This document shows positions 1 through 64,000 of a stretch of 64,000 bases of DNA, one piece after another. The stretch is from the NCBI GenBank assembly GCA_963719225.1, contig CAVRAY010000001.1, forward strand, positions 1,888,001 to 1,952,000, in the 5' to 3' direction. The stretch's first letter is position 1, and every line of letters begins with the position of its first letter. The DNA is from Thermoanaerobaculia bacterium. Lineage in GTDB: Bacteria > Acidobacteriota > Thermoanaerobaculia > UBA5066. Position numbers and translations under genes: made by a program. The notes below the pieces were generated by a model that made no database searches, was not told where the DNA came from, and was given only the letters and a program-made list of their open reading frames with translations.

Positions 1-2
1 CG

Positions 3-305
3 GTCGGCAAGCTCCCGGCCGATTTCACCGCGGCGATCATGGCTCGCGGCCGGAAGAGGTGGATCTCCTGGCTCGCGCGCATCGGCGTGCTCGCACACGG
101 CGCGATCGTGGCCGTGACGGGATACTCGGTGTTCGTCGCGGGGCTCGAGGGAAATCCGCGCGGTCTGAGCGGAACGGCCTCCGCCCTACTAACGATCAAG
201 CGCGCGGAGAACGGGCCGGTCCTCTTCGCGCTCGCCGCGGCCGGGCTCATCGCGTACGGCCTCTCACTCCTTCTGCTGGCGGCGCACCGCCGGAGGAGTG
301 CCTAG
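3..305 (+). CDS. DUF1206-like membrane protein, C-terminal part (5' truncated by window edge)
   Basis: Frame is open from position 3. Peptide LARIGVLAHGAIV...ALLTI...GPVLFALAAAGLIAYG...AAHRR resembles the DUF1206 repeat. Confidence 0.65.
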   Translation, partial: VGKLPADFTAAIMARGRKRWISWLARIGVLAHGAIVAVTGYSVFVAGLEGNPRGLSGTASALLTIKRAENGPVLFALAAAGLIAYGLSLLLLAAHRRRSA

Positions 306-389
306 AGTCGGGCGGAGAGGACATCGTGCGGGAAGGGCCGGCGACGGTAAAATGGGCGCCGCTTAGCTGACGCCACACGGGAGGATCAA

Positions 390-815
390 ATGCACACTTA
401 TCCGCACCCGCCCTTCAAGATCGGCGGAGGCCACGTCTCACGCGGCTACAGCGCGAGCCACCGTGCCAAGGACATCACGCACCGCAACGATGCGCCGGAC
501 ACCGTATACGCGGTCGAGAGCGGGGACGTTTCGGACGTCCAGCGGGGGCAGCAGCACGGAGACGACAATCCGAACATGGTGATCATCCGCGACTCTCAGG
601 GGTTTCTCACGGTTTACGGACACGTCGATCCTTCCGTCAGAGCCGGGCAGAGCGTCAGTCAAGGGGACGAGATCGGGACCGCCGATCTTTCCGGTACGAG
701 CGACGGGATCCACGTCCATCTGGTCCGCCTCAAGGCGGGGGACGGGACCGTGGACGACGTCCTGGACCATCAGGACAATGCGGTCAACTTTCAGATCACT
801 CTGGGAGCCTGGTAG
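390..815 (+). CDS. M23 family metallopeptidase, stand-alone catalytic domain
   Basis: HxxxD (HRAKD), YGH and HxH (HVH) zinc motifs, V..GQ.V.QGD.IG pattern, GGGAGG RBS before the ATG. Confidence 0.85.
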   Translation: MHTYPHPPFKIGGGHVSRGYSASHRAKDITHRNDAPDTVYAVESGDVSDVQRGQQHGDDNPNMVIIRDSQGFLTVYGHVDPSVRAGQSVSQGDEIGTADLSGTSDGIHVHLVRLKAGDGTVDDVLDHQDNAVNFQITLGAW

Positions 816-831
816 GTGACGTGCGACTCGT

Positions 832-906
832 TGGAGCGGGTGATGGGGATCGAACCCACGACATTCAGCTTGGGAAGCTGACGTTCTACCGCTGAACTAC
901 ACCCGC
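832..906 (-). tRNA. tRNA-Gly (anticodon CCC)
   Basis: Reverse complement GCGGGTGTAGTTCAGCGGTAGAACGTCAGCTTCCCAAGCTGAATGTCGTGGGTTCGATCCCCATCACCCGCTCCA folds as a cloverleaf with GTTCGA T-loop and encoded CCA. Confidence 0.97.
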
Positions 907-955
907 TCGACGGCGAGAGAGGTTGTAGCGCGGCGCGGGCGGAGGCGTCAAGGAG

Positions 956-1405
956 TCAGACGCGACGGTCCTCGAGCCGGATGGCGAAAGCGAGAACGAT
1001 CCACGTGATGGCCGCCGTGAGCGCAGCGAGCCACAGGGGCGCGAGGGCCGACGCGACGCCGACACCCGCCGTCACCCAGATCGTCGCCGCCGTCGTCAGC
1101 CCATGCACCTGTTCCTTGTCCACGAGCTTCAGGATCGTGCCAGCTCCGAGAAAGCCGATGCCGGTGATGATTCCCTGGACCACGCGGCTCACGTCCGCCG
1201 GCGCGAAGCCGGCCTCGACCCCCGCGAGGACGCACAAAGCCGCTCCGACGGCGACGAGGATGTGCGTCCTGAAACCCGCGGCGCTGTGGACCTTCTCGCG
1301 CTGCGCGCCGATGATCCCGCCGAGGAGGGCGGCAGCGAGCAGCCGGCCCGAGGTTGCCGCGAGGTGCGCGGCATCGGGAAAGGCGAGCGGCCCCGCGTCC
1401 GTCAC
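956..1405 (-). CDS. MgtC/SapB family membrane protein
   Basis: RLLAAALLGGIIGAQRE...AGFRTHILV...SRVVQGIITGIGFLGAG...GLTTAATIW signature. Confidence 0.93.
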   Translation of the reverse strand: MTDAGPLAFPDAAHLAATSGRLLAAALLGGIIGAQREKVHSAAGFRTHILVAVGAALCVLAGVEAGFAPADVSRVVQGIITGIGFLGAGTILKLVDKEQVHGLTTAATIWVTAGVGVASALAPLWLAALTAAITWIVLAFAIRLEDRRV

Positions 1406-1452
1406 GCGCCGATCATAGGCGTGGAGCGGTAAGATCGGTCCAGACTCTCAGC

Positions 1453-1869
1453 ATGCTCGCGGTTTTCGTCCTCGCCCAGCTCGCCTCGACGACTCCGGCC
1501 CCGACGCCGGCGGCGTCGCTGGGCGCCGCTTCCACGGCCGTCTCGGCAAAGCCGAGAACTCTCGCGGACGTCGCGCGCGAGCGAAAGCTCGGGAGGAAGG
1601 GCGTACCGGGCGGGACGCTGTCCGTCGCGGGAGCGTCCGGGATGCCGGTCGTCACCGAAACCAGAGATGGCGGCTCCCGTGTCCGTCACGACAACTCGCG
1701 CGTGAGGAACGCTCAGGCGGACGTGCAGGCCGCGCGCCGCGCTTTGGACGATGTCGCCGTGAAGAAGGGGATGACTTCCGAGGATGCGGCGGCCGCTCGC
1801 AAGAAACTGATCGATGCGCGCCAGGAGCTGAACCAGGCGCGGGAAGCCGCCACGCGCTCCAAGCGCTGA
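1453..1869 (+). CDS. Hypothetical exported protein with C-terminal coiled coil
   Basis: Hydrophobic N-terminus MLAVFVLAQLA, Pro/Thr linker, TLADVAR motif, helical C-terminus. Start is uncertain. Confidence 0.55.
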   Translation: MLAVFVLAQLASTTPAPTPAASLGAASTAVSAKPRTLADVARERKLGRKGVPGGTLSVAGASGMPVVTETRDGGSRVRHDNSRVRNAQADVQAARRALDDVAVKKGMTSEDAAAARKKLIDARQELNQAREAATRSKR

Positions 1870-1872
1870 GCC

Positions 1873-2106
1873 TCATCGCTTCAGCGCGAACGCCCCCTTC
1901 AGGATCACGAGGAGCCAGGGTGCGGCATGGAGGACGAGGTCGAACCAGTCGACTGGTTTGACGAGAGTCCCCTTGAAGAGCATCGCGAGCTTCTCGACGA
2001 CGTGCGGCGGACGAAACGGCGCGAGGCCGAGCGTGAGGGCGAGGATGATGGCGATGGGCCAGGGGATCTGATCGAGGAGCTGGCGCATGGAGGGAAGGGT
2101 CGTCAT
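1873..2106 (-). CDS. Small conserved membrane protein (LGLAPF.PPH..EKL.ML..G.L..P.DWFD family)
   Basis: 77 aa, two hydrophobic segments, ATGA overlap with the upstream DinB stop. Confidence 0.75.
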   Translation of the reverse strand: MTTLPSMRQLLDQIPWPIAIILALTLGLAPFRPPHVVEKLAMLFKGTLVKPVDWFDLVLHAAPWLLVILKGAFALKR

Positions 2107-2600
2107 CCGTTGTGCTTCGGCTCGGCGGGAAGCCGGCCTGCGAGAAAGGCGATCTCGTCGAGGTGCCCGCGGTCGTGTTCCCGCCACATCTCGAGGACTT
2201 TTCCGAGCGTGACGGGGCCGACGTTCTCCCAGCTTCCCACCCGGTCCAGGTCGTCCGGTGCGAGGCGCTGGAGGCGTTCGACGTTCGCGGCGCGAAGAAG
2301 GGCGAAGTCCTCGAGCGCGGGACCCGAAGGACGACCGTTGTAGTTGCGCTCGCGCGCGAGGACCGTGCCGTCGATGTCCTTGAGCACGGGATCCGGCTCC
2401 CCGAGCCTGCGGAGGAGCCTTACGCCGTAGCCATCCGCCTCGATGTCGCGAAGATGATGGACGTTCTCGCGTGCCGAGAAGGCATCGGGTGAGGGTCGAT
2501 GGATCTCCTTCTCGGGCGGAAGCCCGGCCATCAGCTCCCTGAGGCGAGCCGGCGTGCGGCGCAGCTCTTCGACGAGTGAGCGGAACTCCTCGCGTTCCAT
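2103..2600 (-). CDS. DinB/YfiT family metal-binding protein
   Basis: FSARENVHHLRD and EHDRGHL histidine motifs; GGAGG RBS upstream of ATG 2600. Confidence 0.85.
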   Translation of the reverse strand: MEREEFRSLVEELRRTPARLRELMAGLPPEKEIHRPSPDAFSARENVHHLRDIEADGYGVRLLRRLGEPDPVLKDIDGTVLARERNYNGRPSGPALEDFALLRAANVERLQRLAPDDLDRVGSWENVGPVTLGKVLEMWREHDRGHLDEIAFLAGRLPAEPKHNG

Positions 2601-2655
2601 GCGCTTCCTCCTCCGATTCGATTCTCGCGCCTCTCCGCGCCTCGGCCAAGCCGTC

Positions 2656-3483
2656 TCAGCGCTCGTCGGCCAGCTTCCGGCACGCCTTGAGGTGGCGGAT
2701 CGCCGCGGCCTTGTTTCCCGCCCGCTCGTAGAGGAGGGCCGCGTTGTAATGAGCGTCCGCCATGCCCGGATCCGAGGAGACGGCGCGCTCGTACGCCTGC
2801 GCGGCCTCTCGCAGGTGGCCCCGGTCCTCGAGGGCCACGCCGAGGTTGAACGCGGCAGCCGCGTGCTTCGGGTTCGAGGTGAGGGCGATGCGGTAGTGCA
2901 CCTCGGCGGCACCGGTCTTTCCCTGCTCGTGGAGGAGCCGGCCGAGGTTCACGTGCGCGTCGGCATGATGCGGCTCGAGCTCGACAGCGCGCCTGTAAGC
3001 GTCGCGGGCGTCGGCGGGGGAGGACGCTTCAACGTCGCAACCCAGGCGGTACCAGTCGTCGGCGCTCAGCCTCCCGCCTTCCTGTCGGGCCGTCTCTGCG
3101 GCGCGCTTCGCGTGCGGGGCCGCCGCGGTGGCGAGGTCGGCGACGGCGAAGTCGAACAGCGTCTGGCCGGATTCGGGGTTCCACGCGGCGGCGCCGTCCT
3201 GCACGACGACGCGCTTGCCGTCGGCCGCGATGCGCACGCCCGTGAGTGGCCGGCCCTCGGGGAGCTGTCCGCGCAGCTTCTTGAGGGCGCGCTTTACCGT
3301 CGCGGCCGGGACCTTCGCGTCCGCGAGACCCTTGGCCGTCCGCAGGAGGACGAGATCGCGAAAGCGGAAGCGGTATGCGCCGTCGAGCTCGCGCTCGATC
3401 TCCAGCACTTCCGCCCAGGCCCGCACCTGTGCGACGGAAACGCCCAGCAGCGACGCGACGTTGGAGGCCGAGTAGCCCTTCAG
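2656..3483 (-). CDS. MerR-like HTH plus tetratricopeptide repeat protein (probable CTG start)
   Basis: Extending the ORF upstream gives KGYSASNVASLLGVSVAQVRAW...YRFRFRDLVLLR (MerR HTH); the C-terminus has TPRs (AHVNLG, AFNLG, AHYNAA). CTG at 3483 overlaps the Ku stop. Confidence 0.8.
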   Translation of the reverse strand: MKGYSASNVASLLGVSVAQVRAWAEVLEIERELDGAYRFRFRDLVLLRTAKGLADAKVPAATVKRALKKLRGQLPEGRPLTGVRIAADGKRVVVQDGAAAWNPESGQTLFDFAVADLATAAAPHAKRAAETARQEGGRLSADDWYRLGCDVEASSPADARDAYRRAVELEPHHADAHVNLGRLLHEQGKTGAAEVHYRIALTSNPKHAAAAFNLGVALEDRGHLREAAQAYERAVSSDPGMADAHYNAALLYERAGNKAAAIRHLKACRKLADER

Positions 3484-4400
3484 CGGCCCTTTTTCCCGTT
3501 TCCGACCGCACGCAGCCTGGGCTTCTCCGCCTGCTCCTCGCGGGCCGCACGCACGGCGGGCTTGCGCTCGGGCTTCGCCGGCGCAGAGGCGGCTTCCTTC
3601 TGGCGTCCCCCGCGTCCGCCGCGCGCCGCGAGGCTCGCCTTGAGCGCTTCCATGAGGTCGATGACCTGGGTCTTCGGCGCCTCGGGCTTCGCCTCGGAGA
3701 TCTCCTGGCCGTCGATCTTCCGCTTGATCAGGTTCTCCACGCGCTCCTTGACCTCGTCCTTGTAGTTCTCGGGGTGGAACTCGTCCGACGCGATCTGGTC
3801 CGTGAGCATGATCGCGAGCTTCAGCTCGGCGTCCTTCACCTCGGCGTCGGGGACCTCCACGTCGGCGAAGGAGCGAATCTCGTCGGCGTAGTTGAGCTGC
3901 TGCATCATGAGCCCGCCCTCGTGGCCCGTGACGGGACGCACCACGACGAGATATTGCTTCCCGCGCGCCGCGTACTTCGCGAGGCCGCAGCGGCCGGTTT
4001 CCGTCATCGCCTTGGCGAGCAGGCGATAGGCCTTGTCGCCGCCCTTGCCGGGAGACAGGTAATAGCCCTTGTCGAAGTACACGGGATCGATCTTCGCGAG
4101 CGGGACGAACTCCGTGATCTCCATGATCTGGTTCGACTGCTCCTCGAGGGCTTTCAGCTCCTCGGGCGTGAAGACGACGTACTGGCCCTTCTCGAACTCG
4201 TAGCCTTTGACGATGTGATCGCGCTCCACCGTAGCGCCGTCCTTGCTGCAGACGAGCTGCTGCTTCACGCGCGCGTGGTCCTCGTCGTGCAGCATGTTGA
4301 ACGAGATGGCGGCCTTCGACTCGCTCGCCGAGAAGAGGTTCACAGGGATCGAAACGAGCCCGAAGGAGATCGTGGCGGTTCCGGTCGGTCGTTGTGCCAT
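3480..4400 (-). CDS. ku: Non-homologous end joining protein Ku
   Basis: ISFGLVSIPVNLF, IVKGYE, IDPVYFDKGYYL, VIDLMEALKASL and a basic C-terminal tail. Confidence 0.96.
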   Translation of the reverse strand: MAQRPTGTATISFGLVSIPVNLFSASESKAAISFNMLHDEDHARVKQQLVCSKDGATVERDHIVKGYEFEKGQYVVFTPEELKALEEQSNQIMEITEFVPLAKIDPVYFDKGYYLSPGKGGDKAYRLLAKAMTETGRCGLAKYAARGKQYLVVVRPVTGHEGGLMMQQLNYADEIRSFADVEVPDAEVKDAELKLAIMLTDQIASDEFHPENYKDEVKERVENLIKRKIDGQEISEAKPEAPKTQVIDLMEALKASLAARGGRGGRQKEAASAPAKPERKPAVRAAREEQAEKPRLRAVGNGKKGR

Positions 4401-4456
4401 GGACCCATTTTACGCTTCTCGGCGCGACAGGTTCTCAACCAGGGCTCATTCGAGGC

Positions 4457-4893
4457 TCAGGGCGGGACGACGACCATCGGCACCGTGCATGTAGCCAGGA
4501 CCTTATGGGTCGTGCCACCGAGGAAGCCGGACAGCCCGCCGCGGCCCGTACGGCCCATGACGACGAGGTCGAAACTCTTCGCGGCCCGGACGATCTCGCG
4601 GCTCGCCCGGCCCGCGGCGAGGCGCGTCTCGGCGGCGCCGAAGCGCGCTGCGATCGCGGCGAGACGCTGGCGTAATGGCTCTTCATCTTGGCGGCTATCG
4701 GGCGCGGCGGCCCTTTGAGAAGGTCCTCCCGTCCTTCTGTGATGGCGGCGCGCACGTCCGAAATCGGCCGGACGTGGAGCAGCGTGAGAGACGCATCCAT
4801 CCGGGCTGCAAGCTTGCGCGCCTCGCGCAGCGAGTTGTGGGAGGCGGAGGAGAAGTCGACGGGGACGAGAATTGAGAACACGGCTCGAGCCAT
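4457..4893 (-). pseudogene. Universal stress protein, frameshifted near 4670
   Basis: N-half ILVPVDFSSAS..LTLLHV is in one frame; C-half FDLVVMGRTGRGGLSGFLGGTTHKVLATCTVPMVVVPP* is in another. The span of 437 nt is one base short of a whole number of codons. Confidence 0.8.
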
Positions 4894-4949
4894 CCCGAAA
4901 ATGCTATCGCGTCGCGGACGGCGCGCGCGTGCGGGCGCGGAATTGACCG

Positions 4950-7637
4950 TCAGGCCGGCGACGCCTCCAGCCGCTTGAAGGCCTCGGTGGCGAGGAGCGC
5001 CACGGCCGCCATCCCTGCCGCGCGAAGCCAGTCCGCTGCGGCGAGGGGCACAGTCTCGAGGACGGTTGAGAGAGGCGGCCACGCGACCGCGATGGCCTGC
5101 AGAAGAAGCCCGCCCGTGAGCGCGAGCCAGAACGGGAGCGCGAGGCTCGATCGCATCCGCCAGAACGGCTTCGTGTCCGAGAGGGTCGCGAACGACTGCG
5201 CGAGGAGCGTGAGGGCGAGCGTCGCCATCACGAGCGTCTGGCCGCGCGGCCCGTCGTGGCGTCCGCCTCCGGCGGTGTAGCTCCACAGGACGACAGCGGC
5301 CACGACGGCGCTCTTCAGGGCAGTCCGGCCGGTCGCCCCCCAGGTCAGGAGTGGCTCTTTAGGGTCGCGTGGAGGGCGCTTCATCACGTCCTGCTCGCCC
5401 GGAACGAGGACGAGCGCGACTGCGGGGAAGATGTGGACGACGAGGTTCAGCCACAGGAGCTGAAGCGGGCTCATGGGCAGCGGCAGGTTCGTAACGACGG
5501 AAACCAGCATGACCAGGATCGTCGCGAGACTGCACAGCAGCAGGAAGTGCACGGCGCGGCGGATGTTCGCGTAGATCTGCCGTCCCTCCGCGACGGCCGC
5601 GGGAAGCGTCGCGTAGTCGCCGCTCGTCACCACGAGGTCGGAGGCTGCGCGCGCGACGTCCGCCGACCCGAGCCCGATCGCGATTCCGATATTCGCTGCC
5701 TTCAGCGCGGGCGCGTCGTTGATGCCGTCTCCCGTCATCGCGACGATGCGGCCGGCCTCGCGGAGCGCGTGGACGATCGAGAGCTTGTCCTCAGGCGTGA
5801 CGCGCGCGAAGACGGCCGTGTTCCTGAGGTCCTCCCACCGGTGCTCCTCGACGTACCGCGCGAGCTCCGCCGAGTCGAGACAGAGGTCCCCGGGGCCGGC
5901 GATCGCTAGCGCGTTCGCCACGGCCATCGCGGTGCCTTTCTGATCCCCCGTGACCATGACGGTGCGGATTCCGGCGTCACGCAGCGCTTCGATGGCGCCA
6001 CGGACGTTCGCGCGCGGCGGGTCGATGAGGCCGACGAGGCCCGACCACGTCAGGGCTTCTTCGGCCGCTTCGGGCGCGCCTTTCGGGTCGAGCCGCCGGT
6101 ACGCGAGCGCGAGAACGCGGTATCCCGATTCCCCGAGCGTGTGCGCGCTCGCGAGGAGGCGTTCGCGCCCGTCGGCGTCGAGCGGCTCTTCGGCCCCACG
6201 CACGAGCGCACTGGTAGCGCGGGCCGCCACGACCTCCGGTGAGCCCTTCACGAATGACCACAGCCGGCCTTCGCCGTCACGCGCGACGACCGCCATGCGC
6301 TTGCGGGCGGACGAGAACCCGAGGGCGCTCACGCGGTGGAAGCCTCCGGCGTCCACCTTTCCCTTGCCCGCGAGCGCGAGGAGAGCGCCCTCGGTCGACG
6401 AGCCGTGAACGTGCCAGCCTTCGTCGTGGGATTCGAGCCGCGCGTCGTTGCAGACGGCGGCGATCTCGAGCAGCCGCCGGAGATCAGGGTCGTCCCCCGG
6501 CGCCACGGGTCGGGCGCCCTCGAGAAATTCCCCGGTCGGCTCGTAGCGCGCGCCCGTGACCTCGAGCTCGCGGCCGGGGAGGACGACCCGCGTCACGCGC
6601 ATGACGTTCTCCGTGAGCGTGCCCGTCTTGTCGGTGCAGATGACCGAGGTGCAGCCGAGCGTCTCGACCGAGGAGAGCCGGCGAACGAGGCTGTCGGCCT
6701 TCGCCATCCGCCTGACGCCGGCCGCGAGCGCGATCGTTGTGACGGCGGGAAGGCCTTCGGGGATCGCCGCGATCGCGAGGATGACGCCCGTTTCGAGCAT
6801 GAGCCAGAAGGGACGGTCGCGCAGGAGGCCGAGAATGGTCACGACGGCCGAGAGCCCGATGGCCAGGAGGGCGAGCCGGCGGCCGAGCTGCTCAGCCTGC
6901 TTCTCGAGAGGCGTCTCCTCGCGGTCCTGGTCGGCAACGAGCTTTCCGATGCGGCCGAGCTCCGTGCGCCCCCGGATGCCGGTCACGACCATACGCCCCC
7001 ATCCGCTCACGACGGTCGTGCCGGCGTAGCCCATCGAGATCCGGTCGGGCAGGGGCGCGGCCGCGTTGACGGGGTCCGGCGACTTCGTAACGGGGACGCT
7101 CTCGCCGGTGAGCGCGGACTCGTCGGCCTGCAAATCGTGCACGGCGGCGATCCTTCCGTCCGCTGCCACGATCTGGCCGCCCGTCAGGACGAGGAGATCT
7201 CCGGGCCGGAGGTCGTCCGCGGGGACCTCCCGTTCGAGGCCTCCGCGCACGACGCGCGCCGTCGGGGCAGAAAGAGTCCGGAGCGCATCGAGGGCTCGCT
7301 CGGCGCGGAAATCGGTAATGAACCCGAAGACGACCGAGAAGACCACGGATGCCGCGATCGCGAGCGAGTCTCCGATATGGCCGAGCGCCAGCATGACGGC
7401 GGCAGCGGTGATCAGGACGAGGATCACTCCGCCCTTGAGCTGGTTCCAGATAATGCGCGCGGGGCCGCGCGAGTCGGTGTCGAGAGAGTCGTCGGACGGC
7501 GTCTTGGGCAGTGCGTCCGGAGAAAGGCCTGTCTCGAGATTCGTCCGAAGTTCTCGGGCGACATCTTCGACGCTTCGGGAATGCCACGCGGGGTCGGGCG
7601 GAGCGCTCACGGACAGAATCGTCTCGGCCTCGGACAT
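4950..7637 (-). CDS. Cation-transporting P-type ATPase (P2A, Ca2+-type)
   Basis: LTGES, AAIPEGLP, DKTGTLT, MVTGD, MTGDGINDAPAL, LQLLWLNLV motifs. Start chosen at MSEAET. Confidence 0.93.
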   Translation of the reverse strand: MSEAETILSVSAPPDPAWHSRSVEDVARELRTNLETGLSPDALPKTPSDDSLDTDSRGPARIIWNQLKGGVILVLITAAAVMLALGHIGDSLAIAASVVFSVVFGFITDFRAERALDALRTLSAPTARVVRGGLEREVPADDLRPGDLLVLTGGQIVAADGRIAAVHDLQADESALTGESVPVTKSPDPVNAAAPLPDRISMGYAGTTVVSGWGRMVVTGIRGRTELGRIGKLVADQDREETPLEKQAEQLGRRLALLAIGLSAVVTILGLLRDRPFWLMLETGVILAIAAIPEGLPAVTTIALAAGVRRMAKADSLVRRLSSVETLGCTSVICTDKTGTLTENVMRVTRVVLPGRELEVTGARYEPTGEFLEGARPVAPGDDPDLRRLLEIAAVCNDARLESHDEGWHVHGSSTEGALLALAGKGKVDAGGFHRVSALGFSSARKRMAVVARDGEGRLWSFVKGSPEVVAARATSALVRGAEEPLDADGRERLLASAHTLGESGYRVLALAYRRLDPKGAPEAAEEALTWSGLVGLIDPPRANVRGAIEALRDAGIRTVMVTGDQKGTAMAVANALAIAGPGDLCLDSAELARYVEEHRWEDLRNTAVFARVTPEDKLSIVHALREAGRIVAMTGDGINDAPALKAANIGIAIGLGSADVARAASDLVVTSGDYATLPAAVAEGRQIYANIRRAVHFLLLCSLATILVMLVSVVTNLPLPMSPLQLLWLNLVVHIFPAVALVLVPGEQDVMKRPPRDPKEPLLTWGATGRTALKSAVVAAVVLWSYTAGGGRHDGPRGQTLVMATLALTLLAQSFATLSDTKPFWRMRSSLALPFWLALTGGLLLQAIAVAWPPLSTVLETVPLAAADWLRAAGMAAVALLATEAFKRLEASPA

Positions 7638-7739
7638 CGCGCAGGTCTCATGCGAACAGCGTAGCGGCCCGCTCAGCGAGCCGAATGACGCATGCGCATC
7701 ATCGACACGCCCCGGCCCGGTTGGGGCATAATGTCGAAG

Positions 7740-8024
7740 ATGCGACTCAGTCTCAAGACAGGGCCGAAGGGGCACCGGCGACCGGCGAGCCTCGACGACC
7801 TCGTTCCCGGGGCATCCGGCATCCTCACCCGGATCGACCTGCCGGAGGCTGACGCGACACGCCTCATGGAGATCGGGTTCCTGCCCGGAGCGCGCATCGT
7901 TGCGGCCCGGAGCGCGCCCGGCGGCGACCCGCGGGTCTTCCGCGTGGATGGCACCGAGTTCGCCCTGAGGCGCGACACGGCGCGGCGCCTTCTCGTCGAG
8001 GTCTCCCGGGAGGGAGCGGCGTGA
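7740..8024 (+). CDS. feoA: Ferrous iron transport protein A
   Basis: RLMEIGFLPG...APGGDP...FALRR motif; overlaps the feoB start. ATG 7731 is an alternative start. Confidence 0.9.
   Translation: MRLSLKTGPKGHRRPASLDDLVPGASGILTRIDLPEADATRLMEIGFLPGARIVAARSAPGGDPRVFRVDGTEFALRRDTARRLLVEVSREGAA
7741..7755. promoter_or_regulatory. Putative Fur-type operator at the feoA start
   Basis: 7-1-7 inverted repeat TGCGACT-C-AGTCTCA (one mismatch) just downstream of a CATAAT -10 box at 7727-7732, in front of iron uptake genes. Confidence 0.55.
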
Positions 8025-9931
8025 GCGCGCACGGCTCCGCGGGCCTCCCGACTCTGCCGACGCGCCCGCCCCTTCCTCCGTACACGCCGCCGTCGCGCGT
8101 CCCGCGCCTCGTCGCGCTCGTCGGTCCGCCGAACTCCGGCAAGTCGACGCTCTTCAACCGGCTCACCGGCCTGAGGCAGCACGTCGCGAACTTCCCGGGC
8201 GTCACCGTGGAGGAGCGTCGCGGGGTCGCCCGTCTCGAGGGCGACCGCGTGGTCGTGCTCGTCGACCTGCCGGGCGTCTACAGCCTGTCGCCGCGGTCCG
8301 AGGACGAACGCGTCACGCACGACGTCCTCAAGGGCGAGATGGAAGGGATGGCGAAGCCCGACGCCGTGCTCCTCATCCTCGACTCGACGAACCTGAACCG
8401 GCATCTCGTTCTGGCCGCGCCGATTCTCGCGCTCGGGCTTCCGACCTTCGTCGTCCTCAACATGGCGGACGAGCTGTCGAGCCGCGGGGGCACGGTGGAT
8501 GCCGAAGCGCTCGCGACACGCCTCGGAGTCCCCGTCGCGCTCGTGAGCGCGTCCAAGGGCCAGGGCCTCGAGATGGTGCGCGAATTCCTGAACGGAGCCG
8601 TCGGCGTGCCGCCCTCTCTCGATCTGCCCGTCCTCGCCGACATTCCGAAGTGCCGGCAGTGGGCCGTGGCGATGGGGGACGAGGCCCGTTACGCCGCGCC
8701 CGCGCCGCCGGTGTGGACTCGGCGCCTGGACGCGGTGTTCCTGCATCCCGTCGCGGGGCCCCTCGTCTTTCTCGCGGTCGTCGTCGCGGTGTTCCAGACG
8801 ATCTTCTCGGCGGCCCGGCCGCTCATGGACGCGGTGGACTACGCCGTGCGGGCGTCCGGAGCGTGGCTGTCGGGGATCCTCCCGGCGTCCCTGCTCAAGT
8901 CTCTCCTCCTCGAGGGCGTCTGGGGCGGCGTGGGCTCGGTCGTGATCTTTCTGCCGCAGATTCTGCTGCTCTTCCTCTTCATCGGCCTCCTCGAGGATTC
9001 GGGCTACCTCGCACGTGCCGCGCTCATCGCCGATCGCACGATGCGAAAAGCGGGCCTGCAGGGGAAGTCGTTCCTGCCGCTCCTCTCGGCGTACGCGTGC
9101 GCCGTGCCGGCGGTCATGGCGTCCCGGACGATCGAGAACAAGCGCGATCGCATCGCGACGATCCTCATCGCGCCGTTCATGACGTGCTCGGCGCGGCTGC
9201 CCGTCTACACGCTGATCATCGCGGCTTTCCTGCCGGAGCGCCCCCTGCTCGGCCCGTTCCTCGGCACCCGCGCGGCCGCGATGCTCGGCCTCTACCTTCT
9301 GGGCTTTCTCGCGGCGTTCGGCACGGCGCGACTTCTGAAATCGTCCGTCCTGAAGAGCGACGGTGCGCCGTTCCTCCTCGAGATGCCGCCCTACCGGCGC
9401 CCGACGCTTCGTCAGATCGGCCTCAGGATGTACGACCGGGCGAAGATCTTCCTCCGCCGCGCGGGCACCGTGATCCTGGGCGTCGCGATCGTCCTCTGGG
9501 TCCTCGCCCACCTGCCGCTCAGCGGCGGAAAGCTGCCCGAAATCGCCAACAGCGTGGCGGGCACGATCGGCCGCGCGATCGAGCCTTTCGTGCGGCCGCT
9601 CGGCTTCGACTGGCGCATCGGTATCGGAATCGTGATGTCGCTCGCCGCCCGCGAGGTCATCGTCGGGACGCTCGGCACGCTCTACGGCATGGATCCCAAG
9701 GCGGGGAGTGAAGGCCTGCAGGCGGCGCTCCGGCACGACCTCACGGCCGGCGGAGCGGTCGCTCTTCTCGTGTTCTTCGCGTTCGCGATGCAGTGCCTTT
9801 CCACGGTCGCGGTCGTGAGGCGCGAGACCGGCGGCTGGAAGTGGCCGGCGATCCAGTTCGCGTACATGGGCCTTCTCGCCTACTCCGGCGCCTATCTCGC
9901 GAATCGGATCGTGACGCTTTTCCTGGGCTGA
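8021..9931 (+). CDS. feoB: Ferrous iron transport protein B
   Basis: GPPNSGKSTLFN, NFPGVTVE, DLPG, NMAD GTPase motifs; LEDSGYLAR, CAVP, MTCSARLPVY gate motifs. Confidence 0.97.
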   Translation: MSAHGSAGLPTLPTRPPLPPYTPPSRVPRLVALVGPPNSGKSTLFNRLTGLRQHVANFPGVTVEERRGVARLEGDRVVVLVDLPGVYSLSPRSEDERVTHDVLKGEMEGMAKPDAVLLILDSTNLNRHLVLAAPILALGLPTFVVLNMADELSSRGGTVDAEALATRLGVPVALVSASKGQGLEMVREFLNGAVGVPPSLDLPVLADIPKCRQWAVAMGDEARYAAPAPPVWTRRLDAVFLHPVAGPLVFLAVVVAVFQTIFSAARPLMDAVDYAVRASGAWLSGILPASLLKSLLLEGVWGGVGSVVIFLPQILLLFLFIGLLEDSGYLARAALIADRTMRKAGLQGKSFLPLLSAYACAVPAVMASRTIENKRDRIATILIAPFMTCSARLPVYTLIIAAFLPERPLLGPFLGTRAAAMLGLYLLGFLAAFGTARLLKSSVLKSDGAPFLLEMPPYRRPTLRQIGLRMYDRAKIFLRRAGTVILGVAIVLWVLAHLPLSGGKLPEIANSVAGTIGRAIEPFVRPLGFDWRIGIGIVMSLAAREVIVGTLGTLYGMDPKAGSEGLQAALRHDLTAGGAVALLVFFAFAMQCLSTVAVVRRETGGWKWPAIQFAYMGLLAYSGAYLANRIVTLFLG

Positions 9932-9936
9932 AGACG

Positions 9937-10155
9937 TCAGGCGACTGCCGATTTCCGCTTGTAGTGCACCCCTGCGGCCCGCGTCGCTTCGCCGGCGGCG
10001 ATCGCCGTTTCGCAATACATCCCGAGGTCTTGCAATGTCTTACAGGTCTCAGAGCCACAGACGGGGCAGGAAATGCAGCTATGTGCGGGTATTGGGGTAG
10101 AGGACTTCCGCCGGGTTCTTCGGGGGCTCTGTGCCGGCATTCGTTTCGCGCTCAT
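9937..10155 (-). CDS. Small basic Cys-rich protein (possible metal-binding)
   Basis: 72 aa with HSCISCPVCGSETC...C; GGAGGT RBS 5 nt before the ATG; own sigma70-like promoter. Confidence 0.6.
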   Translation of the reverse strand: MSAKRMPAQSPRRTRRKSSTPIPAHSCISCPVCGSETCKTLQDLGMYCETAIAAGEATRAAGVHYKRKSAVA

Positions 10156-10187
10156 CTTTCACCTCCGTGAGCAGGGCTCCCGGAGAC

Positions 10188-10216
10188 AATATAGGGGGTA
10201 TTACGCGCTGCGTCAA
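10188..10216 (-). promoter_or_regulatory. Sigma70-type promoter of the small Cys-rich ORF
   Basis: TTGACG - 17 nt - TATATT on the minus strand. Confidence 0.65.
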
Positions 10217-10237
10217 TAGTCGGCTCGAGTAAGCATC

Positions 10238-10269
10238 TTGACAGCAGATGAAGACGGCATCATGATGCC
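10238..10269 (+). promoter_or_regulatory. vapBC promoter with palindromic operator
   Basis: TTGACA - 17 nt - CATGAT; the perfect palindrome GGCATCATGATGCC (10256-10269) overlaps the -10 box, as expected for antitoxin autorepression. Confidence 0.7.
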
Positions 10270-10272
10270 TCC

Positions 10273-10542
10273 GTGAGAACCACGGTCACTCTCGAGCAGG
10301 ACCTGGCAGACAAGCTCAAGGAGTACGCGCGCCGAAGGCGCGCTTCCTTCAAGGTCGCGCTGAACACGGTTCTTCGCCGCGGGCTCGCCGCCCAGGAGCC
10401 GGCGCCCTCGCCGCGACGCCGCTTCGCCATCGAGCCCCATTCGAGCCGTCTCCGTCCGGGTGTCGACCCCGGCAAGCTGAACCAGATCGTGGACCGGCTC
10501 GATGCGGAGGACTTCGTTCACGAGACGCGGTCGGATCGATGA
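10273..10542 (+). CDS. vapB: Type II antitoxin, ribbon-helix-helix VapB-like
   Basis: MRTTVTLEQDL...SFKVALNTVLRRGL N-terminus; ATGA overlap with the PIN toxin. Confidence 0.88.
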   Translation: MRTTVTLEQDLADKLKEYARRRRASFKVALNTVLRRGLAAQEPAPSPRRRFAIEPHSSRLRPGVDPGKLNQIVDRLDAEDFVHETRSDR

Positions 10543-10964
10543 TCCTGCCGGACATCAATCTCCTCGTCTTCGCGTACAACCGGCACGCGCCTCACCATGT
10601 CGAAGCGAGAGCGTGGTGGGAAGGACTGCTCAACGGTTCCGACCCCGTGGGGCTTCCCTGGGCCGTCGTGTGCGGGTTCGTCCGCCTGATGACGCACCCC
10701 GCTGTCCTCGTCAGCCCTCTCGACCCGGGACGAACCCTTCACCACGTTCGGTCGTGGTTCGACCGGCCCGTCGTCGAGGTCCTCGAGCCCGGCCCACGGC
10801 ACCTGGAAATCCTCGAACGACTTCTGACGACCGTCGGCGTCGCGGCAAACCTGACGACGGATGCGCACCTCGCGGCCATCGCGATCGAGCACCAGTGCGA
10901 GCTGCATTCGAACGACGCGGACTTCGCCCGATTCCCCGGCTTGCGATGGCGGAATCCGTGTTGA
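10539..10964 (+). CDS. vapC: VapC family PIN-domain toxin
   Basis: ILPDINLLV...GFVRLMTHP...NLTTDAHLAAIAIEH...SNDADFARFPGLRWRNP. Confidence 0.93.
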   Translation: MILPDINLLVFAYNRHAPHHVEARAWWEGLLNGSDPVGLPWAVVCGFVRLMTHPAVLVSPLDPGRTLHHVRSWFDRPVVEVLEPGPRHLEILERLLTTVGVAANLTTDAHLAAIAIEHQCELHSNDADFARFPGLRWRNPC

Positions 10965-10970
10965 CGGGAC

Positions 10971-13900
10971 TCAGCGCCACTCGTCCTCGACGAGAGCGGC
11001 CGCGGCCGGAGTCTCCTTGGGAACGGGATGCGTCATGCCCGCGTCCGCCATCTTTCCGCGCCGGCGCTTGAGCCGCTCGGCGAGCTGGTCCATGTAGACG
11101 TAGAAGACCGGCGTGACGTAGAGCGTGATCATCTGGGAGAAGAGGAGGCCGCCGACGACAGCGAGGCCGAGAGGCCGCCGCGCTTCGGCGCCCGCGCCGA
11201 AGCCGAACGCGATCGGAAGCGTGCCCATGAGCGCGGACATCGTCGTCATCATGATCGGGCGGAAGCGCACGACGCAGGCTTCGACGATCGCCTCCTCGGC
11301 GCTCTTGCCCGCGCGGCGACCTTCGACGGCGAAGTCGACCATCATGATTCCGTTCTTCTTCACGAGGCCGACGAGCAGGATGATTCCCACGAAGGCGTAG
11401 ATCGAGAGCTCCACCTTGAAGACGAGGAGCGTGAGCAGCGCTCCGAAGCCCGCGAAGGGCAGAGCCGACAGGATCGTGAGAGGGTGCAGGAAGTCCTCGT
11501 AGAGGATGCCGAGCACCGTGTAGATCACGAGGATCGCGATGAGGAGCAGGAGCCCGAGCCCTTTCTGCGACGCCTCGAAGGCCTGCGCGGTCCCCTGGAA
11601 CGTCGTCTGAATGGTGGCGGGCAGCGTCGCGCGCGCGACCTTGTTGATCTCCACCACGGCGTTACCGAGCGAAACTTCGGGCGGCAGGTTGAAGGAGATC
11701 GTCACGGCCGGGAGCTGCCCCGCGTGATTGACGGCGAGGGGGCCCACGGTCTTCTCGAGCTTCGTGAGCGCCGAGAGCGGAACGAGATCGCCTTTCCTCG
11801 ACCGCACGTACAGGAGCTGGAACGCCGACGGATCCCTCTGGAACTGCGGCATCAGCTCCATGATCACCTGGTACTCGTTGTTGGGAGAGTAGATCGTCGA
11901 GATCTGGCGTGACCCGTACGCCGTGTAGAGCGCGTTCTCGATGGACTCCGGCGTGACCCCGAGCGCGGCCGTCCGGTCGCGGTCGATCGTGAGATAGGCC
12001 GTCGGGTTGCGGAGCTGGAGGTCGCTGTTCACGTCCTGGAGTCCCTTGATCCCGCGCATCTTCTCCTCGAGGAGAGGGGCCACCTGGTAGAGGTCCTTCG
12101 TGTCGGAGGCCTGCAGCGTGAACTGGTACTGCGCCCTCGTCAGCGCTCCCCCGAGCCGGATCGGAGGCAGGTTCTGGGGATAGACCCGGATTCCGGGGAT
12201 CTGCGCGAGCCTCGGGCGGAGCTGCTGGATGATCTGGTCGGCCGAGAGCTTCCGCTCGTCGCGGGGCTTCAGCCGCATGAATATCGTGCCCGTGTTCCCG
12301 CCCTGAACGTTGTTGCCGCGGTTGCCGCAGCTCGACATGAAGCCTTCGACGTTCGGATCGTTCCGCACGACCTCGGCGGCCGCCTTCTGGTGCTGGACCA
12401 TCGCTTCGAACGAGATGCCCTGCGCCGCCTCCGTGGGGGCGAAGATCTGTCCCGTGTCGGAGCTCGGGATGAAGCCCTTCGGGACGATCATGAAGAGCCC
12501 GATCGTGGCGAGAAGGATGAGAGCGGAGAAGGCCAGCATCAGCCGTTTCCACCTCAGCGCCAGCTTCAGCCCGCGCTCGTAGAACGAGAGGGACGCGTCG
12601 AACGCGCGCTCGGAGGCCACGTAGAGGCGCCCGCGCTCCTCCTTTTCGCGGTGAGCCTTCAGGTAGCGGGCGCAGAGCATGGGCGTGAGCGTCAGCGACA
12701 CGAAGCCGGAAACCAGGACCGCCACGGTGATCGTGACCGCGAACTCCCGGAAGAGGCGGCCGATGATCCCGCCCATGAAGAGGAGAGGAATGAAAACGGC
12801 CGTCAGGGAAAGCGTCATCGAGACGATCGTGAAGCCGATCTCCTTCGTGCCGTTCAGGGCCGCCTCGAAGGGCTGCTCGCCCATCTCGATGTGCCGGACG
12901 ATGTTCTCGAGGACGACGATCGCGTCGTCCACGACGAATCCCACCGAGAGCGTGAGCGCCATCAGCGACAGGTTGTCCATGCTGTAGCCGAGCGCGTACA
13001 TCGCGGCGAACGTCCCGGCGATCGAGAGCGGCAGGGCCAGCGACGGGATGACGGTCGCCGAAAGGTTCCTCAGGAACAGGAAGATCACCATGACGACGAG
13101 CGCGAGCGTCAGCCACAGCGTGAACTTGACGTCCGAGACGGATTCCCGGATGGACTGCGAGCGGTCGAAGAGGATATTGAGCTTCGCCGAGCCCGGGAGC
13201 ATGCCCTCGAACACGGGGATCAGCTTCCTGACGTTCGAGACGACCTCGACCGTGTTCTCGCCGGGCTGCTTCTGGATCGCGAGGACGATGGCACGCGTCG
13301 GGCCGGTCTTGTCGACGTACCACGACGCCGTCTTGTCGTTCTCGACGCTGTCGATGGCGCGGCCGATGTCCTTGACCCTCACCGGCGACCCGTTCCGGTA
13401 GGCGACGATGAGCGGCCCGTATTCGGCGGCCTCCGTGAGCTGGCCCGTGGCCTGCACCGTGTACGCCGTGTTCGGGCCCCAGAGCGTTCCCGTCGGGATG
13501 TTCACGTTCGCGGCGGCGACGGCGGCCGAGGCTTCGTCGATCCCGATGCCCCTGTAGGCGAGCGCCTGCGGGTCGACCTGCACGCGCACGGCGTATTTCT
13601 GCGCGCCGAACACCTGCACCTGCGCGACGCCCGAGACCGTCGAGATACGCTGCGCCATGATCGTCTCGGCGTATTCGTCGAGCGTCGACAGGGCGAGCGT
13701 CGGCGAGGTCAGGGCCATGTAGATGATGGGCTGGTCGGCCGGATTGACCTTCTGATACGTCGGCGGGCTCGGCATCCCGGGCGGGAGCTGGCGCGAAGCG
13801 GCACCGATCGCGGCCTGGACGTCCTGTGCGGCCGCGTCGAGGTTGCGGCTCAGGCTGAACTGCAGCGTCACCTGCGTGACGCCGAGGATGCTCGTGGAGT

Positions 13901-14141
13901 TCATGTTGTCGAGGCCGGCGATCGTCGTGAACTGCCTTTCGAGCGGCGTCGCGACCGCGGAGGCCATCGTCTCGGGGCTGGCTCCCGGGAGCGCCGCCGT
14001 CACCTGGATCGTCGGAAAATCCACGTTCGGCAGGTCCGAGACCGGAAGCAGCCGGTAGCCCACGATACCGAAGAAGAGGATCGCCAGCATGACGAGCGTC
14101 GTGGCGACCGGGCGCCGGATGAAGAGCTCGGAAATATTCAT
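10971..14141 (-). CDS. RND efflux permease (AcrB/MdtBC-like)
   Basis: FIRRPVATTL, LPNVDFPTI, GFVVDDAIVVLENI, KKNGIMMVDFA, RFRPIMMTT. Confidence 0.96.
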   Translation of the reverse strand: MNISELFIRRPVATTLVMLAILFFGIVGYRLLPVSDLPNVDFPTIQVTAALPGASPETMASAVATPLERQFTTIAGLDNMNSTSILGVTQVTLQFSLSRNLDAAAQDVQAAIGAASRQLPPGMPSPPTYQKVNPADQPIIYMALTSPTLALSTLDEYAETIMAQRISTVSGVAQVQVFGAQKYAVRVQVDPQALAYRGIGIDEASAAVAAANVNIPTGTLWGPNTAYTVQATGQLTEAAEYGPLIVAYRNGSPVRVKDIGRAIDSVENDKTASWYVDKTGPTRAIVLAIQKQPGENTVEVVSNVRKLIPVFEGMLPGSAKLNILFDRSQSIRESVSDVKFTLWLTLALVVMVIFLFLRNLSATVIPSLALPLSIAGTFAAMYALGYSMDNLSLMALTLSVGFVVDDAIVVLENIVRHIEMGEQPFEAALNGTKEIGFTIVSMTLSLTAVFIPLLFMGGIIGRLFREFAVTITVAVLVSGFVSLTLTPMLCARYLKAHREKEERGRLYVASERAFDASLSFYERGLKLALRWKRLMLAFSALILLATIGLFMIVPKGFIPSSDTGQIFAPTEAAQGISFEAMVQHQKAAAEVVRNDPNVEGFMSSCGNRGNNVQGGNTGTIFMRLKPRDERKLSADQIIQQLRPRLAQIPGIRVYPQNLPPIRLGGALTRAQYQFTLQASDTKDLYQVAPLLEEKMRGIKGLQDVNSDLQLRNPTAYLTIDRDRTAALGVTPESIENALYTAYGSRQISTIYSPNNEYQVIMELMPQFQRDPSAFQLLYVRSRKGDLVPLSALTKLEKTVGPLAVNHAGQLPAVTISFNLPPEVSLGNAVVEINKVARATLPATIQTTFQGTAQAFEASQKGLGLLLLIAILVIYTVLGILYEDFLHPLTILSALPFAGFGALLTLLVFKVELSIYAFVGIILLVGLVKKNGIMMVDFAVEGRRAGKSAEEAIVEACVVRFRPIMMTTMSALMGTLPIAFGFGAGAEARRPLGLAVVGGLLFSQMITLYVTPVFYVYMDQLAERLKRRRGKMADAGMTHPVPKETPAAAALVEDEWR

Positions 14142-14157
14142 CCACGCCCTCTCCGGT

Positions 14158-15246
14158 TCACGTCTTGACCGTGACCTTCGCGCCGGGCGCGAGGCGGAGC
14201 TGTCCGTCGGTCACGACGCGCTCGCCGGAAGCGAGGCCCTTGTCGATGACGGACCATTGCTGCCAGGTGCGGCGGACCACGACGGACCTCGCTTCCACCG
14301 TGTCGTCCGCCTTGATGACGTACACGTACGAGCCCTGCTGCCCCGCCTGGACTGCGGGCGTCGGCGCGACGACGGAATTCGCCTCGGTCGCGAGGGTGAG
14401 CGAGACGTTCGTGAACTGCCCCGGCCAGAGAGCGCGGTCGCGGTTGGGAAACGTGGCCCTCAGGTTGATCGTGCCGGTGGCCGTGTCCACCGTGTTGTCG
14501 ATGAACGTGAGCGTGCCCTCGGAAGGCGTGAGGCCCGGTCCGTTCGGGAGAGCGCTCACTTTGAGGGCGCCGGCGGCCGCGCGCTTCTTGACGTCCGCGA
14601 GGACGGCCTCGGGCAGCGAGAACGTCACGTAGATCGGCTCGACCTGGTTGATCACGACGAGCGCGCGATCGTCGTTCGCCTTGATCATGTTGCCGGAGTG
14701 GACGAGAAGGCCGCCCGTCCGACCCGAGATCGGCGCCGCGATCTGGCAATACGCCACGTTCAGGCGCGCCGTCTCGACGGCAGCGTCGTCCGCCTTCACG
14801 GTGGCCTTCAGGGCATCGGCGTTCGCCTTCGCCTGCGAGAACTGCTCCTGCGTGACGTAGTCCTTCTTGACGAGCTCGGCGTAGCGCTTCAGGTTCTCTT
14901 CCGCCTCTCGGGCGCGGGCGCGGTCCCGCTCGAGGTTCGCTTCGGCCTCGGCGAGCGCGGACTGGTAGGGCCGGCGGTCGATCTCGAAGAGGAGATCTCC
15001 CTGCTTGACGTCCTGGCCTTCGCGGAAGCCGACCTTCGTGACCTCGCCGCCCACGCGCGTCCGCACCGCGACCGTCGAGAAGGCGTCCACGTGTCCGACC
15101 GCGACGGCCTCGAGCGGCACGTCCTTCTTCTCGACGACCGCGGCCGTGACGGGAAGAGCCGGCGGCGCCGCGGTTTTCCTGTCCTTTCCGCCGCAGGCGG
15201 CGAGAAAAGCGATCGAGACGAGAGCGGCCATAGGCCGGAGGTTCAT
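14158..15246 (-). CDS. RND periplasmic adaptor (MdtA-like) lipoprotein
   Basis: Lipobox FLAAC; VKQGDLLFEID, IAAPISGRTG, DNTVDTATGTI, LWPGQF; ATGA overlap with the TolC-family gene stop. Confidence 0.93.
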   Translation of the reverse strand: MNLRPMAALVSIAFLAACGGKDRKTAAPPALPVTAAVVEKKDVPLEAVAVGHVDAFSTVAVRTRVGGEVTKVGFREGQDVKQGDLLFEIDRRPYQSALAEAEANLERDRARAREAEENLKRYAELVKKDYVTQEQFSQAKANADALKATVKADDAAVETARLNVAYCQIAAPISGRTGGLLVHSGNMIKANDDRALVVINQVEPIYVTFSLPEAVLADVKKRAAAGALKVSALPNGPGLTPSEGTLTFIDNTVDTATGTINLRATFPNRDRALWPGQFTNVSLTLATEANSVVAPTPAVQAGQQGSYVYVIKADDTVEARSVVVRRTWQQWSVIDKGLASGERVVTDGQLRLAPGAKVTVKT

Positions 15247-16685
15247 GGAGTTCCCTTCTTTTCGGCTGCGGGCCCGAGGTCGACGGTTCCGGTGTCGTGT
15301 GCGAGCTGCGCGACGGCGAGGAGGAAGCCGGCGCGGCTCCTGACGTCCTGCGCGAGCGCGGTCGCGAGGGCGCTTTCGGCGGTCAAGAGATCCAGGATGC
15401 TTCCGACGCCCTCCTTGTAACGGCCCCGTGCCACCTCGGCGGACTCCTTCGAGCTCTCGAGGAGGTCGCGCGAGGCCCGAACCTGCTGCACGGCCGTCTG
15501 GAGATTGTAGTAGCTGCTCCAGACCTGGTAGATGACCTGCTGGGCGGCAGTCTCGGCCTGGGCGCCCGCGGCGTCGGCAAGCGCTTCGGCCTGACGCGTG
15601 TCGTACGCGGTCTTGAAGCCTGTGAAGACCGGCCAGCGGAAGAAGAGGCCGAGCGAGTAATTGTCGCCATACGTCAGCAGGGCGTCCGTGCCTTCGAACC
15701 ACGTGCGGTTGACCGAGGCTCCCAGGGAAAGCGTCGGCAGTCCGCCCGATTTCACGGAGCGCACGTGGCTCTGCGCGGCGAGTGCGCGGGAGCGCGCGGC
15801 CGCGAGGTCGGGTCGAAGCCGGCCGGCGTCCGCGATGAGGACATCGACGGAACGCACGACCTCGTCGACGTTCTGGTCCTCGGGCAGCGGGGCGGCGTCG
15901 ACGGGCAGGTCGATCGGGACGCCGAGCGCCGTCGTGAGCTGGCCGCGAAGCGTCTCGATCTGTCCCCGCACGGTCTCGTACGCGAGGCGCTGCTGCGAGA
16001 GGGACGTCCGGGCCTGGAGGACGTCGGCGATCGTCGCCACGCCGGCCCGGTGCCGCTCGTTCGCCGCGGCGTAGTTTTCCTCGGCCTGTTTGAGGCTCGC
16101 TTCCTGCGCCACGAGGAGCGCGCGGGCGCCCTGGTAGCTGTAATAGCTCTGCGCGACGAGGAGGATCAAGTCGTTCATCGCGGCGTTGTGCGTGAAATCG
16201 GCCGCGTAGAGCGATTGCTCCGCCTCGGCGATGTCGGCCGATCGGCCGCCGAGGTCGAGGACGAGAAAGCTCAGCGAGACCGTGGGCCCGTAGCTCGTGA
16301 GGAGCGTCGAGAGGCGCCCGCCGGAGGCGGTCTGCTTCTGCCGCACGGCCTGCGCATCGAGCTCGACGGCGGGGAAGAGGGCGGACCGCTTGCTTCCGAG
16401 CTCGGCCGCGGCGGAGCGCGCGAGGAGCCAGCTCTGCCTCGTGAGCGGGCTGTTCCGCAGCGCGACGTCGACCGCCTCGGAGAGGGAGACCGTCCGGCCC
16501 CTCAGCTTCTCGGGCGCGAGCTCCGGCGGCGGAGGCGCGGGCGTGGGAGTGGGCGCGAGCGCCGCGGAAGGAGGAATCCACCGCGTCGCGGGTGTGTCGG
16601 GCGCGTCGGCACCCTGATGAGCGCACCCGGCGAGGAAAACGGCCAAGCCAAGGGCAGCGAAAGCGCGAACGGCGGGTCCCCTCAC
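15243..16685 (-). CDS. TolC family outer membrane efflux lipoprotein
   Basis: Lipobox LAGC; two OEP repeats (ALRNSP, ERHRAGVATIADVLQA, RYKEGVGSILDLLTA). Confidence 0.92.
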   Translation of the reverse strand: MRGPAVRAFAALGLAVFLAGCAHQGADAPDTPATRWIPPSAALAPTPTPAPPPPELAPEKLRGRTVSLSEAVDVALRNSPLTRQSWLLARSAAAELGSKRSALFPAVELDAQAVRQKQTASGGRLSTLLTSYGPTVSLSFLVLDLGGRSADIAEAEQSLYAADFTHNAAMNDLILLVAQSYYSYQGARALLVAQEASLKQAEENYAAANERHRAGVATIADVLQARTSLSQQRLAYETVRGQIETLRGQLTTALGVPIDLPVDAAPLPEDQNVDEVVRSVDVLIADAGRLRPDLAAARSRALAAQSHVRSVKSGGLPTLSLGASVNRTWFEGTDALLTYGDNYSLGLFFRWPVFTGFKTAYDTRQAEALADAAGAQAETAAQQVIYQVWSSYYNLQTAVQQVRASRDLLESSKESAEVARGRYKEGVGSILDLLTAESALATALAQDVRSRAGFLLAVAQLAHDTGTVDLGPAAEKKGTP

Positions 16686-16707
16686 GATCCCGTTTTACCA
16701 TTGCCGC

Positions 16708-18969
16708 GTGGTGCGGCGTCCCATGGCCCTGTTCGGGCTGGTCGCGGCGGCGAGTCTCGCGGCGGCCTGCGGGGGCACGCGCCCCATGCCCGCGCTGGAG
16801 GACTACTCGCACGGAACTTCCGCCTTCGTGACCGAGTTGGGAAGGGAGTTTCAGGTCGGAAGAAGACCAGGAGAAGATTTCTTAGAAGGGGAAAGAGAAA
16901 GAGAGGATTTCTTAGAAGGTAATAGGGGAAAAGGCGCTGGTGCGATGGAGTCGCCGGCGGCAGCGCCCCTCAGGGAGTTTCAGTCGCGCTGGCGTTCCAC
17001 GTGCCATTTCCGCTGTGCTTCGGCGGTCCGCATCGTCGACCTTCAGAAGAAATCCTCTTCGGACCTGACTCTGCGCATTGAAGTCCGCCTCCAGGGCTTC
17101 GCCCGCGCGGAGGATCCGGAGCGCGTCGCGGCCTTGGGTGTCTTCGATCTCTCCCTCTTTCGCAGGGAAACCTCCGAATCCTCCTCGAAGACCCGCTGGC
17201 AGTTGCGTTCCGCTTCCGCCGTCGGCGCGTCCGAGATCCAGCGCGGCCATCCCCATCTCTTCGAGGAAGCCGCCGCGCGCGGTCTCGTCGCTCCGCACGA
17301 GCCCCTCGATCCCGTGGAGTCGACGAACCTTTGCCTCCCCGCGACGCACCACCACCCGGGAGTTCTGCTCGTGGACGTCGACGCGGACGGCGCCGTGGAC
17401 GTCGTCGTTCCGAACCGCCACCCGCGGCTTTTCCTGAACGACGGCTCCGGGCATTTCCTCGACGCGACCGCCGGCTCCGGCCTCGACCTCCTGCCCGAGA
17501 TGGAAGCGTCCGGGGGCGTCGCCGCCGACGTGGACGGGGACGGGCTGCCGGACCTCTTCCTCTCGAATCACATATCGCCGTGCCGGCTCCTGAAGAATCT
17601 CGGGCACGGGAGGTTCCGCGACGTCACCCAGGAGTGGGGCCTGGCGGGCCTCTCCGGGCCGTTCACGTCGGCCGTGTTCTTCGACGCCGACCGCGACGCC
17701 CGCGTCGATCTCTTCGTCGCGAGCTACGGAGACGCGCGCGCCACCGGCCCGGCCTATGACGGCCTGAACGGCACGGGCGACCGCTTCTTCCGGAACGTGG
17801 AGCGGAACGGGCACCCGTTCTTCGTGGACGAGACGGCGGCCTCCGGACTGCGGGACGTGGGCTGGGGCTTCGCCGCCGAGGCCTGCGACGCGGACGACGA
17901 CGGCGACGACGACCTCTACGTCGCGAACGATTTCGGGATGAACGGGTTCTTCGAGAACCGCTCCACGCCCGGCCACCCGCACTTCGTCAACATCGCCCGG
18001 ACGAATGGCACGAAGGACGAGGGATATGGAATGGGCGTCGCCTGGGGGGATTACGACGGAGACGGCCGCTGGGACCTGCACGTCTCGGATTACTGGACGC
18101 CCTATCGCTGGATCCTGAACGACTCCCGTTGGCCCATGCCGCCGCTCCCGGGCGCGGGCCTCGTGCGGGGACACATGGCGAAGATCATGAAGCGGCGTTC
18201 GGGGGGCGACGCGCTCTTTCGCAATCTCGGTGGCCTGAAGTTCGCGCGCACGTCGGAGGCAGCCGGCGTCGCGGACGGAGGCTGGGCCTGGGGCACGGAG
18301 TTCGTGGACCTCGACGGGAAAGGCCGCGAGGATCTCCTCGTCGTGAACGGCATGTTCCGGGCGACGACGGGCGTCGACGACGAGATCTCGTTCTGGAACG
18401 CGATGGGGCGGGAAGGCGTGAACTTCCACGACGGGATCTGGGGAGCCATCGACTTCGGCGTCAACGGCATGGCGTCACGGACGCCGAAGAAGCTCTTCTG
18501 GAATCGCGGCGACGGCACCTTCGAGGAGCGGGCGTTCGTGGAAGGGTTCGACACGCTCGAGGACACGCGCGGCCTCGCATATGCCGACCTCGACGGCGAC
18601 GGCGCGCCGGAGATCGTCGTCTCGTGCTTCCGCGGCCCCCTGCACGTCTATCGCAACGAATGGGGCAGCGGCGCCGGACGTGTCGTCGTCCGGCTCTCGG
18701 CCGACAAGGGCACGAACCGCGACGCTCTCGGCGCCGTCGTGCGCCTCACGGCCAACGGCAAGCTCCAGCTTCGCGAGGTGCGCGCGGGCTCGTCTTATCT
18801 CTCGCAGTCGTCGCACGATCTCCTCTTCGGCCTCGGCGGCGCGAAAGCGGCGGACCTCGAGGTCCGCTGGCCGGATGGGAGGAAGGACACGCTGCGCGAT
18901 GTTCCGGCCGGCACACTCGTGACGCTGGTCGAGGGAAGAAAAGAGAAGAGAGACTTGCTTAGAAAGTGA
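16708..18969 (+). CDS. CRTAC1-like lipoprotein: FG-GAP repeats plus ASPIC/UnbV domain
   Basis: Lipobox AAAC; repeated DxDGDGxxDL motifs; C-terminal NRDALGAVV...SYLSQS...FGLG...VRWPDG. Confidence 0.88.
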   Translation: MVRRPMALFGLVAAASLAAACGGTRPMPALEDYSHGTSAFVTELGREFQVGRRPGEDFLEGEREREDFLEGNRGKGAGAMESPAAAPLREFQSRWRSTCHFRCASAVRIVDLQKKSSSDLTLRIEVRLQGFARAEDPERVAALGVFDLSLFRRETSESSSKTRWQLRSASAVGASEIQRGHPHLFEEAAARGLVAPHEPLDPVESTNLCLPATHHHPGVLLVDVDADGAVDVVVPNRHPRLFLNDGSGHFLDATAGSGLDLLPEMEASGGVAADVDGDGLPDLFLSNHISPCRLLKNLGHGRFRDVTQEWGLAGLSGPFTSAVFFDADRDARVDLFVASYGDARATGPAYDGLNGTGDRFFRNVERNGHPFFVDETAASGLRDVGWGFAAEACDADDDGDDDLYVANDFGMNGFFENRSTPGHPHFVNIARTNGTKDEGYGMGVAWGDYDGDGRWDLHVSDYWTPYRWILNDSRWPMPPLPGAGLVRGHMAKIMKRRSGGDALFRNLGGLKFARTSEAAGVADGGWAWGTEFVDLDGKGREDLLVVNGMFRATTGVDDEISFWNAMGREGVNFHDGIWGAIDFGVNGMASRTPKKLFWNRGDGTFEERAFVEGFDTLEDTRGLAYADLDGDGAPEIVVSCFRGPLHVYRNEWGSGAGRVVVRLSADKGTNRDALGAVVRLTANGKLQLREVRAGSSYLSQSSHDLLFGLGGAKAADLEVRWPDGRKDTLRDVPAGTLVTLVEGRKEKRDLLRK
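16876..16920 (+). repeat. Two tandem copies of the dispersed element GATTTCTTAGAAGG, 30 bp apart
   Basis: Cores TTCTTAGAA at 16879 and 16909 in a GA-rich tract, encoding EDFLEG twice. A possible degenerate inverted partner lies at about 17041-17055. Confidence 0.85.
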
Positions 18970-19055
18970 ATGCGGAAAGACAAGAGCATATGCGGCAATA
19001 TCCATTCGATGAGCCGGCTTTTCTTTGTCCTCTTCTTCAATTCCCTTTCTAAGAA
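18956..19055. repeat. Convergent pair of TTCTWAGAA elements
   Basis: TGCTTAGAA at 18956 and TTCTAAGAA at 19047, spanning a gene junction. Confidence 0.75.
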
Positions 19056-22000
19056 ACCGTCTCTCTTCGAGCGTAGCGGTTGGGCCGCCCTTGCAATTCT
19101 GGTGGCAGCCGTCGCCTTGCCCTATTCCTCTTCAGCAGAAAATCCCTCTTCTCCCCGGTTCTCTCCCGAGCAGGCTTCGCGGATCCTGACGCTGCGAAAC
19201 GTGGGCCTCGCGCAACTCGAAGAAGACCGCCCGAAGGAGGCTCGCACGACGTTCGCGAAGCTCGCGGAGCTGCTGCCGGGCGAGCCGCTGCCGCTCGCGA
19301 ACGCCGCGATCGCAGCGTTGCGCGAGAAGGATCTGCCGGGAGCGGAGGCGATCCTCGGCAAGGCGCTCGCGCTGGGAGATCGGGCGGACCTTCAGGCCAT
19401 TCGCGCGCTTCTCGAAAACGAGCGAAACCGGCCCCCGGCCGCCCGGGCCGCTTTCGAGAGGGCCGCGTCTCTCGACCCGCACGACCTGGAGTCGCGCTGG
19501 CGCTTCGCGCGAAGCGTCGAGACGGACCCGTCCGCGTCGGCGGCCGACAAGGCCGCGCGCCGCGCGCGCCTCGCGGAGATCGTCGCGCGCTCGCCCTCGA
19601 ATCTGCCCGCGCGCCTGAAGCTCCTCCTCCTCGAGGGCGAGTCGAACGATGCGGCCGCGCTCTCGAAGGGCCTCGCGGAGCTGGATCCGCTCATCTCGGA
19701 CGGCGATGCCCGCCTGCGCCATTTTCTCGCGGAAGCCCGAACGCTCCTTGCCGGGGGCGACGTCAAGGGTGCCACGGTCAAAGTCCGCGTCCTCGAGAAC
19801 CTCCTCAGAGTCACGCCGCGCTACCAGCAGTCGCTCGGCGAGGTGTTCACGCAGGTCGTGGGGCTGCCCGTCGAGAAATTCTCCTCGAAGGTGGAGGAGG
19901 GATTGCGCACCGGCGCGGGTGCGGCGATTCCCGTGACGTTCCGCGCTCCGGCGGCGTCCGAGGAGAACGTGGAGAAGATTCTTCGAAAAGTGGATCTGAA
20001 GAACACGGGCGCGGCCGAGGCGTATTCCGTACCCGCCCCGTTCACCGCCGCTGTCTTCATCGATTTCGACCTCGACGGCGACCTCGACGTCTACCACTTC
20101 GGCGCGGGCAGGGCCGATCAGCTCCTCCGCAACAACCTCGATGGCACGTTCGCGGACGTGACGGCGAAAACCGGCGACGCGAAGCTCACCTCGAGAAAAG
20201 TCGTCCTCTCCGATGTGGATCGCGACGGCGATCCGGACCTCGTGGCGATCGACGCAAAAGGCGAGGTGGTCATTCGGCTGAATCTCCGCCAGGGCGTCTT
20301 CCGGAACGTCCCGCTCGGGGTGAATGGGGCGACGGATGTCGCGGTCGAGGACCTGAACGGAGATGGAATTCCCGACATCGTGGTGGCCACCTCCCACGGG
20401 CTGCGGCTGCTGTTGGGAAAGGGAGACGGGAGTTTCTTAGAAGGCGCGGGGAGCGGGCTCGATGCGGCGGGCGGCTCGGCCGCGATGCGGGCGGTGGTGC
20501 TTGGGGATTTCGACAACGACGGTTTTCCGGACGTCGTGGTGGCCTCTTCGGACGGCCTGCGCGCGTATCGCAACGTCGGGGGCGGCAAGTTCACGGACTG
20601 GCCGATCTTCTCTTCCCCTTCTAAGAAGTCTTCTTCCTCGTTCTCTTCGAACCTCTCGAACATCGAGGCGCTTCTCGCGTACGACGCGGACAAGGACGGG
20701 GATCTCGACCTCCTCGTCTCGGCCGGCGGGAAGACCACGGTCCTCGTCAACGACGGCGGAAATGCGAACGGCTGGCTCGACGTCGTGCTCGAAGGGCTGC
20801 AGACGGGATCGGGCAAGGTGAACAAGCACGGCGTCGGAAGCCTCGTCGAGGTGAAGGCGGGGAGCCTGTACGTCGCACGCACGGCGGGACTGGGGCCGAC
20901 GCATTTCGGTCTCGGGCGGCGCACGAAGGCGGACGTCGTGAGGGCGACGTGGACGAACGGCGTGCCGCAGAACCTCTTCGACCAGAAATCGAAGACCGTC
21001 GTGAAGGAGGTCCAGCAGCTCAAAGGTTCGTGTCCGTTCGTGTATGCGTTGAACGGCGAGGCCCGGGTCTGGAGCTTCGTCTCCGACGCGCTCGGCCGCT
21101 CGCCCATCGGGCTCCTCTACGACGGCGTCCACCTCGCGGGCGCCGACACGCGTGAATGGCTCTTCATCGACGGGGACACGCTGCGGCCCGACGCGCACCG
21201 CCGCCTCCTCCTCGACTACACCGAGGAGCTCTGGGAAGTCGCGTACCTCGACGAGGCGACGCTCGTGGCCGTCGATCATCCCGGGGGGACGGGCGTCGTC
21301 CCGAACGAGCGAACGATCCCGGGCGTGATGGAGAAGAAGGTCTTCACCGTGGCACGCCCGCGGCCACTGCGCTCCGCTTTCTCGGACGCCTCCGGCCGCT
21401 CCGAAGACGTGACCGGCCGGCTCGCGCGGCGCGACCGGGTCTACGTGAGCCCGGGGCCCGAGATGTTCTATCAGGGCGTGAGACAGGAGCACTCTCTCGT
21501 CCTCGATCTCGGCGACGTGAAGGGCGGCGATCGCGTCGTCCTCTACCTCTCCGGCTGGATCTTCTACACGGACACGTCCATCAACGTCTCGATCTCGCAG
21601 CGCGGGGACCTTCGACACTTTCCGCCGCTTCTCGAGGTTCCGGACGGAAACGGCGGATGGAAGATCGCGATGGAGTCGTTCGGCTTCCCGGCGGGCAAGA
21701 CGAAGACGATGCCCGTCGATCTCACGGGGCTCGTCGATCCGAAGGACCCGCGCGTGCGAATTCGCACCACCATGGCGATCTTCTGGGACGAGGCCTTCGT
21801 CACGGTGAACGACCCGGCGGTCGATGTGGTGACGACTTCGCTCGCGCCGTCCTCGGCTTCTCTCTCGGAGCGCGGCTTTCCGCGCGGGTATCGCGAGACT
21901 CCGGACGGACCCGAGGTGTTCGACCACGGCGACGTCTCGACCGCGCCGCGCTGGGAGGACATGCCCGGCCGCGTCACGCGCCTCGGCGACGTCACGGAGC

Positions 22001-22314
22001 TGCTCGCGAAGACGGACGACCGCTGGGTCGCGTTCAAGGGAGGCGACGCGATTCGCATCGCGTACGACGCCTCGAAGCTGCCGCCTCTCGCGCCGGGCTG
22101 GCGACGCGACTGGATCCTCGTCTCCGACGGCTGGGACAAGGACTTCGACAAGAACACGGTCACGGGCCAGTCCTACGAGCCATGGCCCTTCCATGCGATG
22201 TCGGCATACCCCTACCCGCCCTCCGAGCACCATCCCGATCCGAAGTTCCTCGAGGAGACGCTCACGCGAAAGGTCGGGCCCGAGCGATTCCGAAACGCGC
22301 TGGGGGAAAGATAA
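18970..22314 (+). CDS. TPR plus FG-GAP plus ASPIC/UnbV protein with C-terminal GSCP domain
   Basis: Signal-like segment, TPR helices, DFDLDGDLD/DFDNDGFPD repeats, HFGLG, KGSCPFVY, EELWEVAYLD, DGWDKD. The start may be ATG 19009. Confidence 0.85.
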   Translation: MRKDKSICGNIHSMSRLFFVLFFNSLSKKPSLFERSGWAALAILVAAVALPYSSSAENPSSPRFSPEQASRILTLRNVGLAQLEEDRPKEARTTFAKLAELLPGEPLPLANAAIAALREKDLPGAEAILGKALALGDRADLQAIRALLENERNRPPAARAAFERAASLDPHDLESRWRFARSVETDPSASAADKAARRARLAEIVARSPSNLPARLKLLLLEGESNDAAALSKGLAELDPLISDGDARLRHFLAEARTLLAGGDVKGATVKVRVLENLLRVTPRYQQSLGEVFTQVVGLPVEKFSSKVEEGLRTGAGAAIPVTFRAPAASEENVEKILRKVDLKNTGAAEAYSVPAPFTAAVFIDFDLDGDLDVYHFGAGRADQLLRNNLDGTFADVTAKTGDAKLTSRKVVLSDVDRDGDPDLVAIDAKGEVVIRLNLRQGVFRNVPLGVNGATDVAVEDLNGDGIPDIVVATSHGLRLLLGKGDGSFLEGAGSGLDAAGGSAAMRAVVLGDFDNDGFPDVVVASSDGLRAYRNVGGGKFTDWPIFSSPSKKSSSSFSSNLSNIEALLAYDADKDGDLDLLVSAGGKTTVLVNDGGNANGWLDVVLEGLQTGSGKVNKHGVGSLVEVKAGSLYVARTAGLGPTHFGLGRRTKADVVRATWTNGVPQNLFDQKSKTVVKEVQQLKGSCPFVYALNGEARVWSFVSDALGRSPIGLLYDGVHLAGADTREWLFIDGDTLRPDAHRRLLLDYTEELWEVAYLDEATLVAVDHPGGTGVVPNERTIPGVMEKKVFTVARPRPLRSAFSDASGRSEDVTGRLARRDRVYVSPGPEMFYQGVRQEHSLVLDLGDVKGGDRVVLYLSGWIFYTDTSINVSISQRGDLRHFPPLLEVPDGNGGWKIAMESFGFPAGKTKTMPVDLTGLVDPKDPRVRIRTTMAIFWDEAFVTVNDPAVDVVTTSLAPSSASLSERGFPRGYRETPDGPEVFDHGDVSTAPRWEDMPGRVTRLGDVTELLAKTDDRWVAFKGGDAIRIAYDASKLPPLAPGWRRDWILVSDGWDKDFDKNTVTGQSYEPWPFHAMSAYPYPPSEHHPDPKFLEETLTRKVGPERFRNALGER
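20434..20627. repeat. Convergent pair of TTCTWAGAA elements inside a CDS
   Basis: TTCTTAGAA at 20434 and TTCTAAGAA at 20619, the latter followed by a CT-rich tract. Confidence 0.8.
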
Positions 22315-22372
22315 TTTTGCTCGCTCGTGAACCGGGCCGACTGCGACGACCTACAGTGGGGCTGGTGTAAGG

Positions 22373-24133
22373 GTGTTTTTTCTTAGAAGGGTGAATTCTC
22401 TGACAGCAGCCGCACTCGCAGCGCTTCTCCTGTCGCCGCGCCCCTCTTACCCATTCGAAGGATCTTCTTCTTCTTCTTCCTCTTTGACTCCTCCCATCCG
22501 CTTCACCGACGTGACCAAGCGAGCGGGACTGAACTTCAGGTTCGAGACCGACCTCCGCCGCGGGCGGAACCTGGCGACCATGGGCGGGGGCGTGGCGATG
22601 GGGGACTTCGACGGCGACGGTTTCGCCGACCTCTTCTTCACGGGCTCCGTCGCGAACGGCAAGAAGCCCGACGCGGGTCCGTGCGGCGTCCTCTACCGCA
22701 ACCGCGGCGACGGCACGTTCGAGGACGTCACGGCTCGTTCGGGAATCCGGTCGTGCGGCTGGACGATGGGCGCCTCGTGGGTCGACCTCGACGGCTCGGG
22801 GCTCCCGGACCTGATCGTCACGGGAGTCGGAAAGACGTCACTTTTCAAGAACCTCGGGAACGGGACGTTTCGCGAGGAAGGCGCGGTCCGCGGACTCGTC
22901 GCGCCGGGCTACTCCGTGGGCCTCGCGGCTGGCGACGTCGACGGGGACGGCCGCGTCGACCTCTACGTCGTCGGGTACCTCGACACGGATTACAGGAAGG
23001 AACAGTCCTTTCCGGCGCTCCAGGTGCGGATGCCGGAAGACTACGAAGGGCAGCCGGCGACTTTGCTCGTGCAGGATGCCGGGGGTCGTTTCCACGGGCG
23101 CTCGAAACCGGCGGGCGTGACGAACGCGGGGGGGCGCGGGCTGGGAGCGGTGTTCTTCGACTACGACGGCGACGGCCGGCCGGACCTCTACGTCGCGAAC
23201 GACCGGTCGACGAACGTCCTCTACCGCAACCGTGGCGACGGCACGTTCGAGGACGTGACGGTCGAGACCGGCGGGGGCGCACGCGACCAGAAGATTCCCC
23301 GCGCGGGCATGGGAATCGCGGTCGGCGACGTGGACGGAGACGGGCTGCCGGACGTTCTCGTCACGAATTTCTCCGGGGAGCCGAACACGCTCTATCGAAA
23401 CGTGGACGGGATTCTCTTCGACGACGCGACCGAGACTTTTGGCGTGGATCGCGCCTCTTTTCCATACGTGGAATGGGGGACCGACTTCGCGGACCTCGAC
23501 GACGACGGCCGGATGGATCTCGTGGCGGCGTCGGGCCACCTCGTGCCGCGCATTCTCCTCACGTTCGCGAAGTTCTTCCGGAAGAACGGCCTCGGAGTGT
23601 ACGGGCTCGGTGACCACTCCTACGCGCAGCCGCCGCTCGTCTGGCGCAACGACGGGCACGGCCGCCTCGCCGACGTCACGCTCCAATCGGGCGACTGGGC
23701 AGCCCTGCGCCTCTCGGCGCGCGGGCTCGCGGTAGGCGACGTGGACGGCGACGGGCGGCTCGACGTCGCGATCGCCGCGATCGCCGGCGGGATCCGCCTC
23801 ATGAAGAACTCCACGGGGTCACCCGGGCACGCGCTCGAGATCCTGCCGGTCGCGGGAGCGGACCGCCGGACCGTTCTCGGGACGAGGGTCGTCGTGACCG
23901 CGGGCGCTCTCCGCCAGGTGCAGGAGTTCATCCTGCGGCCCTCGTACGCATCCGGGGCGTGGATGCCGCTGCACTTCGGGCTCGGCGCGGCGACCGCGGC
24001 TACGGTGGAAGTCGTCCCGCCCGGAAAGACGGCTCCCGCCTCGCGCTTCGAGGCCGTGGCCGCCGACCGTCTCTACACCCTGCGCGACGGGAAGCTCGAG
24101 GAGAAGAGGGGATTCAGGCTCCAGCGGCCGTGA
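22373..24133 (+). CDS. CRTAC1 family FG-GAP/ASPIC-UnbV protein
   Basis: Signal peptide, IRFTDVTKRAGL, TMGGGVAMGDFDGDG, AGMGIAVGD, ARGLAVGD, LHFGLG. Confidence 0.9.
   Translation: MFFLRRVNSLTAAALAALLLSPRPSYPFEGSSSSSSSLTPPIRFTDVTKRAGLNFRFETDLRRGRNLATMGGGVAMGDFDGDGFADLFFTGSVANGKKPDAGPCGVLYRNRGDGTFEDVTARSGIRSCGWTMGASWVDLDGSGLPDLIVTGVGKTSLFKNLGNGTFREEGAVRGLVAPGYSVGLAAGDVDGDGRVDLYVVGYLDTDYRKEQSFPALQVRMPEDYEGQPATLLVQDAGGRFHGRSKPAGVTNAGGRGLGAVFFDYDGDGRPDLYVANDRSTNVLYRNRGDGTFEDVTVETGGGARDQKIPRAGMGIAVGDVDGDGLPDVLVTNFSGEPNTLYRNVDGILFDDATETFGVDRASFPYVEWGTDFADLDDDGRMDLVAASGHLVPRILLTFAKFFRKNGLGVYGLGDHSYAQPPLVWRNDGHGRLADVTLQSGDWAALRLSARGLAVGDVDGDGRLDVAIAAIAGGIRLMKNSTGSPGHALEILPVAGADRRTVLGTRVVVTAGALRQVQEFILRPSYASGAWMPLHFGLGAATAATVEVVPPGKTAPASRFEAVAADRLYTLRDGKLEEKRGFRLQRP
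22380..22462. repeat. TTCTWAGAA element with degenerate inverted partner
   Basis: TTCTTAGAA at 22380; TTCGAAGGA at 22454 followed by a TCT run encoding poly-Ser. Confidence 0.65.
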
Positions 24134-24152
24134 GCATTCCGTCCTCCTCGCT

Positions 24153-24521
24153 TCAAAGCATGAACTGCCGGATGGAGCCGCAGACGGAGAGCAACTGAGG
24201 CCGATCCATGCGCCCGACGACGTTGCGGATGACGGATCCCATCATCTGCTGCACACCGGCGAGGCCGATCTTCGCCGACTGCTGCACGATGAAGCCCGCC
24301 TTGGCGACCTCGAGCGGCTTCATGAAGTAAGCGTCCATGCCGCTGTTCGTCAACTTAACGACGACGTCCGCCAGGGCGGCGCGGTGAGCGGTCGCATCCG
24401 GAGCCTGCTCGAGAGTGATGAGCACCGAGAGCGCTTCCTTCTGAAGGGGGACCGGGTAGTGAAAACGAAGGGACGGCTTCGACGACGGGCCGGGTGATTT
24501 CGAGGACGCGAGGATCTTCAT
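24153..24521 (-). CDS. Hypothetical protein
   Basis: 122-aa ORF with GC-rich third positions and globular composition, filling the gap between plus-strand genes. Confidence 0.6.
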   Translation of the reverse strand: MKILASSKSPGPSSKPSLRFHYPVPLQKEALSVLITLEQAPDATAHRAALADVVVKLTNSGMDAYFMKPLEVAKAGFIVQQSAKIGLAGVQQMMGSVIRNVVGRMDRPQLLSVCGSIRQFML

Positions 24522-24563
24522 GAGCCTGCGAGTTTGGCAGGGATACGGAAGAGGCGAAGAGAT

Positions 24564-24649
24564 TTCTTAGAGGGGAAGAGGGGCACGCCGCTCCTGTGTT
24601 TGCGGTGTCGAAACCCTGCGGAACACCTTCCGTATTCACCATCTAAGAA
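24564..24649. repeat. Convergent pair of element variants in a divergent intergenic region
   Basis: GATTTCTTAGAGGGG (core 24564) and ATCTAAGAAAA (24641). Confidence 0.7.
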
Positions 24650-24677
24650 AACACCACGACCCGAAGGGAGGCATTCC

Positions 24678-25727
24678 ATGAAACGCGTCCGAACCGCATT
24701 TATCGCTTTCGTCCCTGTTTTTCTCGCTTTCGCCTCATCCGCCCCCGCCCAGCCGGCGCCGATCGTGCTGCCGGATGCGAGCCCGAAAGCGTCCCTCACG
24801 CAGAACGTGGGCCTGGCCGAGTTCAAGGTCCTGTATCACCGCCCGGCCGTGAACAAGCGAAAGATCTGGGGCGAGCTCGTGCCCTACGGCGAGGTGTGGC
24901 GGGCCGGCGCCAACGAAAACACGACGCTGAGCGCCTCGACGCCGTTCACGTTTGGCGGGAAAGCGGTACCCGCCGGCACGTACGGTCTCCACGTGCTGCC
25001 TTCCGAGAGTGGCGACTGGACCGTCATTCTCAGCTCCCAGTCGAAGGCCTGGGGCAGCTTCAGCTACGACCAGAAAGAGGACGTCGCCCGCGTGAACGCC
25101 AAGCCCCAGTCGGCGGATTTCGTCGAACGGCTCGTCTTCACGTTCGACGAGCCCTCGAACGAGGCGACGGCGCTCTCGCTGCGCTGGGAAAAGATCCGCG
25201 TCGCCGTCCCGATCGCCATCGATACGAAACAGATCACGCTCGAGAGCATCCGCGACCAGCTCCGCGGGCTGCCTCGCTTCGGATGGCAGGGATGGAACCA
25301 GGCGGCCAACTGGTGCGCCCGCAACAACCTCACGACGGACGAAGCGATGGCGTGGGCGGACCGATCCATCACGATGCAGAAGAACTTCGCGAACCTTCGG
25401 ACGAAGGCCCTCCTTCTCGAGAAGAAGGGCGACGCGAAGACGGCCGCCGCCCTGCGCGCCGAGGCGTTGCCTCTTGCGACCGAGGCGGACATCAACAACC
25501 TGGGGTACCAGCTCCTCGGCGAGGGCAAGAACGCGGAGGCCCTCGACTTCTTCCGCAGGAACACGAAGGACCATCCCCAGTCGTGGAACGTCTGGGACAG
25601 CCTCGCCGAGGGCCTCGAGAAGTCGGGCGACAAGAAAGGCGCGCGCGAGAACTACGAAAAAGCGCTGACGATGGCCCCCGAGGACCAGAAAAAGCGCCTC
25701 AACGCCACGATCGCGAGGCTGAAGTAG
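24678..25727 (+). CDS. DUF2911 domain protein with C-terminal TPR
   Basis: Signal peptide; ASP...YHRPAV..RKIWGELVPYGEVWRAGANENT...GTY...WG; NVWDSLAE TPR; GGGAGG RBS. Confidence 0.9.
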   Translation: MKRVRTAFIAFVPVFLAFASSAPAQPAPIVLPDASPKASLTQNVGLAEFKVLYHRPAVNKRKIWGELVPYGEVWRAGANENTTLSASTPFTFGGKAVPAGTYGLHVLPSESGDWTVILSSQSKAWGSFSYDQKEDVARVNAKPQSADFVERLVFTFDEPSNEATALSLRWEKIRVAVPIAIDTKQITLESIRDQLRGLPRFGWQGWNQAANWCARNNLTTDEAMAWADRSITMQKNFANLRTKALLLEKKGDAKTAAALRAEALPLATEADINNLGYQLLGEGKNAEALDFFRRNTKDHPQSWNVWDSLAEGLEKSGDKKGARENYEKALTMAPEDQKKRLNATIARLK

Positions 25728-25863
25728 ACCCGGCTCTGACGTCTACTGCTTGACGTATACGGCGGTCATGCTCCGGCCCCTCGGGGCGCGCGCTGAGCCG
25801 GTTCCTCCCAAGAATGCGCTTCTCTCCACAGAAGGCCCCGAAAACGGGGAGAAGGAGGGAACG

Positions 25864-28380
25864 ATGAGCGCCCTTCGGACGACGGGAGCCCTCTTCGCCT
25901 TCCTGGTTCTCTCTGCCGCTCGTCCGTCCGCCGCTGATTCGGACCTCTCCGTTCGGATGTGCGGTACGGCGTATCCCGATGCAAGCGCCAGTCTGATTCA
26001 GGGGAATTACACGGCGACGGTAACGAATATCGGACCCCAGCCTGCTACGGGCGTCACCGTTCGCTTTTCTCCTTCGGGATCCGTGGCTCCCAGCCAGGGC
26101 CAGTGCGCGGGCAGCCCACCGTTTCAGGGTGATTGCAACCTGGGGACCCTGGCGCCCGGCGCCCACGCCACGGTCACACTCTCGACGTTTGTTTCCGATG
26201 GACAAACGCAGAGCGTCAGCGTCATAGGAGACCAGCCAGACCCCGTCCCCTCCAACAACAGCACCGGCATCACCGTGTCGACCGTGGACTGCGACGATCT
26301 CTCGCAAAGCTGTCCGCTCCTGGTCTTCCTCGGGAAGGCGATCTGCGAGCGACGCGAGAGAGACGCGTGTAACGGCGGGTCTTCCGGACCGACCACGCCG
26401 ACGGGAGCCCGTGGCTCTCTTGCCGCTCGACTTGCCGCTCGTGTCGGATTCGCGGCGACCTCGTCGCTTTCGGCGCAGACTTTCTTCGACCTCCGCGACA
26501 AGGTCTTCGGCTCGACACCTTCCGGACGCCGGTACACGCAGCTCTATTACGGATACGGCCCGGAAGTGACCCGGCTCATATTGGCCAGCTCCGCGCTCGC
26601 CGATCAGGGCCTTTCGACGGCGACGCTGTGGCAAGGCAACGTGCAGGCCCTCGTCGACGGACGAGGCAACGCCGCCACGATCTCGTCGGCCCAGGTCGAC
26701 GCATTGAGCTCTTTCATCGAGTCCTTGAAGTCCGCCGGCAGCCCCGAGCTTCGAGCCGTTCTTTCGCGCGAGCAGGCGGCCCTGAATCTGCCCTCGCTCG
26801 CCGGGAAGACCATGCCGCAGGCCTGGGCGCACCAGCAACAGACGACGCCCGCCACCGTCACGCTCCCCGCGGCCGCGTCGATCCACGGCCTGAACGGCAG
26901 CTTCTTCCACTCCGACCTCAGCCTCCTCAACGCGTCGGCCACGTCCGCGGCTCCCGTGTCTCTCCGTTATCGCTGCTTCACGGGCACCTGCCCGAACAAC
27001 CTCCAGACGCTGACGCTCGCGCCGGCCGAGATGAAGAGCCTGGGGGACGTCGTCGGCACCCTCTTCAACGCGCCCGAGTCGGCGGGCCCGATCGAGATCG
27101 TGGGCGACGTGATCGCCGACAGCCGCGTCTACACCCCTGAAAAGCCGTCTCCGACGACGGGAGCCCTCGTGCCTGGCTTGACGGTCGACGAGGCCGTGGC
27201 TGAGGCGGTCCTCCTGTCCCTGTCGCACTCCGTGGACCGGGGAAAGGGCTTCCGCACGAACGCCGGCATCTACAACCCGGGCGCCGAATCGCTCCGCGTG
27301 ACCTTCGCGGTCTATGAACCTTCGGGGAATCGCATCGGCGAGACGTCCCGGGACGTCGGACCCGGAGTGGCGCTGCAGGTCAACGACCTCTTTGGATCGT
27401 CGGGAATCACGAGGGACGTACAGGACGCGTACACCCTCGTGACCGGAGACGGCATCCGGGAGTTTTTCGCCTACGCCACCGTCATCGACAATCAGTCGCA
27501 GGACCAGGTCTTCGTCAGGGGCCGCAACGCGCGCGGCGTTCCTACGGGCACGGCCACGCTCCCGACCGCGGCCTCCATCCATGGCTTGAACGGCGCTTTT
27601 TTCCACTCGGATGTCCGCGTCTTCAACCCTTCCCTGATCGCACCCGCGAACGTCACGGCCCGGTACAGGTGCTTCACAGGCTCGTGCCCGGGCACGTCGC
27701 AGACCTTCACCGTGGCTCCGCGTGAAATGAAGGCCTTCGACGACGTCGTGGCCACGCTTTTTTCGGCGCCCGAGTCTGCGGGTCCGATCGAGCTCGCGGG
27801 AGCGGTCCTGGTCGACAGCCGCGTCTATACGCCGGGGAAGCCCGCCGCGACGACCGGTGACGACGTGCCCGCTCTGCGGGATGACCAGGCGTCCTCCACT
27901 CTCGTGCTGACCTCGCTGAGCCGCTCCTCGAATCCGGGGGCGGGCTTCCGCACGAACGTCGGCGTCTACAACCCGGGGATCTTCTCTCTGACCGTCAGCT
28001 TTTCACTGTACGGTCCGTCGGGTCAGTCCCTGGGTACCGCGACACGCTCGCTGGACGCGGGATCCGCCCTGCAGATCAACGACATCTTCGGCGCCGCGGG
28101 CGTCGTGGGCGACGTCCCGAATGCCTACTGCATCGTGAGCGGCAGCGGGTTCGGCACTCCCTTCGGCCTCGGCAAGTTCTTCACGTACGCGACCGTCGTC
28201 GACAACCAGTCCCAGGACACGACCTTCGTGGTCGGACGAGCTCTTCCAACGGGAGCGATCGGGGCTGCAGTCGCCGGATTCGATGGTCCTTCGTCCCGAA
28301 GCCTCATCGCACTCGTTCCCCTCATCGCGCTCGTGACGACTCGATCGCTTCGCCGGAAGAACCTGTCTAACGGCGTTTGA
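25864..28380 (+). CDS. Exported/surface protein: DUF11 domain, CFI-box-like segment, two tandem repeats, C-terminal membrane anchor
   Basis: DSDLSV...YTATVTNIGPQPATGV...CNLGTLAPGA...DPVPSNNS (DUF11); two TLPxAASIHGLNGxFFHSD...RTNxGxYNPG...YATVxDNQSQD units; hydrophobic plus basic tail; AGGAGGG RBS. Confidence 0.8.
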   Translation: MSALRTTGALFAFLVLSAARPSAADSDLSVRMCGTAYPDASASLIQGNYTATVTNIGPQPATGVTVRFSPSGSVAPSQGQCAGSPPFQGDCNLGTLAPGAHATVTLSTFVSDGQTQSVSVIGDQPDPVPSNNSTGITVSTVDCDDLSQSCPLLVFLGKAICERRERDACNGGSSGPTTPTGARGSLAARLAARVGFAATSSLSAQTFFDLRDKVFGSTPSGRRYTQLYYGYGPEVTRLILASSALADQGLSTATLWQGNVQALVDGRGNAATISSAQVDALSSFIESLKSAGSPELRAVLSREQAALNLPSLAGKTMPQAWAHQQQTTPATVTLPAAASIHGLNGSFFHSDLSLLNASATSAAPVSLRYRCFTGTCPNNLQTLTLAPAEMKSLGDVVGTLFNAPESAGPIEIVGDVIADSRVYTPEKPSPTTGALVPGLTVDEAVAEAVLLSLSHSVDRGKGFRTNAGIYNPGAESLRVTFAVYEPSGNRIGETSRDVGPGVALQVNDLFGSSGITRDVQDAYTLVTGDGIREFFAYATVIDNQSQDQVFVRGRNARGVPTGTATLPTAASIHGLNGAFFHSDVRVFNPSLIAPANVTARYRCFTGSCPGTSQTFTVAPREMKAFDDVVATLFSAPESAGPIELAGAVLVDSRVYTPGKPAATTGDDVPALRDDQASSTLVLTSLSRSSNPGAGFRTNVGVYNPGIFSLTVSFSLYGPSGQSLGTATRSLDAGSALQINDIFGAAGVVGDVPNAYCIVSGSGFGTPFGLGKFFTYATVVDNQSQDTTFVVGRALPTGAIGAAVAGFDGPSSRSLIALVPLIALVTTRSLRRKNLSNGV

Positions 28381-28412
28381 CCGCTGCCGCCCGCCGAGCC
28401 TAAGGTGCGCGC

Positions 28413-28748
28413 GTGCAGGAATCCCAACGACGCGTCCTGGCCGCGCGGATCATCGCCCTCGTCGCCGATGCCGTTCAGGTCGGGCTGCTGCCGCTCTTCG
28501 CCGGGGGTGCCCCGGAGGGCTTCGACGCGGTGCTCGACGTCGCGGTCGGCGCCGCGATGATCGCTCTGCTCGGTTGGCACTGGGCGTTCCTTCCCGCCTT
28601 CCTCGCGGAGCTCGTTCCCGTCGTCGATCTCGCACCGACGTGGACGATCGCGGTGCTCATCGCCACGCGGCGCGCGGGCTGGTCCGGGGCGCCAGAGCCG
28701 GGGGTTCCGACAGAACCCCCCCTCCTGCCTCCCGCCGCCCGCCGTTGA
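28413..28748 (+). CDS. Small membrane protein of unknown function
   Basis: IALVADAVQ...LLGWHWAFLPAFLAELVPVVDLAPTWTIAV; hydrophobic, Pro-rich tail. Confidence 0.75.
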   Translation: MQESQRRVLAARIIALVADAVQVGLLPLFAGGAPEGFDAVLDVAVGAAMIALLGWHWAFLPAFLAELVPVVDLAPTWTIAVLIATRRAGWSGAPEPGVPTEPPLLPPAARR

Positions 28749-28980
28749 AGCCGAGGCCCGACACACGAACGAGAATTGCTCGAATCTCGTGAGAGTTGGG
28801 GCCCAACGGGGACGATCCAGGTGCCCGGCCTTCGGAGATTTGGTGCGTGGTATCCCGTTGCGGCCAATCGAGATGTTGAAAAATACAACGATGGATAGGG
28901 GGCTTTTTAAGGCATCTTGATCATGTTTATCCTCAACCTTGCTTGTAACGTATGGGTACTTGCGGATCGAGGAGGCGACC

Positions 28981-29613
28981 ATGACCACCACCCTCGAAAC
29001 GAGCACCGCCCTCATGCAGCCCGAGGCGGCGCCGTTGGGGCTCTCCGGGCTGTTGACGGGCTCCGAGCCATTCAAATGCTCGGAGAGCCCGCTCGACCTG
29101 ACGCTTCTCGACTTCTGGAAGTGGAGCGAATCCGACCTCTTGAACAGCCTGACGCGCACGCGGCTCGCCGAATTCATCGTGGCGACGGCCCTCGGCGCGC
29201 GTGCGGACGGGCCGCGCGACGAGCGCTCATCCCTCGAGCTGGTGACGCCGGACGGTGTCGGAGTCCGCGTCAAGTCGGGCTCGTTTCTCAAGAGCTTTCA
29301 CCAGCGGGATCTATCGAAGGTGGTCTTCATCCCGCAAGTCCGGCCCACATATGCCCACGCCGGCAGCGGTCATCACGCGACGTCCCGGCCTCTGGTCTAC
29401 GTCTTCGCGCTCCTGGATCACGTGGAAAGAGCGACGGTCGATCCGCTCGATCTCGACCAGTGGCGTTTCTTCATTCCGCCGACGTCGAAGCTCGAGACGC
29501 TCGTGACCGAACAGCAGCACGCGCTCTCCGTGCCGACGCTCGACGAGCTTTCGTCGGGAAGCGTGGCCTTCGAGAACCTCCGGGCCGCCGTCCAGAAGGC
29601 CGTGGGCTCCTGA
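28981..29613 (+). CDS. Hypothetical protein resembling a PD-(D/E)XK-like family, catalytic motif degenerate
   Basis: DFWKWSESDLLNSLTRTRLAEFIVATALG...VYVFAL...DPLDLDQWRFF; GAGGAGG RBS. Confidence 0.65.
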   Translation: MTTTLETSTALMQPEAAPLGLSGLLTGSEPFKCSESPLDLTLLDFWKWSESDLLNSLTRTRLAEFIVATALGARADGPRDERSSLELVTPDGVGVRVKSGSFLKSFHQRDLSKVVFIPQVRPTYAHAGSGHHATSRPLVYVFALLDHVERATVDPLDLDQWRFFIPPTSKLETLVTEQQHALSVPTLDELSSGSVAFENLRAAVQKAVGS

Positions 29614-29716
29614 GCGGGGGAGACCGAAGCAGGATTTGATTCGCCGCCACCGGCTGAATCCGGTGCCCGGCTCAACATGGATTCCGCGGACAGCGGATCC
29701 CAAGGAGATTCGAAAC

Positions 29717-30046
29717 ATGAAGAAGTCCCGTATCTCGGTCCTCGTCGCGGTTGCGGCTCTAGGCGTCGGCACGGCCGCGCTCGCCACGATGGACGCGCAG
29801 AAGCAGTTCGGCGCCGCGTACCCGGACGCGAAGGCGATCACGAAGTGCTCCACCTGCCATACGAAGGCGATGCCGAAAAAGGGCGAAGCCGACGTGAACG
29901 CCTACGGCAAGGCGCTCGGCAAGGCCGACAAGAGCGGCAAGTTCGACTTCGCGAAGATCGGAAAGGCGGACAGCGACGGCGACGGCGTGTCCAACCTCGA
30001 CGAGATCAAAAAGGGCACGAATCCCGGCGATCCGGCGTCGAAGTAA
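29717..30046 (+). CDS. Small monoheme c-type cytochrome with DSDGDG Ca-binding repeat
   Basis: Signal peptide, CSTCH, NAYG, DSDGDGVSNLDEIKKGTNPGD; AAGGAG RBS. Confidence 0.85.
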   Translation: MKKSRISVLVAVAALGVGTAALATMDAQKQFGAAYPDAKAITKCSTCHTKAMPKKGEADVNAYGKALGKADKSGKFDFAKIGKADSDGDGVSNLDEIKKGTNPGDPASK

Positions 30047-30060
30047 GCCTCTTGGGATCG

Positions 30061-30093
30061 GGCCCGGGGAGACGCATTCCCGGGCCTTCTTTT
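30061..30093 (+). terminator. Intrinsic terminator between convergent genes
   Basis: Stem GGCCCGGGGA / TTCCCGGGCC followed by TTCTTTT. Confidence 0.75.
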
Positions 30094-30097
30094 GCTT

Positions 30098-31348
30098 TCA
30101 GCGCGGCCTGGGCGGTTCGGGAAGCGTGCGCCGGAGTTGCGCGATCAGGTCCAAGGGCTTTCCGTCGCGGCGCAGGCCGAGCGTCACGCGGTCTCCCCAA
30201 CGTTTCGCGGCGAGCAGGGTCGCGAGCGATTCCTTGTCGCGCACCGATGAGCCATCAAACGCGAGCAGCAGGTCTCCGGTCCTCACGCCGGCCACCGCCG
30301 CCACCGAATCCTTCTCGACGTCGATGACTGCGAGCGGCGCTCCCTCCTTCCCTTCGCGCGTCGAAAGGCCCAGAGTGGGATAGAGCGGCGCGGCCTCGCG
30401 TGGGACGCCCCAGAGGTAATCCGCGTACGAGGCGCGAGCGGAGACGGCCTCGCCCTTCTCTCCGGGAACCTCGATCGGGACGAGCGAAGCCACGGGCGCG
30501 TCGGAGAAGACCCTAGCCTGTCGCTCGATGCCGAGGCCGTACGCGACGTGGCCCGAACCAGCCAGGAGGACGAGGATGGCGCCTGGCGGAGCGGACTTGA
30601 GAGCGTTGGCTGCGTTGAATGCCATCGTGGCGTCCCACGTGCATTGCGCGCGGAACATCCCGTCGAGCGCGTCTTCCGTGAGACCGCTGTGCAGACCGGC
30701 GTCGGCGCCCAGAAATGCCTTGAAGAGCTTTCGATGCTCGGCGCTGTCCATGTCGACGCGGGCGGGAACGTGTGCCGCCTCTTCCGATGTCAGATTCGCG
30801 AATCCCTTCTTGCGGACCGCGGAGACGACCTCCCGCGGCGTATTCACGCCCGCGAGAGCGAGGCCCCGCTCCCTCGCGAAGAGGAAGATGTCGCGGTAGT
30901 AACCCCAGTTGTAGCTCCAGTGCCGATACCAGCGCGACAAGGCGAGGAATCCGTCTTCGGTGAGCTGCCCCTTCGACCAGCGATCGAGCCAGGCCTGTTC
31001 CGTGTACGGGTACATTTCGAGGCCGACGAGCACCGGGCGCCCGGACGTCACGAGAGCCTCCAGGACGCGGCGCTCCACGCGGTGGGATTCGATGCTCGTG
31101 TGTCCCTCTCCCACGAGAAGGATGCGGGCCTTCCCGAGGCGCGAGGCGAGCTCGTCCGGCGTGAGCGCGTCTCCGTTTCGCGTGTCGACGATCGCGTCGA
31201 GGGTCACCGCGACGTGACGGTCGCGCCGGGCCGGGTCACCGACGGCGAGGTCCAGCGGCCCCTCGGCTGCCCGCGCGGCGAATCCGGCACCGAGACCGAG
31301 AGCAAGAATCAGCGGGAGACGGGTGGAAAGGGGAACGTTTCGGCTCAT
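30098..31348 (-). CDS. ChaN/PhuW family (heme-uptake-like) exported protein with PDZ domain
   Basis: LLVGEGH, VGLEM, YRDIFLFA, AQCTWDATMA, LAGSGHVAYGLGI; C-terminal PDZ (SVAAVAGVRTGD). Confidence 0.85.
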   Translation of the reverse strand: MSRNVPLSTRLPLILALGLGAGFAARAAEGPLDLAVGDPARRDRHVAVTLDAIVDTRNGDALTPDELASRLGKARILLVGEGHTSIESHRVERRVLEALVTSGRPVLVGLEMYPYTEQAWLDRWSKGQLTEDGFLALSRWYRHWSYNWGYYRDIFLFARERGLALAGVNTPREVVSAVRKKGFANLTSEEAAHVPARVDMDSAEHRKLFKAFLGADAGLHSGLTEDALDGMFRAQCTWDATMAFNAANALKSAPPGAILVLLAGSGHVAYGLGIERQARVFSDAPVASLVPIEVPGEKGEAVSARASYADYLWGVPREAAPLYPTLGLSTREGKEGAPLAVIDVEKDSVAAVAGVRTGDLLLAFDGSSVRDKESLATLLAAKRWGDRVTLGLRRDGKPLDLIAQLRRTLPEPPRPR

Positions 31349-31367
31349 CGACCTTCTCGCAGCGGCC

Positions 31368-32036
31368 TCAGGGCAGCGTGGCGAGATCCTCCATCTCCGT
31401 GCCGGTATAGACGTGGACTCCCGTCGGGCGTTCCCGCGCGACGGCGACCATCGCGCGCGCGACCGTGTCGGCCCTGATGGGCCGGTATTTCCGCGCGGGT
31501 CCGATCAGGACGAACGAAAAGAATCGCGCGGCTGCGATCCCGGCCGACTCCCCCCGCCGCTTCTCGCCCCTCGAGCCGACGAGAAACGACGGTCGGAAAA
31601 CGTGAAGGCCCGCGAAACCGAGCTTCGCGACGGCATCCTCGGCCTCGCCCTTCACCCGGCTGTAGAAGACACGCGACTTCGGGTCGGCGCCGATCGCGCT
31701 CACGAGATAGAAGTGGTCCGCGCCCGTTCGGATGGAGGTCTCCGCGAGGCGGACGACGTATTCGTAGTCGACCTTTCGGAACGCCGCCTCGGAACCGGCC
31801 TTCTTCATCGTCGTCCCGAGACAGCAGAAGACGTCGTGCACGCGCGGAAACGCCGACATCCTTCCGAGCCGTTCGAAGTCGACCGTACGCTGCTCGAGGC
31901 GCTTGTGCGTTACGTTTATCGGGCCGCGGACGAAGGCGACGACGTGCTCGTGCAGCCCGCTCGCGAGGAGACGGCGGAGGCAGTGCCCGCCCACGAGACC
32001 GCTGGCGCCCGCCACAATGGCCGTGCGTCCTGACAT
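31368..32036 (-). CDS. NAD(P)-binding oxidoreductase (YraR/HTATIP2-like)
   Basis: GASGLVG, FCCLGTTMKKAGSEAAFRKVD, FYSRVKGEAE, FRPSFLVG. Confidence 0.9.
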   Translation of the reverse strand: MSGRTAIVAGASGLVGGHCLRRLLASGLHEHVVAFVRGPINVTHKRLEQRTVDFERLGRMSAFPRVHDVFCCLGTTMKKAGSEAAFRKVDYEYVVRLAETSIRTGADHFYLVSAIGADPKSRVFYSRVKGEAEDAVAKLGFAGLHVFRPSFLVGSRGEKRRGESAGIAAARFFSFVLIGPARKYRPIRADTVARAMVAVARERPTGVHVYTGTEMEDLATLP

Positions 32037-32069
32037 GAGTTGCTCCCTGATTGTAGGCGAGAATCGGGT

Positions 32070-33638
32070 GTGGCCACGGTCGAAACGATCCTGACCCTTC
32101 TCGTCCTCACCACTGCGCTCGCGTTCCTGGCACGCAAGGTGAACGTGCCCTATCCGATCGTTCTCGTCGTCGCGGGGATGGGCCTGGCGTTCGTGCCGGG
32201 TCTTCCACGCGTGACGCTCGACCCGCAGATCGTCTTCCTGCTCTTCCTGCCGCCGATCCTCTATGCCGCCGCGTATTTCACGTCGTGGCGCGACTTCCGG
32301 ACGAACCTCTTCTCGATCTCCCTGCTGGCCGTGGGCCTCGTCATCGCGACGATGACGGCCGTCGCGGCGGCGGTCCACGCGCTCGTCCCGGGAGTCTCGT
32401 GGCCCGTCGCCCTCGTGCTCGGCGCGATCGTCTCGCCGCCGGACGCGATCGCCGCCACCGCGATCGCGCAGCGGCTACATCTTCCGCGACAGATCGTGAC
32501 GATTCTCGAGGGGGAAAGCCTGGTGAACGACGCGACGGGCCTCGTGCTCCTGAAGTTCGCGACGGCCGCCGTCGTGACGGGCAAGTTCGCGATCGCGTCC
32601 GGCGTCCTCGAGTTCCTGGGCCTCGTCGCGGGAGGGATCGGCGTGGGGCTCGCGATGGGGTATCTCTTCGTCTGGGTCCAGCGCTTTCTCGACGAGCCGA
32701 TCCTCGCGACGACGGCGTCGATCCTCTTCTCGTTTCTCATCTTCATCGTGGCGGAACGCCTGCACGTCTCGGGCGTCCTCGCCGTTGTCGTCGGGGGGCT
32801 GATCCAGGGGCGCTACGTGCCGCACATCTGGTCATCCGCGACGCGGCTGGAGGGAGCCGCCGTCTGGCAGACGCTCGTCTTCCTGCTCAATGCGCTCGTG
32901 TTCGTCCTCATCGGGCTCCAGCTCCCGATGATCCTCAAAGGCCTCGACCAGCCCTGGCCCACCGTGGTGGATGGCGTGTTCGCTTCGTTCGGCGCCATGG
33001 TCGTCGTCCGACTCGTGTGGATGTTTCCGGGCGCGTATCTGCCCCGATTCCTCTCGGAAAAGTTCCGGACGACGCATCCGTACCCGCCGTGGCAGGCCGT
33101 GACGATCGTGGGCTGGGCCGGGATGCGCGGCGTGGTCTCGCTCGCGGCCGCGCTCTCGCTGCCCTTCACCCTGGCGGACGGAAGCCCGTTTCCAGCGCGG
33201 AACTTTCTCATCTTCCTCACGTTTGCCGTCATTCTGGGCTCGCTCCTGGTCCAGGGACTCACGCTGCCGCCGCTGATCCGCTGGCTTCGCGTCGCGGAAG
33301 ACCGGACTTCCGAGCGCGAGGAGCGACACGCCCGTCTGAAGCTCGCCGAGGCCGCGATCGGGCATCTCGACGGGAAGATGGACGCGGGCACGATGCACGC
33401 GCACCAGGTTCATCCCGTGAGACAGGAGTACGTGCAGAGGATTCGGTCCCTGAGGGGTCTCGAGGGCGAGGCGCCGGCCGGGCTCGCGACGGTCGGCACC
33501 ACGAAGGCGCTGCGCCGCGAGGCCCTCGACGTCCAGCGCGATCAGCTCCTCAAGCTCCGCCAGGAGGAAGTCATCGGCGACGACGTCCTGAACCGGATCC
33601 AGTACGAGCTGGACCTCGAGGAGCTGGGGTTGAGGTGA
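32070..33638 (+). CDS. Na+/H+ antiporter, CPA1 family
   Basis: FLPPILY, GAIVSPPDAIA, EGESLVNDA, HVSGVLAVV, WAGMRGVVSLAAA, QYELDLEE. Confidence 0.94.
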   Translation: MATVETILTLLVLTTALAFLARKVNVPYPIVLVVAGMGLAFVPGLPRVTLDPQIVFLLFLPPILYAAAYFTSWRDFRTNLFSISLLAVGLVIATMTAVAAAVHALVPGVSWPVALVLGAIVSPPDAIAATAIAQRLHLPRQIVTILEGESLVNDATGLVLLKFATAAVVTGKFAIASGVLEFLGLVAGGIGVGLAMGYLFVWVQRFLDEPILATTASILFSFLIFIVAERLHVSGVLAVVVGGLIQGRYVPHIWSSATRLEGAAVWQTLVFLLNALVFVLIGLQLPMILKGLDQPWPTVVDGVFASFGAMVVVRLVWMFPGAYLPRFLSEKFRTTHPYPPWQAVTIVGWAGMRGVVSLAAALSLPFTLADGSPFPARNFLIFLTFAVILGSLLVQGLTLPPLIRWLRVAEDRTSEREERHARLKLAEAAIGHLDGKMDAGTMHAHQVHPVRQEYVQRIRSLRGLEGEAPAGLATVGTTKALRREALDVQRDQLLKLRQEEVIGDDVLNRIQYELDLEELGLR

Positions 33639-33644
33639 CGAACC

Positions 33645-35396
33645 CTAGCGGATCACCGGCGTCGGCGCTTCGCCTTCGACCCACCGGTAGAGGCCGGGCG
33701 AGAGGTCCTTCGCCGAAGCCATCGTCGCGTCCGGCCAGTGGACGTCGACCGAGTCGGCCTTCGCCGCCTGGCCGAGGCCGATGACGACGGTTCGGTCGCT
33801 CGCCGAAAGATAGCCGTCGCCGCCCGAGATCTCGTCGACGCGCTTGCGAGATCCCACCGTCGAAACCACGCGGGCGCCGAGGGCTGCGCGGTTCTTCCTC
33901 TTCGTGGCGAGCTGGAGTCTCACGGCGCGCGCGGGGGTCTCCGTGACGTTCCGGAAGACGCGGGCGGGGCCGCCGTTCTCGGTGACGACGAGGTCGGCCC
34001 GGCCGTCGCCGTCGAAGTCGGCCACGGCGAGGCCTCGCCCCACGATCGGGACGAGGAAGCTCGCGCCGGCCTGCGACGAGACGTCGGCGAACCGCCCGGC
34101 GCCGAGCCCGCGGAATAGGAGCGTCGGCTGCCGGTACGTGACGGTCGGCTGCACGTCCTGGACGGAGGTCTCCACGTGACCGTTCACGCCCACGACGTCC
34201 AGGATTCCGTCGAGGTCGAAGTCGGCAAATGCGACGCCGAACGTGAGCGGAAGGAGCGACGTCCGTCCGATGCCGCTTTGGACGGACTCGTCCACGAAGA
34301 AATCGCCCTTCGGCCCGGCGCTCCAGACGGACCACATCTCGTTCGAGAAGTTGCCGATCACGAGCGAGGTCCCGCCCTCGTTCTTCGTGTCCCCGAAGGC
34401 CACGCCCATCGCCCCGCGCGCGCGGCCGTCCTCTCCCACGGCAACGCCCGTCTCGACGGCGGCGTCGCGGAAGATCGGGATGCCGTTCACGGTCTTCTCG
34501 TTCCGGCAGAGGTTGTTCGGAGACGTGTCGTTCGCGACGACCATGTCGATGCGGCCGTCGCCGTCGACGTCACGCACGGCCACGCCGAGCGCCTTGCCGA
34601 GAGGGTTCACGAGGCCCGCTTCCTTCGTGATGTCGCGGAAGCGGCCGCCGCCGAGGCCCTTGTAGAGGCGCGAAGGCGTTCCCGGATAACGCTCGGGCGT
34701 GCAATAGGACTTCGTCTTGCCGTCCAGCGAGCAGTACATGTCCGTCTTCGGCGTCCAGTTCACGTACTGGCCGACGAAGAGGTCGAGCGTGCCGTCCCCG
34801 TCGAAATCCGCGAACGCCGCGGACGTCCCCCAGCCCGACCCGACGAGACCGGAGCCCTTCGTCGCGTCGCGGAAGCGTCCCTTCCCGTCGTTCAGGAAGA
34901 GCCGGATGTCGTCGAGGCCCGTGATGACGACGTCGGGGAACCCGTCGTCGTTCACGTCGCCGACGGCGACCCCCATGCCGAAGAGGGAGACTCCCAGGCC
35001 GCTCTCCTTCGTCCTGTCCTCGAAGCGGATGGGGCCGCCGGGGCTCGTGACGTTGCGGTAGAAGGCGAGCGTGGCCCGGGCCGCCGTCCCGCGCGGGTCT
35101 CCCGCCCAGTAGCGGCCGTTGACGAAGAGGAGGTCGACGCGGCCGTCGCCGTCCGCGTCGAACGCGGCCACGCCCGATCCCATCGTCTCGGGCATCCACT
35201 TCTTGCCGGCGGCGCCGTTCACGTGCGTGAAGGCCACTCCGGAGGCTTTCGTCACGTCCTCGAATCGAATCGAGGAGACCGCGCGCGTCGGCTCGGGCGC
35301 CGGAGTGGGGGAGACGGGTTTCGCCTCGGGTTTGCGGCAGGCAGTAGCGGCGAACGCAAGGGCAAGAAAGAGAGGAAGATTTCTTAGAATGGTCAT
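33645..35396 (-). CDS. CRTAC1 family FG-GAP/ASPIC-UnbV lipoprotein
   Basis: Lipobox ATAC; ETMGSGVAAFDADGDG, YCTPERY, GKALGV, VGRGLAVADFDGDG, VHWPD. Confidence 0.9.
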   Translation of the reverse strand: MTILRNLPLFLALAFAATACRKPEAKPVSPTPAPEPTRAVSSIRFEDVTKASGVAFTHVNGAAGKKWMPETMGSGVAAFDADGDGRVDLLFVNGRYWAGDPRGTAARATLAFYRNVTSPGGPIRFEDRTKESGLGVSLFGMGVAVGDVNDDGFPDVVITGLDDIRLFLNDGKGRFRDATKGSGLVGSGWGTSAAFADFDGDGTLDLFVGQYVNWTPKTDMYCSLDGKTKSYCTPERYPGTPSRLYKGLGGGRFRDITKEAGLVNPLGKALGVAVRDVDGDGRIDMVVANDTSPNNLCRNEKTVNGIPIFRDAAVETGVAVGEDGRARGAMGVAFGDTKNEGGTSLVIGNFSNEMWSVWSAGPKGDFFVDESVQSGIGRTSLLPLTFGVAFADFDLDGILDVVGVNGHVETSVQDVQPTVTYRQPTLLFRGLGAGRFADVSSQAGASFLVPIVGRGLAVADFDGDGRADLVVTENGGPARVFRNVTETPARAVRLQLATKRKNRAALGARVVSTVGSRKRVDEISGGDGYLSASDRTVVIGLGQAAKADSVDVHWPDATMASAKDLSPGLYRWVEGEAPTPVIR

Positions 35397-35800
35397 GGGG
35401 GCGAAAATGTTACTCCAGGGAGCGACGGCGCGGATCCATCGTAGAGTCCGTGGGATGAAGCGAGCGGTTTCGACGCTTTCTTTCGCAGCTGTCCTTCTTT
35501 CGGTCTTCACGGCGTCCGTCTCGAGGGCTGAGTCCCCGCCGCCTCCGAAGCTTCGCCTGCCCGCGGGAGCCGCTCCACTGGGCTACGCCGCGGAGCTCTG
35601 GATCGACCCTTCCCAGGGGACGTTCAAGGGGAAGATAGAGATAGAAATCTCTTCGAAAGGCGAAGAGGGCACCGTCTGGTTGAACGCCAGGGATCTGGTC
35701 GTGGAAACGGCGTCCGCCCGCCGCGCCGAGGGGGGCGAGGCGAATCCCGCCGCTGCGGCTTTGGCAGGCAGGGACTTCGTCTCCCTCACCTTTCAAAGAA
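35381..35800. repeat. Cluster of TTCTWAGAA elements
   Basis: TTCTTAGAA at 35381, CTCTTCGAA at 35649 and inverted TTCAAAGAA at 35792, with GA- or CT-rich flanks. Confidence 0.65.
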
Positions 35801-38154
35801 ATCTTTCTCCCGGCCGGTGGATCCTGAGCCTCGAGTACAAGGGCCGCGTCGACCTCAAGGACACCCACGGCCTCTTCCGGCAACGGGAGGGAGACGACTG
35901 GTATGTCTTCAGCCAGTTCGAAGCCATCTCGGCGAGACGGGCGTTCCCCTGCTTCGACGAGCCGGGATTCAAGGTCCCGTGGCAGCTCACGCTGCACGTC
36001 CCGAGGCACCACGTCGCCGTCTCGAACACGCCGGTCCTCTCCGAGGCCGACGAAGCGGGCGGCACGAAGAAGGTGGTGTTCGAGCGGACGAAGCCCCTCC
36101 CGAGCTACCTGATCGCTCTCGGAGTCGGACCGTTCGATGTCGTGTCCGCGGGCACGGCCGGCCGGAACAAGGTCCCGATCCGGATGATCGTTCCGAAGGG
36201 CCGCGGCGCCGAGGCGCGCTGGGCCGTCGCGTCCACGGGAACGATCCTCGATCTCCTTGAGACCTATTTCGACATTCCGTACCCTTACGAGAAGCTCGAT
36301 CACCTCGTGATTCCCCAGACCGTCGGATTCGGGGCGATGGAGAACCCGGGCCTCGTCACGTACGTCTCGACGTCCATCCTCGCGAAGAGTGCCGACGAGA
36401 CGATCCTCTTCCGGAGGCGATACGCGGGCGTCTGCGCCCACGAGACCGCGCACCAGTGGTTCGGCGACTTCGTGACGATGGCCTGGTGGGACGACGTGTG
36501 GCTGAACGAGTCTTTCGCGACGTGGATGGCGAACAAGATCATCGGGAAGTGGAAACCCGAGTGGGGCTCGCGCGCGGCACGTGTCTCGACGCGCTCCTAC
36601 GCCATGGACCTGGATTCCCTCGTTTCAGCCCGGCGCATCCGCCAGCCCATCGAATCCAACGACGACATCGAAAACGCGTTCGACGGCATCACGTACCAGA
36701 AGGGCGGCGCCGTTCTCGACATGTTCGAGTCGTGGGTCGGCGAAGAGACCTTCCGGAAAGGCGTTCACCAGTACCTGAAATCGCACGCGTTCGGCAACGC
36801 GACGGCGGCCGACTTCGTCGGAGCCATCGCCTCCGAGGCGAGGAAGCCGGAGCTGAACGCCGCTTTCTTCTCGTTCCTCGACCAGCCGGGGGTTCCGCTC
36901 GTGTCGGTCGAGCTGACCTGTACGGGAGGCGCGCCCCGCGTGCTCCTGTCGCAGAAGCGCTTTCTGCCCGCCGGCTCCTCGGGCTCGACGCGGGAGACCT
37001 GGCGCATTCCGGTCTGCGTGCGGACCGGCGAAGTCGGGGCGGCCCCCGTCTGCACTTTGCTCACGGAGGAAAAGGGGAGCCTCGCGCTCCCGGGGGCCTG
37101 CCCCGAGCGGGTCGTCGCGAACGCCGCTTCCGCCGGCTACTACCGGGTGCTGTACAAGGGAAGCGCGCTCGGAAAGGCGCTCGCCGATTCCGGGAGGCAC
37201 CTCTCGCCGGTCGAACGCATCGCCGTGCTGGTGGACGTGGCGGCTCTCGCGCGCACGGGCGAGGTGCCGATGGCGACGGCGCTCGCGCTCGTGCCCGCCT
37301 TCGCCGGCGATCCGGATCGACAGGTCGTGGAGGCGATGGCTCGAATCGCGGCGTCGCCGCGCGATCTCTTCGTCACGGACGAGCTGCGTCCGAACTACCG
37401 GCGCTTCGTGTCTGACGCGTTCGGCGCGCGGGCGCGGGCTCTCGGCCTGAAGTCGAAGCCGGGCGAGGACGACGACACGAAGCTCCTCCGGTCGGCCCTG
37501 GTCGGCCTCGTCGCGGATGAAGCGGACGATCCGGCGCTCGTCGCCGAGGCTTCGTCGCTCGCGAAGAAGTGGCTCACCGACCGTTCCGCGATCGAGCCGG
37601 AGATGCTGCCCACGGTGCTGACGGTGGCGGCCCGGCACGGCGACGCGGAGACGTTCACGGCGTTCCTGGCCGCGGCGAAGACGTCGCGGGACCGGCGCGA
37701 GCGCGGGCGCCTTCTCGCGGCTCTCGGCGCTTTCCGCGATCCGTCCGTCCAGAAGCTCGCTTTGAACGTCACACTTTCTCCCGATTTCGACGCGCGCGAG
37801 TCGCTCGTGGTGCTCCGCGAGGCGGCCGCCGACCGCGTGACGCGCGAGGGCGCCTGGGCGTTCCTGAAGGCGAACTTCGCCGCGCTCGCCGCGCGGCTCC
37901 CGAGCGAGTCTCCCGCCGGGTTCCCGCAGCTCACCGCCGGTTTCAGCGACGAGGCGCACCGGGCGGACGTCGCGGCTTTCTTCAAGGACAAGGCCCCGAA
38001 CTACACCGGCGGTCCGAGGCGCCTCGCGCAATCGCTCGAACAGATCCAGCTCAAGGCCGCCCTCCGCGCCGCGCAGCAGGAGAGTGTGACCGCCTTTCTC
38101 AAGAACTATCCGGCCAAGCCCATGATCGACGTCCGGCCCCAGACGGGCATCTAG
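35455..38154 (+). CDS. M1 family aminopeptidase with ERAP1-like C-terminal domain
   Basis: Signal peptide; SQFE...ARRAFPCFDEP, GAMENPG, HETAHQWFG...WLNESFA, ITYQKG. Confidence 0.95.
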   Translation: MKRAVSTLSFAAVLLSVFTASVSRAESPPPPKLRLPAGAAPLGYAAELWIDPSQGTFKGKIEIEISSKGEEGTVWLNARDLVVETASARRAEGGEANPAAAALAGRDFVSLTFQRNLSPGRWILSLEYKGRVDLKDTHGLFRQREGDDWYVFSQFEAISARRAFPCFDEPGFKVPWQLTLHVPRHHVAVSNTPVLSEADEAGGTKKVVFERTKPLPSYLIALGVGPFDVVSAGTAGRNKVPIRMIVPKGRGAEARWAVASTGTILDLLETYFDIPYPYEKLDHLVIPQTVGFGAMENPGLVTYVSTSILAKSADETILFRRRYAGVCAHETAHQWFGDFVTMAWWDDVWLNESFATWMANKIIGKWKPEWGSRAARVSTRSYAMDLDSLVSARRIRQPIESNDDIENAFDGITYQKGGAVLDMFESWVGEETFRKGVHQYLKSHAFGNATAADFVGAIASEARKPELNAAFFSFLDQPGVPLVSVELTCTGGAPRVLLSQKRFLPAGSSGSTRETWRIPVCVRTGEVGAAPVCTLLTEEKGSLALPGACPERVVANAASAGYYRVLYKGSALGKALADSGRHLSPVERIAVLVDVAALARTGEVPMATALALVPAFAGDPDRQVVEAMARIAASPRDLFVTDELRPNYRRFVSDAFGARARALGLKSKPGEDDDTKLLRSALVGLVADEADDPALVAEASSLAKKWLTDRSAIEPEMLPTVLTVAARHGDAETFTAFLAAAKTSRDRRERGRLLAALGAFRDPSVQKLALNVTLSPDFDARESLVVLREAAADRVTREGAWAFLKANFAALAARLPSESPAGFPQLTAGFSDEAHRADVAAFFKDKAPNYTGGPRRLAQSLEQIQLKAALRAAQQESVTAFLKNYPAKPMIDVRPQTGI

Positions 38155-38158
38155 CAGC

Positions 38159-40570
38159 GTGCGGCGGATCGCCTCGACGTTTCTTCTCGCGGCATTCACC
38201 GCTCTGCCGGCGCGCGACGCGACCGCCCAGGTCGAAGCGACGGTACGGGTGTCCGACTCCGGCTACGAGGCTCTTTGCGCGGCGCGACCCGTCGAGCCCC
38301 TTGCGGTACGGGGGCTCACCGTGGAACGGGACGTGATCCGCTTCGAGTTCGAATCGGGACTGTTCTGGCTTCTGCCGTCCGTACGGGGCCGCGTGACGGG
38401 TGCGGTCTTCGAGGGCAAGGGCCGCTATAGCCTCACGCCGGCCAGCAACTCTGAAAAGCGGCACCTCGCCGTCGTGACCGAGAACAAGAGCTTCTCGGTC
38501 CTGACGGACTCGTTCGAGGAGCTCATTCTTCTCTTCACCGACGGGACAGCGGACGAGGTCAGGAAGAACGGCACGCCGTCCGGCGCTTCCGCCGAGAAGG
38601 CGTCCTCCGCCTGGGAGAATTTCTGGAAACGCGAGCGGAAGGACCATCGCCCGAATCTCCGCCTCCGTCTCCTCGCCGACCTCGTCGAGAAGACGCCCGC
38701 TTCCCGGGGGGTGTTCCTCGCGTTCACGGAGGGAAAGAAGCTTCCTTCCGCGCTCATGGCCGTGGACCCGCGCGGGATCGAAAGCCTGAGCCTGGCATCG
38801 CACCTCGGAGACGAGAAGGTGATGTTCCTTTCCTTCGACGACCAGCACCGCGGGTTCTGGTACCTGAGCCCGCGAAAGGATGCGCCCCAGGGCCGGCGCT
38901 CGACCGACATGTCTCCGGCGGAAGCCGCGCATTTCACGATCGACACGCGGATCAAGAAGAACGCCGGCCTCGAGGGCACAGCCGCGATCCGCTTCAGGGT
39001 CTCGAGACCGGGGACGCAGCTTCTGCGCCTTCACCTCCTCTCGAAGCTCCACGTCGGCAGCGCGTCGTTCGCGGCGGGAGACGGAGCTCCCAAGCCCGTG
39101 GAGTTCATCCAGGACGGAGGCCTCGCCGTCGTGCTCCCCGAGCCCATGAACGTGGGCGACGGCGGAACGCTTTCGATCGAGTACTCGGGAGAGAGCGTCC
39201 TCGAGGACGCCGGCGACGGCAACTTCTACGTGAGCGCACGCCAGAGCTGGTATCCGAACTTCGGCACCTTCACGCAGCCCGCGACGTTCGACCTGACCTA
39301 CCGCGTTCCCCCGAAATACGAGGTCGTCTCCGTCGGCACGCTCGTGGAATCCAGAGTGGAGAAGGATGCCGTCTTCAGCCGGTGGAAAGTCGAGTCGCCG
39401 ATCCGAGTGGCCGGTTTCAACTACGGGCGCTTCCGGAAGCTCGAGAAGAAAGATCCCGAGACCGGGTTCGACATTCGCGTCTTCACGAACCCCGGCGAGC
39501 CGTCCATCGCACGCGAGCTCAAGGCCATGTTCGAGCTGGCGAGGTTCAACACGAGCCGGCTCGCCGATTCGGCTCTCGCGGACGGCATCAACTCGGCACG
39601 GACGTTCGAGACCTTCTTCGGGCCGCTCGCGCACAAGGAGATCTCGATCACGCAACAGGCTCAGTGGAACTTCGGCCAGTCCTGGCCTTCGCTCGTCTTC
39701 CTGCCGTACATCGCATTCCTCGATTCGCTCACACGGCAGCAGCTCGGTCTCGGAGGGGCGACATCGTTCGTCGACGAGGTCGGCTACCACGAGTTCTCGC
39801 ACCAGTGGTGGGGCCACCACGTCGGGTGGGCCACGTACCACGATCAGTGGCTTTCGGAGGGATTCGCGGAGTTCTCGGCGGCTCTGGCCGTCCAGCAGAC
39901 CCAGGGCATCAAGAGCTACGTGGCCTTCTGGTCCGGCGCCCGGAAGCGGATTCTCGAGACGCAGCGCGGCGGGCATCAGCCGGCGGCCGACGTCGGCCCC
40001 ATCACGCTCGGGTTCCGGCTCGCCGACCGGCGGGACCCGCACGCTTACCAGGCGCTCGTCTATTCGAAGGGCGGATACGTCCTTCACATGTTGCGGATGC
40101 TCATGTGGGATTCGAAAGACAAGAACTCCGACGCGCGCTTCATCGCGATGATGAAGGACTACACGTCCACCTGGGCCGGGAGAAACCCCTCCACGGACGA
40201 CTTCAAGGCGGTCGTCGAGCGCCATATCGCTCCCGCGATGGACCTCAGGAAGGACGGCAAGCTGGATTGGTTCTTCGACCAATGGGTCAACGGAACCGAG
40301 ATCCCGACTTTCACGAACAAGCTCGAGATCAAGGACGAGGGCGGCGGAAAGTACCGGATCACGGGTGAGGTGAGCCAGTCCGGCGTCTCGCCCGGCTTTC
40401 TGACCTCGCTTCCTCTCTACGTGGAGTTCGACAAGGGAGACCTCGCCCGCCTCGGCACGCTCCTCATGAACGGCGTCGCGACCGTCACGGCGAACACCGA
40501 GATCCGCCTGCCGAAGAAGCCGAAGCGCCTCGTCATCAACGCGTACCGCGACGTCCTCTCGCGGGACTGA
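38159..40570 (+). CDS. M1-like (gluzincin) exported metallopeptidase
   Basis: HEFSHQWWG...WLSEGFAE, VYSKGGYVLHMLR, WFFDQWV; the GAMEN motif is replaced by FGQSWP. Confidence 0.88.
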   Translation: MRRIASTFLLAAFTALPARDATAQVEATVRVSDSGYEALCAARPVEPLAVRGLTVERDVIRFEFESGLFWLLPSVRGRVTGAVFEGKGRYSLTPASNSEKRHLAVVTENKSFSVLTDSFEELILLFTDGTADEVRKNGTPSGASAEKASSAWENFWKRERKDHRPNLRLRLLADLVEKTPASRGVFLAFTEGKKLPSALMAVDPRGIESLSLASHLGDEKVMFLSFDDQHRGFWYLSPRKDAPQGRRSTDMSPAEAAHFTIDTRIKKNAGLEGTAAIRFRVSRPGTQLLRLHLLSKLHVGSASFAAGDGAPKPVEFIQDGGLAVVLPEPMNVGDGGTLSIEYSGESVLEDAGDGNFYVSARQSWYPNFGTFTQPATFDLTYRVPPKYEVVSVGTLVESRVEKDAVFSRWKVESPIRVAGFNYGRFRKLEKKDPETGFDIRVFTNPGEPSIARELKAMFELARFNTSRLADSALADGINSARTFETFFGPLAHKEISITQQAQWNFGQSWPSLVFLPYIAFLDSLTRQQLGLGGATSFVDEVGYHEFSHQWWGHHVGWATYHDQWLSEGFAEFSAALAVQQTQGIKSYVAFWSGARKRILETQRGGHQPAADVGPITLGFRLADRRDPHAYQALVYSKGGYVLHMLRMLMWDSKDKNSDARFIAMMKDYTSTWAGRNPSTDDFKAVVERHIAPAMDLRKDGKLDWFFDQWVNGTEIPTFTNKLEIKDEGGGKYRITGEVSQSGVSPGFLTSLPLYVEFDKGDLARLGTLLMNGVATVTANTEIRLPKKPKRLVINAYRDVLSRD

Positions 40571-40588
40571 CCGGCGGGGACGTCCGCG

Positions 40589-41086
40589 TCACCGCCCGTC
40601 CGGGATCCTCGCGAACGTCCGGATCAACGCCACGGTCCAGCCGACCGAGAACACGAGATACGCCCCGAGCACGGGCAGGAAGGTGGTCGTGGGGAGGTCT
40701 CCGCCCCGGCTCGCCAGGGACGTCAGCTCGAAGAGCACGAGGAGGAAGAGCACCGTCGCACACGCGAAGATCTCGAAGGACGACGCGAGCCGTTCCATCG
40801 TCTCCTCGCGTCGCTCGGGCGCGAGCCAGTAGCTCTTGTTCGGCAGGTTGATCAGGCCCGCCGGAGTGAATTTCAACAGCGCGGGGATCGCGACGAAGAG
40901 CGCCGCGATCAGAAGCGTGACGCCGACCTGCATGACGAAGAACTCGTCATGGGTGGACCAGGAGTTCGGATGGCCCGCGGCGTCGAAGTGGGACGGAACC
41001 CGGCCCGGAGCGAAGCTCCACTGGCGGGCGGCCTCGACGAGCGACACGAGGACGAGGCCGAGAAGCAAAACACGCGACCGACGCAT
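40589..41086 (-). CDS. DUF1648 domain membrane protein
   Basis: PGRVPSHFDAAGHPNSW, LINLPNKSYWL, four hydrophobic segments. Confidence 0.85.
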   Translation of the reverse strand: MRRSRVLLLGLVLVSLVEAARQWSFAPGRVPSHFDAAGHPNSWSTHDEFFVMQVGVTLLIAALFVAIPALLKFTPAGLINLPNKSYWLAPERREETMERLASSFEIFACATVLFLLVLFELTSLASRGGDLPTTTFLPVLGAYLVFSVGWTVALIRTFARIPDGR

Positions 41087-41108
41087 GTCAAGACGATACA
41101 CCGGGCGG

Positions 41109-43226
41109 TTACGGGACCCACTCGAACGTCCGGCTGAGCGTGCGCATGCGGCCGTCGGCCGCGCGGAAGACGACGTGGAGGTCGTGCGCGCCGTCGTCGC
41201 CGGAAAGGATCGGGAACCGCGCCTCGTAGCCGGCTTCCGCGCAATTCCCGAGCGCCGGCAGGACGGCGGCGACGTCCGGACGCGGCGTCCTCGTGAAGGA
41301 CAGGGCCGCGCGCCGGTCGCGGTCGATACGGATCTCGACGATCTCCCCTGGAGCGCCGGGCGTCTGGCTCCAGCCGCGCACCCTCAGCTCGCCGTGCACG
41401 ATCTGGGCGCCGGGCGGCTCGTCGATCGAAGCCGGAAACTGGGCGTCTTCGAATCGTCCGATTCGCGGCGCCACCGCGACATGCTCGAGAAAAAGCGCTT
41501 TGTCCTTTTCCGCGGCTCCAACGTCCGCCGCAAGCGCCGGGGACGTGGATGGGTTGCGGAGAAAGAAGACCCAGTCGTCGCCTCCCCGATGTTCGAACCG
41601 ATGAGGCCCCTCGAGAGCGCCTGCCCGAAGCCCCGCCGCAACGAGCTCCATCGTGGGTCTGATGCGCTCGAGGGGAAGAGCGTGCTCGTGAACGACGAGA
41701 GTGCCCACGGGCCATTCCGCGAGGAGAACGAGCGTCGACCCGGGAATGTCCTCCGAAGAAAGAATGGCGGCGAGCTCCTGGTTTCGACGGGGCAGGTAGC
41801 TCGCGTAGCCGTTCACGATCGGCTTGAAGTGCGCGAGGCTGGCGAACGTCCAGCGCACGTCGCCCGGCGCGTGATAGAGGGGTAGATGGAGGATCGGGCC
41901 GCCGGTGTCCGACCGGGCAAGGAACGCTTCGACCGGCGGATGGGGGAGCTCGGGCCGGAAGCCGAATCGGACCGTCTGGCGCACGTCGGCCGTGATCCCG
42001 ACCGCGAGCGCCACGCCCAGGAGAGCCCGTGCGCTCCGCGAACGGGTCCATTCGAGCAGCGCCGCACAGCCGGCCGCCGCAAGGAGCCCGAACCCGATCT
42101 GGCTCAAACAGCCGAAGCGCGTGAAAGCCCGGATCCCCGAGAAGAGGAATGGAAGGACGATCTTCAGCACGGGCACGACCGGCCCCGCGGGGCCGAACGA
42201 ACCCAGGATGCCGAGACAAGTGAGAACGGCCCCCGAGGCGACGAGACCGCCGTTCCTCTTCGTGAAGAGGAACCCGAGGATTCCGGCGGCGCTCAGAACG
42301 AGCGCGGCGGTCCCGGGATAGAGGCTCCTCTCGGAATCGTTTCGCCATTTCAGGAAGGCCTGCCCGGGATTGAAGCTCGTCGTCGTCAACCAGTCCCGCG
42401 GGACGGCGGAATAGAGGCGGCTCTCGGGCTCGGCTCGCTTGAAGCCGTATTCCCGGCGGACCTCGAGCATGCGCGCTGCGAGAGGGGCGAGGAGGAAGGC
42501 CGACAGCACGAGAGCGCCGCCGAGCTTCGAGAGAAGCGCGACACGGCGCGTCTCCCTCCTGGTCGCAAGGTCGAGGATCACGATGACCAGGAGGGCGGCG
42601 AAACCGAACGCGAAGACGTGGAGTGAGAACCACCCGAGGGTGCCGATCGCCGTGCCGAGAGCGAAGGCGACGGACGAGCGGCCGGTTTCCCGAAGCCTCT
42701 TCCAGGCGAGGAGGACGAGGGCGATCCCGCCCCCCACGACGAACGAGACATATCCGAACGCGCACGCCGTCTCTGCACCGAGAGCGGCCGCGAAGGCCCC
42801 GAGAAGCGCGGGAAGGCGAGCGACCCCGTGCGAGATCGCGAGGCGCGAGATCGCCCAGGCGGAGAAGGCGACGCCGAGGAGGCAGAGCACGTTCGCCACG
42901 CCGGCAGGACTCAGGCCCGCCAGGCCGAGAGGGAGGCCGGCGAGGCCGTATCCGATGAGCGGCTCCGTGAAAGCGAGCGCGTTTCGGGCGGGGGCGAAGA
43001 AGTTCGCGTCGAAGACGTGAGCCGGCGCGTGGACGATCGCGTGCCCTACCCAGGCGATTTCCCACGCCTGGAACTGCGCGTCGTATGCATCTCGCAGGTG
43101 GGTGAGGAGGCGCGGGAGCGCCTGCCCGGCCCAGGCACCCGTCACGAGCAGACAGACGACAAAATCGAGGAAGGCGGCCCAGCCCGGGGCTCCCCCCGGG
43201 CGTTCGCGCCGGGGGGTCTCGGGCAT
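41109..43226 (-). CDS. Polytopic membrane protein, GT-C glycosyltransferase-like, with periplasmic C-terminal domain
   Basis: W..AWV.HA...FDANFFAP..NALAFTE, SLYPG, GIRAFTRF, HFKPIVNGYASY; C-terminal IDEP...VRGW domain. Confidence 0.7.
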   Translation of the reverse strand: MPETPRRERPGGAPGWAAFLDFVVCLLVTGAWAGQALPRLLTHLRDAYDAQFQAWEIAWVGHAIVHAPAHVFDANFFAPARNALAFTEPLIGYGLAGLPLGLAGLSPAGVANVLCLLGVAFSAWAISRLAISHGVARLPALLGAFAAALGAETACAFGYVSFVVGGGIALVLLAWKRLRETGRSSVAFALGTAIGTLGWFSLHVFAFGFAALLVIVILDLATRRETRRVALLSKLGGALVLSAFLLAPLAARMLEVRREYGFKRAEPESRLYSAVPRDWLTTTSFNPGQAFLKWRNDSERSLYPGTAALVLSAAGILGFLFTKRNGGLVASGAVLTCLGILGSFGPAGPVVPVLKIVLPFLFSGIRAFTRFGCLSQIGFGLLAAAGCAALLEWTRSRSARALLGVALAVGITADVRQTVRFGFRPELPHPPVEAFLARSDTGGPILHLPLYHAPGDVRWTFASLAHFKPIVNGYASYLPRRNQELAAILSSEDIPGSTLVLLAEWPVGTLVVHEHALPLERIRPTMELVAAGLRAGALEGPHRFEHRGGDDWVFFLRNPSTSPALAADVGAAEKDKALFLEHVAVAPRIGRFEDAQFPASIDEPPGAQIVHGELRVRGWSQTPGAPGEIVEIRIDRDRRAALSFTRTPRPDVAAVLPALGNCAEAGYEARFPILSGDDGAHDLHVVFRAADGRMRTLSRTFEWVP

Positions 43227-43245
43227 CACCTGCGGTTCTCTCGGA

Positions 43246-46044
43246 TCACTCGGGAATCTGGATCGCGGCGACCGGCACGGTCTTCGCCGCGTTCTGTCCT
43301 TTCGCCGTCTTCGGCGTGTCGGCCCTCGCGAAGGGACGCGGGGCGCCCGCGGGGCGGTCGTCGTGTAGGACCATCTCGTTCGGCGGGACGGCTCCCTTGT
43401 ATTCGTAGCCTTTCGGACCGATCTCGGCGATCCACGGCGGCACAGACGATTTCGCCGGGACGGGCTCGTCGTGGACGTGGACCGGAAGCGACTCGCGGTT
43501 GTCGTACGGGTGCGCCCTGCGGTAATCGGCAAGGACGGCGCGGGAAGCCTCGTCGTCCTTGAAGAAGCGGTACCACTTCTCCTCGGCCGCAGCTTCCTCG
43601 GCGCGGCCGAGCGCCTTCAGACAGAGCATGGCGTTGTAGTGCGCCGCGAGGTCCTCGCCGTCGATCGCGAGGACCCGGTCGATGAAAGGCAGCGCGTCCG
43701 AATAGCGGCCGGCGAGGTAGAGCACGCGCGCCTTCTGGTTCAGGACGAACCGGTCCTTCGGGTACTTCGCAAGCACGCGCTCGAGATCCGCCAGCGCGTC
43801 GTCGAGGCGACCCTCTTCCTTCGACACGAGCGACCGGAAGACCTGCGTCTTTCCCCAGTTCGGCCGCCTCTTCTCGGACTCCGCGAGCGCGGCCTTGGCG
43901 GCCGGGAGATCGCCCTCCCGCAGCTTCGCGCGCGCGAGGTTGAGGGGGCCGTCCGGCTTTTCGGCGGCGATCTCGGCCACGCGGGAGAACGCGTACGAGG
44001 CGCCCTTGAGGTCGCCCTGGAGGAAGAGGCCGATACCGTAGTCGTTCCAACGAATCCACTGCCTTTCAGGCCAGTCGGGGTTGCCGCGCTTGACGTCTTT
44101 CGCGAGCGTTCCCTCGGGGGCCGGCGCGACGGGCAGCGTCACGCTGTCGCTCGAGATCGCCGTGACGGGGAGCTCGACGGCGTTCGGACCGCCCACGAAG
44201 ATCGAGTAGTCGCGCGAGAACTTGCGGTAATTGAGCGCGGCGGAGAGGGTCACGGACCCCTTCGCGTCCTTCGGCACCGTGAAGCGGTAGTGCACCGCAC
44301 GAGCCGCGCCCGGCGGGATGAAGTTGTTGAAGAGCGGGACGTGGATGTCCTGCGGCTGGCGACGGTCCATGGCCGATCCGTCGTGAGCAATGACGAGCTG
44401 GGAGATCTTGTCCGCGGCAGGATCGAGGCGCTTGTCCTGATCGAGCGTGCCGGACGTCATCAGCGCGCGCGCGCCCTCGTCGGCGTGGAACTCCACCCAC
44501 GTCTCGTTCGAATCCGCCGTGCCGTTCGTGTAGGGGTGCCCGACCGTGCGCGTCCTCACGACGACCTCGACGTCCACGGCTTCGCCGGGCTTCAGAGCGG
44601 GCAGCGTCGGGCCGAGCGGGACGATGGCGCCGCCCCGGCGGATGCCGAAGATGTCGATCGAGAGCGAGCCGAGCAGGATCTTCTTCCGGATGTCCTCGAT
44701 CGTGTCCTTCTCGCCGCGGAATGCCGGAAGCGCCGTGTTCGCCGCAGGGAAGAGGTGGTCGTGGAGCTTGCCGTCGCGGTTGCCGAACTCCTGGGAGGCG
44801 ACGAGCGGGAGGTGGCAGTCGCGGCAGGCCTTCGTCTGCGGCGGGTCGTAGAAGGAGCGGACGGCGACGCCCGAGACCCCCGAGTCGAACCAGCTGTCGT
44901 AGTGGTTCTGGCCGCGCAGCCAGTGGTAGTCGTTGAGGGGCGGCAGGAGGCCGACCTTGTGGCACGTCGCGCAGAACTCCGGCGTCCGCATGAACGGCTT
45001 CATGAAGGTCTCGCGGTGGAGAGAGGGCTCCATGCGAATGAGGAGCTTGTTGACTTCCTTGAGCGTCTTGCTCTTCGCGAACGCGAAGGGGTATTGCTTG
45101 CTCTCCTCCACGACGTAGCCGCCGTTGCCGCGGACGTCCTTCAGCTCGGCGATCGAGTGGCACGCCATGCACGCGAGCCCCTGCTGCGCCTCGAACTGGT
45201 CGTACGAGAAGGAGGCCATCGTGGCCTTGCCCATCTGGCCCGTGAAGAGGACGACGGGATCGTGGCAGCCGGCGCACCACTTCGTCTTCTCGCGGCCGAC
45301 GCGGTCGGCCATCAGCTCGACGGAGCGGCGGTAGAACGGGTTGTTGAAGGACGAGAAGCGGTGAGCGCCCTTCTCCCAGCGCTTGAACGAGTCGGGGTGG
45401 CACTCCTGGCAATACTGGTTCGCGGCGAACTTCTTTCCGTCGAGGAGGCCCTGGTCGAACGTCTCGGCGGACGAGAGGAAGAACTGGGTGTCGCCGTTCT
45501 TGTTCACGATGCGCTGCGGGGGCTTTTCGAGCTTGTGGAGGATCGCCATGCCTGCGAGGAAGGCCGCCACCGCGCCGCCCCACTGGAAGAGCCGCTTGAA
45601 GTGAAGCTTGTGGACGGCCGCTCGGCGGTGAAGGATGAACGCGATCAGAGCGAGCGGAATCGCGCAGACGTGCGCGACGTAAACGGGACGGTGCGTGAGC
45701 GTCGCGCCCTGGAGGGCCATGTAGACGCCCGTCGAGATGCACGTGAGCGCGAGCGTGACGATCGTGATGCCGGCCGCCTTCGCCTTCCGGTTCCGGATGT
45801 TCGCGAGCATGCGCGGGCCGTGCGTGAACGCGAAGACGAGGAAGGGAATCGCGATGAGCACGCCGAGGACGAGGTGCATGAGGAGCATCCCCATGTAGAA
45901 CGACGAGATCTTCGTGAACGACACGAGGTAGATCGAGTTCGCGGCCATGAGCCCGAGCGGGATGAGCAGCAGCCCGTAGAGCCTTCTCTGCCACGGATGA
46001 AGAACGCCTTTTGCCCGGACCGCGCCTTCGTTTTTCATGCTCAT
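43246..46044 (-). CDS. Membrane-anchored pentaheme c-type cytochrome with C-terminal TPRs
   Basis: Five CxxCH motifs (CQECH, CAGCH, CMACH, CATCH, CRDCH), N-terminal TM helices containing His, RWNDYGIG followed by TPRs. Confidence 0.9.
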   Translation of the reverse strand: MSMKNEGAVRAKGVLHPWQRRLYGLLLIPLGLMAANSIYLVSFTKISSFYMGMLLMHLVLGVLIAIPFLVFAFTHGPRMLANIRNRKAKAAGITIVTLALTCISTGVYMALQGATLTHRPVYVAHVCAIPLALIAFILHRRAAVHKLHFKRLFQWGGAVAAFLAGMAILHKLEKPPQRIVNKNGDTQFFLSSAETFDQGLLDGKKFAANQYCQECHPDSFKRWEKGAHRFSSFNNPFYRRSVELMADRVGREKTKWCAGCHDPVVLFTGQMGKATMASFSYDQFEAQQGLACMACHSIAELKDVRGNGGYVVEESKQYPFAFAKSKTLKEVNKLLIRMEPSLHRETFMKPFMRTPEFCATCHKVGLLPPLNDYHWLRGQNHYDSWFDSGVSGVAVRSFYDPPQTKACRDCHLPLVASQEFGNRDGKLHDHLFPAANTALPAFRGEKDTIEDIRKKILLGSLSIDIFGIRRGGAIVPLGPTLPALKPGEAVDVEVVVRTRTVGHPYTNGTADSNETWVEFHADEGARALMTSGTLDQDKRLDPAADKISQLVIAHDGSAMDRRQPQDIHVPLFNNFIPPGAARAVHYRFTVPKDAKGSVTLSAALNYRKFSRDYSIFVGGPNAVELPVTAISSDSVTLPVAPAPEGTLAKDVKRGNPDWPERQWIRWNDYGIGLFLQGDLKGASYAFSRVAEIAAEKPDGPLNLARAKLREGDLPAAKAALAESEKRRPNWGKTQVFRSLVSKEEGRLDDALADLERVLAKYPKDRFVLNQKARVLYLAGRYSDALPFIDRVLAIDGEDLAAHYNAMLCLKALGRAEEAAAEEKWYRFFKDDEASRAVLADYRRAHPYDNRESLPVHVHDEPVPAKSSVPPWIAEIGPKGYEYKGAVPPNEMVLHDDRPAGAPRPFARADTPKTAKGQNAAKTVPVAAIQIPE

Positions 46045-46078
46045 GATACGGATTCTAAATCGCTCGGAAACGTACGCG

Positions 46079-46777
46079 TCAACGTGCTCCGAGCTCGCCC
46101 GCCAGCCACTCGGCGGCGTCGCGGTAGGCCTCGCGGGGGAGGCGCCCGTCGACGTCCGGGGCATAGAGCTTCTCGATCACTCCATCGGAGGAAATATTTG
46201 CTTCGGACCCGAGCAATGCCTCCAGCAGCACTCTTCGGGGTGCGCTGTCGAAGAATTTCCTAGAAGGGGAAGAGGGGGAGGGAAAGCCCGCGGGGTCGGG
46301 CGTTCTGCTTTGCAAAATCGCTACGGCGGCGGGAGCCGCGTCGGCCCCCATCCACTTTCTAAGAAAATCCCCCGTGGGTTCCACGAGAAGCCAGCCCGTT
46401 GGCGCGCCCTTGCTCTCTGCACGGGTCCGAAGCAAATCTTCCCTCGGCGGCTCTTTCGGCGCGTTCTCGAAAAGCAGAACGACGAACCCGCGCTCCGCGA
46501 GGGGCCCGAGGATCCGATCCTTCGGGCACGCCCTTGCGCCCGGCGCCGCGCAGACGACGACGATGGAAGGGCGGCCGGCAGCCGCGACGCGCTTTCGCTT
46601 GTCCGGATAGACGGAGCCGGGGAGCAGGGCGGCGTAGAGCTTCGGAACGTAGAGGCGCGCCCAGTCGCCGTTCGAAGAGATCTTCTCGGTCCGCTGCCAA
46701 AGGGACGACGCGCAGCCCGTCAGGCCGAAGGCCAGAAGCGCGACGAGGAAACAACGGGCGGCGGCAAAGTCTTTCAA
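46079..46777 (-). CDS. Hypothetical lipoprotein
   Basis: TTG start overlaps the addA stop (TTGA); lipobox LTGC; LAERGFVVL segment. Confidence 0.6.
   Translation of the reverse strand: MKDFAAARCFLVALLAFGLTGCASSLWQRTEKISSNGDWARLYVPKLYAALLPGSVYPDKRKRVAAAGRPSIVVVCAAPGARACPKDRILGPLAERGFVVLLFENAPKEPPREDLLRTRAESKGAPTGWLLVEPTGDFLRKWMGADAAPAAVAILQSRTPDPAGFPSPSSPSRKFFDSAPRRVLLEALLGSEANISSDGVIEKLYAPDVDGRLPREAYRDAAEWLAGELGAR
46257..46365. repeat. Convergent pair of TTCTWAGAA elements inside a CDS
   Basis: TTCCTAGAA at 46257 and TTCTAAGAA at 46357. Confidence 0.75.
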
Positions 46778-49700
46778 TCTTCTTCGAATGGTAAGGAGGC
46801 CTGGACGGGACGCCGGCCCTGCGCCTGCGACGCGCCCGCTTCGGGCTCCGCCGCTCTCTCTACCCCCTTCAAAGAATCTCTTTCTTTCTCCCCCCTCGAC
46901 GTATCTCGGCTTCGTCCTTCCTCCAGCCACTGCAGATGTCCGTTGTCCATGAAATAGAGCCCCGCCACGGCGCGCTGTTTCGTGAGCGCCTCCCACGCCT
47001 TGCGGTAATGCTCGATCTGCGGCGCGTAGTGAGCGACGAGGGCGTCGAGGTTGTCGCCGACGACGTCGGATTTCCAGTCCACGATGTGCCAGATCCCGTC
47101 CTCTTCGAAGACGAGGTCGATCGCGCCCTTGAGGAGCGTCTCCTCCGGCCCGCCCGAGACTCCGAGCTCGGCCGATGGAACCATCATGGCGAAAGGCGCC
47201 TCGACGAACCTGCGTTTCGCCGCGAGGGCCCGCGCCCAGAGCGGCGACGTCGTGACCGAGTCGGCCACGCGGAGCACCTCGTCGAGAAACGCCGATCCGA
47301 GCTCCTCCTCGCGCAGGAGGTTCTGCGCGACGGGGCGCAGCGAGAGGCCGGGCGTTCGCATCGCCGCCTCGAGGAGCTGGTGCAGAACGCGTCCCCAGGC
47401 GGTGCCGCGGGCGTTCTCGGCTGCGGCCGGCGCGCGCGGGCCTTCCTTCTTCGCGAGCGCGGTGACGGGCGCCACGACGAACGAAGGAGTCGCGGCGCTC
47501 AGACGCCCCTCGGCGATCCTCTTTCGGGCCCCGGCGAGCTCCGCCGCGAGCGGCGGAGTCTTCGCGGGAGCGAAAGGCCGAAGCTCGGCGATCGCGGGCG
47601 GAAGTTCCTTCAACCCGGACCTCAGAGGCGCCCATGCTCCGCTTTCCGGCTTGTCCTCCCGGAGGCTCACGACCAGCGTGTCGCGGGCCCGTGTCGCAGC
47701 GACGTAGAGGAGTCGCGTCCTCTCGGCCTCCTCGAAGGCGATCTCGTCGTTCTTGCGGCTCTCCCAGTCGGGAGGAGTCGCTGTCGCGGCCCACTGATTC
47801 GGCCGCATCCAGTATCCCGCCGTGAACCAGCCGCGCGATCCCGCGGCGCCGCGCGCGACGTGGCGCCTGGGCTCGGGCTTCCTCCAGACACTGAGCTCGG
47901 CGAGGACCACGATGGGGGCCTCGAGGCCCTTGGCCCGGTGGAGGTTCATGAGTCGGACGGCGTCCGCGTCGACGGGCTCGACGCTCATCTCCTCGAGATC
48001 GAGGGAGGGCGCGTCCTCGGCGAGCCGCTGTACGACGTCCCGGAACGAATGCCCTTCGCTCGTCAGCCGCCGCGCGAGCGCCAGTACTTTCAGGAGGTTG
48101 CCGCTGGCGGTTCGTCCTTCGGGCCCTGCGGCGAGCCGTGCGACGAGGCCGAGCCTGTCGCACGTGAGGGCGAGAGCGGCGCCGGCCGGATGCACGTTCA
48201 CGTCCTTCCGCGCTCTTGCGAGGAGGCCGAGGCCGCGGGAGATCCTCGGGTCCGTTCCCGGCGGAGGGTCGACGAGATAGGAGAAGCGCCCGCCGGCCCG
48301 ATGGAATTCGTAGAGCGCTTCGTCGTCGACGCCCGAGAGAGGGCCCGAGAGGAACGCGACGATCGAGACGTCGTCATCCGGATCCTGGATCGCCGCGAGG
48401 AACGGCCGCAGCACCGCGAGCCCTTTCGAGATCGGGAGCGCCCGGCTTCCCGACACGTCCACCGGTATTCCGAGCGCCTCGAACGCCCGTGCATAGACGT
48501 CGAGGTGTTCACGCGTCCGCGTCAGGACCAGGAAGTCACCGAAACGCGCGGCGCGTTCGGGCCCGTCGGATGAGACCGGCCATTTGTGGTCGACTGCTCC
48601 CCGGACGAAGCTCGCGACGTCGGAGGCATTGGCACATGCGAGCTCTTCGGCGCTGGCGCCGGCGCGCGTGAGGAGGCGAAACGCTCCGGACCTCTCCGAC
48701 CGGTCGTCTCGCACGGGTTCGAGGGGAGAGAAGGCAGCCTGGCGGTCGTCGGCGACCGCCGGAAACCGGCTTCGAAACCAGGCATTCGCCGGATCCGTGA
48801 GAGCTCGGACGGCCCGGAAGTTCGCGTCGAGCCGGACGATGCGTCCGCCGGACGCGACGAGCGTGCGGCGAAAATTCATGTATGCCGCGATGTCCGCGCG
48901 CCGGAAGCGATAGATCGACTGCTTGGGATCGCCCACGACGAAGAGCGATCCGGCCCTGGGCTTCAGACGCGACACGTCCTTCTCGTCCAGGTCGTCGCTC
49001 GTCAGGTAAAGGAGGATCTCTGCCTGCAGCGGATCGGTGTCCTGGAACTCGTCGACGAGGAGGTGCGTGAAGCGCGTCGTGAACGCCCGCCGAACCGCGG
49101 GGAAGTCCCGCAGGAGGTCGCGTGTCGCGAGAAGCAGGTCCGCATACGTGAACGGCCCGTTACCGGCGCGCCGCGACGCGAGATGCGCCAGCCCCGGCCG
49201 GAGCACGGCATAGATCCGCTCGTGCAGCGCGAGCTGCCACTCCGCGAGCGCAGGCTTGATGACGTCCTGGCGAAGAGCCTCGAACTCCTTGCCGAGGCTT
49301 CTCGCCAGTTCCTTGTCGGGCCATTTGTACAGGGTCGCACCGCCGGCCGGACGAAGAATTCTTAGAAGGCGGGCGAAGCCAGGCGGCGTCGCGTATTCGG
49401 GAAGCTCTCGCAGATTTCGCGCTTCGAGCAGCCGCGCCTGCAGGTCGTCGCGACCCGCCGCGCCGGGCGCTTCCGGGACCAGCGGAATTACCCTTCTAAG
49501 AAAATCTTCAATCTTCCCTCGTATTTCCTCGAAGTCGGGCAGCGCGAGCGGATCGGCGACGACGGGGACGACGTCGGGGTATTCGGCGTAGAGCTCGAAG
49601 CTGTCCTCCAGCTCTCTCATCGTGACGCCGAGCGCGAAGAGGGAAGCGACGGGGCTCCGGGCGTCCGCAAGCGTGCCGACATACTCGCGGAACGTTCGAG

Positions 49701-50136
49701 CGCGAAAGAGCGCCGCCTCCTGCAGCTCGACCCGGAGCGCCGCGGGATCGATTCCGGCCTCGAGGGGACGCTCCGAGAGCAGGAGGGCGCAGAAGGAGTC
49801 GATCGTGCCGAGCGTGAGGCGATCGAGCGTCCCCCGTGCGTCGTCGAGACGCCTCTTGCGCGCGGGATCCCGCTCGCGCCGCGCGGCCGTTTCGAGAGCG
49901 CTCTGGAAACGGCGCCTCAGATGCGACGCGGCCTTTCGCGTGAACGTGACGGCCGCGAGGTTCTCGGGGTCCGCCTTTCCTTCCGCCAGGAGCGCGAGCA
50001 TCCGGTCGACGAGCATCGTCGTCTTGCCGGAGCCGGCGCCGGCCTCGACGAGGAGCGTCACGTCGAGCGAGGTACGGATCTCGTGACGAGCCGCCGCATC
50101 TGGAAGAATCGCCGCGTCTTCGCCCGCGAAGCCCAT
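46774..50136 (-). CDS. addA: UvrD-like helicase with RecB-type nuclease (AddA-like)
   Basis: AGAGSGKT, VTFTRKAA, LVDEFQDTDPLQ, VGDPKQSIYRFR, HRAKGLE, LLYVAATRA; nuclease GAIDL...IVDWKSD...QIEHY. Confidence 0.88.
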   Translation of the reverse strand: MGFAGEDAAILPDAAARHEIRTSLDVTLLVEAGAGSGKTTMLVDRMLALLAEGKADPENLAAVTFTRKAASHLRRRFQSALETAARRERDPARKRRLDDARGTLDRLTLGTIDSFCALLLSERPLEAGIDPAALRVELQEAALFRARTFREYVGTLADARSPVASLFALGVTMRELEDSFELYAEYPDVVPVVADPLALPDFEEIRGKIEDFLRRVIPLVPEAPGAAGRDDLQARLLEARNLRELPEYATPPGFARLLRILRPAGGATLYKWPDKELARSLGKEFEALRQDVIKPALAEWQLALHERIYAVLRPGLAHLASRRAGNGPFTYADLLLATRDLLRDFPAVRRAFTTRFTHLLVDEFQDTDPLQAEILLYLTSDDLDEKDVSRLKPRAGSLFVVGDPKQSIYRFRRADIAAYMNFRRTLVASGGRIVRLDANFRAVRALTDPANAWFRSRFPAVADDRQAAFSPLEPVRDDRSERSGAFRLLTRAGASAEELACANASDVASFVRGAVDHKWPVSSDGPERAARFGDFLVLTRTREHLDVYARAFEALGIPVDVSGSRALPISKGLAVLRPFLAAIQDPDDDVSIVAFLSGPLSGVDDEALYEFHRAGGRFSYLVDPPPGTDPRISRGLGLLARARKDVNVHPAGAALALTCDRLGLVARLAAGPEGRTASGNLLKVLALARRLTSEGHSFRDVVQRLAEDAPSLDLEEMSVEPVDADAVRLMNLHRAKGLEAPIVVLAELSVWRKPEPRRHVARGAAGSRGWFTAGYWMRPNQWAATATPPDWESRKNDEIAFEEAERTRLLYVAATRARDTLVVSLREDKPESGAWAPLRSGLKELPPAIAELRPFAPAKTPPLAAELAGARKRIAEGRLSAATPSFVVAPVTALAKKEGPRAPAAAENARGTAWGRVLHQLLEAAMRTPGLSLRPVAQNLLREEELGSAFLDEVLRVADSVTTSPLWARALAAKRRFVEAPFAMMVPSAELGVSGGPEETLLKGAIDLVFEEDGIWHIVDWKSDVVGDNLDALVAHYAPQIEHYRKAWEALTKQRAVAGLYFMDNGHLQWLEEGRSRDTSRGEKERDSLKGVERAAEPEAGASQAQGRRPVQASLPFEED
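46780..46876. repeat. Convergent pair of element variants in the AddA C-terminal tail
   Basis: TTCTTCGAA at 46780 and CCTTCAAAGAATCTCTTTC (core 46868). Confidence 0.55.
49359..49502. repeat. Convergent pair of TTCTWAGAA elements inside addA
   Basis: TTCTTAGAA at 49359 and TTCTAAGAA at 49494; local AT-rich codons. Confidence 0.8.
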
Positions 50137-53100
50137 CAGACGTCTCTCCGCTCGATCGCGCGAATCGGATCCAGCAGCGGGTCGCCGGTCTCGGAGTCTC
50201 TCTTTCGCCCGGCTTGGGCGGCCGTCACCGCGACGTCCCCGCAGATCGACCGGAAGCGACAGAAGCGGCAATCGTCCGCGTCCGCCGTGTGCGGAAACGA
50301 CCCCGAGGCGACGAGCGCGAACAGGTCGTCGAGCGTCTCGTCGACGACGGCGTCTTCGGCCTCGAGCGTGAACCGCTGCATCTTTCCCTTCCGCGTCGGA
50401 AGGAGGTAACCAGAGGTCACCTCTGCGGCCCGGATGCCGGCGCGCTCGAGAAGGGCGGCGGCGGCCCGCTTGTAGAGGGCGTGCTGGAGCAGACGCCCGC
50501 CGCGCAGGGGCCGCTCCGCGCGATGCTCCTCCTTGAAAGCGTAATCGCCTCCGGACTTGTAGTCCCAGACGGCGTATCGCCCGGGCGCGGTCTCGTCGAT
50601 CCGGTCGATCTGGCCCTGTAGCAGGAACGAGCCGCCCGGAGTCCGGATCTCGACGGGCTCGGGCGAACCGAGCGGCTCGTCACGGCTCGCGCGTTTCAGC
50701 CCGAAGGGTACCTCGAACCACTTCGGCGTCGAGCTCGGATTCTCGGCCTCTGACCGAAGGAAGATGTCGCAGGCGGCGAAGAGCTCGTCCTCCTGCGCCC
50801 TCAGCGCGGCGAGGTTTGGCGGTGGGACGAGCTCCTTCCAACGCGCGATCTTCTTCCCGGCGACGGCCTTGAGGCGCGCGACGTCGCGCACGGGATCGAG
50901 CTTCACGCTCTCGGCGCGGAGGTCCGACATGAACGCGTAGAGCACCTCGTGAAGCAGATTCCCGAACTCGCGCGCGTTGAGCCACTCGCTCTCCGAGCGC
51001 TCTTCGTCGGGAGGCGAGAGGCCGAGGACGTACTCGTAGAAGTACATCCGGGGGCATTTCGCGAGCTTTTCGAGGCGGGAGGCCGAGAGAGGCTGCTTCG
51101 TCCTGCGGGGATCGAGATCGGCCGCGGCCGAGGATACGCGTCCGTCCCACGGCGTGAACGCCTCGCTTTCGCGCTCCCTCTCCGCGCGCGCTCCGTCCCG
51201 GAGCCAGGGGTAGGCGTTCTCGACCTCGGCGCGGAGTCCCCTCGCTCCTGTCGCGGCGCGGATCCGGGCGAGCCACCATTCGGTCTCGTCGAGCGGAGCG
51301 CCGCCCGGCACGAACGTCGCAGGCGCCCCGAGCGCCTTCGCGAGCGCGTCGTATCCGGCCTCGGGCGCGCCTTCGCGCTCGCGGAAGAGCTGCAGAAGGA
51401 CGGGCGAGGGAAAGCGCTCGGCGTCCTGAAGGATGTCGCGATTCGAAAACGAAAGAGCGACGGTTCCCCGCGCGCGCGCGAGAAGAGCGCGGAGAGCCTG
51501 GCGTCTCTCGTCGGCGGAGGTCAGGCCCGGGAGGCCGAGGCGCGAGGCGGGAGGAAGGGTGCGATTCAGCGCGTCGCGCTCGGAATCGAGAAGGACGGGA
51601 TCCTGGCGCGGCGGCCCCGGGAAGCGAGTTTCGTCGAGGCCCAGGACGAACGTCCGGGATCGGGCGGAATAGCCCGCGCGTGCCAGGCGTGCGACGTGGA
51701 CATGACCGGGCGCGGGTGTCGCCGAGACGACGGCGAGGCGCACGACCGCTTCCCGCAGGCGGTCGGCCGCCTCCGCCGTCGAGAGAGCACGTTCCGGAAG
51801 CTCCGCGAGCTGCTGAAAGAGGCCGGAGAGCGCCTCGGCCGCGGCCCCGTCCAGGTCGCTGCCCTTCGTGATCATTTCGCCGACGACCTCGTGACAAGCC
51901 GCGGCAAGGGCCGGAAGGGAAACGCGACGGCTCGAGATTTCCGGGCTGAGCTCGAAGAGCCGGCTCACGAACGCGCGCAGCGCCTCGGCGGCGGCGAGGC
52001 GCTCGGCCCGCGCGGCGTCGCGCGCGGAGTCCGTCTCGTCCTGGGGTTCCGGCTGTCTCTCCCGTTCGACGAGCGCGTCGAGGCGCGGCATGTAACGCGG
52101 CGCGCCGGCGAAGATGCGCGCCCGGCGGAGAAGCCGCGCCGCGCGGACGCCTCCGACGCGCGTGGCCGCTGGCTGGAACGGCTTCAACTCGGCGCGCCCG
52201 TCCGCGAGAAGGCGCTCCAGCGCCCCGACGCGGAAGTCGTGCGCGATCCAGTCGAGATAATCGAGGACGCCCTGTCCGGGCCGGGTGTAGGTGACCGGCA
52301 CGCCGTCGTCGAAGGTGCACGGAATCCCGTATTGCGACGCGAGCTCGTGGACGAGCGGTCGATACGTCGCGTCGTCGTCGAAGGCGATCTCGACGTCGTC
52401 GAGGCGCAGGCCCTCGTCGAGGATCCGCCGGAACGCGCCGCGAACTTCGTTCTCCTCGCTCAGGGCGTGCGAGAACGTCAGCGTCGACGGCGTGTGGCCG
52501 GTCCCGGGCGTGTCCTCGGCGAGAGGAACCGTCACGGGTGCGCATTTCGCGAGGAAACGCTTCTCGAGCGGCGCGAGCTCCAGCCCGGCAGGAAGGAGGA
52601 CGTGCGCCGACGGAGGAACGCGAAGAGCCGGGTCAACGCACGCCCGTGCCGCGCGGTCGAAGACCTCGGCGGCGTCGGCGGCGCCGAGCTTCTCGAGCAT
52701 CGCGTCGAAGGCCCGCGCGAGTGCCGCGAGCTCTCGCGCCTTCCGGGCGTCCTCGAACGCGTCCAGAGGAAGGGCGCCGGGCGCCACGCCGGCCCTTCGC
52801 AGCTCGTCGAGCGTGCGGTGAAGCGCGCGATGGAGTCCGACCCGCTCTCTCAGCCTTCCGAAATAGGAGTCGGCCTTCAGGACCTCGTCGCAGGCTGATT
52901 CCACGACGGCGAGGAGCTGCGCGCGCGAAAGCAGGCGGCGCCCGTCGGCGGCGAGGAACGGGCCGGCCACCTCGAGCGCGAGCGAGAACAGCGTCGCGGG
53001 CCTGAGGTTGAGGTGCGCGCAGCCCGAGCGTGCGAGCGTGTCGAGGATCTGCGTGCCGACCGCGAACGACGGGACGAGGAGGATCTTCTCGTCCAGGGAA

Positions 53101-53162
53101 TGATCTCCGCAGAACGCGGCGAGCTCCTGAAGGAGCCTGTTTCTCTCGACGGCCGCGCCCAT
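50136..53162 (-). CDS. addB: AddB-like subunit: inactive helicase fold plus PD-(D/E)XK nuclease with Fe-S cysteines
   Basis: LSASRLEKLAKCP, GQIDRID, VWDYKSG, LQHALY, CRFCRFRSIC; TGATG overlap with addA. Confidence 0.85.
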   Translation of the reverse strand: MGAAVERNRLLQELAAFCGDHSLDEKILLVPSFAVGTQILDTLARSGCAHLNLRPATLFSLALEVAGPFLAADGRRLLSRAQLLAVVESACDEVLKADSYFGRLRERVGLHRALHRTLDELRRAGVAPGALPLDAFEDARKARELAALARAFDAMLEKLGAADAAEVFDRAARACVDPALRVPPSAHVLLPAGLELAPLEKRFLAKCAPVTVPLAEDTPGTGHTPSTLTFSHALSEENEVRGAFRRILDEGLRLDDVEIAFDDDATYRPLVHELASQYGIPCTFDDGVPVTYTRPGQGVLDYLDWIAHDFRVGALERLLADGRAELKPFQPAATRVGGVRAARLLRRARIFAGAPRYMPRLDALVERERQPEPQDETDSARDAARAERLAAAEALRAFVSRLFELSPEISSRRVSLPALAAACHEVVGEMITKGSDLDGAAAEALSGLFQQLAELPERALSTAEAADRLREAVVRLAVVSATPAPGHVHVARLARAGYSARSRTFVLGLDETRFPGPPRQDPVLLDSERDALNRTLPPASRLGLPGLTSADERRQALRALLARARGTVALSFSNRDILQDAERFPSPVLLQLFREREGAPEAGYDALAKALGAPATFVPGGAPLDETEWWLARIRAATGARGLRAEVENAYPWLRDGARAERERESEAFTPWDGRVSSAAADLDPRRTKQPLSASRLEKLAKCPRMYFYEYVLGLSPPDEERSESEWLNAREFGNLLHEVLYAFMSDLRAESVKLDPVRDVARLKAVAGKKIARWKELVPPPNLAALRAQEDELFAACDIFLRSEAENPSSTPKWFEVPFGLKRASRDEPLGSPEPVEIRTPGGSFLLQGQIDRIDETAPGRYAVWDYKSGGDYAFKEEHRAERPLRGGRLLQHALYKRAAAALLERAGIRAAEVTSGYLLPTRKGKMQRFTLEAEDAVVDETLDDLFALVASGSFPHTADADDCRFCRFRSICGDVAVTAAQAGRKRDSETGDPLLDPIRAIERRDV

Positions 53163-53305
53163 GCCGCGAGCTTAAGCGAAGCGAGGAAGGGGGCACGGGG
53201 GAAACGCGAACGTGTTTCCCCCGCTGGCTCGCAGATGCCGGGCCCGCCTGTCCCAGTTCGGACCGCGAAGCGGTCCGCGGGCCCGGCGTGTGATCATCGC
53301 GCCGC

Positions 53306-54838
53306 ATGGAAGGCGTCTCGCTCGGGCTGCCGACGCTGATCGCGATCGCCGTGTACCTCGCCGGCATCAACGTCCTCGGCGCGGTGCTCGGGCGGGGCCA
53401 GAAGGACGCGAAGGACTATTTCCTGGGCTCTCACGCGATGCCCTGGTGGGCCGTGATGGCCTCGATCGTCGCGACGGAGACCTCGGCGCTCACGTTCCTT
53501 TCCGTCCCCGGAGACGCCTACCGCACGGGCTTCACGTTTCTGCAGCTCGCGTTCGGCTATCTCCTCGGGCGCATCGCGGTCTCGTCGCTGCTCCTGCCCG
53601 GCTACTTTCAGGGCGAGATCACGACCGCCTACGCGCTCCTCGAACGGCGGTTCGGCGTCGGCGCGCGTCGCTTCACGTCGCTCATCTTCATGGTCACGCG
53701 CGTCATGGCCGCGAGCGTCCGCCTCGCGGTTCCCGCGATCCCGATCGCGCTCATCCTCGGCATTCCCGTGTGGATCGCGATCCTGTTGCTCGCGGCCGCG
53801 ACGGCTCTCTACACGTTCCTGGGGGGCCTCAAGGCCGTCATCTGGATCGATCTGATCCAGGTCGTCGTGTATCTCTCGGGCGCGATCATGGCGTTATGGG
53901 TGCTTCTCAATTCGTTCGGCGGGGGATTCGGAGGATTTCAAGAGATTCTTAGAAGGTGCAATGCGCTGGGGAACCCGGTTCGGCTCATTAACCTTTCTAA
54001 GAACTTTGCAGAACCCTACACTTTGTGGGCAGGTGTCATCGGAGGAGCCGTGCTTGCGATGGCCTCGCACGGCGCCGACCAGCTCATCGTCCAGCGGCTC
54101 CTCGCGTGTCGCGGCCTGCGCGACGCGCAGAAGGCCCTCGTCGGGAGCGGCGTCCTCGTGATCCTGCAGTTCTGCCTTTTCCTCGCCGTCGGAGTCGGAC
54201 TCTTCGCGTTCTACGGAGGGCGCGCCGTGGGCCCGGGCGGGTTCGCGACGAGCGACGAGATCTTCCCGGCGTTCATCGTCGGCCATCTCCCGCCCTTCAT
54301 TTCCGCGTATCTCATCGCCGGCATCTTCTCGGCGGCCATGTGCTCGGAGTCGTCCGCGCTCAACTCGCTCGCCTCGGCGCTCTCGCTCGACATCGTGGCG
54401 CCGCTGCTCGGGAGGAAGTACGTGGAAGGGAAGAGGGGCCTCGTCCTCGGGAAGATTCTGACGCTGTTCTGGACGGTCGTTCTCGCCGGGCTGGCCGTCG
54501 GCTTCTCGCGCCTGCCGCAGAACGTCCCGGCCGTACAGGTCGCGCTGGGCCTCGCGAGCGTGACGGCGGGCGGCCTCCTCGGCGCATTCCTGCTCGCGCT
54601 TTGGGCGAAGAAGGCGACTCAGACGGACGCGATGATCGGCATCGCCACGTCGGCCGTCTTCATGTTCGTCCTGTGGCTCGGATCGAAGGGCTGGGTGCCG
54701 TTCACGCTCGGGAAAATGATCGCGTGGCCGTGGTACTCGCTCCTCGGCTCGACGATCGCGTTCGGGACGGGGTGGCTCCTGTCACAGCGCCATACGACGC
54801 GAGGCCCGCGGTTCGGTGTGCCGCCGTCCCCGAGCTGA
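53306..54838 (+). CDS. Sodium:solute symporter family protein
   Basis: DYFLG...PWWAV..SIVATETSALTFLSVPG, GGLKAVIWID, HGADQLIVQRLL, SAAM.S.SSALNSL. Confidence 0.93.
   Translation: MEGVSLGLPTLIAIAVYLAGINVLGAVLGRGQKDAKDYFLGSHAMPWWAVMASIVATETSALTFLSVPGDAYRTGFTFLQLAFGYLLGRIAVSSLLLPGYFQGEITTAYALLERRFGVGARRFTSLIFMVTRVMAASVRLAVPAIPIALILGIPVWIAILLLAAATALYTFLGGLKAVIWIDLIQVVVYLSGAIMALWVLLNSFGGGFGGFQEILRRCNALGNPVRLINLSKNFAEPYTLWAGVIGGAVLAMASHGADQLIVQRLLACRGLRDAQKALVGSGVLVILQFCLFLAVGVGLFAFYGGRAVGPGGFATSDEIFPAFIVGHLPPFISAYLIAGIFSAAMCSESSALNSLASALSLDIVAPLLGRKYVEGKRGLVLGKILTLFWTVVLAGLAVGFSRLPQNVPAVQVALGLASVTAGGLLGAFLLALWAKKATQTDAMIGIATSAVFMFVLWLGSKGWVPFTLGKMIAWPWYSLLGSTIAFGTGWLLSQRHTTRGPRFGVPPSPS
53946..54003. 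repeat. Convergent pair of TTCTWAGAA elements inside the symporter gene
   Basis: TTCTTAGAA at 53946 and TTCTAAGAA at 53995 within an AT-rich patch. Confidence 0.8.
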
Positions 54839-55069
54839 TCAGCTCCGACGCCGGACGAGTACCGCGATGGCCAGTCCGAGTCCGGCTGCAAGCCCGGCGC
54901 CGACGAGCGTGACCGCCGTACGGTGGCGCCGCAGCTGCAGCCGCCAGTCCAGGGCCTCGTGGCGCCGGCGGTCGATTTCCGCGAGGTACGCCCCGAGATC
55001 GGAGCGCGCCTTCTCGATGTCCTGAACGACCTCGGAGGCCTTCCGCTCGCGAGAGGTGTCGGCTCTCAT
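54839..55069 (-). CDS. Small tail-anchored protein (DUF3618-like)
   Basis: VQDIEKARSDLG.YL.EIDRR, C-terminal TM plus RRR; ATGA overlap with the upstream gene. Confidence 0.65.
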   Translation of the reverse strand: MRADTSRERKASEVVQDIEKARSDLGAYLAEIDRRRHEALDWRLQLRRHRTAVTLVGAGLAAGLGLAIAVLVRRRS

Positions 55070-56514
55070 GCGAATCGATTGCGGAGCCATTGGAACGTCT
55101 CCTCGAGTGAGCGCCTCGTCTCCCGAAGTGGCGCGGTGACGTTGTGGGCACGTGCCAGGAGCAGGAATGCGACGGTCAGGACGAGCAGCGGCGCGCTCAC
55201 GAGAAGAGCCGCCGCCCAGCCCGGCATCGTCCGGGCGAGGGCGAGAACGACCGCGACGAGAAGCATCTGGAGGAACGAGACCGCGGTGAGCAGCGCGATC
55301 GCGGCGTCCTTTGCCAGCTTGAGCTCCGCGCGCAGGTCTTCCCGGATCTCCGTCTTCGCGAGCTCGGCTTCCTCACGCAGGAGTCGCTCGGCCCTTTCGA
55401 CCGCGCCGGAAACGAGCGCCCCCAGCGGCACGTTTTCGAGAGGACGAGTCGTGGATTCGAGCGCGGCTTCGGTCTTTTCCATGGAGCCCTCCTCGTTTTC
55501 GGGGTCGTTGCCCTCGAGCAGCTGGCGCTGCCCGGAAAGCGCCCTCGAGAGTTGCAAAGCCTGTCGATACACGATCTGCCAGTCGTCGTAGCCGACGGGC
55601 AATTTCACGATGTCCTCCGCGATTCCATCGAGACTGCGCGTGAGAACGAAAGACCGCGCGTGGGCGCGGTGCGCCGTTCCGAACGCCTTCCACACGTCCT
55701 TGATTCGGAGCTCGATGGCCTGAGCTGCCGGATCCATCGACTGAAACGCGTCCGTACGGGTCATCGCCTCGGCAATGAGCCCGTGCGCGCGGGAGGTCGT
55801 GGTCCCGGGCCCGTGAAGCGTGACGCCGTGCATCGTCACCGTGACGTCCAGACCTGGCGCCCGGAAATACCGGATTCGGGCCTGTTCGGCGCCGAACGCA
55901 TCCCCGCCGAGGTTCGCGAGAATGGCCGCGGGCGCCTTCATCCAGAACGTCGGCTCTTCGCGCCGCAGCGAAAGGCCGTGAAGCTCGAGGACGCGCGTCG
56001 AGATCCGGACGACCTCGTCGAAAGCCGCGGGCTCGATGGAGAGAGGAACGGTGTCGTCGCGCAGACCCTTCAGGACGGCGACGAGCTTCCGAATCGGCGT
56101 GGAGACGAGCAGCACGAGGAACGCTCCGGCCAACGCGACCGTGATCGGAAATCCCCGAGCGACCCGTTTCAGCCCCGACTCGTGGCGGGCGCGCGGCGAA
56201 CGGTTCGCGAAAACGATCCCAACCACGACGGGCACGGCCACCGCGAGAAAGATCCAGCCGAGGCGGACGGCCGGCGTCGAGACGGACTTCGGAAGCGGGA
56301 CGAACGCGAGCACGAAGGCCGCGACCTTCGGAGCGACGATGCCGACCGCGAGCAGCGGCCAGGCGGCCGCCGCGGCGAGGAGAGCGGAGAGCCAGGCTTG
56401 TTCGCGCTCGCTGGTCCTGCCGAAGAGGGCCAGGACGGCCCAGCCGAGGAGGGCGCTGAAGATTTTGCCGGCCGAGCGGGAGATGAGAGCGAGGATTGCC
56501 TGCAAAACGGCCAT
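55066..56514 (-). CDS. Membrane protein fused to a C-terminal holin-like (DUF1469/YhjD-type) domain
   Basis: N-terminal TM region; C-terminal PLGALV...LLREEAELAKTE...WAAALLV...PLRETRRSLEE; internal RBS and ATG at 55482. Confidence 0.7.
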   Translation of the reverse strand: MAVLQAILALISRSAGKIFSALLGWAVLALFGRTSEREQAWLSALLAAAAAWPLLAVGIVAPKVAAFVLAFVPLPKSVSTPAVRLGWIFLAVAVPVVVGIVFANRSPRARHESGLKRVARGFPITVALAGAFLVLLVSTPIRKLVAVLKGLRDDTVPLSIEPAAFDEVVRISTRVLELHGLSLRREEPTFWMKAPAAILANLGGDAFGAEQARIRYFRAPGLDVTVTMHGVTLHGPGTTTSRAHGLIAEAMTRTDAFQSMDPAAQAIELRIKDVWKAFGTAHRAHARSFVLTRSLDGIAEDIVKLPVGYDDWQIVYRQALQLSRALSGQRQLLEGNDPENEEGSMEKTEAALESTTRPLENVPLGALVSGAVERAERLLREEAELAKTEIREDLRAELKLAKDAAIALLTAVSFLQMLLVAVVLALARTMPGWAAALLVSAPLLVLTVAFLLLARAHNVTAPLRETRRSLEETFQWLRNRFA

Positions 56515-56525
56515 GCCCTCGGGAG

Positions 56526-56541
56526 AGCAAACGCCGCGCCA
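56526..56541 (-). promoter_or_regulatory. Sigma54 (-24/-12) promoter
   Basis: TGGCGCG-GCGT-TTGCT matches TGGCRCG-N4-TTGCW, ending 11 nt before ATG 56514. Confidence 0.7.
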
Positions 56542-56545
56542 GCGC

Positions 56546-56980
56546 TCACATGCCCAACATCACCCTTGCCACGCGCGACATCATCTCCGCGGTCCAGGGC
56601 GGCTCCCAGACGAGCTCGACCTTCGCATCGGTGATGCCGGGGATGGCCTTGATCTTCGTCTCGACCTCGCCCGGCAGGGAGCCTGCGACCGGACACGCGG
56701 GCGCCGTCAGCGTCATCTTCACGTTCGCGACGCCTTCGGGTGACACGCGCACGTCGTAGATCAGCCCCAGCTCCCAGATGTTCACGGGGATCTCGGGGTC
56801 GAAGCACTTCTTCAAGGCCTCATCGATGACCTTCTGCTCGAGAGGACTGGGAGAAGAGGAAGACGAAGATTGCTCGGATGACACGGGGTCGGACGCCGCA
56901 GACTGTACCGCCGATGCCGCGTACGCTTCGCCAGTGCTCTTGCCCTTATTACCTTCTAAGAAATCTTTCTCTTCTCCCAT
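56546..56980 (-). CDS. sufT: DUF59 / SufT Fe-S assembly factor with low-complexity N-terminal extension
   Basis: DPEIPVNIWELGLIY, MTLTAPACPVAGSLP, LVWEPPW; last gene of the suf operon. Confidence 0.9.
   Translation of the reverse strand: MGEEKDFLEGNKGKSTGEAYAASAVQSAASDPVSSEQSSSSSSPSPLEQKVIDEALKKCFDPEIPVNIWELGLIYDVRVSPEGVANVKMTLTAPACPVAGSLPGEVETKIKAIPGITDAKVELVWEPPWTAEMMSRVARVMLGM
56931..56965 (-). repeat. Extended copy of the dispersed element
   Basis: GATTTCTTAGAAGGTAATAAGGGCAAGAGCACTGG is 30/35 identical to 16906-16940. Confidence 0.85.
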
Positions 56981-57007
56981 TTCTCTATCTATTCTTTCTT
57001 TCTTTAA

Positions 57008-57460
57008 TTACTCGGTCTTCGCGACTTCATGCGAGTCCTTCAGCGCCGACTCGAGCGTGTGCCACGCGAGCGTCGCGCACTTGACGCGGACGGGGAACTC
57101 GCGGACGCCGGAGAAGACGGCCAGCTTGCCGAGCCCAGAGCCGTCGGCCTTGACATCCGGCGGCCCGGTGAGGAGCTCGTGGAACTTCGCGTAGAGCTCT
57201 TCGGCTTCCGCGAGGCTCCTGCCCTTGACCGCGTCCGTCATGAGCGACGCGGATGCCTTCGAGATCGCGCACCCCGAGCCCTGGAACGCGACGTCCGCGA
57301 TGCGGTCGCCTTCGACTTTCACGTAGAGCTTCAGCTTGTCGCCGCAGAGCGGGTTGTTGCCCAGCGCGAGGCGCGTGGCGTCCGGCATCTCCCGGAAATT
57401 GTGCGGAGACTTGTTGTGGTCGAGGATGACCTCCTGATACAGGTCGCGGAGGTCCGTCAT
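57008..57460 (-). CDS. sufU: SUF system NifU-family protein
   Basis: LYQEVILDH, NPLCGD, GSGCAISKASAS, FPVRVKCATLAWH. Confidence 0.95.
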   Translation of the reverse strand: MTDLRDLYQEVILDHNKSPHNFREMPDATRLALGNNPLCGDKLKLYVKVEGDRIADVAFQGSGCAISKASASLMTDAVKGRSLAEAEELYAKFHELLTGPPDVKADGSGLGKLAVFSGVREFPVRVKCATLAWHTLESALKDSHEVAKTE

Positions 57461-58719
57461 CAGCCGAACACCTCGCGCACCTTCTCGATTCCCGCCGCGA
57501 GGGCGTCGACTTCCGCGCGCGTGTTGTAGAGGCCGAACGAGGCCCGTGCCGTGGCGGGAAGGCCGAAGCGGTCCATGACGGGCTGCGCGCAGTGGTGGCC
57601 CGTCCGGATGGCGATGCCCTCGCGGTCGAGGATCGTGCCGATGTCGTGCGGGTGCACGTTCTCGAGGACGAACGAGATCACGGCGGCCTTCTCCTTCGCC
57701 CGGCCCACGATCGTGACGCCGGGAATGCCGGAGAGCTTCTTCGTGCCGTGGACGAGGAGTTCGTGCTCGTGCTCGGCCACCGCGGCGAGCCCCGTGCCTT
57801 TCAGCCAGTCGGCGGCGACGCCGAAAGCGATCCCGCCGGCGATGTTCGCGGTGCCCGCCTCGAACTTCCAGGGCAGGACGTTGTACGTGGTCTTCTCGAA
57901 CGTGACGGACGAGATCATGTCGCCCCCGCCCTGGTAGGGGGGCAGCTTCTCGAGCCATTCCTCGGTGCCGTAGAGCGCGCCAATACCCGTCGGCCCGTAC
58001 ATCTTGTGGCCCGAGATCGCGTAGAAGTCGCAGCCGAGCTCCACGACGTCGATCGGGAGGTGCGGCGCGGCCTGAGCGCCGTCCACGAGGACGGGAACGC
58101 CCCGCGCGTGCGCGAGCGCGATGAACGTCTTCACGGGGTTCACGGTGCCGAGCGCGTTCGAGACGTGCGATACGGCGGCGAGCTTCGTCCGCGGCGTCAG
58201 GCGCCTTTCGAACTCGTCGACCGGCACTTCGCCCCCGTCGGTGATCGGCACGACGACGAGCTTCGCGCCCGTCCTCTCGCAGGCGAGCTGCCACGGCACG
58301 ATGTTCGAGTGATGCTCGAGGCCGGTGATGAGGACTTCGTCGCCCGCCTTCAGGAAATCCCGGGCGAATCCGGCCGCGACGAGGTTGATCGCCTCCGTCG
58401 TGCCGCGCGTGAAGACGATTTCCTTCGGTGAGGCGGCCCCGAGAAAGCGCGCGACCTTTTCGCGGCCGCCTTCGTAGGCCTCGGTGGCCTTCTCGGAAAG
58501 CCAGTGCGTGCCCCGGTGGATGTTCGCGTTCTCTTCCTCGTAGTAGCGCCGAATCGCGTCGATCACGACCCTAGGCTTCTGCGTCGTGTTCGCGTTGTCG
58601 AGGTAGACGAGGGGCTTGCCGTATACCGAGCGCGAAAGGATCGGGAACTCGGCGCGGACGCGCTCCACGTCGTACGCGCGGGCGCGCGGCTCGGAAGCGG
58701 TCTTCGTGACGGCGCTCAT
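57460..58719 (-). CDS. sufS: Cysteine desulfurase
   Basis: LVYLDNA.T.QKP, EHHSNIVPW, VDGAQ, SGHKMYGPTGIG, RTGHHCAQP. Confidence 0.96.
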   Translation of the reverse strand: MSAVTKTASEPRARAYDVERVRAEFPILSRSVYGKPLVYLDNANTTQKPRVVIDAIRRYYEEENANIHRGTHWLSEKATEAYEGGREKVARFLGAASPKEIVFTRGTTEAINLVAAGFARDFLKAGDEVLITGLEHHSNIVPWQLACERTGAKLVVVPITDGGEVPVDEFERRLTPRTKLAAVSHVSNALGTVNPVKTFIALAHARGVPVLVDGAQAAPHLPIDVVELGCDFYAISGHKMYGPTGIGALYGTEEWLEKLPPYQGGGDMISSVTFEKTTYNVLPWKFEAGTANIAGGIAFGVAADWLKGTGLAAVAEHEHELLVHGTKKLSGIPGVTIVGRAKEKAAVISFVLENVHPHDIGTILDREGIAIRTGHHCAQPVMDRFGLPATARASFGLYNTRAEVDALAAGIEKVREVFG

Positions 58720-60098
58720 CGGCTCTCCGGAGCCGCGAGGTTCGCGGGCAGCCACGCGCGGAGGTGCCCCTCGAGGAAGGCCCTGACGTCGCGGGAGGCC
58801 ACCTTCTCGATCATCTCGCTGCCGAACGCGTACGTGAGGAGGGCGCGCGCCGCCTCGGGCGAGAGGCCGCGCGAGCGGAGGTAGAAGACGGCGTCCGCGT
58901 CGAGGCGTCCCGTCGTGGAGCCGTGCGAGCAGCGGACGTCGTTGTTGTGGATCTCGAGCTGCGGCTTGCTGTCGACGAGGGCGTTGTCCGAGAGGATGAG
59001 GTTGCGGTTCGTCTGGCGCGCGTCGGTTCGCGCGGCCCCGGGACGCACGACGATCTTGCCGTCGAAGACCCCGCGGCCCGTCCCATCGAGGACGCCCTTG
59101 TAGAGCTCGACGCTGTTGGCGCGAGGCGCCACGTGGTCGATGAGCGTGTGACAGTCGACGTGCTGGCCCGAGTCCGCGCAGAAGAGGCCGTTGAGCTCGG
59201 TTCCCGCCCCTTCGCCCGCGAGGTCCATCGCGAGCTCGTTGCGGACGAGCCTGCCGCCGAACGAAAAGACGTGGGACGCGGACGTCGCGCCCGCGGCGTG
59301 GGCGACCGAGAGATTCCCGACGTGAAACGACTCCGGACCCTCGAGCTGGAGCTTGACGTGATTGATGCGCGCGTCCCGCGCGAGGGAAACGTCCGTCCGG
59401 GTGTTCATGAAGGACGGGCCGCCGGCACCGAGATAGGTCTCGATCACCGTGGCCGAGGAATTCTCTTCGAAGGTGAAGAGATTCCGCGTGTGCACCATCC
59501 GGGGCGCTTCCGAGGAGCCAGGGGGCGTCGCGACGTGAAGGATGAAGAGGGGCTCTTCGAGGCGGACGCCGGCGGCGACGCGAAGAACGACACCTTCGTC
59601 CAGAAAAGCATCACCGAGAGCGGCAAAACTGCCCCGCGCGGGACCCTCAGCCGCGGCCGACGCGACGAGGGCCTTCTCGACGACCTCCGGCGATTCCCGG
59701 AGGACCGTCCCCATCCATTCGAAGAAGACCCCCGGGGGAAGAGCTCCGGCGTTTCGACGCAGGTGTCGCCCGTTCACGAACGCGAGCCTCGGCTCCGAAG
59801 CCGAAAATCCGATCGTTCCGAGCCGCGCCTCCATCTCGAGGGCCGCGGTCCGCTCGGCGAGGGAGACCTCGTCGGGGGGGAGGCCGAATCCCGTTCGGGT
59901 CAGCGGCGCGAGGTTCGTGAATCGCCATTCCTCGTCGTACGTCGAGGGAAACCCGAGCCGCTCGAATCCCGCGAGACCGTTCCGGCGCAGCTTCTGCAGC
60001 CAGGGCGGGCCCGGACGGGAGGCGGCAAAGTCCGAGGCCTGCGCCGCGAGCGCCGCGACTCCCTCGTGGAGCACCAGGGGCCGGGCCGCGCGCGTCAT
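58716..60098 (-). CDS. sufD: Fe-S cluster assembly protein SufD
   Basis: [31 protein letters not shown]...FYLRSRG. Confidence 0.94.
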
Positions 60099-60892
60099 CG
60101 TGCCGCGGCTCCCGCGACGGCCGATACGGCCGCCGGCGGCTCCTTCTCGATCCAGGAGTAGCCCTTCGCCTCCAGCTCCTTTGCGAGGTTCTTGTCGCCG
60201 GATTTCACGATCCTGCCCTCCGAGAGGACGTGGACGAAGTCCGGGATGATGTAGTCGAGCAGGCGCTGGTAGTGCGTGATGACGAGCATCCCGCGCGCGC
60301 CGTCGCGGAGCGCGTTCACGCCCGAGGCCGCCACGCGCAGGGCGTCGATGTCGAGACCCGAGTCCGTCTCGTCGAGGATCGCGAGCTTCGGGTCGAGGAC
60401 CGCCATCTGGAGGACCTCGTTGCGCTTCTTCTCGCCGCCGGAGAAGCCCTCGTTCACGGAACGGTTGAGGAGCGCTTCCTCCATCTTCACCGTCTTCGCT
60501 TTTTCGTCGAGGAGCGCGAGGAAGTCGATCGCGTCGAGCTCCGGCTGGCCGCGGTGCTTGCGCACGGTGTTGACGGCCGTACGCAGGAAGTACGTGTTCG
60601 AGACGCCCGGGATCTCCACCGGATACTGGAACGCGAGGAAGATGCCTTCGCGCGCGCGCATCTCGGCCGGCATCGCGAGAAGGTCCATGCCCAGAAAGAG
60701 GGCCGAGCCCTGCGTCACGACGTAGCCGGGGCGTCCCGCCAGGACGTGCGCGAGCGTGCTCTTGCCCGATCCGTTCGGGCCCATGACCGCGTGCACTTCG
60801 CCGGGGCGGATGACGAGTTCGATGCCCTTGAGGATCTCGTGCCCGTCCTCCTCGATGGAGGCGTGAAGATTCGTGACTTCGAGAAGATTCAT
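60095..60892 (-). CDS. sufC: Fe-S cluster assembly ATPase SufC
   Basis: [51 protein letters not shown]. Confidence 0.97.
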
Positions 60893-62334
60893 CCGACTGA
60901 TCCTTCGAGCGAAACGCCCAGCAGTTTCTGCGCTTCCACCGCGAACTCCATCGGGAGCTCCTTGAGCACGCGCTTGGCGAAGCCGTTGACGATGAGCGAG
61001 ACGGCGTCCTCCGCCGAGAGGCCGCGCTGGCGGCAGTAGAAGAGCTGGTCCTCGCCGATCTTCGACGTGGACGCCTCGTGCTCGAGCGTGGCCGAGCTGT
61101 TCTTGACCTCGATGTAGGGGAACGTGTGCGCGCCGCACTGGTCTCCGATCAGGAGCGAGTCGCACTGCGAGTAATTCCGCGCGCCCTGGGCGTTCTTCAT
61201 GATCGTGACGGCGCCGCGATACGTGTTCTGCCCGTGGCCCGCCGAGATTCCCTTCGACACGATCGTGGAGCGCGTGTTCTTCCCGATGTGGATCATCTTC
61301 GTGCCCGTGTCGGCCTGCTGGTAGTTGTTCGTGAGAGCGACCGAGTAGAACTCGCCGACCGAGTTGTCGCCCAGGAGGATGCAGCTCGGGTACTTCCACG
61401 TGATGGCCGAGCCCGTCTCGACCTGGGTCCACGAGATGCGCGAGTTCCGGCCGGCGCATTTCCCGCGCTTCGTCACGAAGTTGTAGATGCCGCCCTTGCC
61501 CTCGCGGTCGCCCGGGTACCAGTTCTGCACGGTCGAGTACTTGATCTGGGCGTCGTCCAGCGCCACGAGCTCGACGACCGCCGCGTGTAGCTGGTTCGTG
61601 TCGCGCTTCGGCGCGGTGCATCCCTCCAGGTACGACACGACCGCCCCCTGCTCGGCGACGATGAGCGTCCTCTCGAACTGGCCCGTGTCGGCCTGGTTGA
61701 TCCGGAAGTACGTGGAGAGCTCCATCGGGCAGCGCACCCCCTTCGGAATGAAGCAGAACGAGCCGTCCGAGAAGACCGCCGAGTTCAGCGCCGCGAAGAA
61801 GTTGTCGCTCGAGGGCACGACGCTGCCGAGGTACTTCTTCACGAGGTCGGGGTGCTCGCGCACGGCCTCCGAGAACGAGCAGAAGATGATCCCGAGGGAC
61901 GCGAGCTTCTCCTTGAACGTCGTCGCGACGGAAACGCTGTCGATGACGGCGTCCACGGCGACGCCCGCGAGGATCTCGCGCTCCTTCAGCGGGACGCCGA
62001 GCTTCTCGTACATGGCGAGGAGCTCGGGCTCGACTTCCGCGAGGCTCTTCGGGGCGCCTTCCGCACTGGACTTCGGCGCGGCGTAGTAGACGATCTTCTG
62101 GTAGTCGATCGGCGGGTACGTCACGCGCGCCCACTTGGGCTCCGTCATCGTGAGCCAGTGCCGGTAGGCCTTGAGGCGCCAGTCGAGGAGCCACTCGGGC
62201 TCTCCCTTCTTCCCGGAGATGAGCCGCACGACGTCCTCGGAAAGGCCCGCCGGGATGGCGTCCGTGGCGATGTCCGTCACGAAGCCGTGCGGGTATTCCT
62301 GCTGCGTCAGCCGGTCGAGAACGGCGTCGCTCAT
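60889..62334 (-). CDS. sufB: Fe-S cluster assembly protein SufB
   Basis: [53 protein letters not shown]. Confidence 0.97.
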
Positions 62335-62798
62335 ATCCGCCCCTCCGGAGCCCGGGAGGGAAGCGCGAAGGCGCTCGGCAGGGAGATGCGCCGCGCGAGC
62401 GGGCGCGTCATGTCCGCGAGCGTGAGGCCCTCGAGGGCTCCGCGGATCGTCTCGTTGATGATCTGCCAGTTCGGGCGCGTCGCGCAGAAGCTCTCGTGCT
62501 CGCAGCGCGTCAGGCCGTTGCACTCGGTGATGGCGACGGGTCCCTCGAGCGTCGCGATGATGGAAGAGACGGAGATCTCGCGAGGCGGCTTGGCCAGGAC
62601 GTAGCCGCCCTTCGTTCCGCGCTGCGAGGCGAGAAGACCGCCCTTCGAGAGCTGCTTGAGGAGCTTTCCCACGGTCGGGAGAGGCAGGCGCGTCTCCTGG
62701 GAGAGCTCGCGCGCCGTATGCGCCACCTGGTCGTCGTGCGCCGCGAAGTGCGTCAGCAGCACGATCCCGTAGTCGGTCAGCTTCGTCATCCGGAACAT
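62331..62798 (-). CDS. Rrf2 family SUF-system transcriptional regulator
   Basis: [28 protein letters not shown], three Cys (TEC..RC....FC); heads the suf operon. Confidence 0.93.
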
Positions 62799-62837
62799 CG
62801 TTTTTCTCCCCGGCCCGGCATACCGAACCGAATCGGT

Positions 62838-62866
62838 ACGATATGAAATGGGACTGATTTAGTCAA
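62838..62866 (-). promoter_or_regulatory. suf promoter with IscR type-1-like operator
   Basis: TTGACT - 17 nt - TATCGT; GACT-AAATC-AGTC inverted repeat over the -35 box matches the GACT-N5-AGTC core of Rrf2/IscR sites. Confidence 0.7.
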
Positions 62867-62902
62867 GAGAGAGAATGGAGATTGAAGAGAAGATAAGGGA
62901 TT

Positions 62903-62993
62903 CTCTTAGAAAGGGTTAGTGAGAAGTCGTCTCAATGCCGGGGACGGCACCGTGAGCCGCGAACTAGCTTCAAACCCTCTTACCTTCTAAGAA
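62903..62993. repeat. Convergent pair of TTCTWAGAA elements upstream of the suf operon
   Basis: CTCTTAGAA at 62903 after a long GA tract and TTCTAAGAA at 62985, which supplies the amrB TAG stop. Confidence 0.8.
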
Positions 62994-63826
62994 ATCCGAA
63001 TCTCTCGTTCTCCCATTCCGACCGCGAAGGCGCCGTAGCCGACGACCCGGTGCGGGTCGCCGGCCGTGTCCGCCGAAGTCCTGAGGTCGAGGAGCTCCAC
63101 CGGGAGGTCTTTCCGGCGCGCGAGCTCGACGAGGCCACGGAGCGCGAAGATCCCGCACGCGTCCCCCTCGACGAGCGCGCTCGCCTTCCGCGCGACGACG
63201 TTCTCGGCCGTTTGTCTGTCGAGCCGGCGGGCGGTCTCGACGCCGTGGTAGTGGCTGAGGTCCGTGCTCACGAGGACGAGGGTGCCCGCCTCGCCCAGGA
63301 AAGCGTCGATGAGATCGGCCGTCTCCGGAGCCGGCTGCTCCGAGACGGCGACAGGCAGAAAGGTGAATCCTTCGCCGAAAACCCGCTGCAGGAACGGGAG
63401 CTGAACCTCGAGCGAATGCTCGGGGGCGTGCGGCCGGTCGTCGACCGTCGCTCCATGGGCCACGGCCCGTTCGCGAAGCGCGGTATCGACCAGCACCTCA
63501 CCGAGGGGCGTCGCCCATGCGCCCGCTGCGGGAACCGCCGCGCCGCGGACGGCAACGTAGTGGACCGGCCCGAAAGCCACGACGCGCGAGATCGAGGCGG
63601 CCATGCTGCTCAACCAGGCGTACGCCGTCGCCGCGACGGGACCCGAGTAGACGTAGCCCGCGTGCGGGACGACGAGGGCCAGTGGCGGCGGCGCACTTGC
63701 CGGAATGGCCGCTCCCGCGAGCAAATCGTCGACCATCCGCTCCAGCTCGCCGGGCCGTGCCGGATAGAACGTCCCCGCGACGGCGGGCGCCCGAACCCGG
63801 GACGGCGCCGCGGCGCCGAGCCTCAT
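62987..63826 (-). CDS. amrB: AmmeMemoRadiSam system protein B (MEMO1 family)
   Basis: PAVAGTFYP, PHAGYVYSG, TPLGEV, EHSLEVQLPFLQ, STDLSHY, ACG, VVGYGA. Confidence 0.93.
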   Translation of the reverse strand: MRLGAAAPSRVRAPAVAGTFYPARPGELERMVDDLLAGAAIPASAPPPLALVVPHAGYVYSGPVAATAYAWLSSMAASISRVVAFGPVHYVAVRGAAVPAAGAWATPLGEVLVDTALRERAVAHGATVDDRPHAPEHSLEVQLPFLQRVFGEGFTFLPVAVSEQPAPETADLIDAFLGEAGTLVLVSTDLSHYHGVETARRLDRQTAENVVARKASALVEGDACGIFALRGLVELARRKDLPVELLDLRTSADTAGDPHRVVGYGAFAVGMGEREIRIS

Positions 63827-63999
63827 CTCGCCGCCAAGTGGACCGGAAGGCGGCGGGGACCCCAGGAACCGGGGATTTCTTCGAAGGTTCCCGGGCAGGC
63901 TGCTCCGCAGGAGCAACACAGACCTCCCTTGGTGAGGGACCATTCGAAGATCTGGTAGCCGTCGCGTCCTATGAGGCGCGTGCCGCATTGCGGGCAGGT
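63823..63999 (-). CDS. amrS: AmmeMemoRadiSam radical SAM enzyme, C-terminal fragment (truncated by window edge)
   Basis: Manual translation TCPQCGTRLIGRDGYQIFEWSLTKGGLCCSCGAACPGTFEEIPGSWGPRRLPVHLAAR*; ATGA overlap with amrB. Confidence 0.8.
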   Translation of the reverse strand, partial: TCPQCGTRLIGRDGYQIFEWSLTKGGLCCSCGAACPGTFEEIPGSWGPRRLPVHLAAR

Positions 64000-64000
64000 C

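Follow-up and report, generated by a model that had tools for sequence, protein, structure and literature searches.

The window analyzed here, a stretch of 64,000 nucleotides from the genome of a Thermoanaerobaculia bacterium (Acidobacteriota), contains two copies of a nearly identical 35-base segment, one at the beginning of a SufT-family gene and the other in the gene of a predicted lipoprotein about 40 kb away. An earlier note on this DNA attributed at least some copies to copying or insertion, by analogy with the Rickettsia palindromic elements (RPE), and proposed that the element may generate new protein segments. The question raised by this locus is whether the match is the trace of such a mobile element or belongs to something of a different nature. 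The features discussed are collected in Table 1; G000 denotes the genome under study, and G019, G082 and similar handles denote assemblies of relatives.

Table 1. Genes, motif arms and convergent pairs referred to in the text (window positions unless another reference is given; for pairs, the centre and strand of each arm are listed).
Feature	Position	Strand	Remarks
SufT/FeS_assembly_P protein	56546..56980	-	~45-residue N-terminal extension built from one motif pair
First 35-mer: strong motif arm and inner purine-rich flank	56931..56965	-	Core 56952-56965, 29 bits; encodes DFLEGNKGKSTG
Decayed partner arm of SufT pair	56867..56885	+	-3 bits here; at least 9 bits, same spacing, in 15 orthologues
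FG-GAP/ASPIC-UnbV (CRTAC1-like) predicted lipoprotein	16708..18969	+	Arms in N-terminal linker and at C-terminus
Second 35-mer: strong motif arm in CRTAC1-like linker	16906..16940	+	Core 16906-16919, 29 bits
Tandem extra arm	16876..16889	+	32 bits; local duplication in this genome and a few orthologues
Weak partner arm	17037..17055	-	5 bits; its peptide LQKKSSS is shared by the genus and differs in outgroups
Second weak CRTAC1-like partner	17153-17171		9 bits
Convergent pair	18953..19058		18960+ / 19051-
Convergent pair inside a gene	20431..20630		20438+ / 20623-
Convergent pair	22377..22465		22384+ / 22458-
Convergent pair	24561..24652		24568+ / 24645-
Convergent pair	35646..35803		35653+ / 35796-; further + arm at 35385
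Convergent pair	46254..46368		46261+ / 46361-
Convergent pair	46777..46879		46784+ / 46872-
Convergent pair	49356..49505		49363+ / 49498-
Convergent pair inside a gene	53943..54006		53950+ / 53999-
Convergent pair inside sufD	59460..59729		59467+ / 59722-; gap-free vs relative's protein
Convergent pair	62900..62996		62907+ / 62989-; minus arm is the third copy
IS110-like element with motif	G000:C1:1112869; also 2198887, 2200873, 2206350, 2209385		L293, L309
Secreted tandem-ComEA protein	G000:C1:1007226-1007921 (L215:7226-7921)		Two ComEA domains, flexible linker

The 35-base match and its two host genes

The match was confirmed: positions 56965-56931 (minus) and 16906-16940 (plus) are identical at 30 of 35 bases, the first 19 without exception, and both are read in the same frame as DFLEG, which is written MGEEKDFLEGNKGKSTG in the SufT-family open reading frame (ORF) and REREDFLEGNRGKGAG in the FG-GAP/ASPIC-UnbV ORF, here called CRTAC1-like. 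A third copy, announced near 62985, lies at 62996-62980 (minus), where it is the source of the TAG stop codon of an AmmeMemoRadiSam-B ORF. Past the 35 bases the identity continues in the purine-rich flank only, and nothing is shared beyond it. The 14-mer, taken at up to two mismatches, has 16 matches in the window against 0.10 expected from random sequence, and its 53 occurrences in the genome form 1378 copy pairs, 18 of which reach at least 30 identities in 35: ten represent one IS110 element, four are kinase paralogues and four join unrelated loci, including the SufT/CRTAC1-like match. Since an independent-column shuffle expects 0.29 pairs of this quality, the flank variants of the motif copies are correlated, and among these copies the 35-base match is unremarkable.

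The SufT/FeS_assembly_P gene is located at the end of a suf operon, and relatives of its product assign the genome to Thermoanaerobaculia (Acidobacteriota). The protein probably starts at the upstream ATG, as suggested by an M-[GS]-EE beginning conserved in orthologues. On the gene strand, the decayed partner arm is followed 3' by a pyrimidine-rich flank encoding SSSSSSPS. The 27 alleles compared comprise 16 with both arms (15 of them at one spacing), three with a decayed right arm, one with the left arm only and seven with none; five carry duplications of about 81-87 bp. The four shortest alleles have near-identical junctions and are scattered in the tree among filled alleles, which implies repeated loss or short-tract exchange. 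Contigs of the sequencing runs corresponded to relatives only (best share 0.23), and joints found close to SufT and L30 either correspond to the shorter alleles of relatives or recur in a DNA run, which is equally compatible with the presence and the absence of excision or inversion. The arm of the CRTAC1-like gene is orthologous in all 23 genus members compared, and three outgroups have a similar linker that lacks it; in this genome the linker also contains a local duplication of 19-21 residues. Both the SufT and the CRTAC1-like sites are poorly paired here, while many orthologues retain the partners. Direct copying between the two loci was rejected: both sites are old, with orthologous counterparts throughout the genus, and the match is an ordinary one among the 14-mer copies.

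Convergent pairs of a directional motif

The 35-mers are members of an oriented, genome-wide motif composed of TTTCTTNGAARG between purine-rich flanks that extend about 20 bases upstream and 10-15 downstream. The sequence TTCTTAGAA occurs 273 times, against 6.7 expected under a fourth-order Markov model, and the exact 12-mer is present in 128 copies. An iterated profile, which describes a partial dyad (TTC-TTN-GAA) followed by RG and is directional, returned 975 sites at 14 bits or more compared with 141 in the reversed genome, so that roughly 830-900 sites are real. The motif is AT-rich in a genome of 68% GC. Strands are used equally along the chromosome, with 93 of 188 solo sites on the leading strand, and sense and antisense orientations are unbiased among solo sites (47 vs 37). 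Read as a minus-strand site, the 3' end of the 16S rRNA together with the first bases of the spacer (G000:C1:905529-905556) reaches 17 bits; the motif is similar to an extended Shine-Dalgarno complement, yet is not positioned like ribosome-binding sites. An IS110-like element, which has a long non-coding region downstream, bears a single strong motif without a partner, located ~60 bp from the right end of the element and retained in four related copies in G019. IS110 genes of G174 and G166 have a site (27 and 17 bits, respectively) that lies ~1 kb downstream from the match.

The main feature of the system, absent from the earlier note, is that sites are arranged head to head. Neighbouring sites no more than about 300 bp apart form 299 convergent, 27 divergent and 104 co-oriented pairs, and in the subset of 597 strong sites used for partner counts, 428 have a convergent partner at 40-260 bp, compared with 11 for divergent and 44 and 49 for co-oriented partners. 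The same rule was observed in a 1.2-Mb sample of G019 (109 convergent vs 9 divergent) and with an exact pair pattern in 29 genomes of the genus (703 vs 2). Nine divergent matches at 49 bp proved to be one repeated element. Centre-to-centre spacing has a median of 105 bp (10th-90th percentiles 68-187) and a mode near 75, with no 10.5-bp periodicity (Rayleigh p 0.29, 243 de-duplicated pairs); helical phasing, first suggested by the fixed 91-base spacing of 15 SufT alleles, was discarded as the L29, tandem-ComEA and G019 comparisons show free spacing. Pairs occur at a density of about one per 8-15 kb; in the window, 30 sites at 12 bits or more form 11 convergent pairs. De novo analysis of 400 kb of the low-motif genome G082 yielded no other paired motif, only sparse copies of the same one.

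Pairing depends neither on the strand or frame in which the sites are read nor on what lies between them. BLAST clustering divides the interiors of 294 pairs into 243 groups, of which a single one, made up of kinase paralogues, is large, and the arms of one pair are no more alike than shuffled arms, with the exception of a weak signal at a single variable core position (z 2.2; p 0.046). The 5' and 3' arms on mRNA have an identical profile; 16 pairs are located wholly between divergent genes and five wholly between convergent genes, and the distances of sites to start codons show no Shine-Dalgarno spacing. Pairs are conserved: among 63 that could be aligned to G019 (76% nucleotide identity), both arms are kept in 51, with altered spacing in 30 of these, and joint loss of both arms gives p 0.04-0.12.

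Overwritten genes and the distribution of sites

About 70% of the sites (683 of 975) are located in predicted genes, on both strands equally and in all frames, according to gene calls from a custom script in which some starts are uncertain; 181 of the 294 pairs are contained in one gene. The remaining 292 sites occupy the 10% of DNA between genes, an enrichment of ~4-fold. A comparison with 228 orthologues in 400 kb of G082 provided 52 aligned sites (seven more fell outside the alignments), of which 33 show no gap, 10 small gaps and nine extra residues, and amino-acid identity decreases from 69% elsewhere to 40% at the sites. Most sites have thus been written over existing protein sequence by substitution, at a cost to the protein. 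The kinase subfamily and the ribosomal protein L29 illustrate this mode, as their host segments are older than the motif. In the kinases the pair is read as FFEGEE...YSFEEI with protein length unchanged, and two outgroup kinases with similar peptides use GAG codons and have low motif scores, whereas the motif-bearing genes use the rare GAA and TTA; the Lys/Ala tail of L29 is motif-free in five relatives and contains a pair at 132-159 bp in the genus. Sites favour permissive regions such as linkers and tails, and local arm duplications and long GAA tracts recur at them. The Ser/Thr kinase subfamily with the pair forms tandem arrays in genera g1 and g11 (G000:C1:2293328-2319654 and elsewhere), with 4-21 close matches per genome compared with 0-4 in other genera, a difference partly due to query bias. 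Ribosomal proteins L30 and L29 (L115:2773-3255 and 7187-7693) have extensions of ~100 residues containing motif sites.

The proposal of an element that generates protein segments can be kept in part. The motif is dispersed over the whole genome, is read in frame and shapes proteins, and a minority of sites add residues, as in the SufT extension with its short 'empty' orthologues, the CRTAC1-like linker duplication and the nine aligned sites at which the protein is longer than its relative. RPE-like mobility and copying between the two loci were not supported, given the predominance of gap-free substitutions, the diversity of pair interiors and the outgroup CRTAC1-like proteins, which have a linker of similar length and no motif.

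All 24 genomes compared in genus g1 are rich in the 12-mer, which is lacking from all 16 of those from other families of the order. Among 251 genomes of the class, a tally in which G193 enters as one background row with no bearing on any conclusion, only g1 and g11 rise above background; all eight g11 genomes have lower counts (20-118, controls 2-12) and other genera of the family have 0-13. The pair pattern was found in none of 397 other genomes of the phylum. Within the range of these searches, the motif is restricted to two genera, both belonging to Thermoanaerobaculia. Viral contigs gave 16 pair-pattern matches, 13 of which are below 45% GC and show no further enrichment; these matches were taken as chance.

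Along the chromosome the sites are unevenly distributed. The GC skew reaches its maximum at C1:2.1 Mb, and dnaA lies together with a parS-like site at C2:326-334 kb. Sites in genes amount to 22 per 100 kb in the terminus half and 8 in the origin half (about 2.7-fold, motif bases masked), and in DNA shared with G019 the figures are 12 in the origin half versus 34. Site counts of DNA shared by G000 and G019 are nearly equal (166 vs 156 in 483 kb, 36 vs 35 in 290 kb), and G019 DNA that does not align to G000 is not depleted (126 sites in 435 kb). One dense block, terminus-proximal here, adjoins dnaA in the G019 assembly with its sites intact; G019:C2:1-700000, next to the dnaA region of that assembly, maps in reverse to G000 C1:1.4-2.1 Mb, which denotes a large rearrangement or a misjoin in one assembly. 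Several islands lack the motif: the three examined among the largest site-free stretches of the dense half are accessory regions, islands of 45-60 kb, one of them with an integrase beside a tRNA. The block G000:C2:600000-871796 contains a second tmRNA, a second smpB and a duplicated tRNA-Pro, and probably represents assembly contamination or a duplicated block.

Possible readers of the pairs and comparison with known systems

The pairs are likely a two-site recognition signal for a putative DNA-binding protein acting on double-stranded DNA. Such a protein would read the arms at the DNA level, since both arms are symmetric and show no base-pairing signal. A protein that holds both arms of folded-back DNA, or two tracking enzymes that meet, would be expected to use inverted sites whose spacing is free above a minimum. 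Our preferred reading, put forward tentatively and at somewhat less than an even chance, is that the pairs constitute a DNA-uptake-type signal spread by drive. In the proposed geometry, DNA folded back in a short U-turn would bring the inverted sites side by side, parallel and both facing the bend, an uptake receptor would grip both arms, and uptake-biased recombination would drive the pairs through the population. This reading is favoured because a long, costly, flank-optimised motif with duplications and absence from islands matches described uptake sequences, and because the genome encodes the uptake machinery, namely ComEC (above the equivalog cut-off), two ComEA proteins, DprA, secretins and pilins. 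The reduced protein identity at sites, the rare codons and the conserved arms point in the same direction, and the repeated arm duplications and GAA tracts give the motif a runaway look. Against it, known DUS (see below) act singly and are denser than the pairs, the origin-poor gradient, also seen in DNA shared with G019, is not predicted by uptake, the non-aligning G019 DNA is undepleted, joint arm loss is weakly supported, and competence genes occur in motif-free relatives as well.

A secreted tandem-ComEA protein is a weak candidate for the receptor. ComEA domains bind DNA and are not known to have a sequence preference; a single-sequence fold predicted two helical domains and a disordered linker with low confidence (mean pLDDT 64). 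The gene was detected in 23 of 28 g1 genomes, five of eight g11 genomes (one partial, one frameshifted in the assembly) and clearly in two of 26 others; it was not found in four well-assembled motif-bearing genomes and is present in the motif-free G266 and G268, and it predates the motif. In most g1 genomes the gene itself contains two pairs, the first at its start codon and the second in the segment encoding the linker. The comEC gene (L114:7541-9919; G000:C1:1877541-1879919) adjoins the densest site cluster of the genome, nine in 3 kb, which may be chance. Other factors were discarded as their occurrence does not follow that of the motif (HU/IHF, tyrosine recombinases, SMC, Y1 transposase, IS110, DprA and secretin). 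The same applies to a basic protein of 164 residues with two helical repeats, an AT-hook-like RGRPGRP and no Pfam family (G000:C1:3836045-3836539; L107:3045-3539), a possible uncharacterised nucleoid protein that occurs family-wide, in 54 of 61 genomes.

A cytoplasmic chromosome-organising protein could instead bridge convergent sites into a small loop, or pin the tip of a supercoil, with selection on folding keeping the pairs; we hold this to be somewhat less likely than uptake. In its favour, the partial dyad of the core (TTC-N3-GAA) is typical of dimers, site density follows chromosome position reproducibly in homologous G019 DNA, and sites are enriched between genes. Supercoil domains are on the scale of 8-15 kb, which is the density of the pairs. 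A nucleoid role has been proposed for the cyanobacterial motif HIP1 (PMC5861425). Folding is disfavoured by the absence of helical phasing and by the altered spacings, both among conserved pairs and in the L29 tail, by the terminus-proximal block that adjoins dnaA in G019, and by the failure to find a tracking protein: HU/IHF, SMC and integrases are alike in motif-free relatives, and the AT-hook candidate is family-wide. Two DNA-tracking enzymes might also meet head to head at the pairs, used as loading or stop signals in repair or recombination, and bias which alleles are retained. Type III/ISP restriction enzymes meet in this way and recognize sites of 5-7 bp. Tracking enzymes need exactly such geometry, inverted sites at free spacing without phase, and the repeated losses and the duplicated 81-87-bp units of SufT alleles would suit them, but the solo sites have no leading/lagging bias, a crude scan of the predicted proteome with regular expressions showed no obvious type III/ISP enzyme or 5mC methylase, and a motif of 12 bp with long flanks is far from 5-7 bp; we hold this to be improbable.

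Explanations based on the arms as repeats fare worse. That the arms base-pair in RNA or single-stranded DNA, forming long hairpins that are cut, spliced or regulate translation, is very improbable: left and right arms pair in any combination (about -27 kcal/mol) and the plus arm is like the complement of the 16S 3' end, which itself scores as a minus site, but true pairs fold no better than shuffled ones (-26.8 vs -26.5 +/- 0.4 kcal/mol), G-U-compatible mismatches are not favoured (198 vs 176, p 0.28, 218 pairs) and sites lack Shine-Dalgarno spacing. Moreover, kinase pairs enclose essential kinase elements, and the single Rfam match in the window is a tRNA-Gly gene at 835-906. The idea that the pairs delimit a short mobile element of the RPE, MITE or REPIN type that inserts in frame is largely refuted for most sites and deserves very little credence overall. 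It accounts for the filled and short SufT alleles, with their scattered, near-identical junctions, and for the nine sites with extra residues, but not for the lack of a shared interior, the gap-free majority or the kinase and L29 segments that preceded the motif. A Y1/RAYT transposase (PF01797) was not found in G000 (97% complete) or G019 (91%), but was found in G174 and in the motif-free G166 and G075, and IS110 does not track the motif (six of 14 genomes in g1, six of 14 in g13). Inverted orientation and short spacing would also befit invertible segments flipped by a recombinase, a proposal that we consider barely credible, as paired arms are no more alike than random arms, no extra integrase was found, and interiors are collinear and in frame in SufT, kinase, L29 and tandem-ComEA orthologues.

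Whether import or folding is involved, we lean slightly toward a new class of chromosome signal, in which hundreds of oriented sites would work only as head-to-head pairs and a putative two-handed reader would close a loop of 70-200 bp, a signal strong enough to rewrite hundreds of proteins of an entire soil genus. As an uptake signal, it would have arisen independently of those already described, in soil bacteria that are uncultured, and would be the first to need two sites; how internal DNA bends to enter the uptake pore, a long-standing question, would become directly testable. As a folding signal, it would be a bacterial one whose convergence rule is reminiscent of CTCF. Few lineages are known to have abundant motifs that override protein sequence (uptake sequences, HIP1), and here the affected proteins range from ribosomal protein tails to a kinase family. 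The peptides FLEG, SSK, FEE and PSKK and the serine runs that recur in the genus are by-products of DNA, of relevance to annotation and to the origin of low-complexity protein segments, and a sister genus with few pairs provides a natural gradient.

No description of the motif or of its paired architecture was found in a literature search limited to main texts outside subscription journals. Chi, KOPS and matS are short chromosome signals that can lie in genes, matS being position-biased. Unlike Chi and KOPS, which follow the direction of replication, the present motif has no replication orientation, and unlike matS, a palindrome with few copies in a bounded domain, it is directional and has ~900 copies. 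The DNA uptake sequences of Neisseriaceae (DUS) and Pasteurellaceae (USS) are lineage-specific, oriented, present in hundreds of copies, found in ORFs and permissive regions and missing from new DNA (PMC2817400, PMC2397512). The likeness to them comprises oriented, lineage-specific over-representation, ORFs affected on both strands, enriched peptides and absence from islands; the competence machinery is present, but not specific to motif-bearing genomes. DUS act singly, with inverted pairs only at 21 nt or less, in terminators (PMC2397512), whereas here the convergent partner of most strong sites stands at a distance of 40-260 bp and the pairs are largely intragenic. Neisseria has one DUS per ~1.1-1.5 kb according to the same paper; the present pairs are sparser and follow an origin-poor gradient. 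Like HIP1 (PMC5861425), the motif is over-represented and conserved within and between ORFs with no evident gene-level role. HIP1 is a perfect 8-bp palindrome, directionless and tied to methylases; the present motif is directional, longer, AT-rich and paired, and the crude proteome scan gave no 5mC methylase motif. REPINs share the inverted doublet with a spacer, but they are extragenic and replicate with a RAYT, whereas most pairs here are wholly intragenic, with unrelated spacers and no Y1 transposase in two genomes. RPE contribute an in-frame peptide to unrelated genes (PMC10969869), a likeness to RPE and MITE that extends to the present motif; RPE are inserting families of ~150 bp with a conserved peptide, whereas here only the two arms are common, no shared body of ~100-150 bp exists, and most sites lack an insertion, SufT with its short alleles being the exception. 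We regard the pairs as a variant of a known theme, that of an abundant motif which leaves its mark on a proteome, and they may well represent a new class.
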